From an uncultured Methanolobus sp. (GTDB lineage: Archaea > Halobacteriota > Methanosarcinia > Methanosarcinales > Methanosarcinaceae), in assembly GCA_963675495.1 (NCBI GenBank), contig OY776215.1, positions 192,001 to 256,000 of the forward strand: a stretch of 64,000 nucleotides of DNA, written 5' to 3'. Position numbers and translations under genes: made by a program. Positions 1 to 64,000 of this stretch are shown one piece after another; positions within the stretch are counted from its first letter, which is position 1; each line of letters starts with the position of its first letter. The notes below the pieces were generated by a model. It saw only the letters and a program-made list of their open reading frames with translations. It searched no databases and was not told the DNA's origin.

Positions 1-1829
1 GTGTTTGACTCGGACTTATACTCTGCCAGGAAACTGAGCTTATAGCGAATCTCGTAAAACTGTTTTAACTTTATTTGTAAAAAAGTAGGTTCAATACTTT
101 TGAACTCTGTGAAATCCATATTGTCATACCAATCCTTGAATAAAGTGTGCTCAAATTCACGAAAATTTTGGATAGTAAGATTTGGCTTATATGTTGACAT
201 TATTTGACTATGGTCTGGGTATTTTGCGTGTTCCATACCAGCACATTGTACAATTCCCTTTTTTAATATCTTGGGATACACCAACAAATTAATAACTGCT
301 ATATGGATAAGTTTCGTTAAAAAATCACTATTCTCTAATTTGTCTCTGTCGAGAATGGATAAATTGAAACAATCCCACTCCCCGTTCAGTAATTCATTTA
401 ATGCTAAGGGGGATGTGTGTATAAGAGAGAGTACAGGAACAATTATTTTTTCATATTCGAATTTTTGATAATGCTCAGTTAGTATAGTATCAAAATTATT
501 ATTTATAAATTCATTATTCAAGTTTTTTATACCAGAGTGTTTCAAAACTTCTTTTTCCATTATATTATAACAATTATCAATATTTCTTATCATAGATTCG
601 AGATCATAATCTCTATTGTACTCCTCCATTAGTTTTTCAAGACTATCTGGAAGATTTGAGTACATTGCTTTAAGGTCCTCAAGTAACTTGGCTGAATAAT
701 TTGGATTGTATTCATCTTTATTAATATCAATCTGACTCTTCCATTTATCTTCAAATTCATTCATCTCTGCACTGTAATTATCAGATAAATAATCGTTAGA
801 TAGCCTTAGGAAACTCTCTATTTCTCTGAGTTTTTCCAGTATTTGTTCATTATAACTCAACACTGTTCTAAGCACCTTTGAGAACGAAATTGCATTATCA
901 CCATAAAGCAAATAGTAGAAAGTATGAAAATTATCTTCTTTTATGCGGTTGATTTTTTCTATATTCGACATTCCATCACAAAATACTGGTAATTGCAGTT
1001 TCACATCTTCAAGTGGGGATCCAAACGATGGTGATACATATGAACGAGAATCATCAAATCGTTCAATTAATCTAACAGCTAAATTCTCATAATTTTGTAG
1101 TCCACTTTCGATAGAGTTAGTTGAATCATTAACCATTTCCAAAAATCCATTGCAAAATTCTGTCAAGTTATTAATGTGTGAACGTTCAGTTTTTTTTGCT
1201 TCTTCCTCAAACCTGTTAACCATTGATTCAATGATTTCAGTAACATCTTTTTTGCCTTCAGATATACCATAGTTTTTCTCATCCAGGTCTATCAGGCGTT
1301 GAGCACTTTTAAGGTCAAAATCCATGGGTGAAAAGAAACGAGTGATTGTCACTCCTTTTTCAGCCAATACTTCTCTTATGAGAGAATCATTAATGTTGTA
1401 AGTAAAATAGTAATTATCTAGAAGATCCATTGCTTCAGGATATGATAGAGATTTATCCAGATATATTTTTTTAAAACTGCCTTCGAGTATCAATTTGATA
1501 AGTATTCTAAAGGATTTTATTTTTGAACTTAATGAATATGGAGTAATATCCCCTCCCTTTAAATGTTCACCTGGTTCTTTTTCGAGTTTTTCCAAGATTC
1601 CCATGTCTGCAAACAATTCACATGCTTTGATTGCAGTAACTCTTGTCATTTCTTCGATGGTTCTTTCGATTTTTCCTGGATATGTTTTGAAGTGAGATAT
1701 TTCTTCTTTATTATTCCGTTTTTTGTTGCCAAGATATATTTCAATTTTTTTACTTTCTTCAATAATAAAATATTCAAGAATCCTCCACTGCTTCTCAGAA
1801 ATACGTTTTTTGGTATTTTTGTCACTCAC
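1..1829 (-). CDS. Large hypothetical protein (>609 aa, 3' end outside window), possible N-terminal winged HTH
   Basis: Read by hand on the minus strand: GTG at 1829 after a GAGGG RBS, open to base 1 (VSDKNTKKRISEKQWRILEYFII...TYPGKIERTIEEMTRVTAIKACELFADMGILEK...PYSLS). Missing from the ORF track because no stop lies in the window. Confidence 0.8.
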   Translation of the reverse strand, partial: MSDKNTKKRISEKQWRILEYFIIEESKKIEIYLGNKKRNNKEEISHFKTYPGKIERTIEEMTRVTAIKACELFADMGILEKLEKEPGEHLKGGDITPYSLSSKIKSFRILIKLILEGSFKKIYLDKSLSYPEAMDLLDNYYFTYNINDSLIREVLAEKGVTITRFFSPMDFDLKSAQRLIDLDEKNYGISEGKKDVTEIIESMVNRFEEEAKKTERSHINNLTEFCNGFLEMVNDSTNSIESGLQNYENLAVRLIERFDDSRSYVSPSFGSPLEDVKLQLPVFCDGMSNIEKINRIKEDNFHTFYYLLYGDNAISFSKVLRTVLSYNEQILEKLREIESFLRLSNDYLSDNYSAEMNEFEDKWKSQIDINKDEYNPNYSAKLLEDLKAMYSNLPDSLEKLMEEYNRDYDLESMIRNIDNCYNIMEKEVLKHSGIKNLNNEFINNNFDTILTEHYQKFEYEKIIVPVLSLIHTSPLALNELLNGEWDCFNLSILDRDKLENSDFLTKLIHIAVINLLVYPKILKKGIVQCAGMEHAKYPDHSQIMSTYKPNLTIQNFREFEHTLFKDWYDNMDFTEFKSIEPTFLQIKLKQFYEIRYKLSFLAEYKSESN

Positions 1830-1969
1830 TATACATCCCTCTTTTAATGAAACTAATTGTAAAGCTTTTTTTAAAATCATTTACAAATACAATTCTCTAA
1901 GTGTTTACTTCTTTGAAAACTATTTATATATTTCTAGGAAATTAGAACTATCAACTAAAGGAGGTTAGA

Positions 1970-2080
1970 ATGATGGATAAAAAATCAGATTGTGACAACC
2001 ATGCAAACCAGTGTAATCCGAACAATGACGCGTACTGGCAGAGCCGTGGTGAAGATGCAAAACCAGATGACAGTGAATAA
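1970..2080 (+). CDS. 36-aa microprotein MMDKKSDCDNHANQCNPNNDAYWQSRGEDAKPDDSE
   Basis: Strong RBS AGGAGG just upstream and TATTTATATA TATA box at ~1921. The N-H/R-x-N-Q-x-N-P-N-N-x-x-Y-W-x-S-R-G motif resembles a small-protein family I recall from bacteria and invertebrates. Confidence 0.8.
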   Translation: MMDKKSDCDNHANQCNPNNDAYWQSRGEDAKPDDSE

Positions 2081-2143
2081 AAGTGTAAGTAATAATTGTA
2101 GAACAAAGGAAAACGTTGTTGAACATAGATTAGGAGGAATATA

Positions 2144-2266
2144 ATGTCAGGTAAATCAATGGATTCTAAAGCAGCATCAAGGATACAGTCAAGCTCAGAC
2201 AAGTCAGGATCAAATCAGGGTTTCAAGGCCCGTGCAATGTCTGCAGCATCCAAAAACAAAAAATGA
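2144..2266 (+). CDS. 40-aa microprotein, SMP (seed maturation protein)-like: MSGKSMDSKAASRIQSSSDKSGSNQGFKARAMSAASKNKK
   Basis: RBS AGGAGG upstream. The pattern M-x-x-x-A-A-S-R-I-Q-S...F-x-A-R-A-x-S-A-A-x-K-N matches small SMP-like proteins. Followed by a hairpin. Confidence 0.8.
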   Translation: MSGKSMDSKAASRIQSSSDKSGSNQGFKARAMSAASKNKK

Positions 2267-2298
2267 AGTTACCCCAGCTTCATTTCACTTTCTTTTAT
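2261..2298 (+). terminator. Hairpin plus T-rich tract after the second microprotein
   Basis: AAATGAAG-ttaccccag-CTTCATTT stem followed by CACTTTCTTTT. Confidence 0.4.
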
Positions 2299-2312
2299 CA
2301 GGAGATATTACA

Positions 2313-3049
2313 ATGATAAGCGACATTAAAAATGAAAACTTGAAACAAAATGCTTTGGCAGTATTGATTGATGGCGACAACACTTCATACAGGTGTTTGA
2401 AGCAAATATTCAACGAGGTTGCAAAGTATGGTACAGCAACTATCCGCAAAGCTTATGGTGACTAGACATCCCAGGAACTGGCTCCATGGAGAGAGGTGCT
2501 TCAAGAATATGCAGTGCACCCAAGTCAGCAGTTCAGAAATGTAGGCAGTAAGAACTGTACCGACAGTTCACTTATCATAGAAGCCATGGACATTCTCTAC
2601 AACGAAAAGATCGATGGTATTGTAATAGTCTCCAGTGACAGTGATTACACACGCCTTTCTATGCGTTTTAGAGAAGAAGGTTATTTGTTCTGGGTATTGG
2701 TCGCAAACAGACTCCCAGGCCATTTGTAACGGCCTGCAGAAATTTTGTTTACGTTGAAAACCTCATAGACAAGAATGTAGAAAAGGATGATATATCAGAC
2801 AAAATTGAAGCAAAAAAGAAACAAGTATCTAAAACTCGAAAGATACTGGAAAATGCATATGAAAAACTCTCTGAAGGAAATGAATTGATACTGTTGTCAA
2901 AAGTCAGCAATATGCTGAGAAATCTAAATCCTGACTTTGATCCCCGTAATTATGGTTATTCCCAGCTTAACAAACTGGTTGAGGATGCAGGTGGATTTGA
3001 ATTGGTAAAAAAGAAGAATCATTTATACATGCGAAAATCGAGTTCCTGA
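2313..3049 (+). pseudogene. NYN (LabA/DUF88) ribonuclease with C-terminal OST-HTH/LOTUS domain, disrupted
   Basis: Motifs LAVLIDGDN, RKAYGD*, KNCTD, VSSDSDYTRL, and in another frame LGIGRKQTPRPFVTACRNFVYVE...PDFDPRNYGYSQLNKLV. TAG at 2463-2465 replaces the conserved Trp of AYGDW, and a frameshift lies at ~2681-2686. Confidence 0.85.
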
Positions 3050-3171
3050 TCGGTTCGCTTCTGATCAGTACTATACATGAGATTGATATAATCTCTATTT
3101 TCTTTTAATTTTAAATCTTCAGGAAAGAGTAAAAGCACAAGAAAATAAGCAGTTTAACTGTCAAACTTAGA

Positions 3172-3306
3172 TTATAAATAATAACATGTATCTTCAGTCT
3201 GCTGGATAACGGAACCTGATGTAAAACATATATCAATATTCTTTATCTCTTTCACCACAGTTGATTTTTCAATCTCTCTTACTCTCGTAAAACAGATTAT
3301 TCTCAT
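3172..3306 (-). pseudogene. Possible decayed P-loop nucleotide kinase N-terminus downstream of viperin
   Basis: MRIICFTRVREIEKSTVVKEI becomes MRIICFTGVRGIGKSTVV (Walker A after a hydrophobic strand) with three single G>A reversions. Confidence 0.35.
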
Positions 3307-3366
3307 GTTTTCATAACATTGGTATTCTAATCGGTATGCAATGTTTGCCAAAAAGAAAGGGCCGGT

Positions 3367-4266
3367 TCAATTCCAGTCATAGTTACCTCCCCTTTTGTGA
3401 TACTGATCAGCATCCACCAAATCAGTAAGTTCCATGTATTCCAATGATTCAAAAGGAATTGAAGAACGCTGCTTGTCATTGCTCAAAATAATATCCCCGT
3501 CTGGACCAATTATCAAATAGGAGTTCAGCATATCATTTGCTGATTCAAATGTAGGTGTTTCACCATTGCTGAGCACCATTCTTCCATTTATGTTCATGAA
3601 TGTGTCAAATTCTTCCTCAGTGAGGAGCAGATCAAGTGCATCATCATTCTGTCCCTTCATGTGAAGTACCTGGAATACCTTCCATCTCTCAGGATGTAGT
3701 GATAATATGAAATGTGTCATATCTTCGGAATAATTCAGTTTGGTAACTGTAGTATTTATCTTCAGCTTCATACCATATTTCCGTACAAATTCAGAAACTT
3801 TGCGTACGTGTTCAACATGGTTTCCATCTCCTCTTCCTAGTTGTTTTTGAATTTCCTCATCAGAAGAGTCAATTGATATACCAACCCAATCCACATAACG
3901 GCTCATTTCCTTGAGCTTATGTTCATTGAGCAAAGTTGCGTTTGTAACAATACTGACAGTGAATCCTATATCTTTTGCCATCTTTAAAAGATAGCTTAAA
4001 TCCTTGTATAGTAGAGGTTCTCCACCTGCAAAATTAATCTTCGTGATACCTTTGGACTTCAATGTCTCAAGCTTATGCTTAGCATTTTTAAGGTCTTTGA
4101 ATTCCCCACTCATATTTTTGTAGAAGCAGAACCTGCATTTATAATTACAATTCATGGTAACATGCCAGTTAACAGATTTTATCTCTGCATTTGTTATCGA
4201 ATCGAAATCAGAAATAGTATCTTTAAAATCCACTCTGGTAGGTATATCTACTAATGAACCACTCAT
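3367..4266 (-). CDS. Prokaryotic viperin (antiviral radical SAM ddhNTP synthase)
   Basis: SVNWH...CNYKCRFCF (CxxxCxxC), KINFAGGEP, SIVTN, GISIDS, KINTTV, RWKVFQ, and C-terminal RGGNYDW typical of viperins. Confidence 0.93.
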   Translation of the reverse strand: MSGSLVDIPTRVDFKDTISDFDSITNAEIKSVNWHVTMNCNYKCRFCFYKNMSGEFKDLKNAKHKLETLKSKGITKINFAGGEPLLYKDLSYLLKMAKDIGFTVSIVTNATLLNEHKLKEMSRYVDWVGISIDSSDEEIQKQLGRGDGNHVEHVRKVSEFVRKYGMKLKINTTVTKLNYSEDMTHFILSLHPERWKVFQVLHMKGQNDDALDLLLTEEEFDTFMNINGRMVLSNGETPTFESANDMLNSYLIIGPDGDIILSNDKQRSSIPFESLEYMELTDLVDADQYHKRGGNYDWN

Positions 4267-4658
4267 TTACTCACTTCTTATGTTAAATTATAATAAAAAT
4301 ATATTTTTAAATTGTTTTTTATATATAAATACATTTTTATTAGAAAGTAACTTGTAATAGATAGTATTCACACATCCAAAAATGAAGTGAGAAGAGAGTA
4401 CCTCAAATTTCTGAGCCAAAACAAGACTAGTATTATTAGAGAAACATAGTATATGTTAGAAGAATTATGGCTGAGAATATGGCCTGTCCAATATGTGGAA
4501 CAAAGAAGGTGTTAGCGAAAATCGATGTTCCTCACCATTAGGAAGAAGAGTTAAAAAAGAAGATCTTAAGATGGCATTTCCTGACTTCCATCGAGCAACT
4601 CAACTCATCATATACATAGTGTTTTTTCAAAATATGCTTTCAATATCATGTTTTGAAA

Positions 4659-5708
4659 TTATTTCAATCCCCAATGACCGTTTCCAACCATGTAAAATAT
4701 GTCAAGATTGCCAGCCTTATAAGAACCTGTACCACTTGAATGCAATGCAATAGTCTTTCTGACACTATTTTTCCAGGAAGGTGTTAGATTCATATTATCT
4801 CTTTTTTCAATCTCATTGAATATATCTTCATTTTTTGCATCTCCACCTAACGTATCAAGTACACTGATTATTTCTTCAAGCCATGTATGTTTCGAAGATA
4901 ATTTTCTTGTATCAATAATAGGTGAAACAGGTTTTGTTGATACAACTGAAACAGGCTTTATAGAACTATCTTTTTCTTTATTTGTTAATGTTTCAATGAC
5001 AAGTTCAAGTGCAAATTTTTCACCTTGAGAGAGACTTGCATCTCTTGCATGTTTGAAAACAATCGTATTATATTGGTACGCTCTGTCATCTGAACTGATT
5101 AGAAGAGGTTGTTTACATCTTAATTGATAGTCAAGTATGCTTTTTAATGATGGTGATCTGTTTTTTGTATCAAGCGATAATCTGAAATTTTGGGTGAAAT
5201 AACGAGTTGCAAACATCCCCATCAAAATGATACATTTGGGTTTCATTGTATTGATGATCTCATCAAAATACATCTCAGCACATTTTAGGTCAGGTGCATT
5301 ATCTCTTCCACCAGCACCTTTTCCTGGATAACAATTTGCAGTATGCAACCAAAATACGCTTTTTTGCCACTTTTTCATTGCCTCACTTGGTTCGTCCTCA
5401 GGATATACCTTTGGAAATAAGAGATCTTTGAAAAAGGAGTTATTCATAGAACTCAATTCGTTGTCTGCCCATGCTTGTTTGGAAGGTGCTTGCGATATGA
5501 ATAAAATATCTTGTCCTCTCCAATCATCAACTAATGGTTTACCTTTTTTCAGTTCATCTGCACTGATTACTCGATTACCTTTTGTTCTCAAAGGATTCGT
5601 ATACTCATGAGTGTAACAAGCTAAGTTACAGTTACGTATTTTATTAACAATCTCTGTCATTGCTTTATCTTTTTCATTTTCATGAGTATCAAATGGCAAA
5701 TCAAACAC
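4659..5708 (-). CDS. Uracil-DNA glycosylase superfamily protein fused to a C-terminal winged-HTH
   Basis: ILFISQAPS (cf. GQAPG), HTANCYPGKGAGGRDNAP, IILMGMFA. The C-terminus TWLEEIISVLDTLGG...WKNSVRKTI...FYMVGNGHWGL resembles the wHTH found in restriction proteins. Confidence 0.75.
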   Translation of the reverse strand: MFDLPFDTHENEKDKAMTEIVNKIRNCNLACYTHEYTNPLRTKGNRVISADELKKGKPLVDDWRGQDILFISQAPSKQAWADNELSSMNNSFFKDLLFPKVYPEDEPSEAMKKWQKSVFWLHTANCYPGKGAGGRDNAPDLKCAEMYFDEIINTMKPKCIILMGMFATRYFTQNFRLSLDTKNRSPSLKSILDYQLRCKQPLLISSDDRAYQYNTIVFKHARDASLSQGEKFALELVIETLTNKEKDSSIKPVSVVSTKPVSPIIDTRKLSSKHTWLEEIISVLDTLGGDAKNEDIFNEIEKRDNMNLTPSWKNSVRKTIALHSSGTGSYKAGNLDIFYMVGNGHWGLK

Positions 5709-5884
5709 CTACTTAATGTAAATAAAAAGGATATGTTATAATCAAATAACGAATGATATATTATTCAAGCTTCTTCTTAAAAATTTCGATTCATATATAA
5801 TGTTTAAAGTACCTATTTTATAGAGTCGATAATAATACTAATATTAGTAATTATTATCTCACTAATTTCAGCGTAGGTGTCAGA

Positions 5885-8446
5885 ATGCAAGAATCTATCA
5901 ACCTTATCCAATCACAAGCTACTAAATTAAAAAAACTGGAAGAAAATGAAAATTATCTTTTCGAACAATTAAACACCCTCGACGCTGATACTATAAGCAA
6001 GCTAATCAGTAATTTTGAGATTGAATACTTCCAGCCAGTTAACCTCTTACGTTTTGAAATCTTGCAGCACATAAAAGATAAAAAGATAGTGACACCTGAA
6101 TTAGTTGAAGAGATTAAGGATAAGATAGTAGCAAAAGATAGTGGTTACTTTTCAAAATACGGTGAAGCATTAGTAAACGGATTGTTGAATTATCCTGTAA
6201 AAAAGAAGACACCATTTGTGAACTGGAAGAAATATTATAGTATTTGTTTCCCATTTTTCTATCTTCCTAAAGACAAAATAGAATCTGACAATGGTCTCGA
6301 GAAAATTACAAATTATCTCATTAATACATTGGAATTGAAACAATACAAAACTCATATAGTCGGATTTGAAGGAGCTCAGAATTATGGCGCTTCATTTTGC
6401 TGGATTGCTTTGTTTCCAAATAAAAGGGTATCTCACAAGAAAGCATACCAGTTGTTTTTACGTATAAATAATCTGACAATTGATGCTGGTGTTTTTCCTG
6501 GATCGGATATAAATGACCCCTCTTCGAATACAGTTGATGAGTTTAATACTGTAGAGGAAGTGCTTGATAAGCTGCAAAATTCCAGAGAAATGGCTCAAAG
6601 TAAAAATGATTCACTAATTGATTATTGGAAATTTGCGCCAGGAGAAAATGGTAGTCGCTGGGAAGAATTTTATGAGTTAGGTATAATGGCAATTGGTTGG
6701 GATAATTTAGATGACCTCACTAATTACGCAACTGAAGAACTTGCTGATTCCTTAAATGTTGAGAATTCTTCCACCTCAAATCAAATATGGAATATTGAAA
6801 ATTTCAGAGATACTAGTATTGGTGATATAGTTGTAGCAAACAAGGGAAGAAGTAAGTGTTTAGGAATTGGTGTCATAGAGGGAGAATATATTTTTGATAA
6901 CAAAAGAACTGAATACAAGCATATTAGAAAAGTGAATTGGGTCATAAATGAGCTTGTAGATTTTGATAAAACAATTTTTAGGCCAGATACATTTTCTCCC
7001 ACTCTCAAATGGGAGACTATTAAAGGGAAATATATTAGTGTAAATCCTTCTTATGAAGATGTTTTCAACAACATAGAAGCAGGAAAAGTTGTTTTACCTC
7101 CTGCAAAGGTGTTGCCAAATGATTCAGGAACACAGAATTATTGGTGGCTGAATGCAAATCCAAAAATTTGGAAGATTGACAGTTTTGAGTTAGGTGACAT
7201 TCAGTCTTATACATCACATAACAACAAAGGCAACAAAAGAAGGGTGTACAAGTATTTTGAAGAAGTAATGCCTGGAGATCTAGTAATTGGATATGAAAGT
7301 TCCCCGATAAAGGAGATTAAAGGAATATTTGAGATTACAGAAAAACTACATTATGATGATATTGAAGGCGAAATAATCAGCTTTGAGATAAAGGAACTGG
7401 TTAAAGATATCATTAGTTGGGATGACCTAAAAGAAACTAAAGGTTTAGAAGAATGTGAAGTCATTAAGAACAATCAAGGTAGCTTATTCAAGTTAACAGC
7501 TGAAGAATTTGAAATAATAAGAGATCTGATTGACGAACGGAACATCAATAATGAAAAAGAAAAAGAACTATTGGACATAAAAGAATATTCCTTTTTTTCA
7601 GATGCAGATAAACCATTTATTGAAGAAGCTGAACTTAACGACATATTAGATTCTCTCGAAATCAAAAAGAACATTGTACTACAAGGTCCTCCTGGTGTCG
7701 GAAAAACTTTTGTTGCGAAAAAAATAGCTTATGAAATTATGAAAAAGACCGATGATACAAAAATTGAAATTGTCCAGTTCCATCAGTCATATTCATACGA
7801 AGATTTTATACAAGGCATCAGGCCATCAGAAAATACCTTTAAGGTTAAAAATGGTGTTTTTCATAATTTCTGCAAGAAAGCAGAACAAGACCCCGAAAAT
7901 AAGTATTTCTTCATAATTGATGAGATCAACAGAGGAAATCTCAGTAAAATTTTCGGAGAACTAATGATGCTGATAGAAACTGATAAGAGGGGCAAATCTA
8001 AAGTTCACCTGACTTATTCTGAAAAAGATGATGCTCCATTCTCTGTTCCAGAAAACCTTTATTTGATTGGTACGATGAACACCGCTGACCGTTCGCTGGC
8101 TATTGTTGATTATGCTTTGAGGAGAAGATTTAGGTTCATCCCATTAAAACCAAAGTTCAATAATAAATTTATTGATTTGCTAATTTCACAAGGTTTCTCA
8201 AAAGATTTTGTACTTGCTGTTATAACAAAAATCAATTCATTGAATGATAAAATCCAATCTGATCGAAACCTTGGAGAAGGATTTCAAATTGGTCATAGCT
8301 TTTTCTGTACCAATAATGTGAATAAGCCTGAAAGAGAGTGGTTTGAAGATATTGTGAAATATGAAATTGCACCACTTTTGGAAGAATACTGGTTTGATGA
8401 CATTGAAAAATCGAAAGCTGAAGTAAGACTGTTATTGTCTGAGTAA
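5885..8446 (+). CDS. mcrB: McrB-family AAA+ GTPase with N-terminal EVE/PUA-like reader domains
   Basis: GPPGVGKT, VQFHQSYSYEDF, IIDEINRGNLSKIFGEL, GTMNTADRS, LRRRF; EVE-like YWWLNANPKIW...MPGDLVIGYES. Confidence 0.93.
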   Translation: MQESINLIQSQATKLKKLEENENYLFEQLNTLDADTISKLISNFEIEYFQPVNLLRFEILQHIKDKKIVTPELVEEIKDKIVAKDSGYFSKYGEALVNGLLNYPVKKKTPFVNWKKYYSICFPFFYLPKDKIESDNGLEKITNYLINTLELKQYKTHIVGFEGAQNYGASFCWIALFPNKRVSHKKAYQLFLRINNLTIDAGVFPGSDINDPSSNTVDEFNTVEEVLDKLQNSREMAQSKNDSLIDYWKFAPGENGSRWEEFYELGIMAIGWDNLDDLTNYATEELADSLNVENSSTSNQIWNIENFRDTSIGDIVVANKGRSKCLGIGVIEGEYIFDNKRTEYKHIRKVNWVINELVDFDKTIFRPDTFSPTLKWETIKGKYISVNPSYEDVFNNIEAGKVVLPPAKVLPNDSGTQNYWWLNANPKIWKIDSFELGDIQSYTSHNNKGNKRRVYKYFEEVMPGDLVIGYESSPIKEIKGIFEITEKLHYDDIEGEIISFEIKELVKDIISWDDLKETKGLEECEVIKNNQGSLFKLTAEEFEIIRDLIDERNINNEKEKELLDIKEYSFFSDADKPFIEEAELNDILDSLEIKKNIVLQGPPGVGKTFVAKKIAYEIMKKTDDTKIEIVQFHQSYSYEDFIQGIRPSENTFKVKNGVFHNFCKKAEQDPENKYFFIIDEINRGNLSKIFGELMMLIETDKRGKSKVHLTYSEKDDAPFSVPENLYLIGTMNTADRSLAIVDYALRRRFRFIPLKPKFNNKFIDLLISQGFSKDFVLAVITKINSLNDKIQSDRNLGEGFQIGHSFFCTNNVNKPEREWFEDIVKYEIAPLLEEYWFDDIEKSKAEVRLLLSE

Positions 8447-8450
8447 ATCC

Positions 8451-9488
8451 ATGTCCATTCCAATTCAGAATATCTACTACCTTTTGTGTTATGCATGGAA
8501 CAAGCTTGATGAAAGCGATATTGTAGATGTCAAAGCAATCAGTATTACTGAACTTGTTGATCTATTTGCAAAAATATTAGCTAATAGTACTTCCAGATTG
8601 CTAAAACAGGGTTTGGATCGTTATTATGTTGAACATGAATACGTTGTAAATGGAATAAAGGGGAAATTAGACCTTACTGCTTCTGTAAAAAGAAATCTTC
8701 TTCCTTCAAATAGAACCGTTTGCCATTACGATGAATTTGATTATGATATCTTACACAATCAAATTTTAAAAACAACGATTTCCAAACTTATTAGGACGAA
8801 TGGCCTTGACCCTAAATTAAGAGATGAACTACATCGAATTTTAATAAAACTCCCTCCGATTTCGGAAATTTCAATTCGGCACTCTCATTTTAGTCAAATT
8901 CGATTACACAGGAATAATTACAATTATGATTTTCCATTAAAAGTGTGCCAAATTATCAATGAAAATTTGTTTATTGATGAGTCATCGGGAAATTACAAAT
9001 TTAAAGATTTCTTGCGAGAAGAAAAGGCAATGGCAAGATTATTTGAGGCATTTATTAGAAACTTCTATAAAGTAGAACAGTCCGAATTTAAAGTAGGAAG
9101 AGAAGATATAAAATGGAAATTTGTAGCTGAAAAAGAGACGCCTATATCGATGTTGCCTAAAATGTCCACTGATATTTCATTGGTATCATCCTCAAGAAAA
9201 ATAATAATTGATACCAAATATTATAAAGAAGCTCTTAAGGCTAGATTTTCGCAAGAAAAAATAAATTCCAACAACTTGTACCAGTTATTTTCTTATTTAA
9301 TAAATCAGGAGTCAGAGTCGGATGCCAAAACTCTGAACTGTGAAGGTATTCTGTTATATCCAGCTGTTGAAAAGGGCTTTGATTTTTGCTATAATTATGA
9401 AAATCATAGAATCAGAGTGATGTCAATAAACCTTAATCAAGAGTGGTATGATATCAGGAAGGATTTGTTGGAAATACTCTCTAGATAG
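8451..9488 (+). CDS. mcrC: McrC restriction endonuclease subunit
   Basis: IPIQNIYYLLCYAW, LFEAFIRNFY, TDI...IIIDTKYY, NLYQLFSY, GILLYP; 4 bp after mcrB. Confidence 0.93.
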   Translation: MSIPIQNIYYLLCYAWNKLDESDIVDVKAISITELVDLFAKILANSTSRLLKQGLDRYYVEHEYVVNGIKGKLDLTASVKRNLLPSNRTVCHYDEFDYDILHNQILKTTISKLIRTNGLDPKLRDELHRILIKLPPISEISIRHSHFSQIRLHRNNYNYDFPLKVCQIINENLFIDESSGNYKFKDFLREEKAMARLFEAFIRNFYKVEQSEFKVGREDIKWKFVAEKETPISMLPKMSTDISLVSSSRKIIIDTKYYKEALKARFSQEKINSNNLYQLFSYLINQESESDAKTLNCEGILLYPAVEKGFDFCYNYENHRIRVMSINLNQEWYDIRKDLLEILSR

Positions 9489-9649
9489 AGGGCTCTGCAG
9501 AAATCTATAATTATCAATATCATGAAACAGTAACTAAATATTATTGAAGATAATAACACATTTTAAGATATAGTTAACTTTTGAGAATATCATCAACATT
9601 AACAGATTTAATATAGTTATAATTTAGAGATGGTGGAGATGGGTAGAAA

Positions 9650-11713
9650 ATGATAATTGAACAGTTATTTATTGCAAATTTTAGATGTTTTGGACCGGAT
9701 GAAACAAAAATTGATTTTGGTGATTTAACTACTATAATTGGTGCTAATAGCAGTGGCAAGTCTGCATTATTAAGTGCTTTGCTTAAATTATTTGGCAGAA
9801 CTGGAAAAGAGAGAGAAATTAAAAGATCAGATTTTCATATTCCTATTGGAAAGAAACCAGAGGAGATTGTTGAAAATAGCTTATATATTGAAGCAACAAT
9901 TTCTTTCCCTGAGTTGGTTAAAGATGAAGAATATGCAAAAAAAACAGTTCCTAGCTTATTCCGAAAAATGGTTGTGCATGAACCTGATGGTGATCCATAT
10001 ATTAGAATTCGTTTAGAAGCTTCTTGGAAGCAAAGCAATTCACCTGATGGAGAAATCGACTCAAATATATCGTTTATTAGTATTTCAAGGGATGAAGATG
10101 AAGAAATATCTAATGAAAATAAACATATTGCAAAATTAAGTGATATAAGATCTAATATTCAAATGATTTACGTTCCTGCTATTAGAGAACCTTCAAAAGA
10201 GTTAAAAAATGCTTCTGGAACTATACTTTGGAGAATTCTAAATGGTATTAATTGGCCTGAAGACATCAATGAAAAAATAAACAAACAAATGGAACCTGTA
10301 AATTCTATTTTTGATTGTCAACAAGGAGTTAAAAGAGTACAGGAAATCATTCAGACCCAATGGAAATCCTACCACAAAGATTACAGATATACAAAAACTA
10401 AAATCAAATTTACTAGTAGCGATTTAAGTGATATACTAGATAAGATTGACATAGAGTTTTCACCAACAGAAATTCCTAAATCATACAATATTGATTCTCT
10501 AGGAGAAGGTTTAAGGTCTTTGTTTTATCTATCCCTCGTAAGTTCTTTACTTGATGTTGAATTTGAAGCTCAATCTAACACCGAGCAGGATATCTTTGAT
10601 TTATCGCCTCCCGCTTTAACAATTCTAGCTGTCGAAGAACCAGAAAACCATATATCTCCTCAACTATTAGGTAAAATAATTGATAATATCGAGAAGATTT
10701 CTGAAAAATGTAATTCTCAAGTATTTTTGACTTCACATTCACCTTCAATAGTAAAGAGAATAAAACCTGAAACAATTCGTCATTTAAGAATAAATAAGAG
10801 TAACTTATGTACTGCGATAAGTACAATTACTCTTCCTCCTGGAGAAAATGAAATACACAAGTATGTAAAAGAAGCAGTTACTAGGTACACTGAAATTTAT
10901 TTCTCTAGACTAGTTGTATTTGGGGAAGGAGATTCAGAATCAATCATAATTCCAAAAGCTATTGAAACATTGGGTTCAAAAGTAGATTCCGCTGGAATTA
11001 GTGTTGTGCCATTGGGTGGTAGATTTGTTAATCATTTTTGGAAATTATTAACTAACCTTGAGATACCTTATATTACATTACTTGATTTGGATTCAGAAAG
11101 GGCAAAAGGAGGATGGGAAACTATAAAATATGCAATTACTCAACTCATAGAAAATGGTCACACACTTGAAGAAATATGTGATTTTGAAGAGTGTGAATCA
11201 CTGTCTCAGGGTATGTTTGATTCAATGCACAACAGATTATTAAAAACTGATACTGACAGAAGTAAAATCAAAAAATGGGCAGAACATCTTGAGAAATTTG
11301 GTATTTATTATTCTTTTCCTCTTGACGTTGATTTTTCAATGCTTAAGGCTTTTGAAGAGAGTTATAGAATCCCTTCTCCTGGTGGCAGAGGACCTACTAT
11401 TCCAGACAAAAATACTAAGCCATTTGAATATGCTGAAAAAATGGAAAAATGTATTCGTCATACTTTAAAAGAAAGTGGAGGAGATGGCAATACTTACTCT
11501 GATAATGAAAAAGAGTTTATGCTCTGGTATCCTTATTTATTCCTCGATCATGGTAAACCTAGTACTCATATTTTAGCAATGAATAGATTAGATGATGCAG
11601 TCTTCAAAGAAAAGATGCCTGATTCTTTAAAGAGAATGGTTGATTCAATTAAAACCGAATTAGAAGACGATTACTTATCTACTCTCTGTGAAATAACTGA
11701 ACAGGGTGATTAA
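9650..11713 (+). CDS. gajA: OLD-family ABC-ATPase/TOPRIM nuclease (Gabija GajA-like)
   Basis: NFRCF, GANSSGKS, VEEPENH, TSHSP, FGEGDSE, LLDLD; overlaps the downstream UvrD gene. Confidence 0.85.
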   Translation: MIIEQLFIANFRCFGPDETKIDFGDLTTIIGANSSGKSALLSALLKLFGRTGKEREIKRSDFHIPIGKKPEEIVENSLYIEATISFPELVKDEEYAKKTVPSLFRKMVVHEPDGDPYIRIRLEASWKQSNSPDGEIDSNISFISISRDEDEEISNENKHIAKLSDIRSNIQMIYVPAIREPSKELKNASGTILWRILNGINWPEDINEKINKQMEPVNSIFDCQQGVKRVQEIIQTQWKSYHKDYRYTKTKIKFTSSDLSDILDKIDIEFSPTEIPKSYNIDSLGEGLRSLFYLSLVSSLLDVEFEAQSNTEQDIFDLSPPALTILAVEEPENHISPQLLGKIIDNIEKISEKCNSQVFLTSHSPSIVKRIKPETIRHLRINKSNLCTAISTITLPPGENEIHKYVKEAVTRYTEIYFSRLVVFGEGDSESIIIPKAIETLGSKVDSAGISVVPLGGRFVNHFWKLLTNLEIPYITLLDLDSERAKGGWETIKYAITQLIENGHTLEEICDFEECESLSQGMFDSMHNRLLKTDTDRSKIKKWAEHLEKFGIYYSFPLDVDFSMLKAFEESYRIPSPGGRGPTIPDKNTKPFEYAEKMEKCIRHTLKESGGDGNTYSDNEKEFMLWYPYLFLDHGKPSTHILAMNRLDDAVFKEKMPDSLKRMVDSIKTELEDDYLSTLCEITEQGD

Positions 11714-13583
11714 ACTGAGATTGTCACAGGCGGATTGGAAACCATCAGATGATTTCATTTTAGAAACAAATGCTTTAGACATTGCAAAATCATCAAGAAA
11801 TTATAGTGTGACAGCTGGCCCAGGAGCAGGCAAGACGGAATTGCTTGCACAAAGGGCCTGTTTTTTGTTACAAACTAATGTTTGTACAGAACCAAGAAGA
11901 ATACTTGCAATTAGTTTTAAAAAAGATGCAGCTAAGAATATTGCAAACAGAGTTAAAATGAGATGCGGTGATGAATTATCTGAAAGGTTTGTATCTTTAA
12001 CTTATGCTTCATTTGCCAAGGAAATCCTTGATCACTTTAGAAAAGCTCTTCCAGAAGAGTATAGGCCCTCGCAAGAGTATGAAATTATGTCACATAATGG
12101 CGCGATTACAGATCGCTTTTTAGGTTCCTTTGATTCACATTCCAACTTAAATATATCAACTGAAGAGATAAGAAACCTTCCAAAACACTTGACAATTAAT
12201 AAATTACCCTTGAATCATGGTGCAAATTGGGATTTAAATGAAGTAATACTTAAAATATGGGAAAGATGCGTAAATTCAGACTCTGAAGAATCAAAGTTAA
12301 CTTTTTCAATGATTACAAGATTGAGTGAGTTTTTAATACGTGAAAATAAGAAAATCCATAACTCTCTAATTGCAACCTATAGTCATGTTTTTTTGGATGA
12401 GTTTCAAGATACAACTACTGATCAATATGATTTAATTAATACATGCTTTTTAGGAACAAACACGATATTAACTGCAGTAGGTGATAAGAAACAAAGAATT
12501 ATGATGTGGGCAGGCGCAGATGTAAATGTATTTGAAAAATTCAATATAGACTTCCAAGCAGAACCTTGTGAATTAATGATGAATTATCGATCAGCTCCCA
12601 GACTTGTTGAAATACAAAAAATATTAATTGAAAACATGAGTGAAGATAATAACAATATATCTGCACATAATAGATGGAGTAATGATGATGGGATTTGTGA
12701 AATTTGGAATTTTGAAAATAACCAGAGTGAAGCAGAAATACTTTCTGCAAAAATAAATCAATGGATTTTAGAAGATAGTTTAAATCCTGAAGATATATGC
12801 ATTCTTGTGAAGCAAAGACCAGATACCTACTATGAGCTTTTAGCGAGTAAGTTAGACATATATGGTGTAAAAATTAGGAATGAAAGTTTATTGCAGGATT
12901 TGATATCTGAAGAATGTGTAAACATTTTGTTAGAGATAATTTTGTGTGCTTTTTCTAAAAGTTCAATACAAGAATGGACAAATACTAGAAATCTTCTTAG
13001 ATTGACAAGATTCATTTCACCAGAAGAATCCGATTTTAGAAGGATCCAAAAAGTTGATGATGAATTTGATTTGAAAATTGAAAATATTATTGATTTATTA
13101 GAGAAAGTTTCTACCAAAATCGAATTGAGAATAGTTTTACATGATATTATTGATTTTTTCGGAAAAGAAAATTTATTCAACCTCTATCCTCAATACAAAC
13201 AGGGCACATTTTTCAACCAAAAAATCAATGATTTATCTGAATATTTGTGGAATGAATATTTATTATATAATGATTGGGCAGAATCTGTTTACTCATTACA
13301 GGGAAAAGATGCAATCTCCCTTATGACAATACACAAAAGTAAAGGTCTTGAGTACAACACTGTAATCTTTTTAGGATTGGATGATGAACAGTTTTGGACC
13401 TTTAGAAGGCAACCTGAGGAAGACACCTGTGCTTTTTTCGTTGCACTCTCAAGAGCTAAGGAAAGAGCAATTTTTACTTTCTGTAAAAGAAGAAATAATG
13501 GTAGATCCATTAATCGGTCAAATATCAGTTCTCTATACAGCATGTTAGAAGAATCTGGAATCGTTGAGACTCGCACTTTCTGA
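11706..13583 (+). CDS. gajB: UvrD-like helicase (Gabija GajB-like)
   Basis: AGPGAGKT, FLDEFQD, VGDKKQRI, NYRS, TIHKSKGLEY, FFVALSRAK; coupled to the OLD nuclease. Confidence 0.85.
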   Translation: MIKLRLSQADWKPSDDFILETNALDIAKSSRNYSVTAGPGAGKTELLAQRACFLLQTNVCTEPRRILAISFKKDAAKNIANRVKMRCGDELSERFVSLTYASFAKEILDHFRKALPEEYRPSQEYEIMSHNGAITDRFLGSFDSHSNLNISTEEIRNLPKHLTINKLPLNHGANWDLNEVILKIWERCVNSDSEESKLTFSMITRLSEFLIRENKKIHNSLIATYSHVFLDEFQDTTTDQYDLINTCFLGTNTILTAVGDKKQRIMMWAGADVNVFEKFNIDFQAEPCELMMNYRSAPRLVEIQKILIENMSEDNNNISAHNRWSNDDGICEIWNFENNQSEAEILSAKINQWILEDSLNPEDICILVKQRPDTYYELLASKLDIYGVKIRNESLLQDLISEECVNILLEIILCAFSKSSIQEWTNTRNLLRLTRFISPEESDFRRIQKVDDEFDLKIENIIDLLEKVSTKIELRIVLHDIIDFFGKENLFNLYPQYKQGTFFNQKINDLSEYLWNEYLLYNDWAESVYSLQGKDAISLMTIHKSKGLEYNTVIFLGLDDEQFWTFRRQPEEDTCAFFVALSRAKERAIFTFCKRRNNGRSINRSNISSLYSMLEESGIVETRTF

Positions 13584-13626
13584 TATCATACTTATCCTAT
13601 AAACAGATTAAGTTATAATTAAAAAT

Positions 13627-16335
13627 TCACCATCCCTTCAAAAGATGTTGTTTCTTCTCATTATCATCAAGCACCTTCGCACAGGATTCCCAGTCAATAG
13701 AGACCGGTTTATTATACCGTATTTCAAATGGATGCCTCGGAGGTATCTCGTCAATGGTTTTCATTGCATCATCTATCTTATTCAATGCAACATCTACCCA
13801 TACATCCTCAAGTACATCAGGTATCTGGCCAAAAAGCGAGTTGATCTTTTCAAGCCTCTCTGAAAGAAGTTCATGTACTCTGTCCTCTACTGAACCCTTA
13901 TAGCGCATATTGTAGATCCACACGTCATCATAGACTTGGCCAATACGCTGTATCCTTCCTTTTCTCTGTTCAAGTCTTGTTGGGTTCCAGGGTAAATCAA
14001 GGTTAATGAGTGTACCGAGTGTCTGAAGGTTCAGACCCTCACTGGCGGCATCCGTTCCAAGTAACAGTTTTATTGTGCCTTTGCGTACAAGTGCCTTGAT
14101 CTCTTCACGTGATGCACGCTGGAATGTTCCATTTTCTATGATACCAGAACGATTGCTTCCTGCATATATGCCAATCTTCTCTTCGGTTAACTCTTCTTTT
14201 AGTTTATCGGCAAGCCACTGTATAGAATCATAGTATTGTGAAAAAATGATGCAACCCCGCTCAAGCCATCTATCGTTCTTCAGAATATCCAGGACTTTTT
14301 CATATTTAGGGTCGGTGTCCATATGCTCATTAATTATCTGAGCGAACCTTGACAACAGGAATCTTTCGGCTTCAGACATGTTTTCAAAGAGCTCACTTCT
14401 CTGAACATCTTCTTCTTCTTCTTCGGAATCAAACTCTGAATCCTTGCGAACTCCAAGCATTTTATTTGCAGTGACTTTTCCTGCATATAATGTACTTCCA
14501 ACACGTCTAAGAAGAAGGGTTTTTAAGAAGCCTGTACCTTTTGCCCTTTCGCTAAGTAACTGACAGAACTCTTCTGCAGCCTTATATGCATCCTGAAGAT
14601 ATATTGGGAGAGGAATCGCATCCTTATCGTCCTCTCCGAACAGTTTGACCTCGATCTTCTGAATGTATGGCTCTCCTGTTTCAGGATTCTTGGTATTTTC
14701 AAGGAAATCCCTTGTTCTTCGTACTATATGCCTAATGTAAGGGTTATGATTCTGAAAAAAGTCATCTTTCATTCTTTCAAGTCTTGCTCTATCAGGAGGA
14801 CTGAGCTCAATCCACCTTCCTGAATTTGTAACTGCCACAGAATCAGGAAGTGAAAGAGAACTTCTGATAATCTGATAATCTAATCCTTCTGAAGTCGGAG
14901 GCAAGGGGTTAGCTATGTAATTAAAGAGTCCATCTTCATTTATATCCAAGGGCTTATTTCCTTGGATCATATCCAAAGATATAAATGGCTCTTTTATCCA
15001 AGTGCTACGTCTGTTACCTAAAACAGATTCATTTCCTCCACTTCCAAGTATGGATAGAAGATCGTATGCTTCGATAGGGTAGAGCTGTACAGGTGTTGCT
15101 GTTGCCAGAAGCATACTTTTACTATTTCCTGCAATCTCCTGGAGGAAAGCAAGAAGGTTATTTGGTTCCGCTCCTTCATTCTCATGTGTAGGACCGAGAT
15201 TCTTCCTTCTGGCCCTGTGAGATTCATCAACGATAATGCAGTCGTATTTTTTTGACTTTAATAAATCTGGTATGTTCGACCTTTCGTTCCCATAAGAATG
15301 GATTATTAGGCCATACGAGAGGATACCAATCCTACGAGGACATTTTAGTATGCCTTCTTCACCATATTTTGGATATTCGATCCCTTCTTCATCTACCCAC
15401 CTGCCATTGTCCCATACTGCAGATGGAAGGTTTAGGTGCTCTTTCATCTCATCCTGCCACTGCCAGCGCAGGGTTGCAGGTGTGAGAATCAATATGGGTT
15501 TATCTCCAGTAAGAGCGATCAACTGTGCTGTCATTGCCAATTGTAGTGTTTTGCCAAGCCCTACCATGTCTGCAAGGACGAAGCGTGCTCCATGCTTTGT
15601 TTGATGGGCCTTGAATGCAATGTCTATGAAGTATTTCTGATGCTCCCAGAGTCCGAGTTCATTCCTGTAAACCGGACTTTCTACAATCGCAGATGCAGCT
15701 TCCGGTTGTTTCTGCCATTCGATGAGTGATGGTATAACTTCACGTTTTGCAATCCTTCCGATGTCTTCAATTATGAATTCTGCAAGCACCTTATAGTCCG
15801 GATGGTTCCACAGGGCATCAAACTCTTCCTGCACCCAGTTAATGGCATCGTCGGAATCATCTTCCCATACAAGCTCATAGTTACGTTTCCAGGCGGACAG
15901 TGTCTCATTGATGCTTCCCATGAATGCAGTTTTTGTCCCATCGGTCTTTGTTATGACCCCGGCTTTCCCATGGATCAGCCCGAATGACTTGTCAGGAAGC
16001 ACCCTTACCTGAAGTTTCCCGGACTTCAGATACTTGTAAAGTTTCGCAAATCTGCCACGAGCTTTCTCATCAACCTTTTCAGGTTCCTCTGCACACCACT
16101 CTTTCCGTATAGCTGCAAGAGCAGCACGTGCAGTTTTCACATCTTCAGGTTCAAGCTGTGAGTTACACACAACCCGAACAGTCCCTTCAACCGAATCCAG
16201 CGCCTCTCCCGCAACCTCAAGAATAGATGAACTGAAATAGCCTGCTATTCTATCATATTTCTTAGCACCTTCAAGGCGCTTGTTAAGGAACGTTGCATCC
16301 AGAGGTTCCCGGCGGGATGAGAAACGTTTGATCAA
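13627..16335 (-). CDS. PLD-nuclease + SNF2 helicase of the DUF499/DUF3780/DUF1156 restriction-like system
   Basis: YDRIAGYFSSS, HGKAG...GSINET (PLD-like), LADMVGLGKT, VDESH, ATATP, DAASEGLNLQ, WNPTRLEQRKGRIQR. Confidence 0.9.
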   Translation of the reverse strand: MIKRFSSRREPLDATFLNKRLEGAKKYDRIAGYFSSSILEVAGEALDSVEGTVRVVCNSQLEPEDVKTARAALAAIRKEWCAEEPEKVDEKARGRFAKLYKYLKSGKLQVRVLPDKSFGLIHGKAGVITKTDGTKTAFMGSINETLSAWKRNYELVWEDDSDDAINWVQEEFDALWNHPDYKVLAEFIIEDIGRIAKREVIPSLIEWQKQPEAASAIVESPVYRNELGLWEHQKYFIDIAFKAHQTKHGARFVLADMVGLGKTLQLAMTAQLIALTGDKPILILTPATLRWQWQDEMKEHLNLPSAVWDNGRWVDEEGIEYPKYGEEGILKCPRRIGILSYGLIIHSYGNERSNIPDLLKSKKYDCIIVDESHRARRKNLGPTHENEGAEPNNLLAFLQEIAGNSKSMLLATATPVQLYPIEAYDLLSILGSGGNESVLGNRRSTWIKEPFISLDMIQGNKPLDINEDGLFNYIANPLPPTSEGLDYQIIRSSLSLPDSVAVTNSGRWIELSPPDRARLERMKDDFFQNHNPYIRHIVRRTRDFLENTKNPETGEPYIQKIEVKLFGEDDKDAIPLPIYLQDAYKAAEEFCQLLSERAKGTGFLKTLLLRRVGSTLYAGKVTANKMLGVRKDSEFDSEEEEEDVQRSELFENMSEAERFLLSRFAQIINEHMDTDPKYEKVLDILKNDRWLERGCIIFSQYYDSIQWLADKLKEELTEEKIGIYAGSNRSGIIENGTFQRASREEIKALVRKGTIKLLLGTDAASEGLNLQTLGTLINLDLPWNPTRLEQRKGRIQRIGQVYDDVWIYNMRYKGSVEDRVHELLSERLEKINSLFGQIPDVLEDVWVDVALNKIDDAMKTIDEIPPRHPFEIRYNKPVSIDWESCAKVLDDNEKKQHLLKGW

Positions 16336-17048
16336 TCGTAATACTCTCCTGCATATTCTGCTTCACATTCCAACTTAAATGATAAATCTTCATGTATTTC
16401 ATCGCGGATACAATCAAGCATTAATGAAATCCAATCAACAACTAGTGAAAGATTTTGGATATTGAAAACTTGAACAGACCCATCAGATAGCATCGCATTG
16501 CCATTTTTGTCTACAGGATATCGGAATGATTGTGCTGTGTGGTCTTTTGAAATTTCTTTTATAAAATGACCTATTGTATTTAAATCATTATTGTATTCGG
16601 ATCTATCTGAATATTTATCTCCAAATTTCATCTTTAGTAGAATATCTTTGCATTCAGACCACAGACGGATTAAATCATGACCAGTGGAAAAGGAATTATT
16701 ATTATCTATGAGTCGCCTGCCGTTAATTATGATTTCTTTCATTATTAGTTCTAAGTAATGATTAAAGAGATAGAATATTGGATATCCAAATGTATTGGAT
16801 GCAAAATCGCCCTTTTTCACACTTTCTATTAGTTGCTTAACAGCTTCCAAATAACCATTGGAATATGCACTCCAAGGACTTCCCATGCTAATCTTAAAGG
16901 TCTCATAATTTAGGTCTTCATTTTCATTAAACACATGACATTCGTTATATACAATACCTTCAAGGCTCCAATTATCCTTAGAATAATCATCTGATTCGAA
17001 TAACTTCAAAGAGCAATCAGGTCGGTCAGGAACTTTAGAATCATACAT
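16332..17048 (-). CDS. HEPN-like protein inserted in the restriction-like operon
   Basis: Y-x-x-G-Y...YPIFYLFNHYLELIMK...GHDLIRLW...SFRYP. Likely start is the ATG at 17048, overlapping the methylase stop; its stop overlaps the helicase start. Confidence 0.7.
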   Translation of the reverse strand: MYDSKVPDRPDCSLKLFESDDYSKDNWSLEGIVYNECHVFNENEDLNYETFKISMGSPWSAYSNGYLEAVKQLIESVKKGDFASNTFGYPIFYLFNHYLELIMKEIIINGRRLIDNNNSFSTGHDLIRLWSECKDILLKMKFGDKYSDRSEYNNDLNTIGHFIKEISKDHTAQSFRYPVDKNGNAMLSDGSVQVFNIQNLSLVVDWISLMLDCIRDEIHEDLSFKLECEAEYAGEYYD

Positions 17049-19941
17049 GGTCCTGCTCCACAACAACCGACAGCATCTTTGCAGCCTTAGAGTCTTCCTG
17101 CCACTGCTCCATGGCATCGTTCATTCCCAGCGAAGCGAAGTACCTGAGTAGTTCCACGATCTCCTTCCTCTTCTCCCAGTACCCCGGATATTCTCGTAGC
17201 CACACCTTACCTGCTGCAGTATCCTCTTCCTGTCTTGTCTGACGAATTGCGAACAGTATACTCCTCACAAGTGATGATGAGAAGCCTTCCCCACCAACAT
17301 CACGGTCCTTAAATTCCAAAGCTGTCTTGAGCCTTGTCTCATTTGCTTTCCCGCTCTGCTGCAGGTTCTTATATTCCCTAATACCAAATCCACGTGCAAG
17401 TTCCTGATAAGCTCCGGTCCTGTATTCTCCATGACTTTCAAGCTCAAGCCCCTTTAGATAGAACCTCTCTTCAGGCATGAGTTGTTTCCAAACCCACGAG
17501 TCAATACCTGCAGGCACAAGATAATCACAGGCAATCTTTACCGCATTCTCAATGACTCCCTCCAGAGGGTTCCTCTCTCCCTTCCCTCTCGCACGGCTAA
17601 GCTCACGCTCGATATCAATATCCTCTATCTGTTTGTAACGAGTAAGCACACGCAAAGCAGCTGCATAAGCCGCAAGCTGGTAGTCAGTATCCCCAAAGTT
17701 AGGGTCTTCCTTGTCATCGATCTCCAGCATTGAATTTAGCTGGTTTTTGACTTCCTCTTCAACTTCTGGGTAGATCTCGTCAAGGAATGCAACATCGTCT
17801 GAGGACTGTTTACGAAGGACCAGAAGGACAGTTCCCTGGACATAATTTCCTTTTTTAATTCCAGTTGATTCTGTTTCTGTTGCAATACACCATGCAGCTG
17901 TCACTTGTAATCCGGCAGCCCATAAAATCATTGCAAGATCAGCCCAGACATTTGTGTCTTGGTGAGTGAACATTACAACTTGAGCACCGTTTTCAGGCAT
18001 ATGATTAGTAAGGTTCCTATACACTTCCACCATACTTTTTCGGAATTCTTCATCTGAACCTTTTATAGCAATAGCACGTTTTGAATCGATGTTCCAATTA
18101 GGAAACAGCTCTTTCAGTGATTTTTGATACCATGCAAGGAAAAACTCAGACAATTCATGATAGTTAATTGCGTCGGCATAAGGTGGATCCGTAATCCAAA
18201 ATGAGTTATTATTGTCAATAGACCTTGCATCTTGAGAATACAATGTTTTTTGCGTATTTACCTCGAAGGAATTAAAAGATATAAAAAAAGGATGTTTTAA
18301 CAAACTCATCCCACGATTCGCAAAATTATAAACGGTGTTCAACGCTTGATTGTAATATGTCTGTGATGTGCCTTCTTTTCCTGATTGCGGATACCATCGG
18401 GATAACTTGCTACTCCAATCGCAGCATTTTCCAATCCCAAGTAATATTGAAATTTTCTGAATGTCAGAATACTCTTTCTTATGCATTTTCTCTTTACAAA
18501 GTGATGTGAACATTAACTGTCTAGGAGTAAATAGGTGATGCCAGTGTGTCCATCCACGTGTCCTTATGGGTTCATTTGTTTTTGCTCCATCTTCGATGTT
18601 TAAGTTTGGCAGGTATCCCATTTCCTGCCATTCTACAAACCTGTCATTTAATAATTTAAGTACTTTGTTTTCATTTTTGATATCGTGTTCGTTAGGTGCA
18701 AGATAATGTTTTCGTATGTTTTCTTGCCCTTTATCGTTTTGATATTGTTCAACCCATCGAATACAGTATAAGCGCTCTTGAAAAACATCTTCTTTTCTGG
18801 GAACGATATCATGATTCTCCCAAAGACGTAGACCTCCCTCATAATCACGTCTTAGGGTCGTTATTGCAATTGGTGATTTGTGTCCAGGACAATCATGATT
18901 TGGACAAATTACCCGACTATTCTCGATTGTCTTGTTTTTGTTAGCCAGTTTAATATCTTCTGCCGATGCTTCCTGCTGAAGCACAATATTGTATCGTTGA
19001 TTATCGTCATCAGGATCAAGTTTCACTATTACTTTTGAGTATTCACTAACAATCATTGTTGGAAGAAGAGGAACTTGCCAACCACATTCAGGGCATGTTA
19101 CCTCTGAGCAGTAAAGATAAGCATCAGCACGCCAACCTTTATCATTGTGCTCGATGCCCAATTCAGTAACTTGTTTGTCCACGGCATCGTAAACTTCTTG
19201 CTGGGCCTTTCGTACTTCATCTACAACCTCTTCTCCACCACCAATTATGTTCAATGATGCCCATGTAAGGAGAGCAGCAACAGGATTTAAGTCAGATCCA
19301 AAAACATCACAGCCGATACGAGCAGCTTCAAATGGAACACTGCCCCCACCACAAAAACAGTCTCCTACAGAAGGTCTTTTTCCAAATTGCTGCTTGCCAA
19401 GCTCTTCAACAAGTTCAGGGATTGTAGATGCATTAGTTCCAAGATACTCATTAATTTCTTTCCATGTTTCCACTGAGGGGCCATTAATCTCTTCTGGACG
19501 GTAAGAATAAGCTAGGCGTTCATCATAACCCATACGAAGGAAAACCATCTTTTGAAGTCCTTCTTTCTCTTCTGATGAAAGTCCGCGGCGAATCCTATCA
19601 CCATCAAAATAATCATTTTTCTCTCTGTGAATCAGATATTCTTTCAACACTCTACCCGGAATGTTTGTCTTTTTCCTTTGCCACATCCCCTCATCGTCCA
19701 TTGTCAGGAGTTTTAGGAATATTTCACGGTCTTTTGTGGGGTTATCAGTTGCAGGGAGAAGTAAACCCAGAACAGCCGCTCTTACAAGAATCAATGGTTT
19801 CCTTCCCCACCATTTTCCTAGTCCTGTGAGTGTCTGGCTATAGTTCGATTTCCTCTCCTTGTAACTCTCCTTGGAAACCTTGGAAACAGGAAATTGTGAT
19901 TCAATGAACGACTTATTAAAAGGAATACTATCAACTGACAT
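17041..19941 (-). CDS. DUF1156 DNA adenine methyltransferase (restriction-like system)
   Basis: LGKWWGRKPL, DCFCGGGSVPFEA (SAM binding), ITDPPY (catalytic), Cys pairs CPECG/CPNHDC. Confidence 0.92.
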   Translation of the reverse strand: MSVDSIPFNKSFIESQFPVSKVSKESYKERKSNYSQTLTGLGKWWGRKPLILVRAAVLGLLLPATDNPTKDREIFLKLLTMDDEGMWQRKKTNIPGRVLKEYLIHREKNDYFDGDRIRRGLSSEEKEGLQKMVFLRMGYDERLAYSYRPEEINGPSVETWKEINEYLGTNASTIPELVEELGKQQFGKRPSVGDCFCGGGSVPFEAARIGCDVFGSDLNPVAALLTWASLNIIGGGEEVVDEVRKAQQEVYDAVDKQVTELGIEHNDKGWRADAYLYCSEVTCPECGWQVPLLPTMIVSEYSKVIVKLDPDDDNQRYNIVLQQEASAEDIKLANKNKTIENSRVICPNHDCPGHKSPIAITTLRRDYEGGLRLWENHDIVPRKEDVFQERLYCIRWVEQYQNDKGQENIRKHYLAPNEHDIKNENKVLKLLNDRFVEWQEMGYLPNLNIEDGAKTNEPIRTRGWTHWHHLFTPRQLMFTSLCKEKMHKKEYSDIQKISILLGIGKCCDWSSKLSRWYPQSGKEGTSQTYYNQALNTVYNFANRGMSLLKHPFFISFNSFEVNTQKTLYSQDARSIDNNNSFWITDPPYADAINYHELSEFFLAWYQKSLKELFPNWNIDSKRAIAIKGSDEEFRKSMVEVYRNLTNHMPENGAQVVMFTHQDTNVWADLAMILWAAGLQVTAAWCIATETESTGIKKGNYVQGTVLLVLRKQSSDDVAFLDEIYPEVEEEVKNQLNSMLEIDDKEDPNFGDTDYQLAAYAAALRVLTRYKQIEDIDIERELSRARGKGERNPLEGVIENAVKIACDYLVPAGIDSWVWKQLMPEERFYLKGLELESHGEYRTGAYQELARGFGIREYKNLQQSGKANETRLKTALEFKDRDVGGEGFSSSLVRSILFAIRQTRQEEDTAAGKVWLREYPGYWEKRKEIVELLRYFASLGMNDAMEQWQEDSKAAKMLSVVVEQDHV

Positions 19942-19968
19942 GTTATCTCCTGATATTAAAAAATTAAA

Positions 19969-20604
19969 TTAGAAATCGAGTAAACTGCCCTGCTTTTTCT
20001 TTTCCTGGTCTGTGACTTTTCCCTCATCATCCAGGCTTGCGATAAGACCGACACGTTGCTCTGCTTTAGCAGAGTTGATTGGATTGTTACATAGGGCAAA
20101 CCTGACCGCTGTTCTCCAGCCGGTGTTCCTGCCTCGCAGTGCCTGACCTGTTGCAGCGTTTGTCATGGTATAGAGCCACCAGCGTTCTTCCGGGAGAAGA
20201 CCAAGCCAATTTGCAACAGCTGAATGGATACGACCGGGGTCTGCATCCTCAATAGCCCAGCCAAGAAGAACAAGCTCTTTTCCGAACAGACGAGAAACTG
20301 GTGTAAGGCCTCTTGCCTTCCACCGTCCTTTCTTGTATCCAGTCTCTTTCAAGCGGCGGTTGAATTCAGAGGATACAGCATCTGCAATTCCATCCCATTT
20401 AACCCTCGGGAGGAAAACTCGCAGGCGTTCATCACTCTCATCCTTCACTGCACGTATCTTACCCTTCCACATCTCACTATCCCAGGACATGTGCTCGGAT
20501 ATCTGCACATCTCCGGTGGGGGAAGGAACAGACACAAGGAAATAATGCTCCGACTCAGCCGGCTTGAATCCAAAACCCTCTACAACGGAACTTTCACGAC
20601 TCAC
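19969..20604 (-). CDS. DUF3780 protein (restriction-like system)
   Basis: GFGF, EFNRRL, RLFGKELVLLGWAIE, NWLGLLPEERWWLYTMT, GWRTAVRFAL. Confidence 0.88.
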   Translation of the reverse strand: MSRESSVVEGFGFKPAESEHYFLVSVPSPTGDVQISEHMSWDSEMWKGKIRAVKDESDERLRVFLPRVKWDGIADAVSSEFNRRLKETGYKKGRWKARGLTPVSRLFGKELVLLGWAIEDADPGRIHSAVANWLGLLPEERWWLYTMTNAATGQALRGRNTGWRTAVRFALCNNPINSAKAEQRVGLIASLDDEGKVTDQEKKKQGSLLDF

Positions 20605-23600
20605 TGAGTTACCTCATCCATATTGATACTAGCTTTCTCTGCATCTGCAAAATCCTTCATGTCCTGACCTGTTGTAAACTTAATGCTTCGAGCATCAATC
20701 CCTACTTGTCCGTCAGAATAGACCTCTCTTAAGGATTCAATGAGTTTCTCAATCTGCTCACCTGAAAGCTCAATCCCAGAGTCCACATTAAGCTCTATCC
20801 AACTTTTACCTATGATGGATAATCTTGCCTCGGGAACACGGGCATTATACTTCTTAAGATGGTCAGTAAAATCAAATGTATCTTTTGTAGCTTTGATACT
20901 GAGAGTGTGTTTCCAGGTAGCTGGCTTCTCTAGACTAAGTCCTGTTTTCTCCGCCTTCCAGTCAATGTCGATCCTGAGCTGCTCAGACTCAACGCCTTCC
21001 TTTTCAGCAATAGCAAGTACAATTCTTACAGACCTGTCTATCTCAAAAGGACTTGTGTATATCCCGCCGGCATTCTTGGGATTGGAACCATCTGTTGTGT
21101 ATCTTATAGTAGCACTGGCAGGAGCTGCCTTCAATTCCACCGTTTTCTTATCCCCATCGCCAAAAACCCTTTTCTTCAAAGTGACCGAATTGCTCCAGCT
21201 ATACTTTTCACCGGCTTCATGGAGACCTTTGGAATCAACACAAAGGAAAGAAACACGCATATCCTTTATCGCTAAATTCTGGTAATCAGTAACCTTAGCA
21301 GAAGCAGTGGTTGCCTCTCCACCTACATCATAGTAGACCGTGTCCCCATTAACAGGTATTACCTTTAAAATAACGTCTCCGGTCTCCTCATCTCTGTTCC
21401 ATTCCATTACCTGAACCGCTGTGGAAGGCGCCGGGAAAGGACCCTTATCAACATATCCTCCGTCAATTCTCCACTGCTCTTTCCTTAACATCTCATCTTT
21501 CAGGTTATCAAGGGCATTAGGATGATGCCATTGCCACTTGGTAAGGATGGCTGCACGCTTTTTGATCTCAGACCACTGCATGTTCTGCTGGGTAAAAAGA
21601 CGTTGTTCGCACTTTTTCCTAAACGTATCTCCATCAACTTCAATAGTGAATTTCTGCTTATCAGTAAGCGTGCTTCGTATCAGGTCCTCTCCACGACACT
21701 TGTTTCCTTCAAAGTTCATGGTCAGATCAGTAACACGCAGATCGTCATTGTGTGGATAATGCAGGCGAGTGAATGTCTCCCGTGCAGAACTTAACAATCG
21801 ATGAATAATATTATCCTTAAGATCCTGAGCAATAATCCTCTGGGTATCGTCAGACCTGATACCACTGCTATCCATATCTGCCAGAATGGATTTGATGGCC
21901 TTGTACTCCTTACCAACAGAAATCAGGTTGTTCATAGTATCTCTTTGACCGGAGATGAAGCACACACGATTCTTATAGTCCAGCGCCTCATAGAATTCAT
22001 TTAGATGCGGGTGTAAAGCTCCACCATGTGGCTCATATAACACCAATTTGACTTTATCCTGACTTATTGTAATATCATCAACAGCAGGAAGTACTTGAAG
22101 CTCCTGATAACAATCTTTCCTCTCAGATACAAAAATAGCTTGCAGGAACTCTTTTACATCCTTTAATGCTGCTTCCCTTCCATATGACTCTGCAAGTGAC
22201 CTCAGACGAGCTACAAGGTTCTCTGTGTTCTTGAAGTACACTTTTCCATTGTTTGCCCGATGCAGATACCAACAAAGCTGGCTCTCAAGGGTTGAAATCA
22301 TATCAGGAAGTGTGGCAAGATCTCGTCCGGGAGCTGCAATATCTGTTATTATCTCAGACGTTGTCAGACCAAGCACGGAATTCTCAACGTTCGCAAGAGA
22401 TGCCATCAAGATCAATTTAGAGATATCCTGGGCATCAGAACCACTACGTTTCAGATCCTCCATCTCTGCAACAGAATCTCCATCTGATGCAATATCATGG
22501 CTTATAGCATTACCAAGAGTAGAATTGATCAGATTAATCTCAGCGCTCATCTCCGGATTATTAAGGTCGATCATGTGAGGATGGATCAGAATCGCATTCT
22601 TAGCACCTTCCGATTCATAAAGATGTGATACCAGAACACGCATGAAACGAATAAGTCCTCTTGTCTGCTGGAACCCTGGATTCTCCCTAAACCGTGCATA
22701 AAGGTCCTTAATTGCAGGATGGAACGGGTAAGAATCCCTCACCTGCTGAACAATCTTATCAGGTGAAACATGGGTCAGATCCATTTGTCCCGCTTCTTTT
22801 ATAATGTCCCCATATGCCTGTGCAATCGATAAGATAGTATCGTCATCTGGAAAGTCAGAGAAAATACGCTTCTTAAGAATCTGATATACCTCGTCAGTAT
22901 TAAGTCCGACAGGCTCAATGTTCACAGAACCCCTTCCAACTTCGTTTTCGAAATCATGAAGTGCCTGACTTATCTGCTGGCTTCCACTTTCATATGTGGC
23001 TTTAAGGTCTGAAAGAACAATGGATACCTGTGATAATTCATCTGTTCCAAGTGCAACCAACAGATTTGAAAGCGCCGTCTTTGTAACGACAGAAAGATCA
23101 GTATTTCCGATTGATTTAGATTTAGCATTTTCAAAATAAGGAGGGAGTTCATCAAGAAGAATCAATAGTTTTTGACCTTTCAACAGATTGACCCATGCAC
23201 TTTTTCCAGGTGCCTGCAACGGCGAATAATAGTCTTTGAAAAAATCCTTTTTTCCTATTTGCTCGGCAATGGACCCCCATATACCATAAGGTGCGTCACT
23301 CTCACGCCCATTGAATACAACAACATTGATAGGACCAAGAACATTCTTTGCAAAACTCTCGCCCATTACTTTCTCTCTAATCTCAGGATACTTTGCAAGA
23401 AGGGCAAGTCCAATCATACAGTGGGTCTTACCGCCACCCATTGCCTGGGTTAACTTAAAAATAGAAGAATCAGATTCATTTGCAAATCTCCTAAAAACCT
23501 GCTTAAAAAGAGACTTCATTCCTTCAGTTAGATAATTTTCTTCAAAGAAATCATAAGGATCGATCTTGCTCTCCACTACATCAGAGATATCAAGGACCAC

Positions 23601-23663
23601 ATCCCTTCGATTTCTGTCAAAAATTGAATCGCGCACTTTACATAAGCTTTCAATTGATTGCAC
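20601..23663 (-). CDS. DUF499 ATPase with C-terminal Fn3-like domains (restriction-like system)
   Basis: QAMGGGKTH, LILLDELPPY, YPFHP, FQQTRG, IRYTTDGSNP. Confidence 0.9.
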   Translation of the reverse strand: MQSIESLCKVRDSIFDRNRRDVVLDISDVVESKIDPYDFFEENYLTEGMKSLFKQVFRRFANESDSSIFKLTQAMGGGKTHCMIGLALLAKYPEIREKVMGESFAKNVLGPINVVVFNGRESDAPYGIWGSIAEQIGKKDFFKDYYSPLQAPGKSAWVNLLKGQKLLILLDELPPYFENAKSKSIGNTDLSVVTKTALSNLLVALGTDELSQVSIVLSDLKATYESGSQQISQALHDFENEVGRGSVNIEPVGLNTDEVYQILKKRIFSDFPDDDTILSIAQAYGDIIKEAGQMDLTHVSPDKIVQQVRDSYPFHPAIKDLYARFRENPGFQQTRGLIRFMRVLVSHLYESEGAKNAILIHPHMIDLNNPEMSAEINLINSTLGNAISHDIASDGDSVAEMEDLKRSGSDAQDISKLILMASLANVENSVLGLTTSEIITDIAAPGRDLATLPDMISTLESQLCWYLHRANNGKVYFKNTENLVARLRSLAESYGREAALKDVKEFLQAIFVSERKDCYQELQVLPAVDDITISQDKVKLVLYEPHGGALHPHLNEFYEALDYKNRVCFISGQRDTMNNLISVGKEYKAIKSILADMDSSGIRSDDTQRIIAQDLKDNIIHRLLSSARETFTRLHYPHNDDLRVTDLTMNFEGNKCRGEDLIRSTLTDKQKFTIEVDGDTFRKKCEQRLFTQQNMQWSEIKKRAAILTKWQWHHPNALDNLKDEMLRKEQWRIDGGYVDKGPFPAPSTAVQVMEWNRDEETGDVILKVIPVNGDTVYYDVGGEATTASAKVTDYQNLAIKDMRVSFLCVDSKGLHEAGEKYSWSNSVTLKKRVFGDGDKKTVELKAAPASATIRYTTDGSNPKNAGGIYTSPFEIDRSVRIVLAIAEKEGVESEQLRIDIDWKAEKTGLSLEKPATWKHTLSIKATKDTFDFTDHLKKYNARVPEARLSIIGKSWIELNVDSGIELSGEQIEKLIESLREVYSDGQVGIDARSIKFTTGQDMKDFADAEKASINMDEVTQ

Positions 23664-23820
23664 TTATACCCTCCATGGGAATTTGAAATATAATATTTTC
23701 AAAATAATTTTATACATTAAATGTGGTTAGATTTATATGAGGATTTCGATTTATTCTTAAAAAACTATACACCAGATTGTTGTTTTTATCATGTTTTTAT
23801 CTTCATAAATCCAAAAAGCA

Positions 23821-26800
23821 TTATTCATAGTTCCACCCACATATCCCCGTATAATCGCAGAACCGGCAATTCGGCTTCCCCGTCACCTCAAAGTCTTCCT
23901 TCAATATCCTGTCCACAATCCCCTTGATTCTCTCAACCACAACTCCAACACTCTCCTCACTCACATCCACCATCCTCAGTTCAGCAATCTCAGGATGGAC
24001 ATACATATGACCAGCCTGTACCGGTAACTTGTCATACTTCTCTTTCACAGCTAGGCAATACAAAGCCATCTGAACATCATCTTTCAATTTGTTCTTACTC
24101 AGGTTACTTTTGCCAGTCTTGTAATCGATGACGATATAATCTCCATTAGGAGTCCTGTCAAGACGGTCTATAAAACCTCCAAAGTGAGCTCCATCAAGGT
24201 CGAGTTCGAACCATTCTTCAACTTCGACTGTCTCATTGGGATTATCCTTCTCAAAATCAAACCAGAACTCAAGCATCTTCTGCATCTTATTGTATTCCTG
24301 TTTCTCCTGGGTTTCGGAATCAAAGTTGGGAGATTCCCATGAAGTGTTCAGCATGTCCTTTGCCATGCTCAAGTCAAATGATCCACCCTGCATCTCAAGC
24401 TTTGCCATCTCCTCGAGGACAGCGTGAACATCTGTACCAACCTGGAAGAATGTCTTCTGGGGAGTTGGGATATGTAGTATCGACTGGAACTTGAACTTGA
24501 GCGGACAGTCCTCGTATGTCTTTATCTTTGAAGCTGAGAAACGCATTTCAGGATTCACAAGTGCAGGTACTTTGTTATCCACCAGGTCCTGCAGTTCAAT
24601 AAGATCCCTGGTATCGAGATTCAAAAGCTCATTCAAGTCAAGATTATCAGGATTTCCACTCTTCTCAAGCTCCTTCAACTGAGCAAGCAGTACCAAGGAT
24701 TCAAGTGCATGCTTTAGTTGTCCCTGCTTTGTGTACATATTAATGAGACTTTCCTGTTCTGTCATTTTTCTCATTAATGGAGAATCCGCATTCGTGTCCA
24801 GTTGTTGTTCCACCTGCTCGACTTCAATTAACTCTACCAGCGGATTACTGGAAAACCCGATGTCTTCCAGGAACTGACTGGGTTTCACACCCCTCACATT
24901 GCCAGCATACCTCTCTGGAAAAACAAGATACAGATGCTCCTTTGCACGGGTCATGGCGACATATGCAAGTCTTCTCTCCTCTTCAAGATGCAATACTTTT
25001 TCATCCACATCCCGCTGCACACCTTTTATAAGCTCAAAAGGCACCGTGAACTTCTTACTCTTGTATTGCAGGGGCAGATGCCTGGTGGCCATATCACAGA
25101 CGAATACCACCTTTGCCTCTTTACCCTTGGATTGGTGAATGGTCATGACCTTTACAGTATTATCATCAGTTGACTCACCACCCTCTATCTCAAGGTCAAA
25201 GACAAGTTCCAGATGCTCCATGACCAGTTCAAACTCAGCACCACCGTCTATCAATTCAAGATCTTCCACTATCTTGACCAGGGAATTCAAAACCTCGATG
25301 TTCCTGCGGGAATTCTTGCTGTTCTCATGTACCTGTGAACGGTAAAGGTCTGTTATGTTCATCAGCAGGTGCTTCAGGGTATCCGAAGGAAGATGATTCT
25401 TCTTGTATTCGATCATCTCCTGCAATCTCGCAAGTATGGACCTGACAAGGTCTGCCTGTTCAAGGTCAAGTTCATCCAGATGATGCAGCAGTACAGAATA
25501 GATTCCATCACCCTGCATATCATCCGCTTTTCTGAGTTTGCCTGCCATTATATTGATCATCTGCAAGGTATGCTCTGTCACTCCTTCCCTGGACAGTATC
25601 TTTGCAAAAGCAATACCATTGTTAAAAGGGTCTGCAACAAAACGCATGTAAGCCAGAGCTTCCTGTATCAACGGAAAATCGCTGATCTGCAGGCTGCCAA
25701 CATATTCTACCGGGACCATATGACGTTTCAGAGCTTCACTGAACTTTTTTCCATCAGCTCTTTTACGGGTAAGTATGTAGATGTCCTTTGCTTCGACGGA
25801 TTGCTCATCCATTAGCCTGCATATCTCATCTGCAACCCATTCTGCCTCACTCACATCGTTTGGTGCCTTTACAAGCTTAACAGGACTCTCTCCACCATTG
25901 TTCGATACAAGTTGCTTTTCCTGTCTGTCAGGATTCTGCCTGATCAATTCCTGTGAGAGATCAACTATCGGCTCTGTTGACCTATAGTTCACTCCAAGAG
26001 CTATTTTCTCAAGGGATGGATAGAACTCAGCCAATTGATTTATATTTGAAAGATAAGCACCCCTGAATCTGTAGATACACTGGTCGTCATCAGCCACGCA
26101 CGTCAGGTTGCCAGCACCTGCCAGGAGATGTACTAGGTGCAACTGGGCATAGTTTGTGTCCTGGAACTCATCGACCAGAATGTAATCATAAAGCTGTTGT
26201 ATCCTTTTTCTGGCAATCTCATTACTTTCTAATAACCTGCATGCCAGGGTGATCATGTCATCATAATCAATGAAATTGTTATTCCATTTGTATTCCTGAT
26301 AGTGATGGTAGAATTTTGCAAGGTCTGCAAGTTTTTGTAACCTATCTATCTGATCTGCATCCATTTCTCCTTCAGATGACAATTGGCCTTGTACATATTC
26401 GCCTAGCTCTTCAGGAGATATCAGCTGGTCATGGAATTGTGAAGTACCTTCCAGCAGACTTTTGATGAGGTCTGAAGGCATTGTTGGAATCGGGATATAT
26501 TCAAATTTGAATGAATCAATATTCTTTATTCCCCACACATGTGAATGTTCCTTAGATATCAGACGAATACCGTGGTTGATACCCATATCCAGAGAGAAAT
26601 CCCTGATGAGATCATTGCAAAATGAATGAAAAGTAGAAATTGTAATTCCGGTTCCAGTACCTATTTTTTTCTCAATTCTGTTTTGCATCTCATCTGCAGC
26701 TTTTTCAGAGAACGTGAGAGCAAGTATCTTTTCAGGAGCAAAACCACTTTCTATTAACTGCAGTACTTTTTCGGTTATCGTTAGGGTCTTTCCAGAACCG

Positions 26801-26910
26801 GGTCCTGCAAGGATCAGAAGAGGTCCAGAAGTGTAAGATACTGCATTTAATTGATCATCGTTAAGTTCTGTACTTTTCAATATTACCTCTCCTTGCCACA
26901 TCGTTTGCAT
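23821..26910 (-). CDS. UvrD/PcrA helicase fused to a PD-(D/E)XK nuclease with Fe-S cysteines (AdnAB/AddAB-like)
   Basis: AGPGSGKT, VDEFQDTN, TIHQSKG, EERRLAYVAMTRA; CPLKF...GFIDRLD...IDYKTG...QMALY...CRFCDYTGIC. Confidence 0.9.
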   Translation of the reverse strand: MQTMWQGEVILKSTELNDDQLNAVSYTSGPLLILAGPGSGKTLTITEKVLQLIESGFAPEKILALTFSEKAADEMQNRIEKKIGTGTGITISTFHSFCNDLIRDFSLDMGINHGIRLISKEHSHVWGIKNIDSFKFEYIPIPTMPSDLIKSLLEGTSQFHDQLISPEELGEYVQGQLSSEGEMDADQIDRLQKLADLAKFYHHYQEYKWNNNFIDYDDMITLACRLLESNEIARKRIQQLYDYILVDEFQDTNYAQLHLVHLLAGAGNLTCVADDDQCIYRFRGAYLSNINQLAEFYPSLEKIALGVNYRSTEPIVDLSQELIRQNPDRQEKQLVSNNGGESPVKLVKAPNDVSEAEWVADEICRLMDEQSVEAKDIYILTRKRADGKKFSEALKRHMVPVEYVGSLQISDFPLIQEALAYMRFVADPFNNGIAFAKILSREGVTEHTLQMINIMAGKLRKADDMQGDGIYSVLLHHLDELDLEQADLVRSILARLQEMIEYKKNHLPSDTLKHLLMNITDLYRSQVHENSKNSRRNIEVLNSLVKIVEDLELIDGGAEFELVMEHLELVFDLEIEGGESTDDNTVKVMTIHQSKGKEAKVVFVCDMATRHLPLQYKSKKFTVPFELIKGVQRDVDEKVLHLEEERRLAYVAMTRAKEHLYLVFPERYAGNVRGVKPSQFLEDIGFSSNPLVELIEVEQVEQQLDTNADSPLMRKMTEQESLINMYTKQGQLKHALESLVLLAQLKELEKSGNPDNLDLNELLNLDTRDLIELQDLVDNKVPALVNPEMRFSASKIKTYEDCPLKFKFQSILHIPTPQKTFFQVGTDVHAVLEEMAKLEMQGGSFDLSMAKDMLNTSWESPNFDSETQEKQEYNKMQKMLEFWFDFEKDNPNETVEVEEWFELDLDGAHFGGFIDRLDRTPNGDYIVIDYKTGKSNLSKNKLKDDVQMALYCLAVKEKYDKLPVQAGHMYVHPEIAELRMVDVSEESVGVVVERIKGIVDRILKEDFEVTGKPNCRFCDYTGICGWNYE

Positions 26911-27022
26911 TGCGTCTTTTTATTCCGTATAACAATAGACCTATTATAAAATATATTAATGTATTGAATTTATTTTACATGGGAGTAGAGTCATCATTTT
27001 AATCAGGAAATTCTTCTTGGTT

Positions 27023-27175
27023 CTTGAAGACCAGATGTGTGACTGGGTTCCGGGAGAAGGGAGTAGCTTGGATAGAGTAGATGCACTTGTATGGGCATTG
27101 TCGGAGCTTAGCAAATCAAGGTACGGACCGCAGAAACTGAACATGTCAGCAGCTATCAAAACAAGAGTGAGGTAG
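27023..27175 (+). pseudogene. C-terminal fragment of a viral terminase large subunit
   Basis: LEDQMCDWVPGEGSSLDRVDALVWALSEL matches the terminase RNase-H-like C-terminal motif (LEDQM...SPDRxDAxVWA); the N-terminal ATPase is absent. Confidence 0.7.
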
Positions 27176-27178
27176 TCT

Positions 27179-27385
27179 ATGAGGCCAAAACTCTATGCAA
27201 TCGTGAGCAAGAATACGACCACAGTGCTTTGCAGAGTGATGAAGGAGCAGGATTGCAACAAGAGCCAAGCAGTGGACTTTATTGCGGAATATTATTCAAA
27301 AATGCAGAACGATTTGAGGGAGAAGCAAGTGGAAGGGACTGCAGAGTTTGCGATTGAGAAGTTGAAGTTGAATCAGTTGGTGTAG
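27179..27385 (+). CDS. Small hypothetical protein, possibly ribbon-helix-helix DNA-binding (viral remnant)
   Basis: GAGG RBS; starts 3 bp after the terminase fragment; strand-helix-helix pattern ending ...NKSQAVDFIAEYY. Confidence 0.5.
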   Translation: MRPKLYAIVSKNTTTVLCRVMKEQDCNKSQAVDFIAEYYSKMQNDLREKQVEGTAEFAIEKLKLNQLV

Positions 27386-27418
27386 AGTCTAGAGGTTGGA
27401 ATGAAATGCCACGTTTTT

Positions 27419-27547
27419 GGCTCTGTAGAAATTCTCAATATTCTTATGATAGTAAAAATAAATATTTTTAAATGTACTGCATGATATTGATGAATTTCGT
27501 TTATTTAATCAAAATGATGTTGATTAAGATAAATTTTCTACAGAGAC
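27419..27547. mobile_element. ~129-bp MITE-like element with terminal inverted repeats
   Basis: GGCTCTGTAGAAA...TTTCTACAGAGAC. The same terminus recurs at 9491 (GGCTCTGCAGAAA) and 52310 (GGCTCTGTAGAAA). Confidence 0.6.
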
Positions 27548-27555
27548 TTATCTTG

Positions 27556-29474
27556 TTATTTTTTTAACATTCCTGTAAGCAATTTTTCAAATTTACCAGG
27601 AGACAATGGCATACTTATCGGGGTTTGCATTTCGATTTCAACATCATTGCCTTTTATTTTACTGACAGATGGGGAAATTAGTACAAATATCAAGAACAAT
27701 TCATACAGAATAATAACAGTGTTGTTGACTTCAGAACTAATAAGGGGTTTATGCAAAATACTTACAACTGGAATTGTAACTAAAATCAACAATATTCCAA
27801 AAATAAACTTTCTGAGTTTAGAATTTATTGGCGAGTCACACCACCAGTTCCACCAATTAGTATTAGCATGATAATCCCATATATTAGATAACAATTCATT
27901 GGCAGATTTGCAGATATTTGCTAAATCATCGTCATAATTTTTGATTTTATTCTTCCTGATTAGATTGCTAAATATATGCATTTGTCTTTTAATTCTCGGA
28001 TAATTCTCGATAAAATTATTTATTTGTCTTTTGATCCTCGGATAATTCTCTATCAATTTATTTACAGCATTTTTTTTTCTACATTTTTTTAGTTTATCAA
28101 CTTCAATAAGATAATCATTTGCCGTCTCTTTGTATTTCTTCAGATTGTCGACAGCAGTAAGATAATCGGTTATTTTATAATAAAAAAATCCAAGAAAATA
28201 GTAAACATTAGGCTTCCTTTTGTCATCAATAGTATACAACATTTTCTCCAAATTTCTTATAATTGAAATAATTCGATCTTGATACTCCTCCCGGTTTGAA
28301 GAATATTTAAGTTCTGCATTCAAGTATCTAGCATAAGCATCCCATAAAAGTGGTGTATTGGCATCTACATTAAAAAACATTGATTTTTAAAAAAAAGAAC
28401 TTGCGTCGTGATATGTTTTATTTTCTATGGCAATTACACCTTTAAGGAACCACAACTGCGATTTTTCTTCCGGTTCTATTGAATCAATTGTTAGTGCATT
28501 CGACAGTTGCTTCGAAGCTTCATTAATTAAACCTTTTTTCAAATAAATCTCTATTATTGCAATGTCTGAATTGATTTTTGTTTTTCCTTTATTGATACTG
28601 CTTGTTTTCTTAAAAGCTTCCAACGCTTTGTTATATTTTTTAAACCTATATAGGAGATACCCTTTATTGTACCATGCCTCTGCATAATCCTGCTTAATTT
28701 TTATGGCCTCTTCAATAGCTTCCAGGGCGCTTTTATTTTCATTGAGCTTGTATAAGGTATATCCTTTATTATTCCATGCCCGTGAAGAATAGATTTTTAA
28801 ACGGTTATTCTTTTCAAAAGATATTACATTTTTAAAAGCTACCAGAGCTTCTTCGTATTTTTCACATCTATATTGAGCAATGCCCTTTCCTATCCATGCC
28901 TCTGCATAATCCTGCTTATTTTTTATGGCTTCTTCAATAGCTTCCAGTGCTTCTCTATAATTACCATATTTAGATTGAGCAATGCCTTTTCCTAACCATG
29001 CCTCTGCATAATCATGCTTATTATTTATGGCTTCTTCAAAAGCTTCTAGAGCTTCTTTATAATTACCAAGTTTAGATTGAGCAAATCCTTTGCAATAGCA
29101 TGCCTTCCCACTTTTAGAACTAAATGCATTTCCAAAAACGTTAACTACTGTTTTATACTTGTCATGTTCTCCTAGGATAATACATTCGTTATTCAATTCC
29201 TTTGAAAAACCCTTTTCAAACGCTATGGCCTCTTCGAAAGCTTCCAGTGCTTCTTTATCATTTTTAAGCTCACTTAGAACAATACCTTTGTTATACAACG
29301 CTTCTATAAAATCCGGCTTATTTTCTATGGCCTTTTCAAAAGCTTCCAAAGCCATGTATTTATTGCCTTGCTCATATCGGGCAAATCCTCTGCCATTCCA
29401 TTTTCTTGCATCTTGATTGCAATATAACGGACAAAGACCCGTATTGAGCAACTTATCATTATTAGAATTGTCCA
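27556..29474 (-). pseudogene. TPR-repeat membrane protein split by one in-frame stop
   Basis: ORFs 28387-29568 and 27556-28380 share a frame, separated only by TAA AAA TCA. Many TPRs (AEAWxxKG...ALEAFEEAI) and two C-terminal TM helices. Probable start MDNSNND at 29474. Confidence 0.75.
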
Positions 29475-30362
29475 TATCGACCCAGATCATTTGTAAATAG
29501 AATATAATATGCTCTCTAACAATTAAACTCTTTTTACTAACAAAGTATAATTTATGTTGGTTTTGCAAATTCTGTCAGGATGACTTTATACTCGAAAAGA
29601 GAATATGTATGTAAATGACAAAATCTATCCCATTGTCATTAAATTGCATGAGCGATTCTGTTCTACATGTGCTCTTTTAAAGTCAAAAGCAATTACATAC
29701 AAAGTGTGAAAAGAATAGGCATCTTGACAACATTTGGAGGATACCAGAACTTCGATACTGATAATCGGTTCAAGTACTACCAACAGCTTTCAACCTGCAC
29801 ACCTCATGTTTCCACATCTCTGAACAAACTGGCATTTCCCTGATAAAGGACCTGCAGTTCCATGGAACCGGTTCCAAGATTATTAAATATTTTGAGCAAT
29901 GGTCTGCCAAGGTCAATTTCCTTGAGCAGGTGCAGACACTTGCCAAGCATCCATGCAGAACCATACATGGCATTAATCATCGGAAATGTTCCAGAAAGTA
30001 CTGACGTCAATAGAATATCCATTCATCTGAAAACCTCTAATTATTGATAAAAACAAAAGATAGAATCGATGAATCTATAAACCCATACATTAAGCATCCA
30101 CAAACAGTTAAATTTATGTTACATCTATTATTTTTGAATGCCCATATTTTTAAATATGTCCAATACATACATTTAAACGTTACACATTGTCAAATAAAAA
30201 GAATTTGTGTGCAGAATAAAAGGTATCTGTAACTGGGGTAATGGATACTTGAATTAAACAAATGTAGGATATCAATTTTTAGAACAAAGGAGCGAGCAGT
30301 GGGGCGATGACAACTCCTTTTGATTAGTGTTAACTGTATTTTTACGAATTTTGGGTGGTTAA

Positions 30363-30683
30363 ATGATTTTATGTGAATGTGGGGAGTTTGTAAAAAAATC
30401 AGTATTTAAAGAATATATACCTTCTACAGTAAATCCTTCTACAAGAACAATAGGCCATGAAAAATGTGGCATGATTTTCAATTTTTTTGATGATAGAGTC
30501 TCTAAAAAATACTCATCCAGAAAGGAATTGAAGATTCTGGCCGGACGTTTTGCAGAACAAAATAATATGGATGAGGAAATGACTGGAAGATTTTTATTGG
30601 AAGTTGATAGATTAAAATCTTGCGGGAATATGTTTGACCACAGAATAATTCTTGAGGCGTGCAAAAAGTTGTCGCAAGATTGA
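30363..30683 (+). CDS. Conserved hypothetical protein with Cys/His motifs (Methanosarcinales-type)
   Basis: MILCECGE...TIGHEKCG; GGTGG RBS. Confidence 0.7.
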   Translation: MILCECGEFVKKSVFKEYIPSTVNPSTRTIGHEKCGMIFNFFDDRVSKKYSSRKELKILAGRFAEQNNMDEEMTGRFLLEVDRLKSCGNMFDHRIILEACKKLSQD

Positions 30684-30691
30684 ATTCAGAA

Positions 30692-30883
30692 GGTGTCATC
30701 ACTAACATCTGTGTTGAAGGGACCGTAAAGGAAGCTTTCGATTAAGGTTATCATAATATTGTACTGAGTGATTGCGTTGCTTCGATTAGTGAAGAGGCAC
30801 AGAATTTTGCCATGAATTTTATATTTCTGAAATTTGGCAGTGTTTGTATTTCAGAAGAGCTTAGATTGTTTGAATCTATTTAA
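30692..30883 (+). pseudogene. Isochorismatase/cysteine hydrolase C-terminal fragment
   Basis: GVITNICVEGTVKEAFD*GYHNIVLSDCVAS...FG; internal TAA and no N-terminus. Confidence 0.75.
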
Positions 30884-30971
30884 ATTTTTAAACCTGTTAT
30901 TTTTTGTCCTTTTTAAATTAAATCTTGAATAAAATAAGTGTGCAGTTTATGATTTATTCCTATGAGGTTGT

Positions 30972-33900
30972 TTGATGTTCAACACTACGAACGAATCCAA
31001 TGACAAAAAAGAGAATGATGTCTCGGGCAAAAAACAATTTCCTTTACCATCATTGTCCTTACCAAAGAGTGGAGGGGCAATTCGAGGTATCGGAGAGAAG
31101 TTTACTGCAAATCCCGTGAATGGAACTGGTTCTCTTAGTGTTCCAATCTTCACATCACCCGGTCGCTCAGGCTTTGGCCCACAACTGTCACTCTCATATG
31201 ATTCCGGTTCTGGCAATGGGCCTTTCGGCTTTGGATGGAGTCTTTCATTGCCTACCATAACCCGCAAGACCGATAAAGGATTGCCCAGGTATCAGGATGA
31301 TGCTGAATCAGATGTATTCATAATCTCTGGAGCAGAAGATCTAGTACCTGTTCTTAAAAAAGATGAGAATGGGAATATAGATTTTGATGAACAGGAAAGA
31401 GGCGATTATGTTGTTCGTCGATATAGACCACGCATTGAAGGTATGTTTGCCCGAATCGAACGTTGGACTCATAAAACAGACCCTCTAAAAATCTATTGGC
31501 GTTCGATCTCAAAGGATAACATTCTCACAGTATATGGACGAAACAAAGAATCTCGTATTGCTGATCCTGTAGCTGAAAGTCAAATCTTTAGCTGGTTGAT
31601 CTGCGAAAGCTACGATGACAAAGGTAATGCCATTATCTACAATTATGATTATGAAAAAGAAGACGACATAGAAGTTGATTTATCTAATGTCTATGAACGC
31701 AACAGGCTGAGAACAACTAACCGTTACCTTAAACGTATTCTTTATGGAAATCGACAACCTCTTCTTCTGGATATTGATAAACCCAGTTTCCGAAAGTCCT
31801 ATACGGAAAAACCTAATCCTTCTTCGACAGAATGGATGTTTGAGCTTGTTTTTGACTATGGTGAAGGTCACTATAAGCTTCTACCCGATGACAGCACAAA
31901 AAAAGAGTCTGAACAGCACCGATTTGTAGAAGCTTCTGTCATGCCAACCGGCACATGGACTCCTAGACCTGATCCCTTCTCTACCTATAGAGCAGGCTTT
32001 GAAGTTCGAACCTATCGTCGTTGTGAGCAGGTATTGATGTTTCATCATTTCCCGGATGAACTTGGTACACAAAATTATCTGGTTCGTTCAACAGAATTCG
32101 AATACAATAAAAGTACCCTTGCTTCATTTATCGCAAAAGTCATACAGTCAGGTTATGTTCGTAGAAATGATGGGACATATCTGAAAAAGTCACTCCCACC
32201 GTTAGAGTTTGAATACAGCCAAGCAGTGATTCAGGAAAAAGTAGAGGTAATTGATACTAATAGTTTGGAAAATCTGCCTTGTGGTCTGGATGGTGCTCGC
32301 TATCAATGGGTGGACCTCAATGGAGAAGGACTATCAGGCATTCTCACAGAACAAGCAGGCGCTTGGTTCTACAAGCCAAATCTGGGAGGGGGTAAATTTG
32401 GCCCAATTCAGCAGCTTTCGGAAAAACCATCACTTGCCAATTTGAGTGGTGGCCAACAGCAACTGATGGATCTTGCAGGAGACGGTAAGCTTGATCTTGT
32501 TGAGCTGAGAGGGGCTGTATCTGGCTTTTACGAACGTACTGATAACCAGAAGTGGAAAACGTTTGTACCGTTTAAATCACTGCCAAATATTGATTGGAAC
32601 GACCCAAACCTGAGGTTTGTGGACCTCACAGGTGATGGCCATGCAGATATCCTGATAACTGAAGGCCAAGTTTTCACTTGGTATCCATCTCTTGGTGAAG
32701 CAGGATTCAGCCCAAATGAAAAGGTCTATCAGGCGCTCGATGAAGATACCGGACCCAGGCTGATTTTTGCTGATGGTACACAATCCATTTACCTAGCTGA
32801 CCTATCCGGCGACGGGCTCACTGACATTGCACGTATCAAAAATAATGAGGTATGTTACTGGCCCAATCTGGGTTATGCTCGTTTCGGTTCTAAAGTGACC
32901 ATGGACAATCCACCATTATTTGATGATGATCAATTCAACCAGCAACGCATCCGTTTAGCTGATATTGATGGTTCAGGAACGACTGATATAATCTATCTGG
33001 GAAGAAATGGTGTTCATATTTATGCTAACCAGTCTGGGAACAGTTGGAGCGAAGTACGAACTTTGGAACAGTTCCCTCAGATTGACAATCTTACTTCAGT
33101 AATGGCAGCCGATCTTCTTGGCAACGGTACAGCTTGTCTTGTGTGGTCGTCTTCCCTACCAGGGGATACAGGGCGACAGATGCGATATATCGATTTGATG
33201 GGAGGACAGAAACCTCATCTATTGATTAGTTCAAATAATAATATGGGTGCACAGACCCGGGTTCATTACACTGCATCCACTACGTTTTATTTAGAGGACC
33301 AGAAAGCGGGGAAACCCTGGATCACAAGCATACCATTCCCTGTGTATGTAGTTGATCGTGTTGAAACCTACGACCAAATAAGCCGGAACAGATTTGTTAC
33401 CCGCTACGCCTACCACCATGGCTACTTTGACGGCATTGAGCGTGAGTTCCAGGGTTTTGGTATGGTTGAACAGTGGGACACTGAAGAGATAGGTACTGAT
33501 ATCTCAGAAATATCTGAAAGAGAGGATACTAATTGGAATAAGGAATCTTTTATCCCTCCGGTACTAACACGCACCTGGTTCCACACCGGTGCCTATCATG
33601 AAAGTGAAAGCATCTCTAAACATTTCAAGACTGAATACTATCGTGAGAGAGACCCCAGTTTAGGAGAGGGAGAAGTTGACGATAAGCAGCTTGAAGCTAT
33701 ATTATTACCTGACACCATCCTACCTGATGATATAAAAAGAGAAGAAATTTATGAAGCCTGTCGTTCTCTCAAAGGCAGCATTCTCCGTCAGGAGATCTAT
33801 GCACTGGATTGCCAACCTGATGGAAGCCCTTCAGAAGAGTCTGACCGGCCCTATACCGTTTCAGAGCGAAATTACACCATCAAATGCCTGCAACATCGAG

Positions 33901-36900
33901 GACAGAATAGACATGCTGTATTCTTCGTCCATCCTCGAGAAACAATCGATTTTAATTATGAACGCAAGCTCTACGACATCGGAGGGCACAAACATGCTGA
34001 CCCTCGTGTCACTCATTCCATGAATTTAGCTGTGGATGATTATGGTAATGTACTGCAATCTGTAGCAATTGGGTATGGCCATCGCCATGATATAACCAAT
34101 GATCTGCTAACAGATGAAGACAAGAATAAACAAAAGAAAACTCTTGTTACCTGCACTGTGAACAGTTATACCAATTCCATTGAAATGGATGATGCTTATC
34201 GCACACCTCTACCATATGAAATGTGTACTTACGAATTACTGAAGTTTTCTCCTGCCGCAAAAGAACCTCTTGTAACAAACCTTTTCCGCTTCAATGAGAT
34301 GCTGAGCAAGGTGAAAGATGTGAGTGATGGCCAGCATGAGATTCCATATGAAGATATTGATGCTATCGGTGCTCAAGAAGAAGGCCCTTATCGCCGTCTC
34401 ATAGAACACATGCGTACTTATTACCGTAAGAACAATCTGACAGGTAGACTGCCCCTAAAAGAACTCGAATCCTTAGCCTTGCCTTATGAAAGCTTTAAAT
34501 TAGCCTTTACGCCTGATCTTGTTACAAAGGTCTATGGCAACAGGGTTGCAAATACGATGTTTTCAAATGAAGGAATGTATGTCCACCTTGAAGGAGATAT
34601 GAACTGGTGGATTTCATCCGGACGGGTATTTTACTCGCCTGGAGAAAGCAATACTTCTGATGAAGAACTTACCTTTGCAAGTGAACATTTCTTTTTACCA
34701 CATAGGTTTTACGATCCATTTGGCAATCGCACAATTGTGCTTTATGATAGCAATGAAATCGATTCTGCAAAGAATTATAACTTACTATTGAAAGAAACAC
34801 ACGATGATTTAGGGAATAAAGTTACTGCAAAGAATGATTACAGGGTGCTACAGCCGAAATTAATGACAGATCCCAATGGCAACCGTTCTGCTGCTGTCTT
34901 TGATGCACTTGGTATGGTAGTTGGTACTGCTGTTATGGGTAAAATACCTGAACCGGACGAAAAAAGCAAGGGAGATAACCTAGATAAATTCGAAGCAGAT
35001 ATCACCCTGTCGGAGATACAGGCATTTGTTGCTAACCCAAGGGATACAGCATCAGGACTGTTAAAGGGTGCATCAAGTAGAATTATTTATGATATTGACC
35101 GTTTTTCACGTTGCAGTCAGCCGATATTTGCAGCTACGTTGACAAGAGAAATACACCAAAGTGACCTAGGAGACGATGCATCTCCAATTCAAATAGGAAT
35201 GACGTATTCGGATGGATTCGGGCGTGAGATCCAGACAAAAATCCAGGCTGAGCCCGGTGATGCACCAGAGAGAGAAAAAGACGAGATCTTGCCAAGTGGG
35301 GATATTAATTCCGGTGAGCTTATCCTTGAAAATGGAGAGCCAAAGCGACCTTATCCTTATACAGATCATAGGTGGGTGGGTAAAGGGCGTACTGTCTATA
35401 ACAACAAGGGCAAGCCTGTAAAGCAGTACGAGCCTTTCTTCAGCAGTACGCACCTGTTCGAGAAAGAGCCAGAGATGACGGATACTGGGGTTACACCTGT
35501 ACTGTTATATGACCCGGTGGAGAGGAATATGGCTACGCTGCATCCGAACCATACATATGAGAAAGTGGTCTTTGACCCGTGGCACCAGAAAATTTATGAT
35601 GTAAATGATACTGTAGCTGCTGATCCACGGGAAGATGCTGATATATCCGGTTACGTTAGAGGGTACTTCGAGAGAGAAGCCCCTGACGATGACTGGGAAA
35701 CATGGCTTCAACAAAGGGATATCGACCCCACCGATCCACCATCAGAGACCTCAATCCCTGACCCTGAGAAGAAAGCTGCTATTCGCACTCTTATCCATGC
35801 AGATACTCCAAAAGTTGACTTTTTTGATACCCTGGGACGTGCTTTCCTCACTGTTGACCACAATCGGTCCAAGAGGAGTGATAAGCCGGATTCTGAGATG
35901 CCTGCTGATGAGTTTTACTGTACACGTATAATTCTCGATATAGAGGGCAATCAGCGAGAGGTCATTGATGCCAAAGATCGCATAGTCATGAGCTATGATT
36001 ACGATTTACTTGGTAATCGCATTCATCAGGCCAGCATGGAAGCTGGTGAGAGGTGGATGCTGAACAATGTAGCTGGCAATCCAATTCGGACATGGGATAG
36101 TCGCGGTTTTGAAAGATGTATGACTTATGATGCTTTGCAGCGCCCTCTTGAATTGCATGTGACAGATTCGAACGGGAATAGTTTCCTGGCTGAAAAAACG
36201 GTGTATGGTGAATCAAAGAAGGGACCTGAAAAGACAAACCATCGTTCAAAACCATGGAAAGTATATGACGGAGCAGGAATCCTTGTTAGCGAAAGTTATG
36301 ATTTTAAGGGTAATCTTCTGCTAAGCAGTCGCCAATTACTATCAATCTCCGATTGTAAGGAGCAGGTAGACTGGTCCCTGAATCCTCAACCGATTGAAAC
36401 ATTCACCAACAGAACCGTCTATGATGCTCTCAACCGTCCAATCCAGATGATTGCTCCTCACAGCAATAAGGATGGAACAAAGATCAATATTATTCAACCA
36501 GTTTATAATGAAGCTAACCTGCTGGAACGCGAGGAAGTATGGTTGGAGTGTGAAATAGTTTGGCTGGAACAAAATGTAAAGCCTGATGGACTACTTGACC
36601 CGACAACTGCCACTATGCATGCTGTCAAAAATATTGATTACAACGCAAAGGGTCAACGCGAACTCATCGAGTATGGAAATGGAGCAGAAACCCGGTATAC
36701 TTACGACCCTGAAACCTTCAGACTTATCCACCTATATAGTCGACGTGGAGCGGAGTTCAATGAAGATTGTGGTGGCAAGCCTCCTCTCTCTCCATCTCCA
36801 GTAAAGCCTCCGAAGGATAAAACATGTGGACTGCAAAATCTCCATTATACGTATGATCCTGTTGGCAACATAATTCATATCCGCGATGATGCTCAGCAGA

Positions 36901-38876
36901 CGATTTTCTTTAATGGAGAAGTAATACGACCAGATACAGAATATTGGTATGATGCTATCTATCGTTTAACAGAAGCTCATGGTAGAGAACATGTGGGACA
37001 GGCAACAGTACCGCATACCACCTGGAATGATAAAGGCAGGGTCAACCTGGAACATCCCCATGATGGTCAGAAGATGCGTAACTACTTTGAGTTCTACGAG
37101 TATGACGAAGTTGGAAACATTCAGAAGTTAGACCATAAGGCCAGGGATGGAGACTGGATTCGTGACTACAAATATGAAAAAGATAGCCTAATAGAATCCA
37201 ATATGGATAAGCAAAATAATTATTTAACCTGCACAATTGTCCATCCAAAAGGTCAAAATTCTATAACAGAACCATACTCATATGATTCTCATGGCAATAT
37301 GGTTTCTATGCCTCATTTCAACCAGACCATCACAAATCCTATGTCCTGGGATTTTGAAGACCAGCTTCAATCAATCGATAAAGGCGGTGGATGCATTGTA
37401 TATTATACATATGATGCCGGTGGACAGAGGGTACGCAAGGTCATTGAGCATAATGGGATTCCGAAGAAAGAGCGGATTTATCTTGGCGGCTTCGAGGTCT
37501 ATCGGGAGTACAACGACAATAATACTTCAAAGCTTGATCGTGAAACACTGCATATAATGGACGACAAGCAGCGTATCGCCATGGTGGAGACTAGAATTGA
37601 CACGGTAGACAGCAATTCGCTGGTGCGTTACCAACTTGGAAATCATCTAGGTTCGGTAAGTTTGGAGCTAGATGAGAAAGCACGAATCATATCCTACGAG
37701 GAGTATTATCCCTATGGGGGCACGTCGTATCAGGGAGTAAATAAGGCCATCAAGGCAGTGGCCAAACGTTATCGCTATACAGGCAAAGAGCGGGACGATG
37801 AGAGCGGGTTGTACTACCACGGGGCGCGGTATTATGCACCGTGGTTGGGAAGATGGATAAGTTGTGATCCAATTGGAATTCAGGATGATATAGATTTATA
37901 TAAATATGCTAAAAACAATCCAACGAAATACATTGATACAACAGGAAATACAATTACTCCTGCTGCAAGATGGGAGGTAAAAGGAGGGATCAAATTCTCT
38001 TTTGGATCTACAAGGGTAGAATTAACACCTTTTATTGAAGGCTCTGTTTCTTACTTAAGTAGTTTTCATGTGGGTGTTGATGCTGGAGCAAAGTTTGAAT
38101 TCTACTCAGCTTCTGGTAAATACGGACTCAAACGTGAAGCACATGGCGGAAACCTTTCAGGATATATTGGAGCTGGATTATTGTTAGATAACACGCCTCC
38201 AGATAATCCACGAACCAATTCATTCGATGTTCGGTCATTTGCAGGAAGTGGTGTATCATTACACAATATAGTCTTTGGCTATGGTATTTCATCTTTTTTT
38301 GGAGAATTTGATGATGATTCATTCAATCCAATACCACCTGAACATTTACGTCTCTTTTCTAGAACAGGAATTTATTACGGAAGTTTAAATTTTGGAGAAT
38401 GGTATTCTAAGTCATGGTATGCGAATGACAATTTAATGGGAGGAAATGGCTTGGATGCAAATGAATCTGCTTTTGGAGGTATTCAAGTCAGGAAAGGCGA
38501 AGAATCGCTTGAACTTAGCTTTTTCGATGTCACTGACCAAATAGAACATGTTACTTCAGGGACTAAAGGATTCAAAGACGTCAGAGACTCAGAAGGTGTG
38601 CGAAAAGTTGAAGAAGGAACGCAGTGGGACAAAAATAGAGGATTAGGTATCTACAAATCTAAAGGACCAGGTGTCTCTTTGCATGTTATTAATGTAGCAT
38701 ATTCTAGAGGTCCGCTTCAATTCAAAGCTGGGCTAATGGGTAAATTTGCCTATGACTGGACTCAAGGCTTGGCACATAAAATTGGAGGATGGCATCATCA
38801 TCGACATGATCAAAATACTAGGTTCTTTTTTGATTTTACTTTAGAGGTATCTCATGCAGAACAAAATAATTATTGA
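30972..38876 (+). CDS. Fused TcB-TcC toxin complex subunit (SpvB N-term, FG-GAP, TcdB mid domains, RHS core, C-terminal toxin)
   Basis: LSLPKSGGAIRGIGEKF, LSYDSGSGNGPFGFGW, DPFSTYRAGFEVRTYRRC, D-L-x-G-D/N-G repeats, YRYTGKERDDESGLYYHGARYYAPWLGRW, NNPTKYIDTTG cleavage motif. Confidence 0.93.
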   Translation: MMFNTTNESNDKKENDVSGKKQFPLPSLSLPKSGGAIRGIGEKFTANPVNGTGSLSVPIFTSPGRSGFGPQLSLSYDSGSGNGPFGFGWSLSLPTITRKTDKGLPRYQDDAESDVFIISGAEDLVPVLKKDENGNIDFDEQERGDYVVRRYRPRIEGMFARIERWTHKTDPLKIYWRSISKDNILTVYGRNKESRIADPVAESQIFSWLICESYDDKGNAIIYNYDYEKEDDIEVDLSNVYERNRLRTTNRYLKRILYGNRQPLLLDIDKPSFRKSYTEKPNPSSTEWMFELVFDYGEGHYKLLPDDSTKKESEQHRFVEASVMPTGTWTPRPDPFSTYRAGFEVRTYRRCEQVLMFHHFPDELGTQNYLVRSTEFEYNKSTLASFIAKVIQSGYVRRNDGTYLKKSLPPLEFEYSQAVIQEKVEVIDTNSLENLPCGLDGARYQWVDLNGEGLSGILTEQAGAWFYKPNLGGGKFGPIQQLSEKPSLANLSGGQQQLMDLAGDGKLDLVELRGAVSGFYERTDNQKWKTFVPFKSLPNIDWNDPNLRFVDLTGDGHADILITEGQVFTWYPSLGEAGFSPNEKVYQALDEDTGPRLIFADGTQSIYLADLSGDGLTDIARIKNNEVCYWPNLGYARFGSKVTMDNPPLFDDDQFNQQRIRLADIDGSGTTDIIYLGRNGVHIYANQSGNSWSEVRTLEQFPQIDNLTSVMAADLLGNGTACLVWSSSLPGDTGRQMRYIDLMGGQKPHLLISSNNNMGAQTRVHYTASTTFYLEDQKAGKPWITSIPFPVYVVDRVETYDQISRNRFVTRYAYHHGYFDGIEREFQGFGMVEQWDTEEIGTDISEISEREDTNWNKESFIPPVLTRTWFHTGAYHESESISKHFKTEYYRERDPSLGEGEVDDKQLEAILLPDTILPDDIKREEIYEACRSLKGSILRQEIYALDCQPDGSPSEESDRPYTVSERNYTIKCLQHRGQNRHAVFFVHPRETIDFNYERKLYDIGGHKHADPRVTHSMNLAVDDYGNVLQSVAIGYGHRHDITNDLLTDEDKNKQKKTLVTCTVNSYTNSIEMDDAYRTPLPYEMCTYELLKFSPAAKEPLVTNLFRFNEMLSKVKDVSDGQHEIPYEDIDAIGAQEEGPYRRLIEHMRTYYRKNNLTGRLPLKELESLALPYESFKLAFTPDLVTKVYGNRVANTMFSNEGMYVHLEGDMNWWISSGRVFYSPGESNTSDEELTFASEHFFLPHRFYDPFGNRTIVLYDSNEIDSAKNYNLLLKETHDDLGNKVTAKNDYRVLQPKLMTDPNGNRSAAVFDALGMVVGTAVMGKIPEPDEKSKGDNLDKFEADITLSEIQAFVANPRDTASGLLKGASSRIIYDIDRFSRCSQPIFAATLTREIHQSDLGDDASPIQIGMTYSDGFGREIQTKIQAEPGDAPEREKDEILPSGDINSGELILENGEPKRPYPYTDHRWVGKGRTVYNNKGKPVKQYEPFFSSTHLFEKEPEMTDTGVTPVLLYDPVERNMATLHPNHTYEKVVFDPWHQKIYDVNDTVAADPREDADISGYVRGYFEREAPDDDWETWLQQRDIDPTDPPSETSIPDPEKKAAIRTLIHADTPKVDFFDTLGRAFLTVDHNRSKRSDKPDSEMPADEFYCTRIILDIEGNQREVIDAKDRIVMSYDYDLLGNRIHQASMEAGERWMLNNVAGNPIRTWDSRGFERCMTYDALQRPLELHVTDSNGNSFLAEKTVYGESKKGPEKTNHRSKPWKVYDGAGILVSESYDFKGNLLLSSRQLLSISDCKEQVDWSLNPQPIETFTNRTVYDALNRPIQMIAPHSNKDGTKINIIQPVYNEANLLEREEVWLECEIVWLEQNVKPDGLLDPTTATMHAVKNIDYNAKGQRELIEYGNGAETRYTYDPETFRLIHLYSRRGAEFNEDCGGKPPLSPSPVKPPKDKTCGLQNLHYTYDPVGNIIHIRDDAQQTIFFNGEVIRPDTEYWYDAIYRLTEAHGREHVGQATVPHTTWNDKGRVNLEHPHDGQKMRNYFEFYEYDEVGNIQKLDHKARDGDWIRDYKYEKDSLIESNMDKQNNYLTCTIVHPKGQNSITEPYSYDSHGNMVSMPHFNQTITNPMSWDFEDQLQSIDKGGGCIVYYTYDAGGQRVRKVIEHNGIPKKERIYLGGFEVYREYNDNNTSKLDRETLHIMDDKQRIAMVETRIDTVDSNSLVRYQLGNHLGSVSLELDEKARIISYEEYYPYGGTSYQGVNKAIKAVAKRYRYTGKERDDESGLYYHGARYYAPWLGRWISCDPIGIQDDIDLYKYAKNNPTKYIDTTGNTITPAARWEVKGGIKFSFGSTRVELTPFIEGSVSYLSSFHVGVDAGAKFEFYSASGKYGLKREAHGGNLSGYIGAGLLLDNTPPDNPRTNSFDVRSFAGSGVSLHNIVFGYGISSFFGEFDDDSFNPIPPEHLRLFSRTGIYYGSLNFGEWYSKSWYANDNLMGGNGLDANESAFGGIQVRKGEESLELSFFDVTDQIEHVTSGTKGFKDVRDSEGVRKVEEGTQWDKNRGLGIYKSKGPGVSLHVINVAYSRGPLQFKAGLMGKFAYDWTQGLAHKIGGWHHHRHDQNTRFFFDFTLEVSHAEQNNY

Positions 38877-39485
38877 TTTTTTAATAGTGTTTACAATAAT
38901 CTATTAAGATATTTAAAATCAAACATTAATGGTGATGGAGTTCTATCAGACCGAATTTAAAACGTGCATTTTAATCCAAGTTTGAAGGACGTTAGGAACT
39001 TGCATATAGAATAATTAGTCTGCACTCATGAAGGAGCTATTCTCTCCGCTGCAGAGTATCTGATAGCAATTTTGTATTTTGATGAGGATGAACTAGGTTC
39101 TTTCAAAAAAGGTTTGCTTCCAACAGGGCCAACTTCAGCATTTTATTTTATTCTGAGTTTGTAGTTTTTCTCTGAAATAGGAGGTAATTATCATACTCCA
39201 CTGGTGATTGTGAAGACAAAAATAGAGTATGAATACATTATGTTGCATATTGAAATTTAAAGGAATGGGGAAAATGAGTGAAATGAATCAAACTGAATGT
39301 ATTAACGTAAATTTCAGAAATGAAACAGGTATTTTTAATAAATCTTTTTTACATCTAGAGAAATATGATAAAATAAATTACAACAAATCACTAAGAAAAG
39401 TTACTATTCTGGTTGAAACAACCCTAAAAGGATTCTCATCTGAAAGATTGAGAAAAGCCTCTATGAATCATGTTCCACAGGTGAT

Positions 39486-42400
39486 ATGAACATGAATGAG
39501 ATTACTTTTCCATTGGGACCGGAGATGAGAGGTTCTGACGTTACAAATTTACAAAATGCACTGCTACTTTTCCTCGACCTAAGTATTTTCTTACAAGGCG
39601 ATGAAGATACCAAGAAATATCTATCTGATGCAGTAAAAAGTGAAAATAACAAACAGACATATTATAAAGCCACTCATGAATTGGTAAAAATCTTTCAGGA
39701 AGAACAAAAATTAAAGGTTAGCGGTAATGTTGACAAAGCTACCGCCAGCGTTATCAATGCTACTCTGCGCAAAATAGGTCTGCTTGATGAGCAGAAAAAG
39801 GTCACATCGATTGGAACCTTCGATAAAAAGTATACCGTCATTTGTCAGGTCATAGATTTGCAAGATAATCCCATTATTGGTCTCCAAGTCCAAGCTTTCG
39901 ATCATGATCCCATCTCCCCTCATGAACCGCTTGGTGAGATGCTTACCACCAATGATGGTGGGATAGCAAATATCCATTTTAGACAATCCGATCTTACCGA
40001 GCATCCGGAAGGAGAAGGACCAAATATCTACTTTAAGGTCTACCGTAAAAATACCCTGCTCGAATATACCTTGCCCAAAGATGAAAATGACAATGGGGTT
40101 CTTCAGGGTTTCAAAACTCAACACGATCCTATCACGATCCAGATCGAAAAGCATCACGTTGTAAAAGGATATATCGTTCTTGAGAACGGAGTTCCTGCTC
40201 AAAATCTTGAACTTCTTATCTACAACCGGGAATTTGGCGAGAAAGATGGCTTGCTCATTGACAAAACAAAGACCAATAACAAGGGACATTACACATTAAC
40301 TTACAATCCTGATGGGGAAATCCACAACCTCGATGTGCGGATTAGAGATCCAAAAGATCCACAAAAAGAAATTCCACTTGCTAAGACCAGATTCAACGCA
40401 AGTTCTTATGAAGTGCTGAACCTTGTTGCCCCCGCTCTATCCCTTCAGTCGGAGTATCAACGACTGAAAATGGATCTGAAGTCTCATGTGAGTGATATGA
40501 ACAAACTTACTGATGTTGTGGAGAACACTGAACAAAGGGATCTCACCATATTGAATCGAGCCACCGGGTGGGATGCACGCCTTATCGCACTGGCTTCGGT
40601 TGCTGCAAAATTGAATGCTGAATCTGATATAGGTCTATCTCAGGAAGTACTCTATGGACTTTTCCGTGTTGGATTACCATTTGATAAACATCAACTGGCA
40701 CAGGTGAGTGTTGAAGCCGTAGACCTAGCACTTAAGAAAGGACGAGAGGCTGGCATTATCGATCTGAGTGACAGCCAGTTGAAGAATGCAAAGGAACAGT
40801 TTGAAACTTTCTCTCTAAACACACGTTTGGAAATACCAGCACCTGGATCTCAATCGACTTACAATGATTTGCTCAATTCCGTCAATTTAGATAAAAAAAC
40901 ACGTGATAAGTTCGCTTCATTGTTCCTGAAACATCGAGGTGATGCTGCCCAATTGTGGGAGGAGGCAGCTAATAATAATATTGAATCAGAGGACATAAAA
41001 GTTCTGCAACTGCAAGGCAAGCTGGCCTTTCTGACTCGTAATAGCAAAACCATGACCAATCTACTGCAAGAAAAAATGGAGGTTAGCGATCCGGTGGAGC
41101 TGGTCGAGCAGAGTTATTATAAACCAGAGATATGGAAGGCTAAAATAAATGATTTGGCTGGGATTGAGGAATTGATTCCGCTTGCCTACGAAGCCGAAAA
41201 TGTCGATGACCGCCTGAATGCCTATGCCGAGGATATGGCACGCAAAGTACGCCTGAGCTATCCCACGCAGGTGATCAGGCATATGATCGAGCAGGATGAA
41301 GATGATGAATTGTTCAAACTTGGTAGTGCCAGGCTTGCAACTGCTGCATTGTTAAAGAAAGCTGTAACCCTGGGATTCAGATTCGGGCAAACTCCTGTTG
41401 AAGCCTTCTTAAGGGATCATCACGATAAATTGAATGACATCGACACAAACGAATTTGAAAGTGCAAAGCAGGGAATGAAGACCTTGCAATGTGTGTACCA
41501 GCTTACCCCTGACAATGAGTCTATGATCGTTCTTTTAAATTCAGGATTGACTTCAGCATATGATGTGGGAGCCTTCTCACAAAAAGAGTTTCTGAAAAGT
41601 TATGGTCATAAATTCCCCTCACTTGAACAGGCCAAATTAATACATCGTAAAGCAGAGCAGGTAAGTAATGTCACTCATAATCTGCTCACCATCTTCAAAA
41701 AGCTAGACAGTGATGTGACAATCTATGGCATGTCCGCACCTGAAGAAGTACGTGAAAACACAAAGAAAGAGTTGATAAAACAGTTCCCTACTCTGGAATC
41801 ACTTTTCGGGTCAATGGACTTCTGCGAGTGTGAGCACTGCCGCTCGGTACTCAGCCCGGCAGCTTATCTGGTGGATTTGCTACAATTTATTGATGACGAA
41901 AAGAAACCTTACGATGTCCTCATTGAACGCCGCCCAGACATACCACATATACCCCTCACATGTGAAAACACCAATATCGCATTGCCTTACATTGATGTTG
42001 TCAATGAAATTCTTGAATATTATGTCGCCAATAATAAGGAACTTGATGAGAAGGCTGCATACGATACCGGCAATGCTACTACAGAGGAGCTGATGGCCGA
42101 ACCACAAAATGTAATTACCAAAGCCTATGATGAGCTCCAGAAAGCACGTTATCCCCTCAACCTACCCTTCGATCTCTGGATTGACACGGTACGCCAGTTC
42201 TGCAATCACTTCGAAACCCCACTGTGGAAACTGCTCGAAGTCTTCCGAAAGGGAGATGAATTGTCCGTCCACACTCAACCATATGATTGGGAAGCTATCT
42301 TTATTGAATCGCTGGGAATGTCGCCAGCAGAATATGCCATCTTTACCGATCAGGATCCACTTGATGAGTGGTACGAACCTGATCCTCATGATAAATGGTA

Positions 42401-45400
42401 CGATCTGTACGGTTACACGGATGCTGATGAAGCTACAACGAAAGCAATAGATGCCGACACCGGCCAGCGTATCGACCTGAACTCGGCCAAGACACTCTCT
42501 CGCAGGTTAGGAGTGACCTACAAAGAACTGGTGGACATCATTCAGACCGGATTTATCAATCCAAAACTCGCAGAGATGGCACTCCTTTACAAACTGGGTG
42601 TAACTGTTCAGGATGTACTGCTCTACAGAGACCACAAGCAGCTCCTGGAAGAAGACCAAAGCACTTTGTCGCCAAAAGATCAAATGCTGCTTGAGGAAAT
42701 TAAGGCATTTGAAGAGCGTTTGGACAACCTGAGTGTAACATTCCAGGCTTCAGGCTTCGATGCCAAAGCCTGGATGAACAATGCACTGGATAACAATATC
42801 TTCGATGACATCCTGACACTGACTGATACGGATGGAAGTTTTAACTTCGATCAGACAACTCTCTGCTATTCATTCCGTCAGGCAGAGAATGATCGACAAG
42901 CAGACCCTTTTGCATTTCTAAAGATAAACCTATTCGTTCGTTTATGGCGTAAACTGGGCTGGACCATTGAAGAAACCGACTGTGCCTTGCAGGCTTTTGT
43001 GCCCAAGAATACTCCATATGATGAGCTCCATCTTTCCACATCGCCCCTCAAGACCGCACTTATCTACCTATCCCATCTCAAAGCGCTTGATGAGAAATTG
43101 CATGTCGGAAAACAAAGTCGAATGAAGTTGATTACCTTGTGGTCAGACCTTAACACCAAGGGTAAGAATTCACTCTATGCGCAGCTTTTCCTTACACAGA
43201 GTATGTTAAAAAGTGGAGAAGTTTTTGATGATGTAACAAAGAAGTACATGTCGGTTTTTGATGATCCACTTGGTCAATACCTATCAAAAGTTAGTTTAGA
43301 TACGATGGCGGAACGAATTAAATTCGCAGTTAGTAAAGATAATGTCAAGTTGGCTGACAAAATTAATCCCACTGCCTTCTCTGATTGGTCACAACTGTCT
43401 ATCGACTATGATGAACATCGAGAAATTCAAAGTCTTGCCTATAGGGGAGTGTTGACCAACGAAGACAAAGAACAATTGGAAAAATTATCATCTTCAACGA
43501 TTTTAGAGTCGCTGCTGGGTGCTGTCAAAAACAAGGCTGAAGAATTCAAACTTATCGAAGGCCACTTGCTTGCACTCCAAGGTGGGCTTTGTCTCACTGC
43601 CGATGATATCGACTGTATTCTCACGGATGCAGGTCAATCCATCGAAAAAAGTAAATTGTCCCTTGAAAACGTCTCTTTGCTCTACCGCTACGGTTTACTG
43701 GCCAACGCCCTCAAACTCTCTGTTCAAGAGTTGATCACTCTCAAAACCCTCTCAGGTATCAATCCCTTCAAACCGCTACTTTCTGTTCCTCTAACAAAGA
43801 TTGAAGATGATCATCCTTTCTCCCAGACCCTACGTTTTGTGGAGGTGGTAGAGGAGATCAAAGAAAGTGGATTGAACATCGAGGACCTAGATTACTTGTT
43901 ACTCCATCAAATTGAAGATCCAGTTGGAAAATACCGCCCCGATAAAGAAACCATGCTGGCACTGATGAAGACGCTGGCAGAAGGTATCCGTTCGATTCGC
44001 ACCGAACATGCTGTGCCTGAAGATGCAGGTGCAATCAATGAAGAAACCCTGCGGCAAAAACTTGGAATAATATTTCCATCCGATGTCGTTGATCGCTTTT
44101 TGTCCATGATGAACGGAACCGCAGAATTTACCGCGATCATAAACTATGTGGATTCTAAAATAGGGTTAGATCCAGAAGAATTTACTGGTGAACCATCCAT
44201 TCTTCATGTCAGTTATAACGAAACGAAACATGAGCAGAAACTTACTTTCCGTGGTGTGCTATTCAATAAAAAGAAAACAGCACTTGAAAGAAAATATTCT
44301 TCTGAATTGTTTATGAAGCTTCTAGATGAGATCCAAAATAAACAGAAACAATTCTTCAAAAAATACATGCAGGTATTTTTCGACGACTATAATCAGTTAT
44401 TTTCCGGCAATCCCCCTGAACTGATCAAATCAGAGAAACGGATTGAACTGTTATGGGCTCTAAAATCACACATTGGTGCCCCCGTATTACTCACCGAAGA
44501 TATATTAAAAACACACCTGGGATCAGTATTACCTCCTGATATTGCAGACACTTTCCTAAAAATGCTGGATGGTGATATAGAATATGTTGCTGTTCAAAAG
44601 AATGTTGAACCATCTGACAAGCTTGACCAAAATGATTTTGAAAAGCTAAAAATCGATGTAAGTTATGATGAGGAGAACAAAAAGCAGACTTTGACCTACA
44701 AAGGAGTACTGCTGGAAGCAAAAAGTATAGTGCTCAAGGAAAAATGTCCGAAGCCACTGTTTGCAAAGCTGCTTGATGATATTCAGAACCAAGCAAGAGA
44801 TTTCTATGAACAGAACCTACTTGGTATTTTTTCGAGTGACGATTTCAAAATGCTGTTCACTCCAATACACCCCAGTTTAAATGAGAAGGAGAAAGAAAAA
44901 TTAAGAGAAGAAAAAGATGCAATGTTGGAAAAAGCATTGCTTTTCTATATTTTGATTGTTGATTCGTCCCTCTTTTCAGAAAAATCGCTCAAAGATAATC
45001 TTAAATCAACAAGGCCGCTTGAAGTAGTTCCAGACACTTTCCTAAAAATGCTGGATGGTGATATAGAATATGTTGCTGTTCAAAAGAATGTTGTACCATC
45101 TGACAAGCTTGACCAAAATGATTTTGAAAAGCTAAAAATCGATGTAAGTTATGATGAGGAGAAGAAAAAGCAGACTTTGACCTACAAAGGAGTACTGCTG
45201 GAAGCAAAAAGTATAGTGCTCAAGGAAAAATGTCCGAAGCCACTGTTTGCAAAGCTGCTTGATGATATTCAGAACCAAGCAAGAGATTTCTATGAACAGA
45301 ACCTGCAAAATTTCCTTTTAGATAATGTATTCAATTTGTTGTTCATGGTCGTCCCAACAGGCTTAAACGAGACCTTGAAACAAAGCATAATACGCAAGCA

Positions 45401-48400
45401 GCGAACCACTTTGATTGATGCGTTCTTGCCATTCCAACAGCAGCAATTGATTAAGCAATTCATTATACAGACACTGACAGCTCAGACAGGCGCTGACCCA
45501 GTATTGATGGAGAGTCTGCTCACCGATGCTCGGCTGCTCAGAGAGACAAAAACAACAGATAATCCACAGCCTTTACTGAATGCTTTCACAGGTTTGGTGG
45601 ATAAAGATGAAATTTTGTTCAAGCCAGATGAGACAAACAGTGCTCTATTTGAAGGCTATCTGGAAGTCCCAGCGCCTGGACCTTATAGATTCTACATAGA
45701 ACGGGATAAGCAAGACACTGATGTTGAGTTACGCTTCGATCATTTACCAAATCCTTTGTTCTTAAGTGGCACAGAGGCTGATGAGATGAATGAGATCAGT
45801 GATTTCCTTGAACTAAAACCGGGGATACTCTATCGCTTCAGCCTGAAACTAAAGGGACGGAGCAGAGGTGACGTGCGGTTCATGGTGCAGGGTGAAAACC
45901 TGCCCAAGGATAATCTGGCACAACAACTTACGTTTTATCCATTGAATGTTATTGAGCGTGGTGAACATGCCTGGATCCTGCTAAATAAGGTATTACATCT
46001 CACCCAGAATCTCAATTTGAATGAGCGTGAGATGCGCTACCTGCTCACGCACGTTGCTGACTTTGACAAACTGAACCTCAGCAAATTACCCACTCAGGAA
46101 AGCAAAGATACATCATCCGAAGCAATAGAACTTTTTACACTGTTTCTACATCTGGCCAGATATGCCCATGTCAAGCGTAATCTGGCAGGTGGCATGGATG
46201 ATCTCATAGGCGTATTTGAAGCAAATGAAGTTGATAATATGGATGAAGTCTATAAGCTGATCGCCAATATTACGCGGCGTGACGAGTCAACGGTCAAGGA
46301 TACTGCTAACGTCTTATTTACCACGCCCGCTTTTGCAGATGAACTGGCAGTGCAGCGATTGTGGGAGGCACTACAAATCATCGAGCGCATTGGGGTGTCC
46401 GTTACCACCATTGTTGAATGGACCCAGATAGTCAATATGTCTACACCCGAGAAGCGCTTCTCCATAGCTCGCGATATGAAGGAAGCGATTAAAATACACT
46501 TTGAGCCTGAGACATGGCTACGCGTCGCTCGCCCCATCTTCAATAAGCTACGTCAGTATCAGCGTGATGCACTGGTTGCTTACGTCATGCACCAGCAAGA
46601 GTTCACACGCATAGAGCAGCTTTACGAGTATTTCCTGATTGATCCTGGCATGGAACCAGTTGTACAAACTTCTCGCATTCGCCTAGCGATTGCGTCAGTG
46701 CAGTTGTTCATCCAGCGCTGCCTACTCAATCTTGAAAAGGATGTGCATCCATCGGTCATAAACTCCAGAAAGTGGGAATGGATGAAGCGTTACCGCGTTT
46801 GGGAAGCAAACCGTAAGATATTCCTTTTCCCAGAAAACTGGTTAGAGCCTGAGTTCCGTGATGACAAGACGAATCTATTTAGCGAATTAGAAGGCAACCT
46901 CTTGCAGGGTGATGTATCCAGTGATCTTGTTGAAGATGCATTTCTTAATTACCTGAAAAAACTGGAAGAACTGGCCAGACTGGATATCGTAGCTATGCAT
47001 CTGGAGGACAAGGCAGACCCCACTTTGAACACCCTACACGTGATAGGGCGTACCTACAGCCAGCCCAATAAGTATTTCTATCGTCACTATACCCACCAGG
47101 TATGGACACCGTGGGAACCAGTGACTGCTGAAATAGAAGGTGACCACTTGGCACCGATTGTGTGGCGCAACCGGTTGTATTTGTTCTGGGTGACATTTAT
47201 GGACAAGGCGGATCAGGCTCCTACCACGGAATCTTCAAATGATGATTGCCAAAACGAGACGGACGAGAATGAAGATGATCCTAAATTGTCTAATCTAAAA
47301 CTATCAAAAATGATGACATACCTGAAATCTCAGGTTAGCAAGAAGAAAGTAGAAGTACAACTTCACTGGAGCGAATATCTCCAAGGTGAATGGAGTACCC
47401 GTGAGTCCGGCAGCTTTTCTGCTTCGATCTCAAAAGCTGTTGATAGCACTTTTAATCCCAAGTCGGTATTCATTCATGTTTCCAAAGAACAATACGAAAA
47501 TGGTGAAGAGCGCGGAGTATACATCCACCTGGGAGGTGACATAAACCAGGCATTTTACTTGGCTGGTCGAAACAGCATCCCAGAACCAAGTATTCGTGAA
47601 CATGAACCCACAATGCCTTATATTCATACCGGTGTGAATGCTAATCGTTATTCGGCCAGAGACGCACTCACGGTTGAATTTAAGGGGCGTATCATCACAG
47701 AAAATGAAAAAACACCAGTATATACGGTAGAAACACCAAGCATCCTACAGAGGGGTGGAGGATACACACTGCTACCGTGTAACAACAATATTACGCTCAG
47801 TGCTCCAGATGCAAACCGTTCAACGGCGGTTGCCAAGGCTATCGAGACTGGCTTCTCCGAGATTGTGTCGCTGATGAAACCAATATTTTACCAGGACAAC
47901 GCTCACACATTTTATATCGAACCCAACGTTATCGAGCGCACCATTGAAGAATGGAATGAGTGGGTGGTACGCACACCCCAACCAGAGCAAGAATATAATC
48001 ATCAGGAATGGTGGAATAACGTTGCTGTAATCCCAGCGACACCAAAAGATCAGTTGTCTATAGATCTAACCACTACTGTCTGCCGCTCTCCTGAATCGAT
48101 TACTGATGTTGAGGCAGGAATGGATTGGCTGAATAATTCATTCACATGTGTCTTTTTAGATGGTGATTTAATTGGACCACGTGGCTTGATGGAAATGAAT
48201 GTACGAGATCTGATCGAATCCGCAGAATCCTTAGCACGAATTCAGTTGGTAAATATCCACACTGGCAGTGAATTCGTATCTGATAAAACTGTTTTGACTG
48301 TGGAAAAGGATGCATTTGACCAGGCTGGTCTTGTTCAAGATGCTGGCGGGATAAATGTGGTTGGAAGTAGTGGATTCAGCTCTGCACTGGAACAGAACTT

Positions 48401-48464
48401 TACTGCGCACAAGCTAGGCTTCAGTACGAATAAAGTAGACAATCGATCTGTCAGGAGGGATTAA
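39486..48464 (+). CDS. TcA shell subunit (PG-binding-like N-terminus, VRP1/SpvA, ABC_toxin_N, neuraminidase-like)
   Basis: GSDVTNLQNAL...VKIFQEEQKL-x-x-SGNVD; SLFGSMDFCECEHCRSVLSPAAYLVDLL; RRPDI; LYEYFLID, TSRIRLAIASVQLFIQRCLLNLE, YRVWEANRKIFLFPENWLEPE. Confidence 0.9.
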   Translation: MNMNEITFPLGPEMRGSDVTNLQNALLLFLDLSIFLQGDEDTKKYLSDAVKSENNKQTYYKATHELVKIFQEEQKLKVSGNVDKATASVINATLRKIGLLDEQKKVTSIGTFDKKYTVICQVIDLQDNPIIGLQVQAFDHDPISPHEPLGEMLTTNDGGIANIHFRQSDLTEHPEGEGPNIYFKVYRKNTLLEYTLPKDENDNGVLQGFKTQHDPITIQIEKHHVVKGYIVLENGVPAQNLELLIYNREFGEKDGLLIDKTKTNNKGHYTLTYNPDGEIHNLDVRIRDPKDPQKEIPLAKTRFNASSYEVLNLVAPALSLQSEYQRLKMDLKSHVSDMNKLTDVVENTEQRDLTILNRATGWDARLIALASVAAKLNAESDIGLSQEVLYGLFRVGLPFDKHQLAQVSVEAVDLALKKGREAGIIDLSDSQLKNAKEQFETFSLNTRLEIPAPGSQSTYNDLLNSVNLDKKTRDKFASLFLKHRGDAAQLWEEAANNNIESEDIKVLQLQGKLAFLTRNSKTMTNLLQEKMEVSDPVELVEQSYYKPEIWKAKINDLAGIEELIPLAYEAENVDDRLNAYAEDMARKVRLSYPTQVIRHMIEQDEDDELFKLGSARLATAALLKKAVTLGFRFGQTPVEAFLRDHHDKLNDIDTNEFESAKQGMKTLQCVYQLTPDNESMIVLLNSGLTSAYDVGAFSQKEFLKSYGHKFPSLEQAKLIHRKAEQVSNVTHNLLTIFKKLDSDVTIYGMSAPEEVRENTKKELIKQFPTLESLFGSMDFCECEHCRSVLSPAAYLVDLLQFIDDEKKPYDVLIERRPDIPHIPLTCENTNIALPYIDVVNEILEYYVANNKELDEKAAYDTGNATTEELMAEPQNVITKAYDELQKARYPLNLPFDLWIDTVRQFCNHFETPLWKLLEVFRKGDELSVHTQPYDWEAIFIESLGMSPAEYAIFTDQDPLDEWYEPDPHDKWYDLYGYTDADEATTKAIDADTGQRIDLNSAKTLSRRLGVTYKELVDIIQTGFINPKLAEMALLYKLGVTVQDVLLYRDHKQLLEEDQSTLSPKDQMLLEEIKAFEERLDNLSVTFQASGFDAKAWMNNALDNNIFDDILTLTDTDGSFNFDQTTLCYSFRQAENDRQADPFAFLKINLFVRLWRKLGWTIEETDCALQAFVPKNTPYDELHLSTSPLKTALIYLSHLKALDEKLHVGKQSRMKLITLWSDLNTKGKNSLYAQLFLTQSMLKSGEVFDDVTKKYMSVFDDPLGQYLSKVSLDTMAERIKFAVSKDNVKLADKINPTAFSDWSQLSIDYDEHREIQSLAYRGVLTNEDKEQLEKLSSSTILESLLGAVKNKAEEFKLIEGHLLALQGGLCLTADDIDCILTDAGQSIEKSKLSLENVSLLYRYGLLANALKLSVQELITLKTLSGINPFKPLLSVPLTKIEDDHPFSQTLRFVEVVEEIKESGLNIEDLDYLLLHQIEDPVGKYRPDKETMLALMKTLAEGIRSIRTEHAVPEDAGAINEETLRQKLGIIFPSDVVDRFLSMMNGTAEFTAIINYVDSKIGLDPEEFTGEPSILHVSYNETKHEQKLTFRGVLFNKKKTALERKYSSELFMKLLDEIQNKQKQFFKKYMQVFFDDYNQLFSGNPPELIKSEKRIELLWALKSHIGAPVLLTEDILKTHLGSVLPPDIADTFLKMLDGDIEYVAVQKNVEPSDKLDQNDFEKLKIDVSYDEENKKQTLTYKGVLLEAKSIVLKEKCPKPLFAKLLDDIQNQARDFYEQNLLGIFSSDDFKMLFTPIHPSLNEKEKEKLREEKDAMLEKALLFYILIVDSSLFSEKSLKDNLKSTRPLEVVPDTFLKMLDGDIEYVAVQKNVVPSDKLDQNDFEKLKIDVSYDEEKKKQTLTYKGVLLEAKSIVLKEKCPKPLFAKLLDDIQNQARDFYEQNLQNFLLDNVFNLLFMVVPTGLNETLKQSIIRKQRTTLIDAFLPFQQQQLIKQFIIQTLTAQTGADPVLMESLLTDARLLRETKTTDNPQPLLNAFTGLVDKDEILFKPDETNSALFEGYLEVPAPGPYRFYIERDKQDTDVELRFDHLPNPLFLSGTEADEMNEISDFLELKPGILYRFSLKLKGRSRGDVRFMVQGENLPKDNLAQQLTFYPLNVIERGEHAWILLNKVLHLTQNLNLNEREMRYLLTHVADFDKLNLSKLPTQESKDTSSEAIELFTLFLHLARYAHVKRNLAGGMDDLIGVFEANEVDNMDEVYKLIANITRRDESTVKDTANVLFTTPAFADELAVQRLWEALQIIERIGVSVTTIVEWTQIVNMSTPEKRFSIARDMKEAIKIHFEPETWLRVARPIFNKLRQYQRDALVAYVMHQQEFTRIEQLYEYFLIDPGMEPVVQTSRIRLAIASVQLFIQRCLLNLEKDVHPSVINSRKWEWMKRYRVWEANRKIFLFPENWLEPEFRDDKTNLFSELEGNLLQGDVSSDLVEDAFLNYLKKLEELARLDIVAMHLEDKADPTLNTLHVIGRTYSQPNKYFYRHYTHQVWTPWEPVTAEIEGDHLAPIVWRNRLYLFWVTFMDKADQAPTTESSNDDCQNETDENEDDPKLSNLKLSKMMTYLKSQVSKKKVEVQLHWSEYLQGEWSTRESGSFSASISKAVDSTFNPKSVFIHVSKEQYENGEERGVYIHLGGDINQAFYLAGRNSIPEPSIREHEPTMPYIHTGVNANRYSARDALTVEFKGRIITENEKTPVYTVETPSILQRGGGYTLLPCNNNITLSAPDANRSTAVAKAIETGFSEIVSLMKPIFYQDNAHTFYIEPNVIERTIEEWNEWVVRTPQPEQEYNHQEWWNNVAVIPATPKDQLSIDLTTTVCRSPESITDVEAGMDWLNNSFTCVFLDGDLIGPRGLMEMNVRDLIESAESLARIQLVNIHTGSEFVSDKTVLTVEKDAFDQAGLVQDAGGINVVGSSGFSSALEQNFTAHKLGFSTNKVDNRSVRRD
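44545..45304 (+). repeat. 274-bp near-perfect in-frame direct repeat within tcA (44545-44818 and 45031-45304)
   Basis: Offset 486 bp; two mismatches seen (GAA/GTA, AAC/AAG). Confidence 0.95.
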
Positions 48465-48465
48465 A

Positions 48466-51400
48466 ATGAGCAACGAAATAAAAGGTACTAAACATTTTCA
48501 CGGACACTCAGATACCGAAACTGTTTCCAAAACAGGTCATTTTGTTGAAACAAATGAGATGAACCACTTCATCATTCAGGAGCGCGAGGTAAGCTATCGC
48601 TTCGACCCTCATTTTCATCCATATGTAGGCCAGCTGATGCAGCGGCTGCTCCAAAAGTCCACAGCCGGCTTGCAAGCGGCGGATACGGAATACAATAACG
48701 CCTCTCTTCCTGGTAGTGTCGAAGTAGAGCTAGGTAAAAATACAAGCGTGAGTATTCCCGCTGGCTCAATTATTGCACTTTTTGCCGACCTGCAAGCCAC
48801 TCTCCCGGGAGACGTACCTATTGCTCTGTCAACTAATATGCAGTTCAAAGTCACAAACACAGCACAGGTTGCAGTACCCGACGATTTGAGCGTAAAATTG
48901 ATTGATGGAATGACAGAAACTCCGATCGCAGGTACTTCATTCAATTTGTCACAGAACATGTCGGCTATTGTTGGAATTGGCATCAAGATAACCTTTGAGG
49001 TGGCAACACAGATCACGCTTCACAATGGTACTCAGGCAACTATTGCTGAGGGTACTCAGGTACTCCTTCTCAGGGATACTCAATTCACTATTCCTAACAG
49101 CACACAAGTCACACTTCTTCGTAGCCAACTAAGGCCTGTGTTGTACGCAGACATCTTTTCACCTACGCGTTACGATCCAACATCATTGGTGCAGCGCCCT
49201 TATCCGGTCAAGGACCTTGACTTCACCTTCGGTGGTGCCTACTCGATCTATAATTGGGAGTTGTTCTTCCATGTGCCGATCACTATCGCCATTCATCTTA
49301 GCAAGAACCAGCGCTTTGCTGAAGCACAGCGTTGGTTCCACTTGCTCTTTGATCCTACTGATGATAGCGATGGCCCTACTCCAGAACGTTTCTGGAAAGT
49401 ATATCCATTCCAGCATACCGATGTTAAAAAGATAGAGGAGTTACTTGTCAATCTTACCACAGATGCCGACCCGACTTTGCGTAATGAGACGATCCGCAGC
49501 ATTGAGGCCTGGAAGAATGCACCATTCCGACCACATGTCATCGCCAGCTATCGGCAGCAAGCCTATATGTATAAGACAGTGATGGCATATCTGGATAATC
49601 TGATCTCCTGGGGTGACTCCTTATTCCGTCAGGACACTGGAGAGGCCATTGACGAGGCCATGATGGTATACGTGCTGGCCGCTAATATCCTCGGCCCCCG
49701 GCCTATGTCAGTGCCCAAGAAAGGGTCGGTGCGCCCCCAGACCTATGCCAACCTGCGTTCTGATCTGGATAAGTTCGGCAATGCCATGCGTGATATAGAA
49801 GCGGATGTCCCGTTTGATTTGATGCCTTTTCCCACAGAGGAGACAGACGATAACGACCGAATGACGACAATACATAGTCTGGGCAAGGCCCTCTATTTCT
49901 GTGTGCCACGTAATGATAAGATGCTGGCCTACTGGGACACTGTGGCCGATCGCCTGTTCAAGATCCGCAACAGCCTGAACATCCAGGGTACCTTCCGTCA
50001 GTTGGCGCTTTTTGAGCCACCCATTGATCCGGCCTTGCTGGCGAGAGCAGCAGCATCCGGCCTGGATGTGGGTTCTATCATCAATGGATTGAACCAACCA
50101 TTACCTCTTGTGCGCTTCCAGTTACTGGTGCAAAAAGCAGCCGAGATTTGCCAAGAAGTCAAGTCGTTGGGTAATAATCTACTCTCTGTGATGGAGAAGG
50201 GAGACGGTGAAGCACTGGCCATTCTGCGCGCCAAGCATGAGCGTGTTGTCATGGAGATGGTCGAGCAAGTGAGGTACGGGCAACTTCAGGAAACTACCAA
50301 GTCCAAGGAGGGTTTGTTCAAGTCACTGGCTCTGGCTGTACAGCGCTACACCTACTACGAGCAACAACTGGGCAGGAAAATTGATGAGATTGAGAAGTCA
50401 ATTCCTGAATTGGGCGAGTTTGACAAAGACAGCCTGGAAAAGATGAAGTTTTCTATGGAAGAGCCGGAGATGGAATTACGTGAGATAGAGGTGGATATTG
50501 CCCAAGACTTGGGGAATGAGGGCGATGGCAGGAAATTGAATGCACAAGAGACGGAAGAGATTAAGGAGATCGAAAAATCTCGTGGAGACCAAGAGGCTGC
50601 TGCGGGAATTGACAAGATAGGCGCCACTTTAGCACTAATACCCGACTTTACGTTCAACTTCCAGCCATTTGGTGCGGGATCTTCGATTGGTTCTTATGGA
50701 GGTGGGAAACTCTTCAATGCTTCTTCTTTAATTTCCAGTTTCTGGAGATCTGACGCTGATGAGCACATTTACAAAGCAGGCAAGTCTGCTAGAATCGGAA
50801 CGTATACCCGCCGTGAGCAGGATTGGTCATTCCAAAGCAACCTTGCCGCAGGTGAGATTTCCCAGATATTCAAACAACTACGTGCGGCCCAGATTCGTGA
50901 GGCCATCGCCGAGCTGGAGTTGAAAAACCACCGGCAGCAGATGAAGCACGCCGAAGAGATCGAGCGTTTCCTGAACGAGGAAGGTACCGAGAGTAAGGGG
51001 AAGCAGACTAACAAGGCGATGTATGCCTGGATGAAACGTGAGGTAAAAGGATTATATGCACAATGCTTCCAGCTTTCCTTCGACATTGCCAAAAAAGCCG
51101 AGCGTGCCTTGCAGCATGAACTGGGCAACCCGGAACTTAGCTATCTTGAATTTGGATACCTTGCTGGAAAAGAAGGCCTGTTGGCAGGAGATAAGCTTTA
51201 CTTTGACATCAAACGTATGGAAATGGCCTACCATGACCTAAACCAGCGGGAATATGAGCTGACCAAGCATGTTAGCCTTCTTCAGGTAGACCCTCTTGCA
51301 CTGCTGCAACTACGTTCGACTGGACGGTGCACGGTGAAACTGCCTGAGGAACTGTTCGATATGGATTGCCCTGGACATTACTTCCGTCGCATCAAAACAG

Positions 51401-52221
51401 TATCGCTAAGTATCCCATGCGTGACAGGTCCTTATGCTAGCATTAATTGCACGCTGACACTACTGAAGAGCAGAATTCGCAAGACACAAGTGCTAGGCGA
51501 CATATATGCACGTGTGGATGCTGAAGATAGTCGGTTTGATGACTACTTTGGAAGTCTCCAATCTATCGTCACCAGCTCCGCCCAAAACGATAGTGGATTG
51601 TTCGAAACCAACCTTCATGACGAGCGTTATTTGCCTTTTGAAGGAGCTGGGGTAATCAGTGAATGGCAATTAGAACTGCCTGCTGATGTGCGCCAGTTCG
51701 ACTATGATACAATTTCAGACGTAATCCTTCATTTGCGTTATACAGCTCGTGAAGGTGGTAGCTTGCTCCGAAACGGAGCGGTCGAGAACATTAAAACGAA
51801 GATCGAAGAAGCACATGCTGCTGGGTCAGTGCGGCTTTTCTCCATGCGACATGAGTTTCCTACCGAGTGGGCTGAGTTCAGGAGCATAGAGGCAGTAAGC
51901 TCGGATAAGCCCGCAGGATTAACAATCAACCTTAAGCCAGAACATTATCCATTCTGGAGCAAGGGATTTCTGGAAACTGCAACTATAAATGAGCTAATGT
52001 TGTTAAGTAAAACATCTTTGAATCCAGAAATCTCTGATAAGGTCACCGAAGAAGGTAAACTCGACGGGGAAGGGAAAATCTCATTGGATGGTAAATTGGG
52101 AGAATTGCGGACTGGTAAACTTAAGAACGCTGAGAACCTCTCTCCGACCGGTCCACTTACCTTATTTTTCAGTAGTAACTCAATGGAAGACATATTCTTA
52201 GTGTTGACATGGGGTAAATGA
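48466..52221 (+). CDS. TcA pore-forming / TcB-binding subunit
   Basis: YNWELFFHVP, FAEAQRWFH, PFRPH, YWDTVADRLFKIRN, LFEPPIDP, GLLAGDKL, YLPFEGAGVISEWQLELP, ISDVILHLRYTA; starts 1 bp after the tcA shell gene. Confidence 0.92.
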   Translation: MSNEIKGTKHFHGHSDTETVSKTGHFVETNEMNHFIIQEREVSYRFDPHFHPYVGQLMQRLLQKSTAGLQAADTEYNNASLPGSVEVELGKNTSVSIPAGSIIALFADLQATLPGDVPIALSTNMQFKVTNTAQVAVPDDLSVKLIDGMTETPIAGTSFNLSQNMSAIVGIGIKITFEVATQITLHNGTQATIAEGTQVLLLRDTQFTIPNSTQVTLLRSQLRPVLYADIFSPTRYDPTSLVQRPYPVKDLDFTFGGAYSIYNWELFFHVPITIAIHLSKNQRFAEAQRWFHLLFDPTDDSDGPTPERFWKVYPFQHTDVKKIEELLVNLTTDADPTLRNETIRSIEAWKNAPFRPHVIASYRQQAYMYKTVMAYLDNLISWGDSLFRQDTGEAIDEAMMVYVLAANILGPRPMSVPKKGSVRPQTYANLRSDLDKFGNAMRDIEADVPFDLMPFPTEETDDNDRMTTIHSLGKALYFCVPRNDKMLAYWDTVADRLFKIRNSLNIQGTFRQLALFEPPIDPALLARAAASGLDVGSIINGLNQPLPLVRFQLLVQKAAEICQEVKSLGNNLLSVMEKGDGEALAILRAKHERVVMEMVEQVRYGQLQETTKSKEGLFKSLALAVQRYTYYEQQLGRKIDEIEKSIPELGEFDKDSLEKMKFSMEEPEMELREIEVDIAQDLGNEGDGRKLNAQETEEIKEIEKSRGDQEAAAGIDKIGATLALIPDFTFNFQPFGAGSSIGSYGGGKLFNASSLISSFWRSDADEHIYKAGKSARIGTYTRREQDWSFQSNLAAGEISQIFKQLRAAQIREAIAELELKNHRQQMKHAEEIERFLNEEGTESKGKQTNKAMYAWMKREVKGLYAQCFQLSFDIAKKAERALQHELGNPELSYLEFGYLAGKEGLLAGDKLYFDIKRMEMAYHDLNQREYELTKHVSLLQVDPLALLQLRSTGRCTVKLPEELFDMDCPGHYFRRIKTVSLSIPCVTGPYASINCTLTLLKSRIRKTQVLGDIYARVDAEDSRFDDYFGSLQSIVTSSAQNDSGLFETNLHDERYLPFEGAGVISEWQLELPADVRQFDYDTISDVILHLRYTAREGGSLLRNGAVENIKTKIEEAHAAGSVRLFSMRHEFPTEWAEFRSIEAVSSDKPAGLTINLKPEHYPFWSKGFLETATINELMLLSKTSLNPEISDKVTEEGKLDGEGKISLDGKLGELRTGKLKNAENLSPTGPLTLFFSSNSMEDIFLVLTWGK

Positions 52222-52636
52222 TAGTAAGGTGATAGATGAAAAAGCAGTCGTTATAACAAGAAAAAGTATGTCATTCGGACCTCACTTTTTTTAGGTTTAC
52301 GCTTTTACGGGCTCTGTAGAAAGCCTATCTAGATTACAATCAATAGGCTATATTTGGGGTTATATTCTATGATTAAGCAAGATATACTCCTATTTTTTTA
52401 CTAGAATAAAAAAACTAAATATTAGTAATAGACGCTTGCAAAATTAATTTCTTTAAGTGAGCGCAGATAACCTTGTAAGATTATCTCCAGAAAAAACCTA
52501 ATCTCCAGTTTATTCTACATTTATGATAGAGAATCGCGTTCCACAAAAACAGACACATTCTATTTTATTTATAATTTTAAATAATATACTCAATTATGCT
52601 TATTGCCATAAACATCATGTTAAAAATAGGGTTAGC

Positions 52637-54316
52637 ATGAAATTAATATGGGGTTTAATTTTATTTCTGATGGTTATCGCTGTTATTTTTTCAGGTTGTA
52701 GTAACACTTCGGATTATGATGAGCAATACACAGTTGAGATAATCGCAGATGGGGCAAGTGTTCGCAATGCAAATGGTATATTATTTGATAGCAATGACCA
52801 GTTATATGTGACCAGCGTTTACGGTGGAGAAATCGTTATTCTTGATCCAGAAACCGGTGAGATTACAGAGAGATTGGGAATCGAGAGCGGAGTCAAATGT
52901 CCGGATGATCTTATCTTCGGACCGGATGGTTCCCTTTACTTCACTAACCTTGTTGTGGGAGAAGTTGGACATCTGTCCATGGATGAAGTATCTTCAAATC
53001 AGTCTGTTGCACCCGGAGTCAATTCCATCACCATGTCCGATGATGGCCGTCTCTTTGTAGGATTGGTCTTCATGGGTGACGGGTTATATGAGCTAGACCC
53101 GAACCTCACGACAGAGCCAAGGCTAATACTTTCCGAACCTGGCTGGTTGAATGCTATGGATTGGGGACCTGATGAATATCTGTATGGTCCAATCTGGACC
53201 AAAGGAGAGGTTGTGCGTGTTGATGTTGATTCGGCTGAGGTCACAACTGTTGCGGATGGCTTTTCTATTCCGGTCTGTGTCAAATTTGATTCTTCTGGAA
53301 ACCTTTACGTAGCAGATTACGATAAAGGAGAGATTTCACGTGTCGACATTATCAACAATACTAAAGAACTTCTAACTAGTGACAATCTTGAAAGGGTTGA
53401 CAGCATAGCCTTTGATTCCAGTGACAGGCTTTTCGCATCCGCAAAAGATGGAAGTATCATAGAGATAATGGCCGATGGAAGTACAAGGGAGGTACTGAAA
53501 GGAGGAATGATAGGACCTGGTGGTGTTGCTGTTCAGTCTGACTCCGATTCAGGTCGTGATTCCGTATTTATTGCCGACCTCGCTTATCTGCGTGAGCTGG
53601 ACGGGCAGACCGGCCAGGAGATACATGTTGACAGACACATCATGGGAGATATCAGCAAGTATAATGGAACCGAATACGGTGGTATTACCTCTCCTATGAC
53701 GGTTTCAACGGACGGAGACAAACTTATAGTTTCTTCATGGGTCTACGACATTGTTCAGGTCTGGGATCCTGTTGAGAACAAACTTGTAAAAGAGTACCTG
53801 GACTTTGCAGTGCCTACGAATGCAATACGGTTCCAGGGAGATCTAATTGTTGCAGAACTTGGAATGGAAGAAGGTGCAGCACGTCTTGTAAAAGTGAATG
53901 ATACAGACCGTGCAACACTTGCTTCCGGGTTTGCAGTACCTGTGGGAATGGCAGCAACAGAGAATGATCTCTGGGTAAGTGACTGGTATCTAGGTATGGT
54001 AATGCAAGTAGTAAAAGATGGTGAAGTGCTTGCCGAACCAATGCCTATTGCAACTGATCTGTCTTTCCCGGAAGGTCTTGCTGTAGACCTGGATGGAAAC
54101 CTACTGGTTGTTGAGACAGGTACTGGAAGCCTTTTGAAGATAAATCTTGAGACAGGAGATATCAGCACTATAGCCGATGATCTGGAAGTAGGTACAGAGA
54201 CAATTCCTGGTATGACACCTAATTACATATTCAATGGTGTAGCTGTGAGTCCCTCGGGTAGCATCTATGTGACAGGTGATAGGTTAAATGTCCTTTACCG
54301 CATTCAGCCCAGTTAA
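52637..54316 (+). CDS. Lipoprotein with tandem beta-propellers (SMP-30/gluconolactonase/NHL-like)
   Basis: Signal peptide and lipobox VIFSGC from the ATG at 52637; repeats P-x-G-L/I-A-x-D-x-x-G-x-L-Y-V. Confidence 0.8.
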   Translation: MKLIWGLILFLMVIAVIFSGCSNTSDYDEQYTVEIIADGASVRNANGILFDSNDQLYVTSVYGGEIVILDPETGEITERLGIESGVKCPDDLIFGPDGSLYFTNLVVGEVGHLSMDEVSSNQSVAPGVNSITMSDDGRLFVGLVFMGDGLYELDPNLTTEPRLILSEPGWLNAMDWGPDEYLYGPIWTKGEVVRVDVDSAEVTTVADGFSIPVCVKFDSSGNLYVADYDKGEISRVDIINNTKELLTSDNLERVDSIAFDSSDRLFASAKDGSIIEIMADGSTREVLKGGMIGPGGVAVQSDSDSGRDSVFIADLAYLRELDGQTGQEIHVDRHIMGDISKYNGTEYGGITSPMTVSTDGDKLIVSSWVYDIVQVWDPVENKLVKEYLDFAVPTNAIRFQGDLIVAELGMEEGAARLVKVNDTDRATLASGFAVPVGMAATENDLWVSDWYLGMVMQVVKDGEVLAEPMPIATDLSFPEGLAVDLDGNLLVVETGTGSLLKINLETGDISTIADDLEVGTETIPGMTPNYIFNGVAVSPSGSIYVTGDRLNVLYRIQPS

Positions 54317-54377
54317 TCGTCAATCAGATGAAGCTGATAATACATAAACACTGGATAATTTCAATGTTATGGATTTC

Positions 54378-54427
54378 AATCTCTACGTCTGCTTGAGTGT
54401 AGCTGACGTGGAGATTTCCTGTTTTTG
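54378..54427 (+). terminator. Stem-loop followed by T-tract after the propeller gene
   Basis: AATCTCTACGTC...GACGTGGAGATT then TCCTGTTTTT. Confidence 0.45.
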
Positions 54428-55419
54428 ATAAAATATAGTATCATTTCTTTGAAGCAAAGGATATATTTTCATTTTGACTAAAAGTGATGTTTTCTACAGA
54501 AGTAAAATTAGTACCCAATTTCAGTATTTGCCTACTTTCTTCCTACTTCTATTTAGCTATCTCAAATATTCCGTCACTAACTGAATTCTTAACTTTCTTC
54601 TAAGCCATTCTTCAACAAGCAGATACATCTATCAGACTTTGTTCTACTCTTCATCTTCTATTCTTTTATGAAAACAGACTGGGATTCCATACAACTGGCA
54701 TTCGTTTTCTATCTACTCCTATAAAGTCAATCGAGGGTAATTAGGCCAGCAGAGTACAGACCAAATCTCTTACACTTGTCAAGAATCCTGTTTAGGAACT
54801 GGCAACATGGAGCATAACGGCAGCCGAGGAAGAAAAGGGAGCGGTGCTTAGTATTCATCAATTCAAAATCATCTTATCTGGCGATCATATGACAGGCAAC
54901 AAAAACCATTTTTCTAACTGGAGGGATATTTCATAAGTTAGCAATTATGTTAAGGTATGGTAGAATGTTACGCAATGCTGCAGTAAATAACCCCTTTAAC
55001 GTATTCGCTTTTTAGCCTGGTTGTTTGCAGCATGCCGAAAATTATTGAGAACGAAAAACTCACATACGTTAAAACCTTAATAGTCTTTTTCTTATGGCTT
55101 CGAGATATGCCGGTTTTAATTTAAATCTTATTTTATAGTCATAACGTATAGCATTTTTTAGAAATACATAGACCTTAAGACCATAAAATCAAAACTTACA
55201 GACGTTAAAGGCTTTTTTAATTAATAAAACCTTGTAAATCTGTTTTTTTGTAGATTAAAGCATTGAAACGCTTTATTTCAAAAAGTACTTATAGTATTAT
55301 GAACTAATTTACCATGTTTATTCAAATTCAAAAAAATCAAATGTTTAGTTTCCACTGAATGCGATTTCAACGTGGGGAACTAAGCATTTGAGCACAAAAA
55401 ACTCACATAGCTCGAAGGT

Positions 55420-55563
55420 ATGATCATGAAGATATCCTCCCATCCCCTTATCCTGCAACTTGCAGCAATTGATTATGAGATACTCCCTTTCTTCTCTCCA
55501 ACAGAAAGAGCGGTCATAGAAACATGTAAAGAAATAGTTGAAAAACAGAATGGTGCAAAATGA
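55420..55563 (+). CDS. 47-aa hypothetical protein of the mobile element
   Basis: GAAGGT RBS; MIMKISSHPLILQLAAIDYEILPFFSPTERAVIETCKEIVEKQNGAK. Confidence 0.4.
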   Translation: MIMKISSHPLILQLAAIDYEILPFFSPTERAVIETCKEIVEKQNGAK

Positions 55564-55578
55564 AGGGAATAGAATGCC

Positions 55579-56110
55579 TTATACTAGAAGATATGTATAG
55601 AGCTCATATTCCTACATTCTCAATTTAACTCAAATACCCGTGCTCTTTTTTTATAGTCCATTGTCAGTCGGAAGTTTTTTCCATTTTTGACCCTCTTATT
55701 GATTAGCAGACCTTTTTTCCATCGACTTTCATATGATTCTAGCCTTTTTAAAAGATTCGAACTCAGTCTGTACTTTATTTTAGTTATCCCTTATTGTCCT
55801 TTTTTCTGGGTATTTCTCTTTTAAGGACAAGATATCCACTTTTTCTTCTCTTTGCTCTTTCATACCCGTGTGAATACCGATGAAGTATTTTATAGACTTA
55901 ACTGCTACTTACTTTGCTTTTCCTATTTGAATTCTGGTTGACAAACTTTGTAATCTCTTCAAGGATCATGTATTTATTGCCATTTTCTCTCATAGTTTGA
56001 AATAACAATAATTTCGCAGCTCCTAAAATGCCTCGATAATAACAATATTTACATAAAGGATGTTATGGATATTCTTTATCATACCCGCATGATGGACATT
56101 TGTTTTGCAT
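55579..56110 (-). pseudogene. Decayed Zn-finger + wHTH-like basic protein
   Basis: MQNKCPSCGYDKEYP*HPLCKYCYYRG...LEEITKFVN...*VYKILHRY..., with several stops and frameshifts. Confidence 0.5.
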
Positions 56111-56320
56111 ATTATGAAGGCATCTGATAATTTTTTACTCCTTAGCGTTCTGGCAACGAAGGCTTTCCAATTGCTATACAATTGGACAGCTGAAGTGGGA
56201 ATGAAAGCGCTTCGCTTGAATGGGCGGAGAGGTAGTATACATACAGAATTAATTATTTCATACAGAGATATATCCATCAATGCCTGAAGCTAGTTGAACT
56301 TGGTTGAAGCATATATAGAT

Positions 56321-57535
56321 TTATTTTTCTCCAAGGGAACTCCCCATTTTCTCAGCAATCATTGCCTGGGTTGATGGATCGGACAGTAGAAGACCCAAAG
56401 CGTCGGGAATCTGCTCGCTTGCTTTTTCCATTTCCCGAGCCATCTGCTGGTCTAGGACAAGAGAACACTGACTACAGAATCGATCATCCGGTCGAAGCAC
56501 ATTACTGCATCTGGGACACTGCTTTAACGTAATATGACGCTTGTCTTCTGTCTTAATGCCATACTTCTCATAGATACGATCATTCATTTCTTTATCAGTA
56601 AAGTTAGCATAGACCTTGAACATCCTTGTGGAACCTTTTGACCATCCAGCACGATGTTTTATCTCCTGCTCATTGAGGTCATCATATATCCAGTGAGTAA
56701 TTGCCATGTGACGGAAACTATGAGGATTCACACGCTTTTTGATACCCGCTTTCTTTCCAACATTCTGAATTGTAACTCGAAGGCTTTTATAGCTCATAGG
56801 CTCATGCTTTTTATTCAAAGTAACCCATAAAGGAGCTTCAGGATCATCTTTAAAGGGATGCACGGCTATCCACTGGTTAAGAAAACCTGTTGACCATGTC
56901 AGAGGGATCCCTTTTGCCGGAGTTGTTTTGTTTGCCATACCGGTCTTGGATAAATAGACCATGGAGCCGTATTGTGTAAACTCAACATGTTTTATCCTGC
57001 AGGAAGCAAGAGCTCCAATTCGCATTCCACCATCTGCAAGTACAGCAATCAGTGCTTTGTCCCTTGGATGTCTGCAAGCCTCCATTAACTTATCAAATTC
57101 TTCCTTTGTCAGGAGGTCTGATGGCTGGACAGGTGTATCTAGGGTCTTCAGTTTAAGCTTCTGCACCCATTTAGGTGGTTCATCATCAGACATGACCCTG
57201 AAGAACTTCTTTGTCACTTTCTTATAGGTCCGCAGTCCTGTTTCCTTAAGTTCACGTTCAACCTGAAGATTCAACATAAGCTTATTGAAATCATCTTCTT
57301 CTATATCCGTGAGAATTGTATCAACACCCATTTCATGCAACCTTTGTGCCAGACGGGTGATATAGTTCAGGTATCCTACAATTGTCCCCATTGCAAGACC
57401 TTCGATCTGGACTTTTGTGATGAATTTCTCTATAACATTCTTATTTTCATCTGAAATTTCAGAATTTTTGAGTCGTTTCATTCCCTGGATGAAACCAGTA
57501 TTGAACGAATGCACGTCATCTACATTACTTGTCAT
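56321..57535 (-). CDS. Tyrosine integrase with C-terminal zinc ribbon
   Basis: RDKALIAVLADGGMRIG, K, HSFRH, AGW, catalytic Y in VYANF; CPRC...FCSQC. Confidence 0.93.
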   Translation of the reverse strand: MTSNVDDVHSFNTGFIQGMKRLKNSEISDENKNVIEKFITKVQIEGLAMGTIVGYLNYITRLAQRLHEMGVDTILTDIEEDDFNKLMLNLQVERELKETGLRTYKKVTKKFFRVMSDDEPPKWVQKLKLKTLDTPVQPSDLLTKEEFDKLMEACRHPRDKALIAVLADGGMRIGALASCRIKHVEFTQYGSMVYLSKTGMANKTTPAKGIPLTWSTGFLNQWIAVHPFKDDPEAPLWVTLNKKHEPMSYKSLRVTIQNVGKKAGIKKRVNPHSFRHMAITHWIYDDLNEQEIKHRAGWSKGSTRMFKVYANFTDKEMNDRIYEKYGIKTEDKRHITLKQCPRCSNVLRPDDRFCSQCSLVLDQQMAREMEKASEQIPDALGLLLSDPSTQAMIAEKMGSSLGEK

Positions 57536-57580
57536 AGTATGTAGTATGCAAGATAGGACTATAAAGTTTTCTTTGATAGC

Positions 57581-57596
57581 CCGTGCCGGGCTACCA
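57581..57596 (+). other. Probable att site: duplicated tRNA-Gln-like 3' end CCGTGCCGGGCTACCA
   Basis: Ends in ACCA. CCGGGCT would pair with an AGCCCGG 5' acceptor strand, as I recall for Methanosarcinales tRNA-Gln. No 5' half of a tRNA precedes it, and it is adjacent to the integrase. Confidence 0.7.
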
Positions 57597-57681
57597 AAAT
57601 ATTTTACAAGTCACATTTATACAGTGCTTTTTTTGTACATTAAATAAGATTTGAATACTTATATTGTAAACTTGTACTATT

Positions 57682-58683
57682 TTATAATACTTCTTCAGAC
57701 AACTCAAATTCCGCAACAACTGGCGCATGGTCAGATTCCGGGAACTTCCTTTCTGTTGAAATGGCAAGCGATTCATCATGTAATAACTCGTTGTGCACTT
57801 CAGAATTCCTATAATGTGCCATCATAGCCCTGGAAATTAGAAGATGATCTAACATTTTTCCTTTGCCCCTATGGTAAAGTGAAAAACGAGATGATTCTGG
57901 AATACTCAGCTCACAAGGCATCATGACACGATTGGCCAGTTTGCTATTACCTATCTCTTCAACCTCACCCCGGATGGCTTCCAAAGGTACTTCGTCAAGA
58001 TCTGCATTGAAATCTCCACACACTACGATCCATGAATCTTCATCCTCATCGAATAGTCTATCTACCAGCATTCGGGTTTCAAGAGCCTGACCCACCCTCT
58101 TCGTTGAAGAAATGAAAAAACCCTCTGCCCAACCAGAAGCGGTCTTCCATGTGTAGTTGTTGAGTTTTTGTCCTTCTATGTTGGATGGTATTCGTGATTT
58201 CAAGTGAAGGTTGATAACTTCTAATATCTTATCATCAATTTTTATCCTGGCATGAAGTATTGGTCGCTCCCAGGTAACTTTTTTAGCTTCTTTTTCTTCT
58301 TTATTCGTTTTTGCTGTTACTTGCAGATAATATGGGGCTGGTGCATAATCATGTTTATACTGATGATATTCCAGAATATCATAGCGGCTTAAAATGACCA
58401 GATTACGTTCATCGTATGCTTGTCCGCCGTTCTCAGTTTTTGTATGCGCTATTTGATATTCAGCATATTGTGTGCCTTCAATAAGTTCCTGTAGAGCCAG
58501 CAGCTGCCGAGGCAGCCCATCTTGCTCCTGTCCATTGATCTCTTGTAAACAAAGGATATCTGCGTCTATCCTGTGTAATTGAGGCCGTATCAAAGCTATG
58601 CGCTCTTCCAATGTTGGCTTTTTCTTTTCTTTATCGTCAAGGTTTTCCAAATTGAATGTTGCTATTCGTAGTTTGGTTGACAT
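57682..58683 (-). CDS. Endonuclease/exonuclease/phosphatase (EEP) family protein
   Basis: RIATFNLENL, DILCLQE, NLHLKS, CGDFN, LDHLLIS, SDHAPV. Confidence 0.92.
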   Translation of the reverse strand: MSTKLRIATFNLENLDDKEKKKPTLEERIALIRPQLHRIDADILCLQEINGQEQDGLPRQLLALQELIEGTQYAEYQIAHTKTENGGQAYDERNLVILSRYDILEYHQYKHDYAPAPYYLQVTAKTNKEEKEAKKVTWERPILHARIKIDDKILEVINLHLKSRIPSNIEGQKLNNYTWKTASGWAEGFFISSTKRVGQALETRMLVDRLFDEDEDSWIVVCGDFNADLDEVPLEAIRGEVEEIGNSKLANRVMMPCELSIPESSRFSLYHRGKGKMLDHLLISRAMMAHYRNSEVHNELLHDESLAISTERKFPESDHAPVVAEFELSEEVL

Positions 58684-59034
58684 GTTGTCTCCCTGTTTAA
58701 GGTCATTATCTTGGGGTGAAATAAGATTTTTGTAGAAACCTGGTTATCACTAATCAAAAAGAAGTGTTATCGCCCCACTATCCGCCCCATGATCACAGAT
58801 ATTTCTTGTGCTATTCCCTATAGCAATATACATTGTATATATTGTGTTATTTAAGCATTTGTCTAAATTATGGTATAAACTCGGTATTTTTTAGCTTAAG
58901 TCTAATTTTGACATTTTTAACTTTTGCTCAAATAGGATCTCTTCTCTTTTACCCAATTATTACACATTTAAATCTTAATTTGATTAAATAGGTTGACTAT
59001 TCCTGGTTAGATTCTCATGAAATGTAGTTAGTAT

Positions 59035-59790
59035 CTACAATTCTCTGAGAAGGCGAAAACCGTTGAAGCCGTAACGATTGCCAGGACTGTTGCCGCTTCG
59101 AAGTGTCGACCGACAGAACCTTGCAAGGCTGCTCCAGCAACCTCCACGATCAACACGTAGGGAACTACTACCATCTTCCCAGGCATTACCATCAATTGGT
59201 GCATTTTCATAGTTTGGATGCCACTTATCCTGACACCATTCCCATACATTGCCATGCATGTCGCACAATCCCCAGGGGTTAGGGTTTTTTTGTCCCACCT
59301 GATGAGGCATGGATCCCAAATACCATGCATACTCTCCCAAACAGGATTCATCGTCTCCAAAAGAATATTTTGTGGTTGTACCTGCCCTGCACGCAAACTC
59401 CCACTCAGCCTCAGATGGCAGGCGATACTTGTCAGTACCTTCCTTTGCATTCATCTTTTTTATAAACTCATGTACATCATTCCACGAAACCTGCTCTACT
59501 GGCATATCCTCGCCTTTAAAGCACGAAGGATTATCGCCCATTACCTCGGTCCATTCTTTTTGTGTTACAGGATATTTACTAAGGTAGAAGGGTTTTGAAA
59601 TTGTTACTTTATGAACTGGTTTTTCATCATCATATTGCTTTGAGCCCATCAAAAACTCTCCTGTAGAAATTCGCATGAATTCCATACCAATGGAGTTTGT
59701 TATTGAAATCAATGTTTTGTTCTTTTCAGCATTCTTTTGCTTCCCTGAACTCATGTTCTCACTTCCCTCTAGCATTATATGTTGAATCAT
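59035..59790 (-). CDS. FGE-sulfatase (SUMF1/C-type lectin-fold) domain protein
   Basis: GEFLMGS, YPVTQ, VSWND, RLPSEAEWEFACRAG, NPWGLCDMHGNVWEWC, RGGCW, GFRL. Confidence 0.92.
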   Translation of the reverse strand: MIQHIMLEGSENMSSGKQKNAEKNKTLISITNSIGMEFMRISTGEFLMGSKQYDDEKPVHKVTISKPFYLSKYPVTQKEWTEVMGDNPSCFKGEDMPVEQVSWNDVHEFIKKMNAKEGTDKYRLPSEAEWEFACRAGTTTKYSFGDDESCLGEYAWYLGSMPHQVGQKNPNPWGLCDMHGNVWEWCQDKWHPNYENAPIDGNAWEDGSSSLRVDRGGCWSSLARFCRSTLRSGNSPGNRYGFNGFRLLREL

Positions 59791-60296
59791 TTTTTCTTAC
59801 ATATGGGATTTGTAGTTAGAATCATTTTTTGATTATTTCCTTATTTTTAAACCACTACAACCTGTCGTACACACAAATCCCAAATTCATAGTGGCACCCT
59901 CAACTAAATTGCCATTATAATTTTTAATTAAATATTTCTCTTGCATTATTGTTAGTTTTTACGGCTCATTCTAATTCCTATAGCATCCTTTTTTAGCTTC
60001 CGTTTTTCAATTACTCTTTCTGTAGTCTTTCCAGCCTGATGAATCCTCTCTTAGCTCTTGTTGCATTCCTGTTCCTTCATATTCTTATGAATTAATGCAG
60101 TCATATTCTTGCTTATGGTTACGTAGATTTTCCATTTCATATACTATCTATGTCATGTTTTGATAAGTGTCGATAAATTCAATACATTAATGTATTTTAT
60201 ACTAGGTTTATTATTATGTTGAATAAAGGACACAATAAAGACATTATGACCAGTTCCATGAACGATTATAATATCCTGTAATTTGTCAGAGGTGAT

Positions 60297-63149
60297 TTGA
60301 TGGAAAGAATATATAAGTATTATCCGGAAGATTTTGGAGAATTAACTGTAAAAGTTGTACACATGGACCTTATTTTTGATATGTTTGCCGATCATACAAA
60401 GGTGACATCTCATCTCAAATTACGAACTCTTGACAAATCCATCAATGAACTTGAGCTGAATTGCAAGAAGCTTGAAATTCTATCCGTAAGTTGCAAAGAG
60501 TATGATATTGGTTACGAATACAGGGAAAAAGACGATATCCTCTTAATCAAATTTGGCCAGGAAGTACCTGAAGACACTGATATTTTCATCAACACCCAGA
60601 CTATCTGCAGACCTACTAAAAACATACTGGAAGGTCTCTATTATGATGAAACCCCTGCAGGCGCTCCTCCACAACAAATAACCCAATGCCAGCAATGGGG
60701 GTTCCAGAGAATCGTGCCATGCATAGATGACATGGTAGCGAAATGCACTTACACTACAACCATAATTGCCGATGAGAGGTATACAAATCTTATAAGTAAC
60801 GGCGATATTATAGAGGCAAGGCATTCAATTGGAAATGGAAGGGATCAGATTGTCTATGATAATTCAATTACTCCCATGGCTCCTTATCTTTTTTTCCTGG
60901 GTGTGGGCACCTATGACACATTCAAAAAAGAGTTTGAGTATCCGGATGGGCACACATTTGACCTGGAGTTACTAGTGCCTCCCGGTTCAGATTCCTTGAT
61001 CGCCCAAAAAAGTCTTGACGTACTCTACGATTCGATTATGTGGATCCATCTTTTTACAGGTCCTGAACAATATTCTCAATCTGAAGATCGAAGAAAGATT
61101 ATGAATCTGGTCATGGAAAGGGACCTGCTTAAAAATGGAGGAAACGGAGCTGATGGACAGAACCAAAAGATTAGAACCATCAGGGATGAACTGAAAAAGG
61201 CAGTTGGATTGATACAGACCGGATACAAGTATACGGGCACCGTTTACAGGGAGATCGGGATGCAGAATTCTAATTTTGGTGGTATGGAAAATGTAGGCAA
61301 TACTACCATTAGCACCAATCGCATAATGCCCTTCCCTCAAATGACTGACAATGCTTTCGAGTATATGATGCGGGTAAAAGTTCATGAATTCTACCATAAC
61401 CTTAACGGCTCTGAAGTAACCGGAAAAAGTCCATTTGAAATATGGCTTAACGAAGCGGTGACCGTTCATATAGAGAAAATGTATCATGCATATCATTTTG
61501 GAGAGGAATATAGCCGTCTTGATGAAGTCCTTGGTTTTCTGGCTCCCGGGGCCGGAACCTTTGCCCTTGACATGGGCGCAGCCTCCATGCCCATCATCCC
61601 AGATGGATTCAATGACCCTGATGATCTGATCAGTGCAGTGACCTATGTAAAATCCCCGGAATTTGTACTGATGATAGAGAAACTTATGGGAAAAGCCACA
61701 TTTGCCAGAGCTCTGAATGTCTATCATGCTAGATATAAACACTCAAATGCCTCAAGCTGGGACTGGATCGAAGTAATGGAAGAGGTTTCAGGACTTGATT
61801 TGAAAGAAATGGCAAAAATATGGCTAAAACAAACACAATTCCCTCTAGTCCATGTAAGATCCTCCTATGATGAAAATGAAAGGGCTTTTACATTATTCTT
61901 AGAACAGGAAGTTCCAGGAGATGGAAAATTCTGGGAGTTCCCATTCTGTGTAGCTCTGGTAGATAAAGAAGGCAATGATCTTGCCGAAGTCATGGAGCTG
62001 ATGAAGGGCAAAGAGAAAAAGATTGTTATCAATGATGTAGATAAACCCGCATTTTCATCCTTGAACCGTAGGTATTCTTTCTTTGGAAAAGTAATTCATG
62101 ATGTGGATATTGATGAGCTGATCTTGCAGATAAAAATGGATACTGATCTGATAAACAGGTTTATTGCGTTCTACAAGATAGTTGATCTCGAAAAAATGAA
62201 ATTAATTGAGGACAGCAAGCATGCTCCATCAAAAGAATTCACAGACCTTTATTATGAACTCATCCAGGATCATGAATTAATGAAGGAAGCAGGAGCTCAG
62301 TTCCTGACAATCTTTGAATCCGTGGAAGATGAGATACTTGCACACAGGTATCATTTGTTATATGAAGTTAAACAAAAACTTTTCAAAGCAATAGCAAGTG
62401 AACATGAAGATCCCCTGATATCACTCTATAAGGTTTACAATAAAAAAGGAAATGAATCCAAAAATGGAAACCAGGATTACGTGAATGAGCAGGTAAATGC
62501 GATCAAATATCGCCAGATAAAGAATACGTGTCTCTCTGTTCTTTCGACCCTCGATACACCCATAGTGCATGATATGATCAGAGAACAGTTTGAGACAGCT
62601 GAAAACGCCACGGATAAATTAAGTGCTTTTAGCTATTATCTTAACAGTTCGGCACCTGACAGGATCCAGTTTATGCAAAGGTTCCAGAAGGAAGCAGAAA
62701 AACATCCTGTAAGTTGGGAAGCTTTCCTGAGAGTTATAGGAAGCAACAGTCGGGATGATGTATTTGACATGATAAAACAGGTTGAAAGTTCCGATTCCTT
62801 CAGGATAGAACAGGCAAATGACCAGAGAGCTCTTTATGGAAGTTTTGCAATGAACAGAAAGAAATCTCTGCAAACCGAACAGGGAAGGCAATTGCTTGGG
62901 GATATAGTTCTCAAGCTGGCAGGGGTCAATGAATATACTGCCGTAGGCATCCTTAACGTCCTTGCAAATATTGATCGGATGGAAGATGAATATCATGTGC
63001 CTTTGGTGGGAATGCTGATTGGTTTCCTGGGCAGGCTCGATAAGGATAATACACCAAGTGTATACAACAGGATCAGGAAGATACTGCTCAATACTCCAAA
63101 AGCCGTGGAAAGATATGAAGTGCTTAATGGAAAACTCAATTTGAGTTAA
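60297..63149 (+). CDS. pepN: Aminopeptidase N (M1 family)
   Basis: LEGLY, TQCQQWGFQRI, GGMEN, HEFYH...WLNE (HEXXH-x18-E), VTY. Confidence 0.92.
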   Translation: MMERIYKYYPEDFGELTVKVVHMDLIFDMFADHTKVTSHLKLRTLDKSINELELNCKKLEILSVSCKEYDIGYEYREKDDILLIKFGQEVPEDTDIFINTQTICRPTKNILEGLYYDETPAGAPPQQITQCQQWGFQRIVPCIDDMVAKCTYTTTIIADERYTNLISNGDIIEARHSIGNGRDQIVYDNSITPMAPYLFFLGVGTYDTFKKEFEYPDGHTFDLELLVPPGSDSLIAQKSLDVLYDSIMWIHLFTGPEQYSQSEDRRKIMNLVMERDLLKNGGNGADGQNQKIRTIRDELKKAVGLIQTGYKYTGTVYREIGMQNSNFGGMENVGNTTISTNRIMPFPQMTDNAFEYMMRVKVHEFYHNLNGSEVTGKSPFEIWLNEAVTVHIEKMYHAYHFGEEYSRLDEVLGFLAPGAGTFALDMGAASMPIIPDGFNDPDDLISAVTYVKSPEFVLMIEKLMGKATFARALNVYHARYKHSNASSWDWIEVMEEVSGLDLKEMAKIWLKQTQFPLVHVRSSYDENERAFTLFLEQEVPGDGKFWEFPFCVALVDKEGNDLAEVMELMKGKEKKIVINDVDKPAFSSLNRRYSFFGKVIHDVDIDELILQIKMDTDLINRFIAFYKIVDLEKMKLIEDSKHAPSKEFTDLYYELIQDHELMKEAGAQFLTIFESVEDEILAHRYHLLYEVKQKLFKAIASEHEDPLISLYKVYNKKGNESKNGNQDYVNEQVNAIKYRQIKNTCLSVLSTLDTPIVHDMIREQFETAENATDKLSAFSYYLNSSAPDRIQFMQRFQKEAEKHPVSWEAFLRVIGSNSRDDVFDMIKQVESSDSFRIEQANDQRALYGSFAMNRKKSLQTEQGRQLLGDIVLKLAGVNEYTAVGILNVLANIDRMEDEYHVPLVGMLIGFLGRLDKDNTPSVYNRIRKILLNTPKAVERYEVLNGKLNLS

Positions 63150-63335
63150 GACCCGAAATATATTTCAGGTCTTTTTATTTTCAACGTAAAATACATCACC
63201 GAATTTCATTTAGGTTTCTTTTCAATTATTTTTTCTTTGGTGTATGCATAGGCATTAAAAACATCATATTTTTGAATTTCAATAAAGATTAAATATTAAA
63301 GATATTCATCTTTACTAGGGGATTCAATTAGAGAA

Positions 63336-63560
63336 GACTTTGATGGTTTTGTAAGTGGGACTGGTGATGCAGGGAATCTGGAGGAATTTGTGCTTTGGGA
63401 GGTTGTATCCCAAAATAAGCTTTGTCATGTGTGGCCAGTAGCATCAATGTCCATAACAGAATGCTTAGAAAAGGTACAGGGGACAACAAAGGAATTATCG
63501 ATTGGTCTGACCTGATTGATTATAAAAAAACTTTTAGTGACCCGCATCTATGGAAAAGGA
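63336..63560 (+). pseudogene. Remnant of a glutathione-reductase-like pyridine nucleotide-disulfide oxidoreductase
   Basis: DFDGFVSGTGDAG / GGICALGGCIPK* / IDWSDLIDYKKTFSDP, with deletion, frameshift and stop. Confidence 0.65.
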
Positions 63561-63682
63561 AGCAATTTCATTGTAAAAATCCCGATTTTGTTGAAATTCA
63601 TATCGGACATAATAAAGTAAGTATATATGTATGGACAATCAAAGGCTGATGGGTATTCCAGTAAAGAACAGTAGAGGACATC

Positions 63683-64000
63683 ATGGCTATCAGGAAACAT
63701 TGTTGTATTCTAACAATTATTTTATTTATTGTTTTTTCTGCGGTCTGTTCATGTGGATGCATATCAGATGATAGAGATACTTTTTTTGAAAATGACAATA
63801 TCAATGCTTCTGAGATTGTTCTGGAAGATGCTAAGCTTAATAATGGTTCTTTAGACGAACATAACCCGGATATTGATATAGAAGATATTGATATTGACTT
63901 AACGAGTTATACTTCATCCATTAAAAAAACAGGTATTCTGGAGATTGATAATGGTTATTCTCTTAAGGTACTGAATATCGATAAGCAGGAAAAACAGATA
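63683..64000 (+). CDS. Lipoprotein, possibly with an S-layer-type domain (partial, runs off window)
   Basis: GAGG RBS; MAIRKHCCILTIILFIVFSAVCSCGC lipobox; acidic linker; LEIDNGYSLKVLNID; open to the window end. Confidence 0.7.
   Translation, partial: MAIRKHCCILTIILFIVFSAVCSCGCISDDRDTFFENDNINASEIVLEDAKLNNGSLDEHNPDIDIEDIDIDLTSYTSSIKKTGILEIDNGYSLKVLNIDKQEKQI

Follow-up and report, generated by a model that had tools for sequence, protein, structure and literature searches.

Two small-protein gene families that recur beside viperin, Mokosh and NYN RNase genes in archaea and bacteria: candidates for an accessory module of antiviral defence

Viperins form a family of nucleotide-modifying enzymes, and both the viperin and the Mokosh defences are usually studied as systems of one or two genes. 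Most annotation cut-offs miss genes of 36–40 codons. For the archaeal-type operon of prokaryotic viperin (pVip), the PADLOC models comprise pVip itself (PDLC02903–05), the regulator Csa3 (PDLC02909), the viperin-associated kinase VakA (PDLC02911) and a TPR protein (PDLC02907). According to the accessible part of its description, Mokosh type I consists of two genes, encoding the helicase MkoA and the PLD nuclease MkoB (Millman et al., 2022, preprint), and the available portion of another report places the hicA and relE genes, which encode small RNase toxins, directly up- or downstream of pVip (Gerdes, 2024, PMC10865869). The two small-protein families described here, pep1 and pep2, did not come up in searches of the literature on pVip, on Mokosh, on SMP in bacteria and archaea, and on viperin with Csa3, VakA or CARF.

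The DNA analysed, hereafter the window, is a stretch of 64,000 nucleotides from an uncultured Methanolobus sp. (contig OY776215.1, positions 192,001–256,000), with the features under study near its left edge (Table 1). A sequence-only reading had proposed two microgenes behind AGGAGG sites and a TATA-type promoter, a co-oriented NYN-LOTUS gene and a convergent, intact viperin, and this layout was confirmed from the sequence and the ORFs. The AGGAGG sites precede the start codons by 5 nt in pep1 (ATG at 1970) and by 6 nt in pep2 (ATG at 2144). Upstream, a TTTATATA box occupies 1923–1930 with GAAAAC just 5' of it, and the block TGAAAACTATTTATAT is kept in four of six aligned orthologue upstream regions (the window, M. 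vulcani, L042 and L039); the GAAAAC and TTTATATA element is a putative archaeal-type promoter. In the Methanolobus genome, pep1, pep2 and the NYN-LOTUS (pseudo)gene probably make up a single transcription unit that begins at this conserved TATA promoter. Scanning the window for Rfam families and tRNAs returned no matches. The unit stands next to what is left of a decayed pVip operon, and the defence island around it also contains McrBC, Gabija and a DISARM-like cluster.

Table 1. Positions of the features under study in the window.
Feature	Position	Strand	Basis and remarks
BIG, 5' part of 805-aa protein	3..1880	-	ORF; divergent from microgenes
Putative archaeal-type promoter: BRE-like GAAAAC and TTTATATA box	1915..1934	+	Sequence reading
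pep1, 36 aa, acidic, motif DNHANQCNPNNDAYWQSRG	1970..2080	+	ORF; AGGAGG 1959–1964
pep2, 40 aa, basic, ...AASRIQS..DKSG.NQGFKARA.SAASKNKK	2144..2266	+	ORF; AGGAGG 2132–2137
NYN-LOTUS RNase pseudogene	2313..3049	+	Pfam matches on fragments; downstream of pep2
VakA-like kinase gene remnant	3199..3309	-	tblastn; just downstream of viperin
pVip, intact, 299 aa	3367..4266	-	NCBIfam and PADLOC; convergent with microgene operon

The window locus is a decayed copy, with a broken NYN gene, a kinase remnant and neither a Csa3-like nor a TPR gene. The NYN-LOTUS fragments match Pfam NYN (58.5 bits) and OST-HTH (39.6 bits), so that both domains are detected but not in a single intact reading frame: relative to the M. 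vulcani orthologue, which is intact and 262 aa long, a TGG to TAG change at 2463–2465 and a 1-nt deletion near 2680 disrupt the frame. The viperin, scored over positions 3370–4266, reaches 261.8 bits on NCBIfam NF038283 viperin_w_prok, above the curated cut-off of 180, and 264.5 bits on PADLOC pVip; its ORF is free of stops, CNYKCRFC stands at residues 40–47 with the Cys columns invariant in the alignment, and it is 75% identical to the M. vulcani pVip. The adjoining kinase remnant covers about 40 of about 190 residues and aligns with residues 44–82 of the M. vulcani kinase (tblastn, 54% identity, E 7e-9); this query kinase itself reaches 42.3 bits with the Pfam AAA_17 model, and a related kinase (L198:6812–7390) scores 82.6 bits on PADLOC VakA. 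The window viperin itself lies outside the operon of the peptides and is a leftover of a rearranged pVip operon, marked by the kinase fragment and the absence of Csa3-like and TPR genes.

Both microgenes are genuine small-protein genes, predicted to be translated: besides the conserved AGGAGG sites and promoter, differences from the window concentrate at third codon positions (63, 58 and 162 at positions 1, 2 and 3 for pep1; 203, 138 and 396 for pep2). Between the window and Methanolobus vulcani, pep2 shows 16 synonymous and 2 non-synonymous codon changes. The earlier suggestion of selection on both microgenes beside a broken NYN gene is supported by this third-position bias, a sign of purifying selection, and by the pseudogene. 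The pep1 product carries an NPNNDAYW motif and a net charge of about -5, while that of pep2 carries the pattern ASRIQ...GFKARA and a net charge of about +7, and neither matches any Pfam, NCBIfam or PADLOC family. Both families are widespread, as had been expected: pep1 has 571 representative clusters at E ≤ 0.001, and for pep2, all 20 scored candidates fall at 63–90% identity. Among 301 genomes of the class, pep1 is present in 11 and pep2 in 20. The families are cellular rather than viral, with no pep2 locus and 16 pep1 loci in 2.9 million viral contigs. Some proteins with the pep1 motif look eukaryote-like, judged from sequence with no taxonomy attached, having signal-peptide-like N-termini or being long and S/Q-rich; TPR proteins among the pep1 matches were set aside by eye as an apparent chance likeness to a TPR loop motif.

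pep2 is conserved over its full length with no variable core, and a search for longer forms yielded four proteins of 78–96 aa that contain no domains. The predicted folds of both peptides are of low confidence and largely disordered, pep2 being modelled as helix-loop-helix or disordered. The two genes often stand together: pep1 adjoins pep2 in seven of the 11 class genomes having pep1, their adjacency occurs in about 12 lineages and is also seen in Methanoregula, Methanoperedens, Saprospiraceae and Pseudoalteromonas loci, both gene orders are found, and the two are fused in proteins of 106–116 aa. pep2 also occurs on its own: pep1 is missing from 50 of the 60 pep2 loci in which an ORF was detected, and from 15 of the 16 pVip loci having pep2.

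The link of pep2 to pVip is strong and repeated. pep2 lies within 6 kb of pVip in 16 of 78 related pVip loci, directly downstream of it on the same strand in 10 and after a Csa3-like gene in four; the same-strand spacing is about 40–300 bp in lineages from several phyla, and three loci (L205, L241 and L248) are pVip–pep2 two-gene operons free of TPR or nuclease partners. Operons with pVip followed by pep2 occur in bacterial loci of Phycisphaerales or Planctomycetota (L241 and L242) and in the Acholeplasmataceae and Methanocorpusculum locus L092 and L228. Conversely, pVip is present in eight of 62 pep2 loci (six by NCBIfam, one as a split gene, one by BLAST only). In the class sample, pVip was detected in 8/20 genomes with pep2 vs. 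20/281 without it (Fisher p 1.2e-4, a test that counts related genomes as independent although they are not), and the two genes lie within 5 kb of each other in five of the eight genomes having both. At least 11 changes of the pep2 label are required on a tree of viperins, eight of them forced by supported branches, and under midpoint rooting pep2 appears on both main halves (14 of 44 rows in one, 3 of 35 in the other). A VakA-like kinase is found in 18 of the 78 pVip loci and pep2 beside pVip in 15, with no overlap; among the 18 kinase-bearing operons, pep2 is nearby only once, at 5 kb. Because of its absence beside kinase-bearing pVip operons, pep2 is suggested to mark an alternative accessory configuration of viperin. 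A predicted complex of pVip (L228) with the adjacent pep2 scored 0.04 against a mark of 0.32, which bears neither way on binding. The pep1–viperin link is weak, with four of the 78 pVip loci, two of them identical copies. Of the viperin-linked regulon originally put forward, the links between pep2 and pVip and between pep1 and NYN are supported; the inclusion of pep1 with viperin is not. No WYL domain was found among the neighbours scanned.

Beyond pVip, a fusion gene that joins pep1-like repeats to a pep2 domain is the third gene of MkoA–MkoB (Mokosh type I) operons in eight loci, one of these operons being at the gammaproteobacterial locus L093, and stands in a divergent arrangement with MkoA and MkoB in one more. 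In L057 and L075 the start of the fusion gene and the stop of MkoB overlap, and the Mokosh-linked neighbours score 353 bits on PADLOC MkoA and 105 bits on MkoB. The product is 99–116 aa long and RGG-rich, and its predicted fold (pLDDT 59, pTM 0.19) shows a helix-loop-helix over the pep2 part only. Across genomes pep1 comes after NYN RNase genes: NYN genes adjoin pep1 in eight of 80 loci and pep2 in three of 62, within 94–230 bp. In eight loci either pep1 or pep2, apparently interchangeably, lies directly upstream of a gene for a TPR protein of 580–650 aa, and the order pVip–pep2–TPR is seen in L088 and L092. pep1 loci often contain recombinases and type I restriction genes, the mark of mobile or variable regions.

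The strongest neighbours absent from the sequence-only reading are these Mokosh and TPR links in relatives and BIG, the divergent 805-aa protein with a winged-helix-like (wHTH) part. The BIG gene leaves the window at the left edge (full gene, L048:9463–11880), and its true start may be an in-frame GTG near 1829. BIG matches no Pfam, NCBIfam or PADLOC family, and only eight proteins at E ≤ 1e-5, the one from the window counted, were found among 8000 candidates scored out of 5.8 billion. Its AlphaFold model (pLDDT 79.4, pTM 0.74) gave no Foldseek match in the PDB at E ≤ 0.001, and the only recurring matches were small winged-helix regulators (probability up to 0.99, E 0.3–1.2). BIG homologues adjoin pep2 in nine of 62 pep2 loci, both divergently and co-directionally, and pVip in six of 78 pVip loci. 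BIG, with its winged-helix-like part, probably regulates the pep1–pep2 unit. Profile-profile comparison of BIG, the viperin TPR family, the TPR648 family and two further families (428 and 455 aa) revealed nothing in common beyond TPR repeats, which are shared between the two TPR families only.

Taken together, the repeated siting of pep1 and pep2 in antiviral clusters of distant microbes suggests an overlooked small immune component. We estimate a probability of about 0.6 that pep1 and pep2 constitute a two-part, defence-associated accessory module travelling with antiviral systems, a link to immunity that rests on relatives more than on the window itself. The candidate mechanism that we prefer is a subunit of RNA-directed defence, not itself an enzyme, with an accessory or regulatory role: because the peptides have no enzyme fold, they would act as co-expressed accessory subunits whose targets may be RNA, ribonucleoprotein, or repeat and winged-helix domains in the partner proteins, and could thereby gate, target or boost RNA-directed effectors such as ddhNTP synthesis, an RNase or a helicase-nuclease. 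As enzymes the partners differ greatly, an argument against a single specific protein-protein interface, and no individual biochemical role, be it that of an adaptor or of an RNA binder, can be put forward more than tentatively. In the window the peptides stand outside the viperin operon and two of the proposed partners have decayed, which counts against the main reading. The families are not confined to recognisable defence contexts either, since labelled neighbours are missing at 30 of the 60 pep2 loci in which an ORF was detected, and at 64 of the 80 pep1 loci; these labels are based on crude longest-ORF calls and BLAST thresholds, and some of the representative genomes behind the locus counts are related to each other (examples are two Methanoculleus loci, a pair of loci from one MAG, and the near-identical L092 and L228).

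The peptides may alternatively be guardees or labile antidotes, disordered baits or short-lived inhibitors whose modification, cleavage or depletion upon infection would be read by the TPR or winged-helix neighbour, or would free a nuclease (NYN or MkoB), activating the system. The eight loci with an interchangeable peptide gene directly 5' of the TPR gene, the pVip–pep2–TPR order, the BIG genes adjoining pep2 in either orientation, the nuclease genes among the neighbours and the disordered, low-confidence models all fit this proposal; it is nevertheless unlikely, as the peptides bear no mark of a protease or modification target and the pVip–pep2 operons of L205, L241 and L248 include neither a TPR nor a nuclease partner. 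Similarly unlikely is that the peptides are stress hydrophilins of the LEA/SMP type, carried as cargo of variable islands and close to defence genes without a shared function. The resemblance of pep2 to SMP, the half of pep2 loci and the majority of pep1 loci that have no recognised defence neighbour, and the recombinases and type I restriction genes frequent at pep1 loci are as expected of such cargo, which would not predict the same-strand position about 40–300 bp from pVip in several phyla, the stop/start overlap with MkoB, the fusion of the two genes, or the absence of pep2 beside pVip operons that have the kinase.

A miniature toxin-antitoxin pair, in which the basic pep2 would be a growth-arresting effector comparable to HicA or RelE beside pVip and the acidic pep1 its neutraliser, is suggested by the opposite charges, by the adjacency and fusion of the two genes, and by the precedent of small RNase toxin genes directly flanking pVip in the accessible part of that report (PMC10865869). 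We regard it as very improbable, because pep2 mostly occurs without pep1, the gene order varies and no Pfam toxin family is matched; an obligate pair in fixed order, as in type II toxin-antitoxin systems, was not found. The least credible of the alternatives is that pep2 is a ribosomal precursor peptide modified by the adjoining radical-SAM enzyme. A short conserved ORF does lie directly 3' of a radical-SAM gene in 10 loci, but that neighbour is a viperin equivalog (187–294 bits, cut-off 180) and so belongs to a nucleotide-modifying family, the pep2 domain also occurs next to Mokosh, NYN and TPR genes where a radical-SAM gene is lacking, conservation extends over the entire peptide where a variable core would be expected, and no protease or exporter gene recurs among the neighbours.

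If about a fifth of archaeal-type pVip operons, and a subfamily of Mokosh operons, include a conserved small protein, heterologous tests performed without it may misjudge activity or specificity. Two large families of hypothetical small proteins, one of them related to plant LEA proteins, also gain a first testable functional context. A broader and rather doubtful extension of the accessory-module reading is that pep1 and pep2 represent an unrecognised class of immune microproteins, modular, intrinsically disordered and in part akin to eukaryotic LEA/SMP proteins, which would serve viperin, Mokosh, NYN and TPR systems across archaea and bacteria as a shared bait or adaptor; TPR or winged-helix partners would sense their state and so trigger or aim RNA-directed defence. 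Were this true, it would provide a prokaryotic counterpart of decoy/guardee logic and a hint at the function of SMP-type proteins; to our knowledge, the molecular role of plant seed-maturation (LEA) proteins is still unclear.

The SMP-like label originally given to pep2 stands as a distant resemblance. pep2 shares with SMP (PF04927) the pattern ...A..RIQS....G....F.ARA.SAA.KN., PF04927 is annotated on 18–19% of the members of the nearest Atlas clusters, and bacterial relatives score 22.5 (L241), 19.1 (L179), 16.8 (L242) and 15.9 bits (L180) on the Pfam SMP model, L241 alone among those scored reaching the gathering threshold of 22 bits. Searches with SMP on the window pep2, on 21 archaeal-type members and on the whole genome gave no match at E ≤ 10. 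The window and archaeal pep2 each consist of one 40-aa unit with a shorter loop, in contrast to multi-repeat proteins, and their setting is antiviral rather than related to desiccation; pep2 may be a remote relative of one SMP repeat. Compared with NYN-LOTUS (OST-HTH) proteins, the window gene has the same domain pair but is a pseudogene, and the literature searches gave no mention of its repeated association with pep1 or pep2. Like hicA and relE in the accessible part of the published account, pep2 is a small gene immediately flanking pVip with no obvious partner antitoxin; it differs from them in encoding 40 aa, in a helix-loop-helix or disordered model in place of an RNase fold, and in lacking a HicA/RelE match, neither pep1 nor pep2 having hits in Pfam, NCBIfam or PADLOC. 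With respect to Mokosh type I, relatives of pep2 lie inside MkoA–MkoB operons that have a third gene, compared with two in the available part of the published description; the window peptides have no flanking Mokosh genes, and nine window proteins searched with PADLOC gave a weak partial MkoA match only (30 bits, on McrB) and no MkoB. Another close described system is the archaeal-type pVip operon, whose relatives show the order of a divergent Csa3-like gene, then pVip, kinase, in some cases a second pVip, and TPR. The window viperin falls in this group and retains the kinase remnant, although the locus is without Csa3-like and TPR genes, and pep2, which fits no PADLOC model, takes the position that follows pVip or the Csa3-like gene at 14 of the 78 related loci.

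Across the genomes compared, the microgenes pep1 and pep2 (36 and 40 aa) were shown to be tightly and repeatedly placed in predicted antiviral operons, and comparative analysis showed that both behave as real coding genes under selection. Differences from the window fell mainly at third codon positions (63/58/162 at positions 1/2/3 for pep1, 203/138/396 for pep2), and pep2 differs from that of Methanolobus vulcani by 16 synonymous and two non-synonymous codon changes. Each gene is single-copy in the window's genome, which is complete (2.87 Mb, the window covering 192001–256000) and has M. vulcani B1d as its closest named relative in the searches done. Among 301 genomes sampled from the class, pep1 is present in 11 and pep2 in 20. 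The pep1 family comprises 571 representative clusters at E ≤ 0.001, with frequent tandem repeats, and pep2 relatives, 20 of the candidates scored, share 63–90% identity. Neither peptide matched a Pfam, NCBIfam or PADLOC model, and an Rfam scan of the locus returned no family. The promoter block upstream of pep1 is kept in four of six aligned orthologous upstream regions.

The sequence-only reading had described two open reading frames, each behind an AGGAGG, co-oriented with a NYN RNase gene and converging on an intact viperin (prokaryotic viperin, pVip). All of these were located, but the divergent gene BIG and a remnant of the viperin-associated kinase VakA had been overlooked. Compared with the intact 262-aa M. 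vulcani gene, the NYN gene carries TGG>TAG at 2463–2465 and a 1-nt deletion near 2680. Because Methanosarcinaceae decode some TAG codons as pyrrolysine, this stop by itself might permit read-through; the frameshift beyond it would nonetheless disrupt the protein. The order in M. vulcani is <BIG pep1> pep2> NYN> ... <Csa3-like pVip> kinase> pVip> TPR>. The window retains BIG and, as had been noticed, both microgenes whole beside broken neighbours: NYN function is lost and the viperin operon is reduced to a single inverted pVip and a kinase stub. The Csa3-like and TPR genes were not found anywhere in the genome with M. vulcani queries. A second, short viperin fragment lies outside the window (G000:C1:417948-418076, in the window's own genome) and corresponds to residues 216–258 of M. 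vulcani pVip at 65% identity.

Features of the microgene locus and its surroundings (window positions)
Feature	Position	Strand	Remarks
BIG	continues beyond left edge	-	805-aa gene, divergent from microgenes
TTTATATA box (predicted promoter)	1923-1930	+	preceded by GAAAAC
pep1	ATG 1970 to stop 2080	+	36 aa, acidic, motif DNHANQCNPNNDAYWQSRG; AGGAGG 5 nt 5' of ATG
pep2	ATG 2144 to stop 2266	+	40 aa, basic; AGGAGG 6 nt 5' of ATG
NYN-LOTUS pseudogene	2313-3049	+	same strand as microgenes; Pfam NYN + OST-HTH
VakA-like kinase remnant	3199-3309		just 3' of viperin; ~40 residues
pVip, intact	3367-4266	-	convergent with microgenes; NCBIfam viperin_w_prok 261.8 bits (cut-off 180); PADLOC pVip
349-aa protein	4659-5708	-	between viperin and McrBC
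McrB with EVE domain + McrC	5885-9488	+	Gabija directly 3'
Gabija	after McrBC, block 5885-13583	+	PADLOC GajA 820 bits, GajB 744 bits
PLD+SNF2 helicase, unlabelled 261-aa protein, DUF1156, DUF3780, DUF499	13627-26910	-	domain scan
UvrD-PD-(D/E)XK helicase-nuclease	after the 13627-26910 (-) block		domain scan
Tyrosine integrase	56321-57535	-	Phage_integrase; right part of window

The surroundings form a defence island of McrB(EVE)-McrC, GajA-GajB and the PLD/SNF2-DUF1156-DUF3780-DUF499 cluster, the last of which is a putative DISARM-like system. The sole match of the 349-aa protein was to the uracil-DNA-glycosylase superfamily, below threshold (23.4 bits, cut-off 24.3), and no PADLOC model matched it. 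A scan of the whole window detected no tRNA gene that would mark the island borders. Farther along, three giant ORFs (30972–52221, +; 2634, 2992 and 1251 aa) matched domains of Tc/ABC-toxin type in a Pfam scan: SpvB, TcdB mid regions and RHS; ABC_toxin_N, VRP1 and neuraminidase-like; and a TcA TcB-binding domain. One would not expect such a putative Tc-toxin-like set in an archaeal methanogen.

The viperin association foreseen by the sequence-only reading stood for pep2. pVip lies within 10 kb in eight of 62 pep2 loci from representative genomes (six NCBIfam-confirmed, one split in two, one by BLAST only), and pep2 was present in 16 of the best 78 pVip loci (6-kb flanks). Ten of these 16 have it immediately 3' of pVip in the same orientation, and four have it after a divergently transcribed Csa3-like gene; L220 is arranged differently, and M. 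vulcani has it 5 kb away. Hosts include Methanomicrobiales, Methanosarcinales, Bathyarchaeota, an Asgard MAG, Planctomycetota and an Acholeplasmataceae MAG, with a Pseudomonadota MAG added from the pep2-side sample. In a maximum-likelihood phylogeny of the 79 viperins, at least 11 changes are needed to explain the distribution of the pep2 label, eight of them forced by supported branches, and the label occurs in each of the two main halves under midpoint rooting; the linkage was therefore gained or kept many times. Among the class genomes, pVip occurs in 8/20 with pep2 versus 20/281 without (Fisher one-sided p = 1.2e-4, related genomes not being independent), and the two lie ≤5 kb apart in five of the eight having both. 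Viperins are reported in ~2% of non-Asgard archaeal and 0.5% of bacterial genomes in a preprint (10.1101/2023.09.13.557418). The usual operon in the window's viperin group is <Csa3-like pVip> kinase> (pVip>) TPR>, with PADLOC scores in relatives of 306.9 (Csa3), 82.6 (VakA) and 450.5 bits (TPR); these partners occur in 29 (Csa3-like), 18 (kinase) and 18 (TPR) of the best 78 pVip loci. The kinase is found in 0/15 loci with pep2 beside pVip (p = 0.017, related genomes not being independent). For pep1 the viperin link is weak (4/78 best pVip loci, two being identical copies). In a Promethearchaeota MAG (L248:4358-6986), a pVip>pep2 pair comes after two genes, one a divergently oriented winged-helix gene of ArsR type and the other with a match to models of CBASS-type oligonucleotide cyclases (PADLOC 81 bits).

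The two peptides were shown to belong together, paired or fused. pep2 is the next gene after pep1 in 7/11 class genomes having pep1, and the pair recurs, in some cases inverted, in Methanoregula, Methanoperedens, a Saprospiraceae bacterium and Pseudoalteromonas. A fusion protein of 99–116 aa, which combines a head rich in RGG with one or two NPNN repeats of pep1 type and a complete pep2 domain, is encoded in Poseidoniales, other Thermoplasmatota, a Bathyarchaeia MAG and a gammaproteobacterial MAG. It follows the Mokosh type I genes (MkoA>MkoB>fusion) in eight loci and is divergent in one more; in two loci the MkoB stop and the fusion start overlap, and PADLOC scores are 353 (MkoA) and 105 bits (MkoB). 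The proposed NYN co-occurrence was also found, in 8/80 pep1 loci (six with an HTH-NYN fusion in Dehalococcoidia) and 3/62 pep2 loci, always 94–230 bp from the peptide gene. Two proteins combine pep1 repeats with a nucleotidyltransferase domain (P0110 above the Pfam cut-off, P0074 below). Viral contigs hold pep1 in 16 loci and pep2 in none. In all the Pseudomonas loci (L153, L156, L161, L167, L170, L175, L184, L185) pep1 converges, at a distance of ~200 bp or less, on the gene for an unannotated ~400-aa protein, and in Burkholderiales and kin (L134, L135, L143, L148, L152, L168) likewise with one of ~410–455 aa; neither matched Pfam or PADLOC.

We propose that pep1 and pep2 may be accessory subunits without enzymatic activity, expressed together with the effector under the control of a winged-helix regulator (Csa3-like or BIG). 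The peptides would bind RNA, ribonucleoprotein or their partners' repeat domains and thereby gate or aim RNA-directed defence. BIG is rare (eight proteins at E ≤ 1e-5 among the candidates scored, the window's own included). Its predicted model (pLDDT 79.4) recurrently matched only small winged-helix transcription factors in Foldseek, none significantly, and would fit a protein whose head binds DNA and whose helical body is novel. BIG adjoins pep2 in 9/62 loci and pVip in 6/78, divergent or co-directional, and a gene for a 580–650-aa TPR protein lies directly 3' of pep1 or pep2 in eight loci; that the peptides instead serve as bait, or as a labile antidote, sensed by TPR or BIG proteins is unlikely. 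Matches of pep1 on TPR proteins were set aside as an apparent chance likeness to the TPR loop, and no family was found for pep1.

pep2 is remotely related, as a single repeat, to the SMP family (seed maturation, LEA). The pep2 of the window does not match Pfam SMP, but longer bacterial forms that match the pep2 profile score 15.9–22.5 bits on it (gathering threshold 22), and the nearest Atlas clusters have SMP on 18–19% of members; the low-confidence predicted fold of the fusion protein is helix-loop-helix over the pep2 part and otherwise without structure. No labelled neighbour is present in 30/60 pep2 and 64/80 pep1 loci, which counts against defence linkage. We give little weight to the peptides being stress hydrophilins hitch-hiking in genomic islands. 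The two peptides have opposite charges (about −5 for pep1, +7 for pep2, counted from sequence). A small toxin-antitoxin-like pair is improbable, and pep2 as the substrate peptide of a radical-SAM enzyme is very hard to credit.

The texts consulted name nucleotide kinases (10.1101/2023.09.13.557418) and hicA or relE genes (PMC10865869) as pVip partners, and type I Mokosh as two genes (Millman et al. 2022 preprint). A full-text literature search, covering main texts other than that of the original pVip paper, gave no mention of these peptides. We rate the pep1/pep2 association as a variant of known systems.
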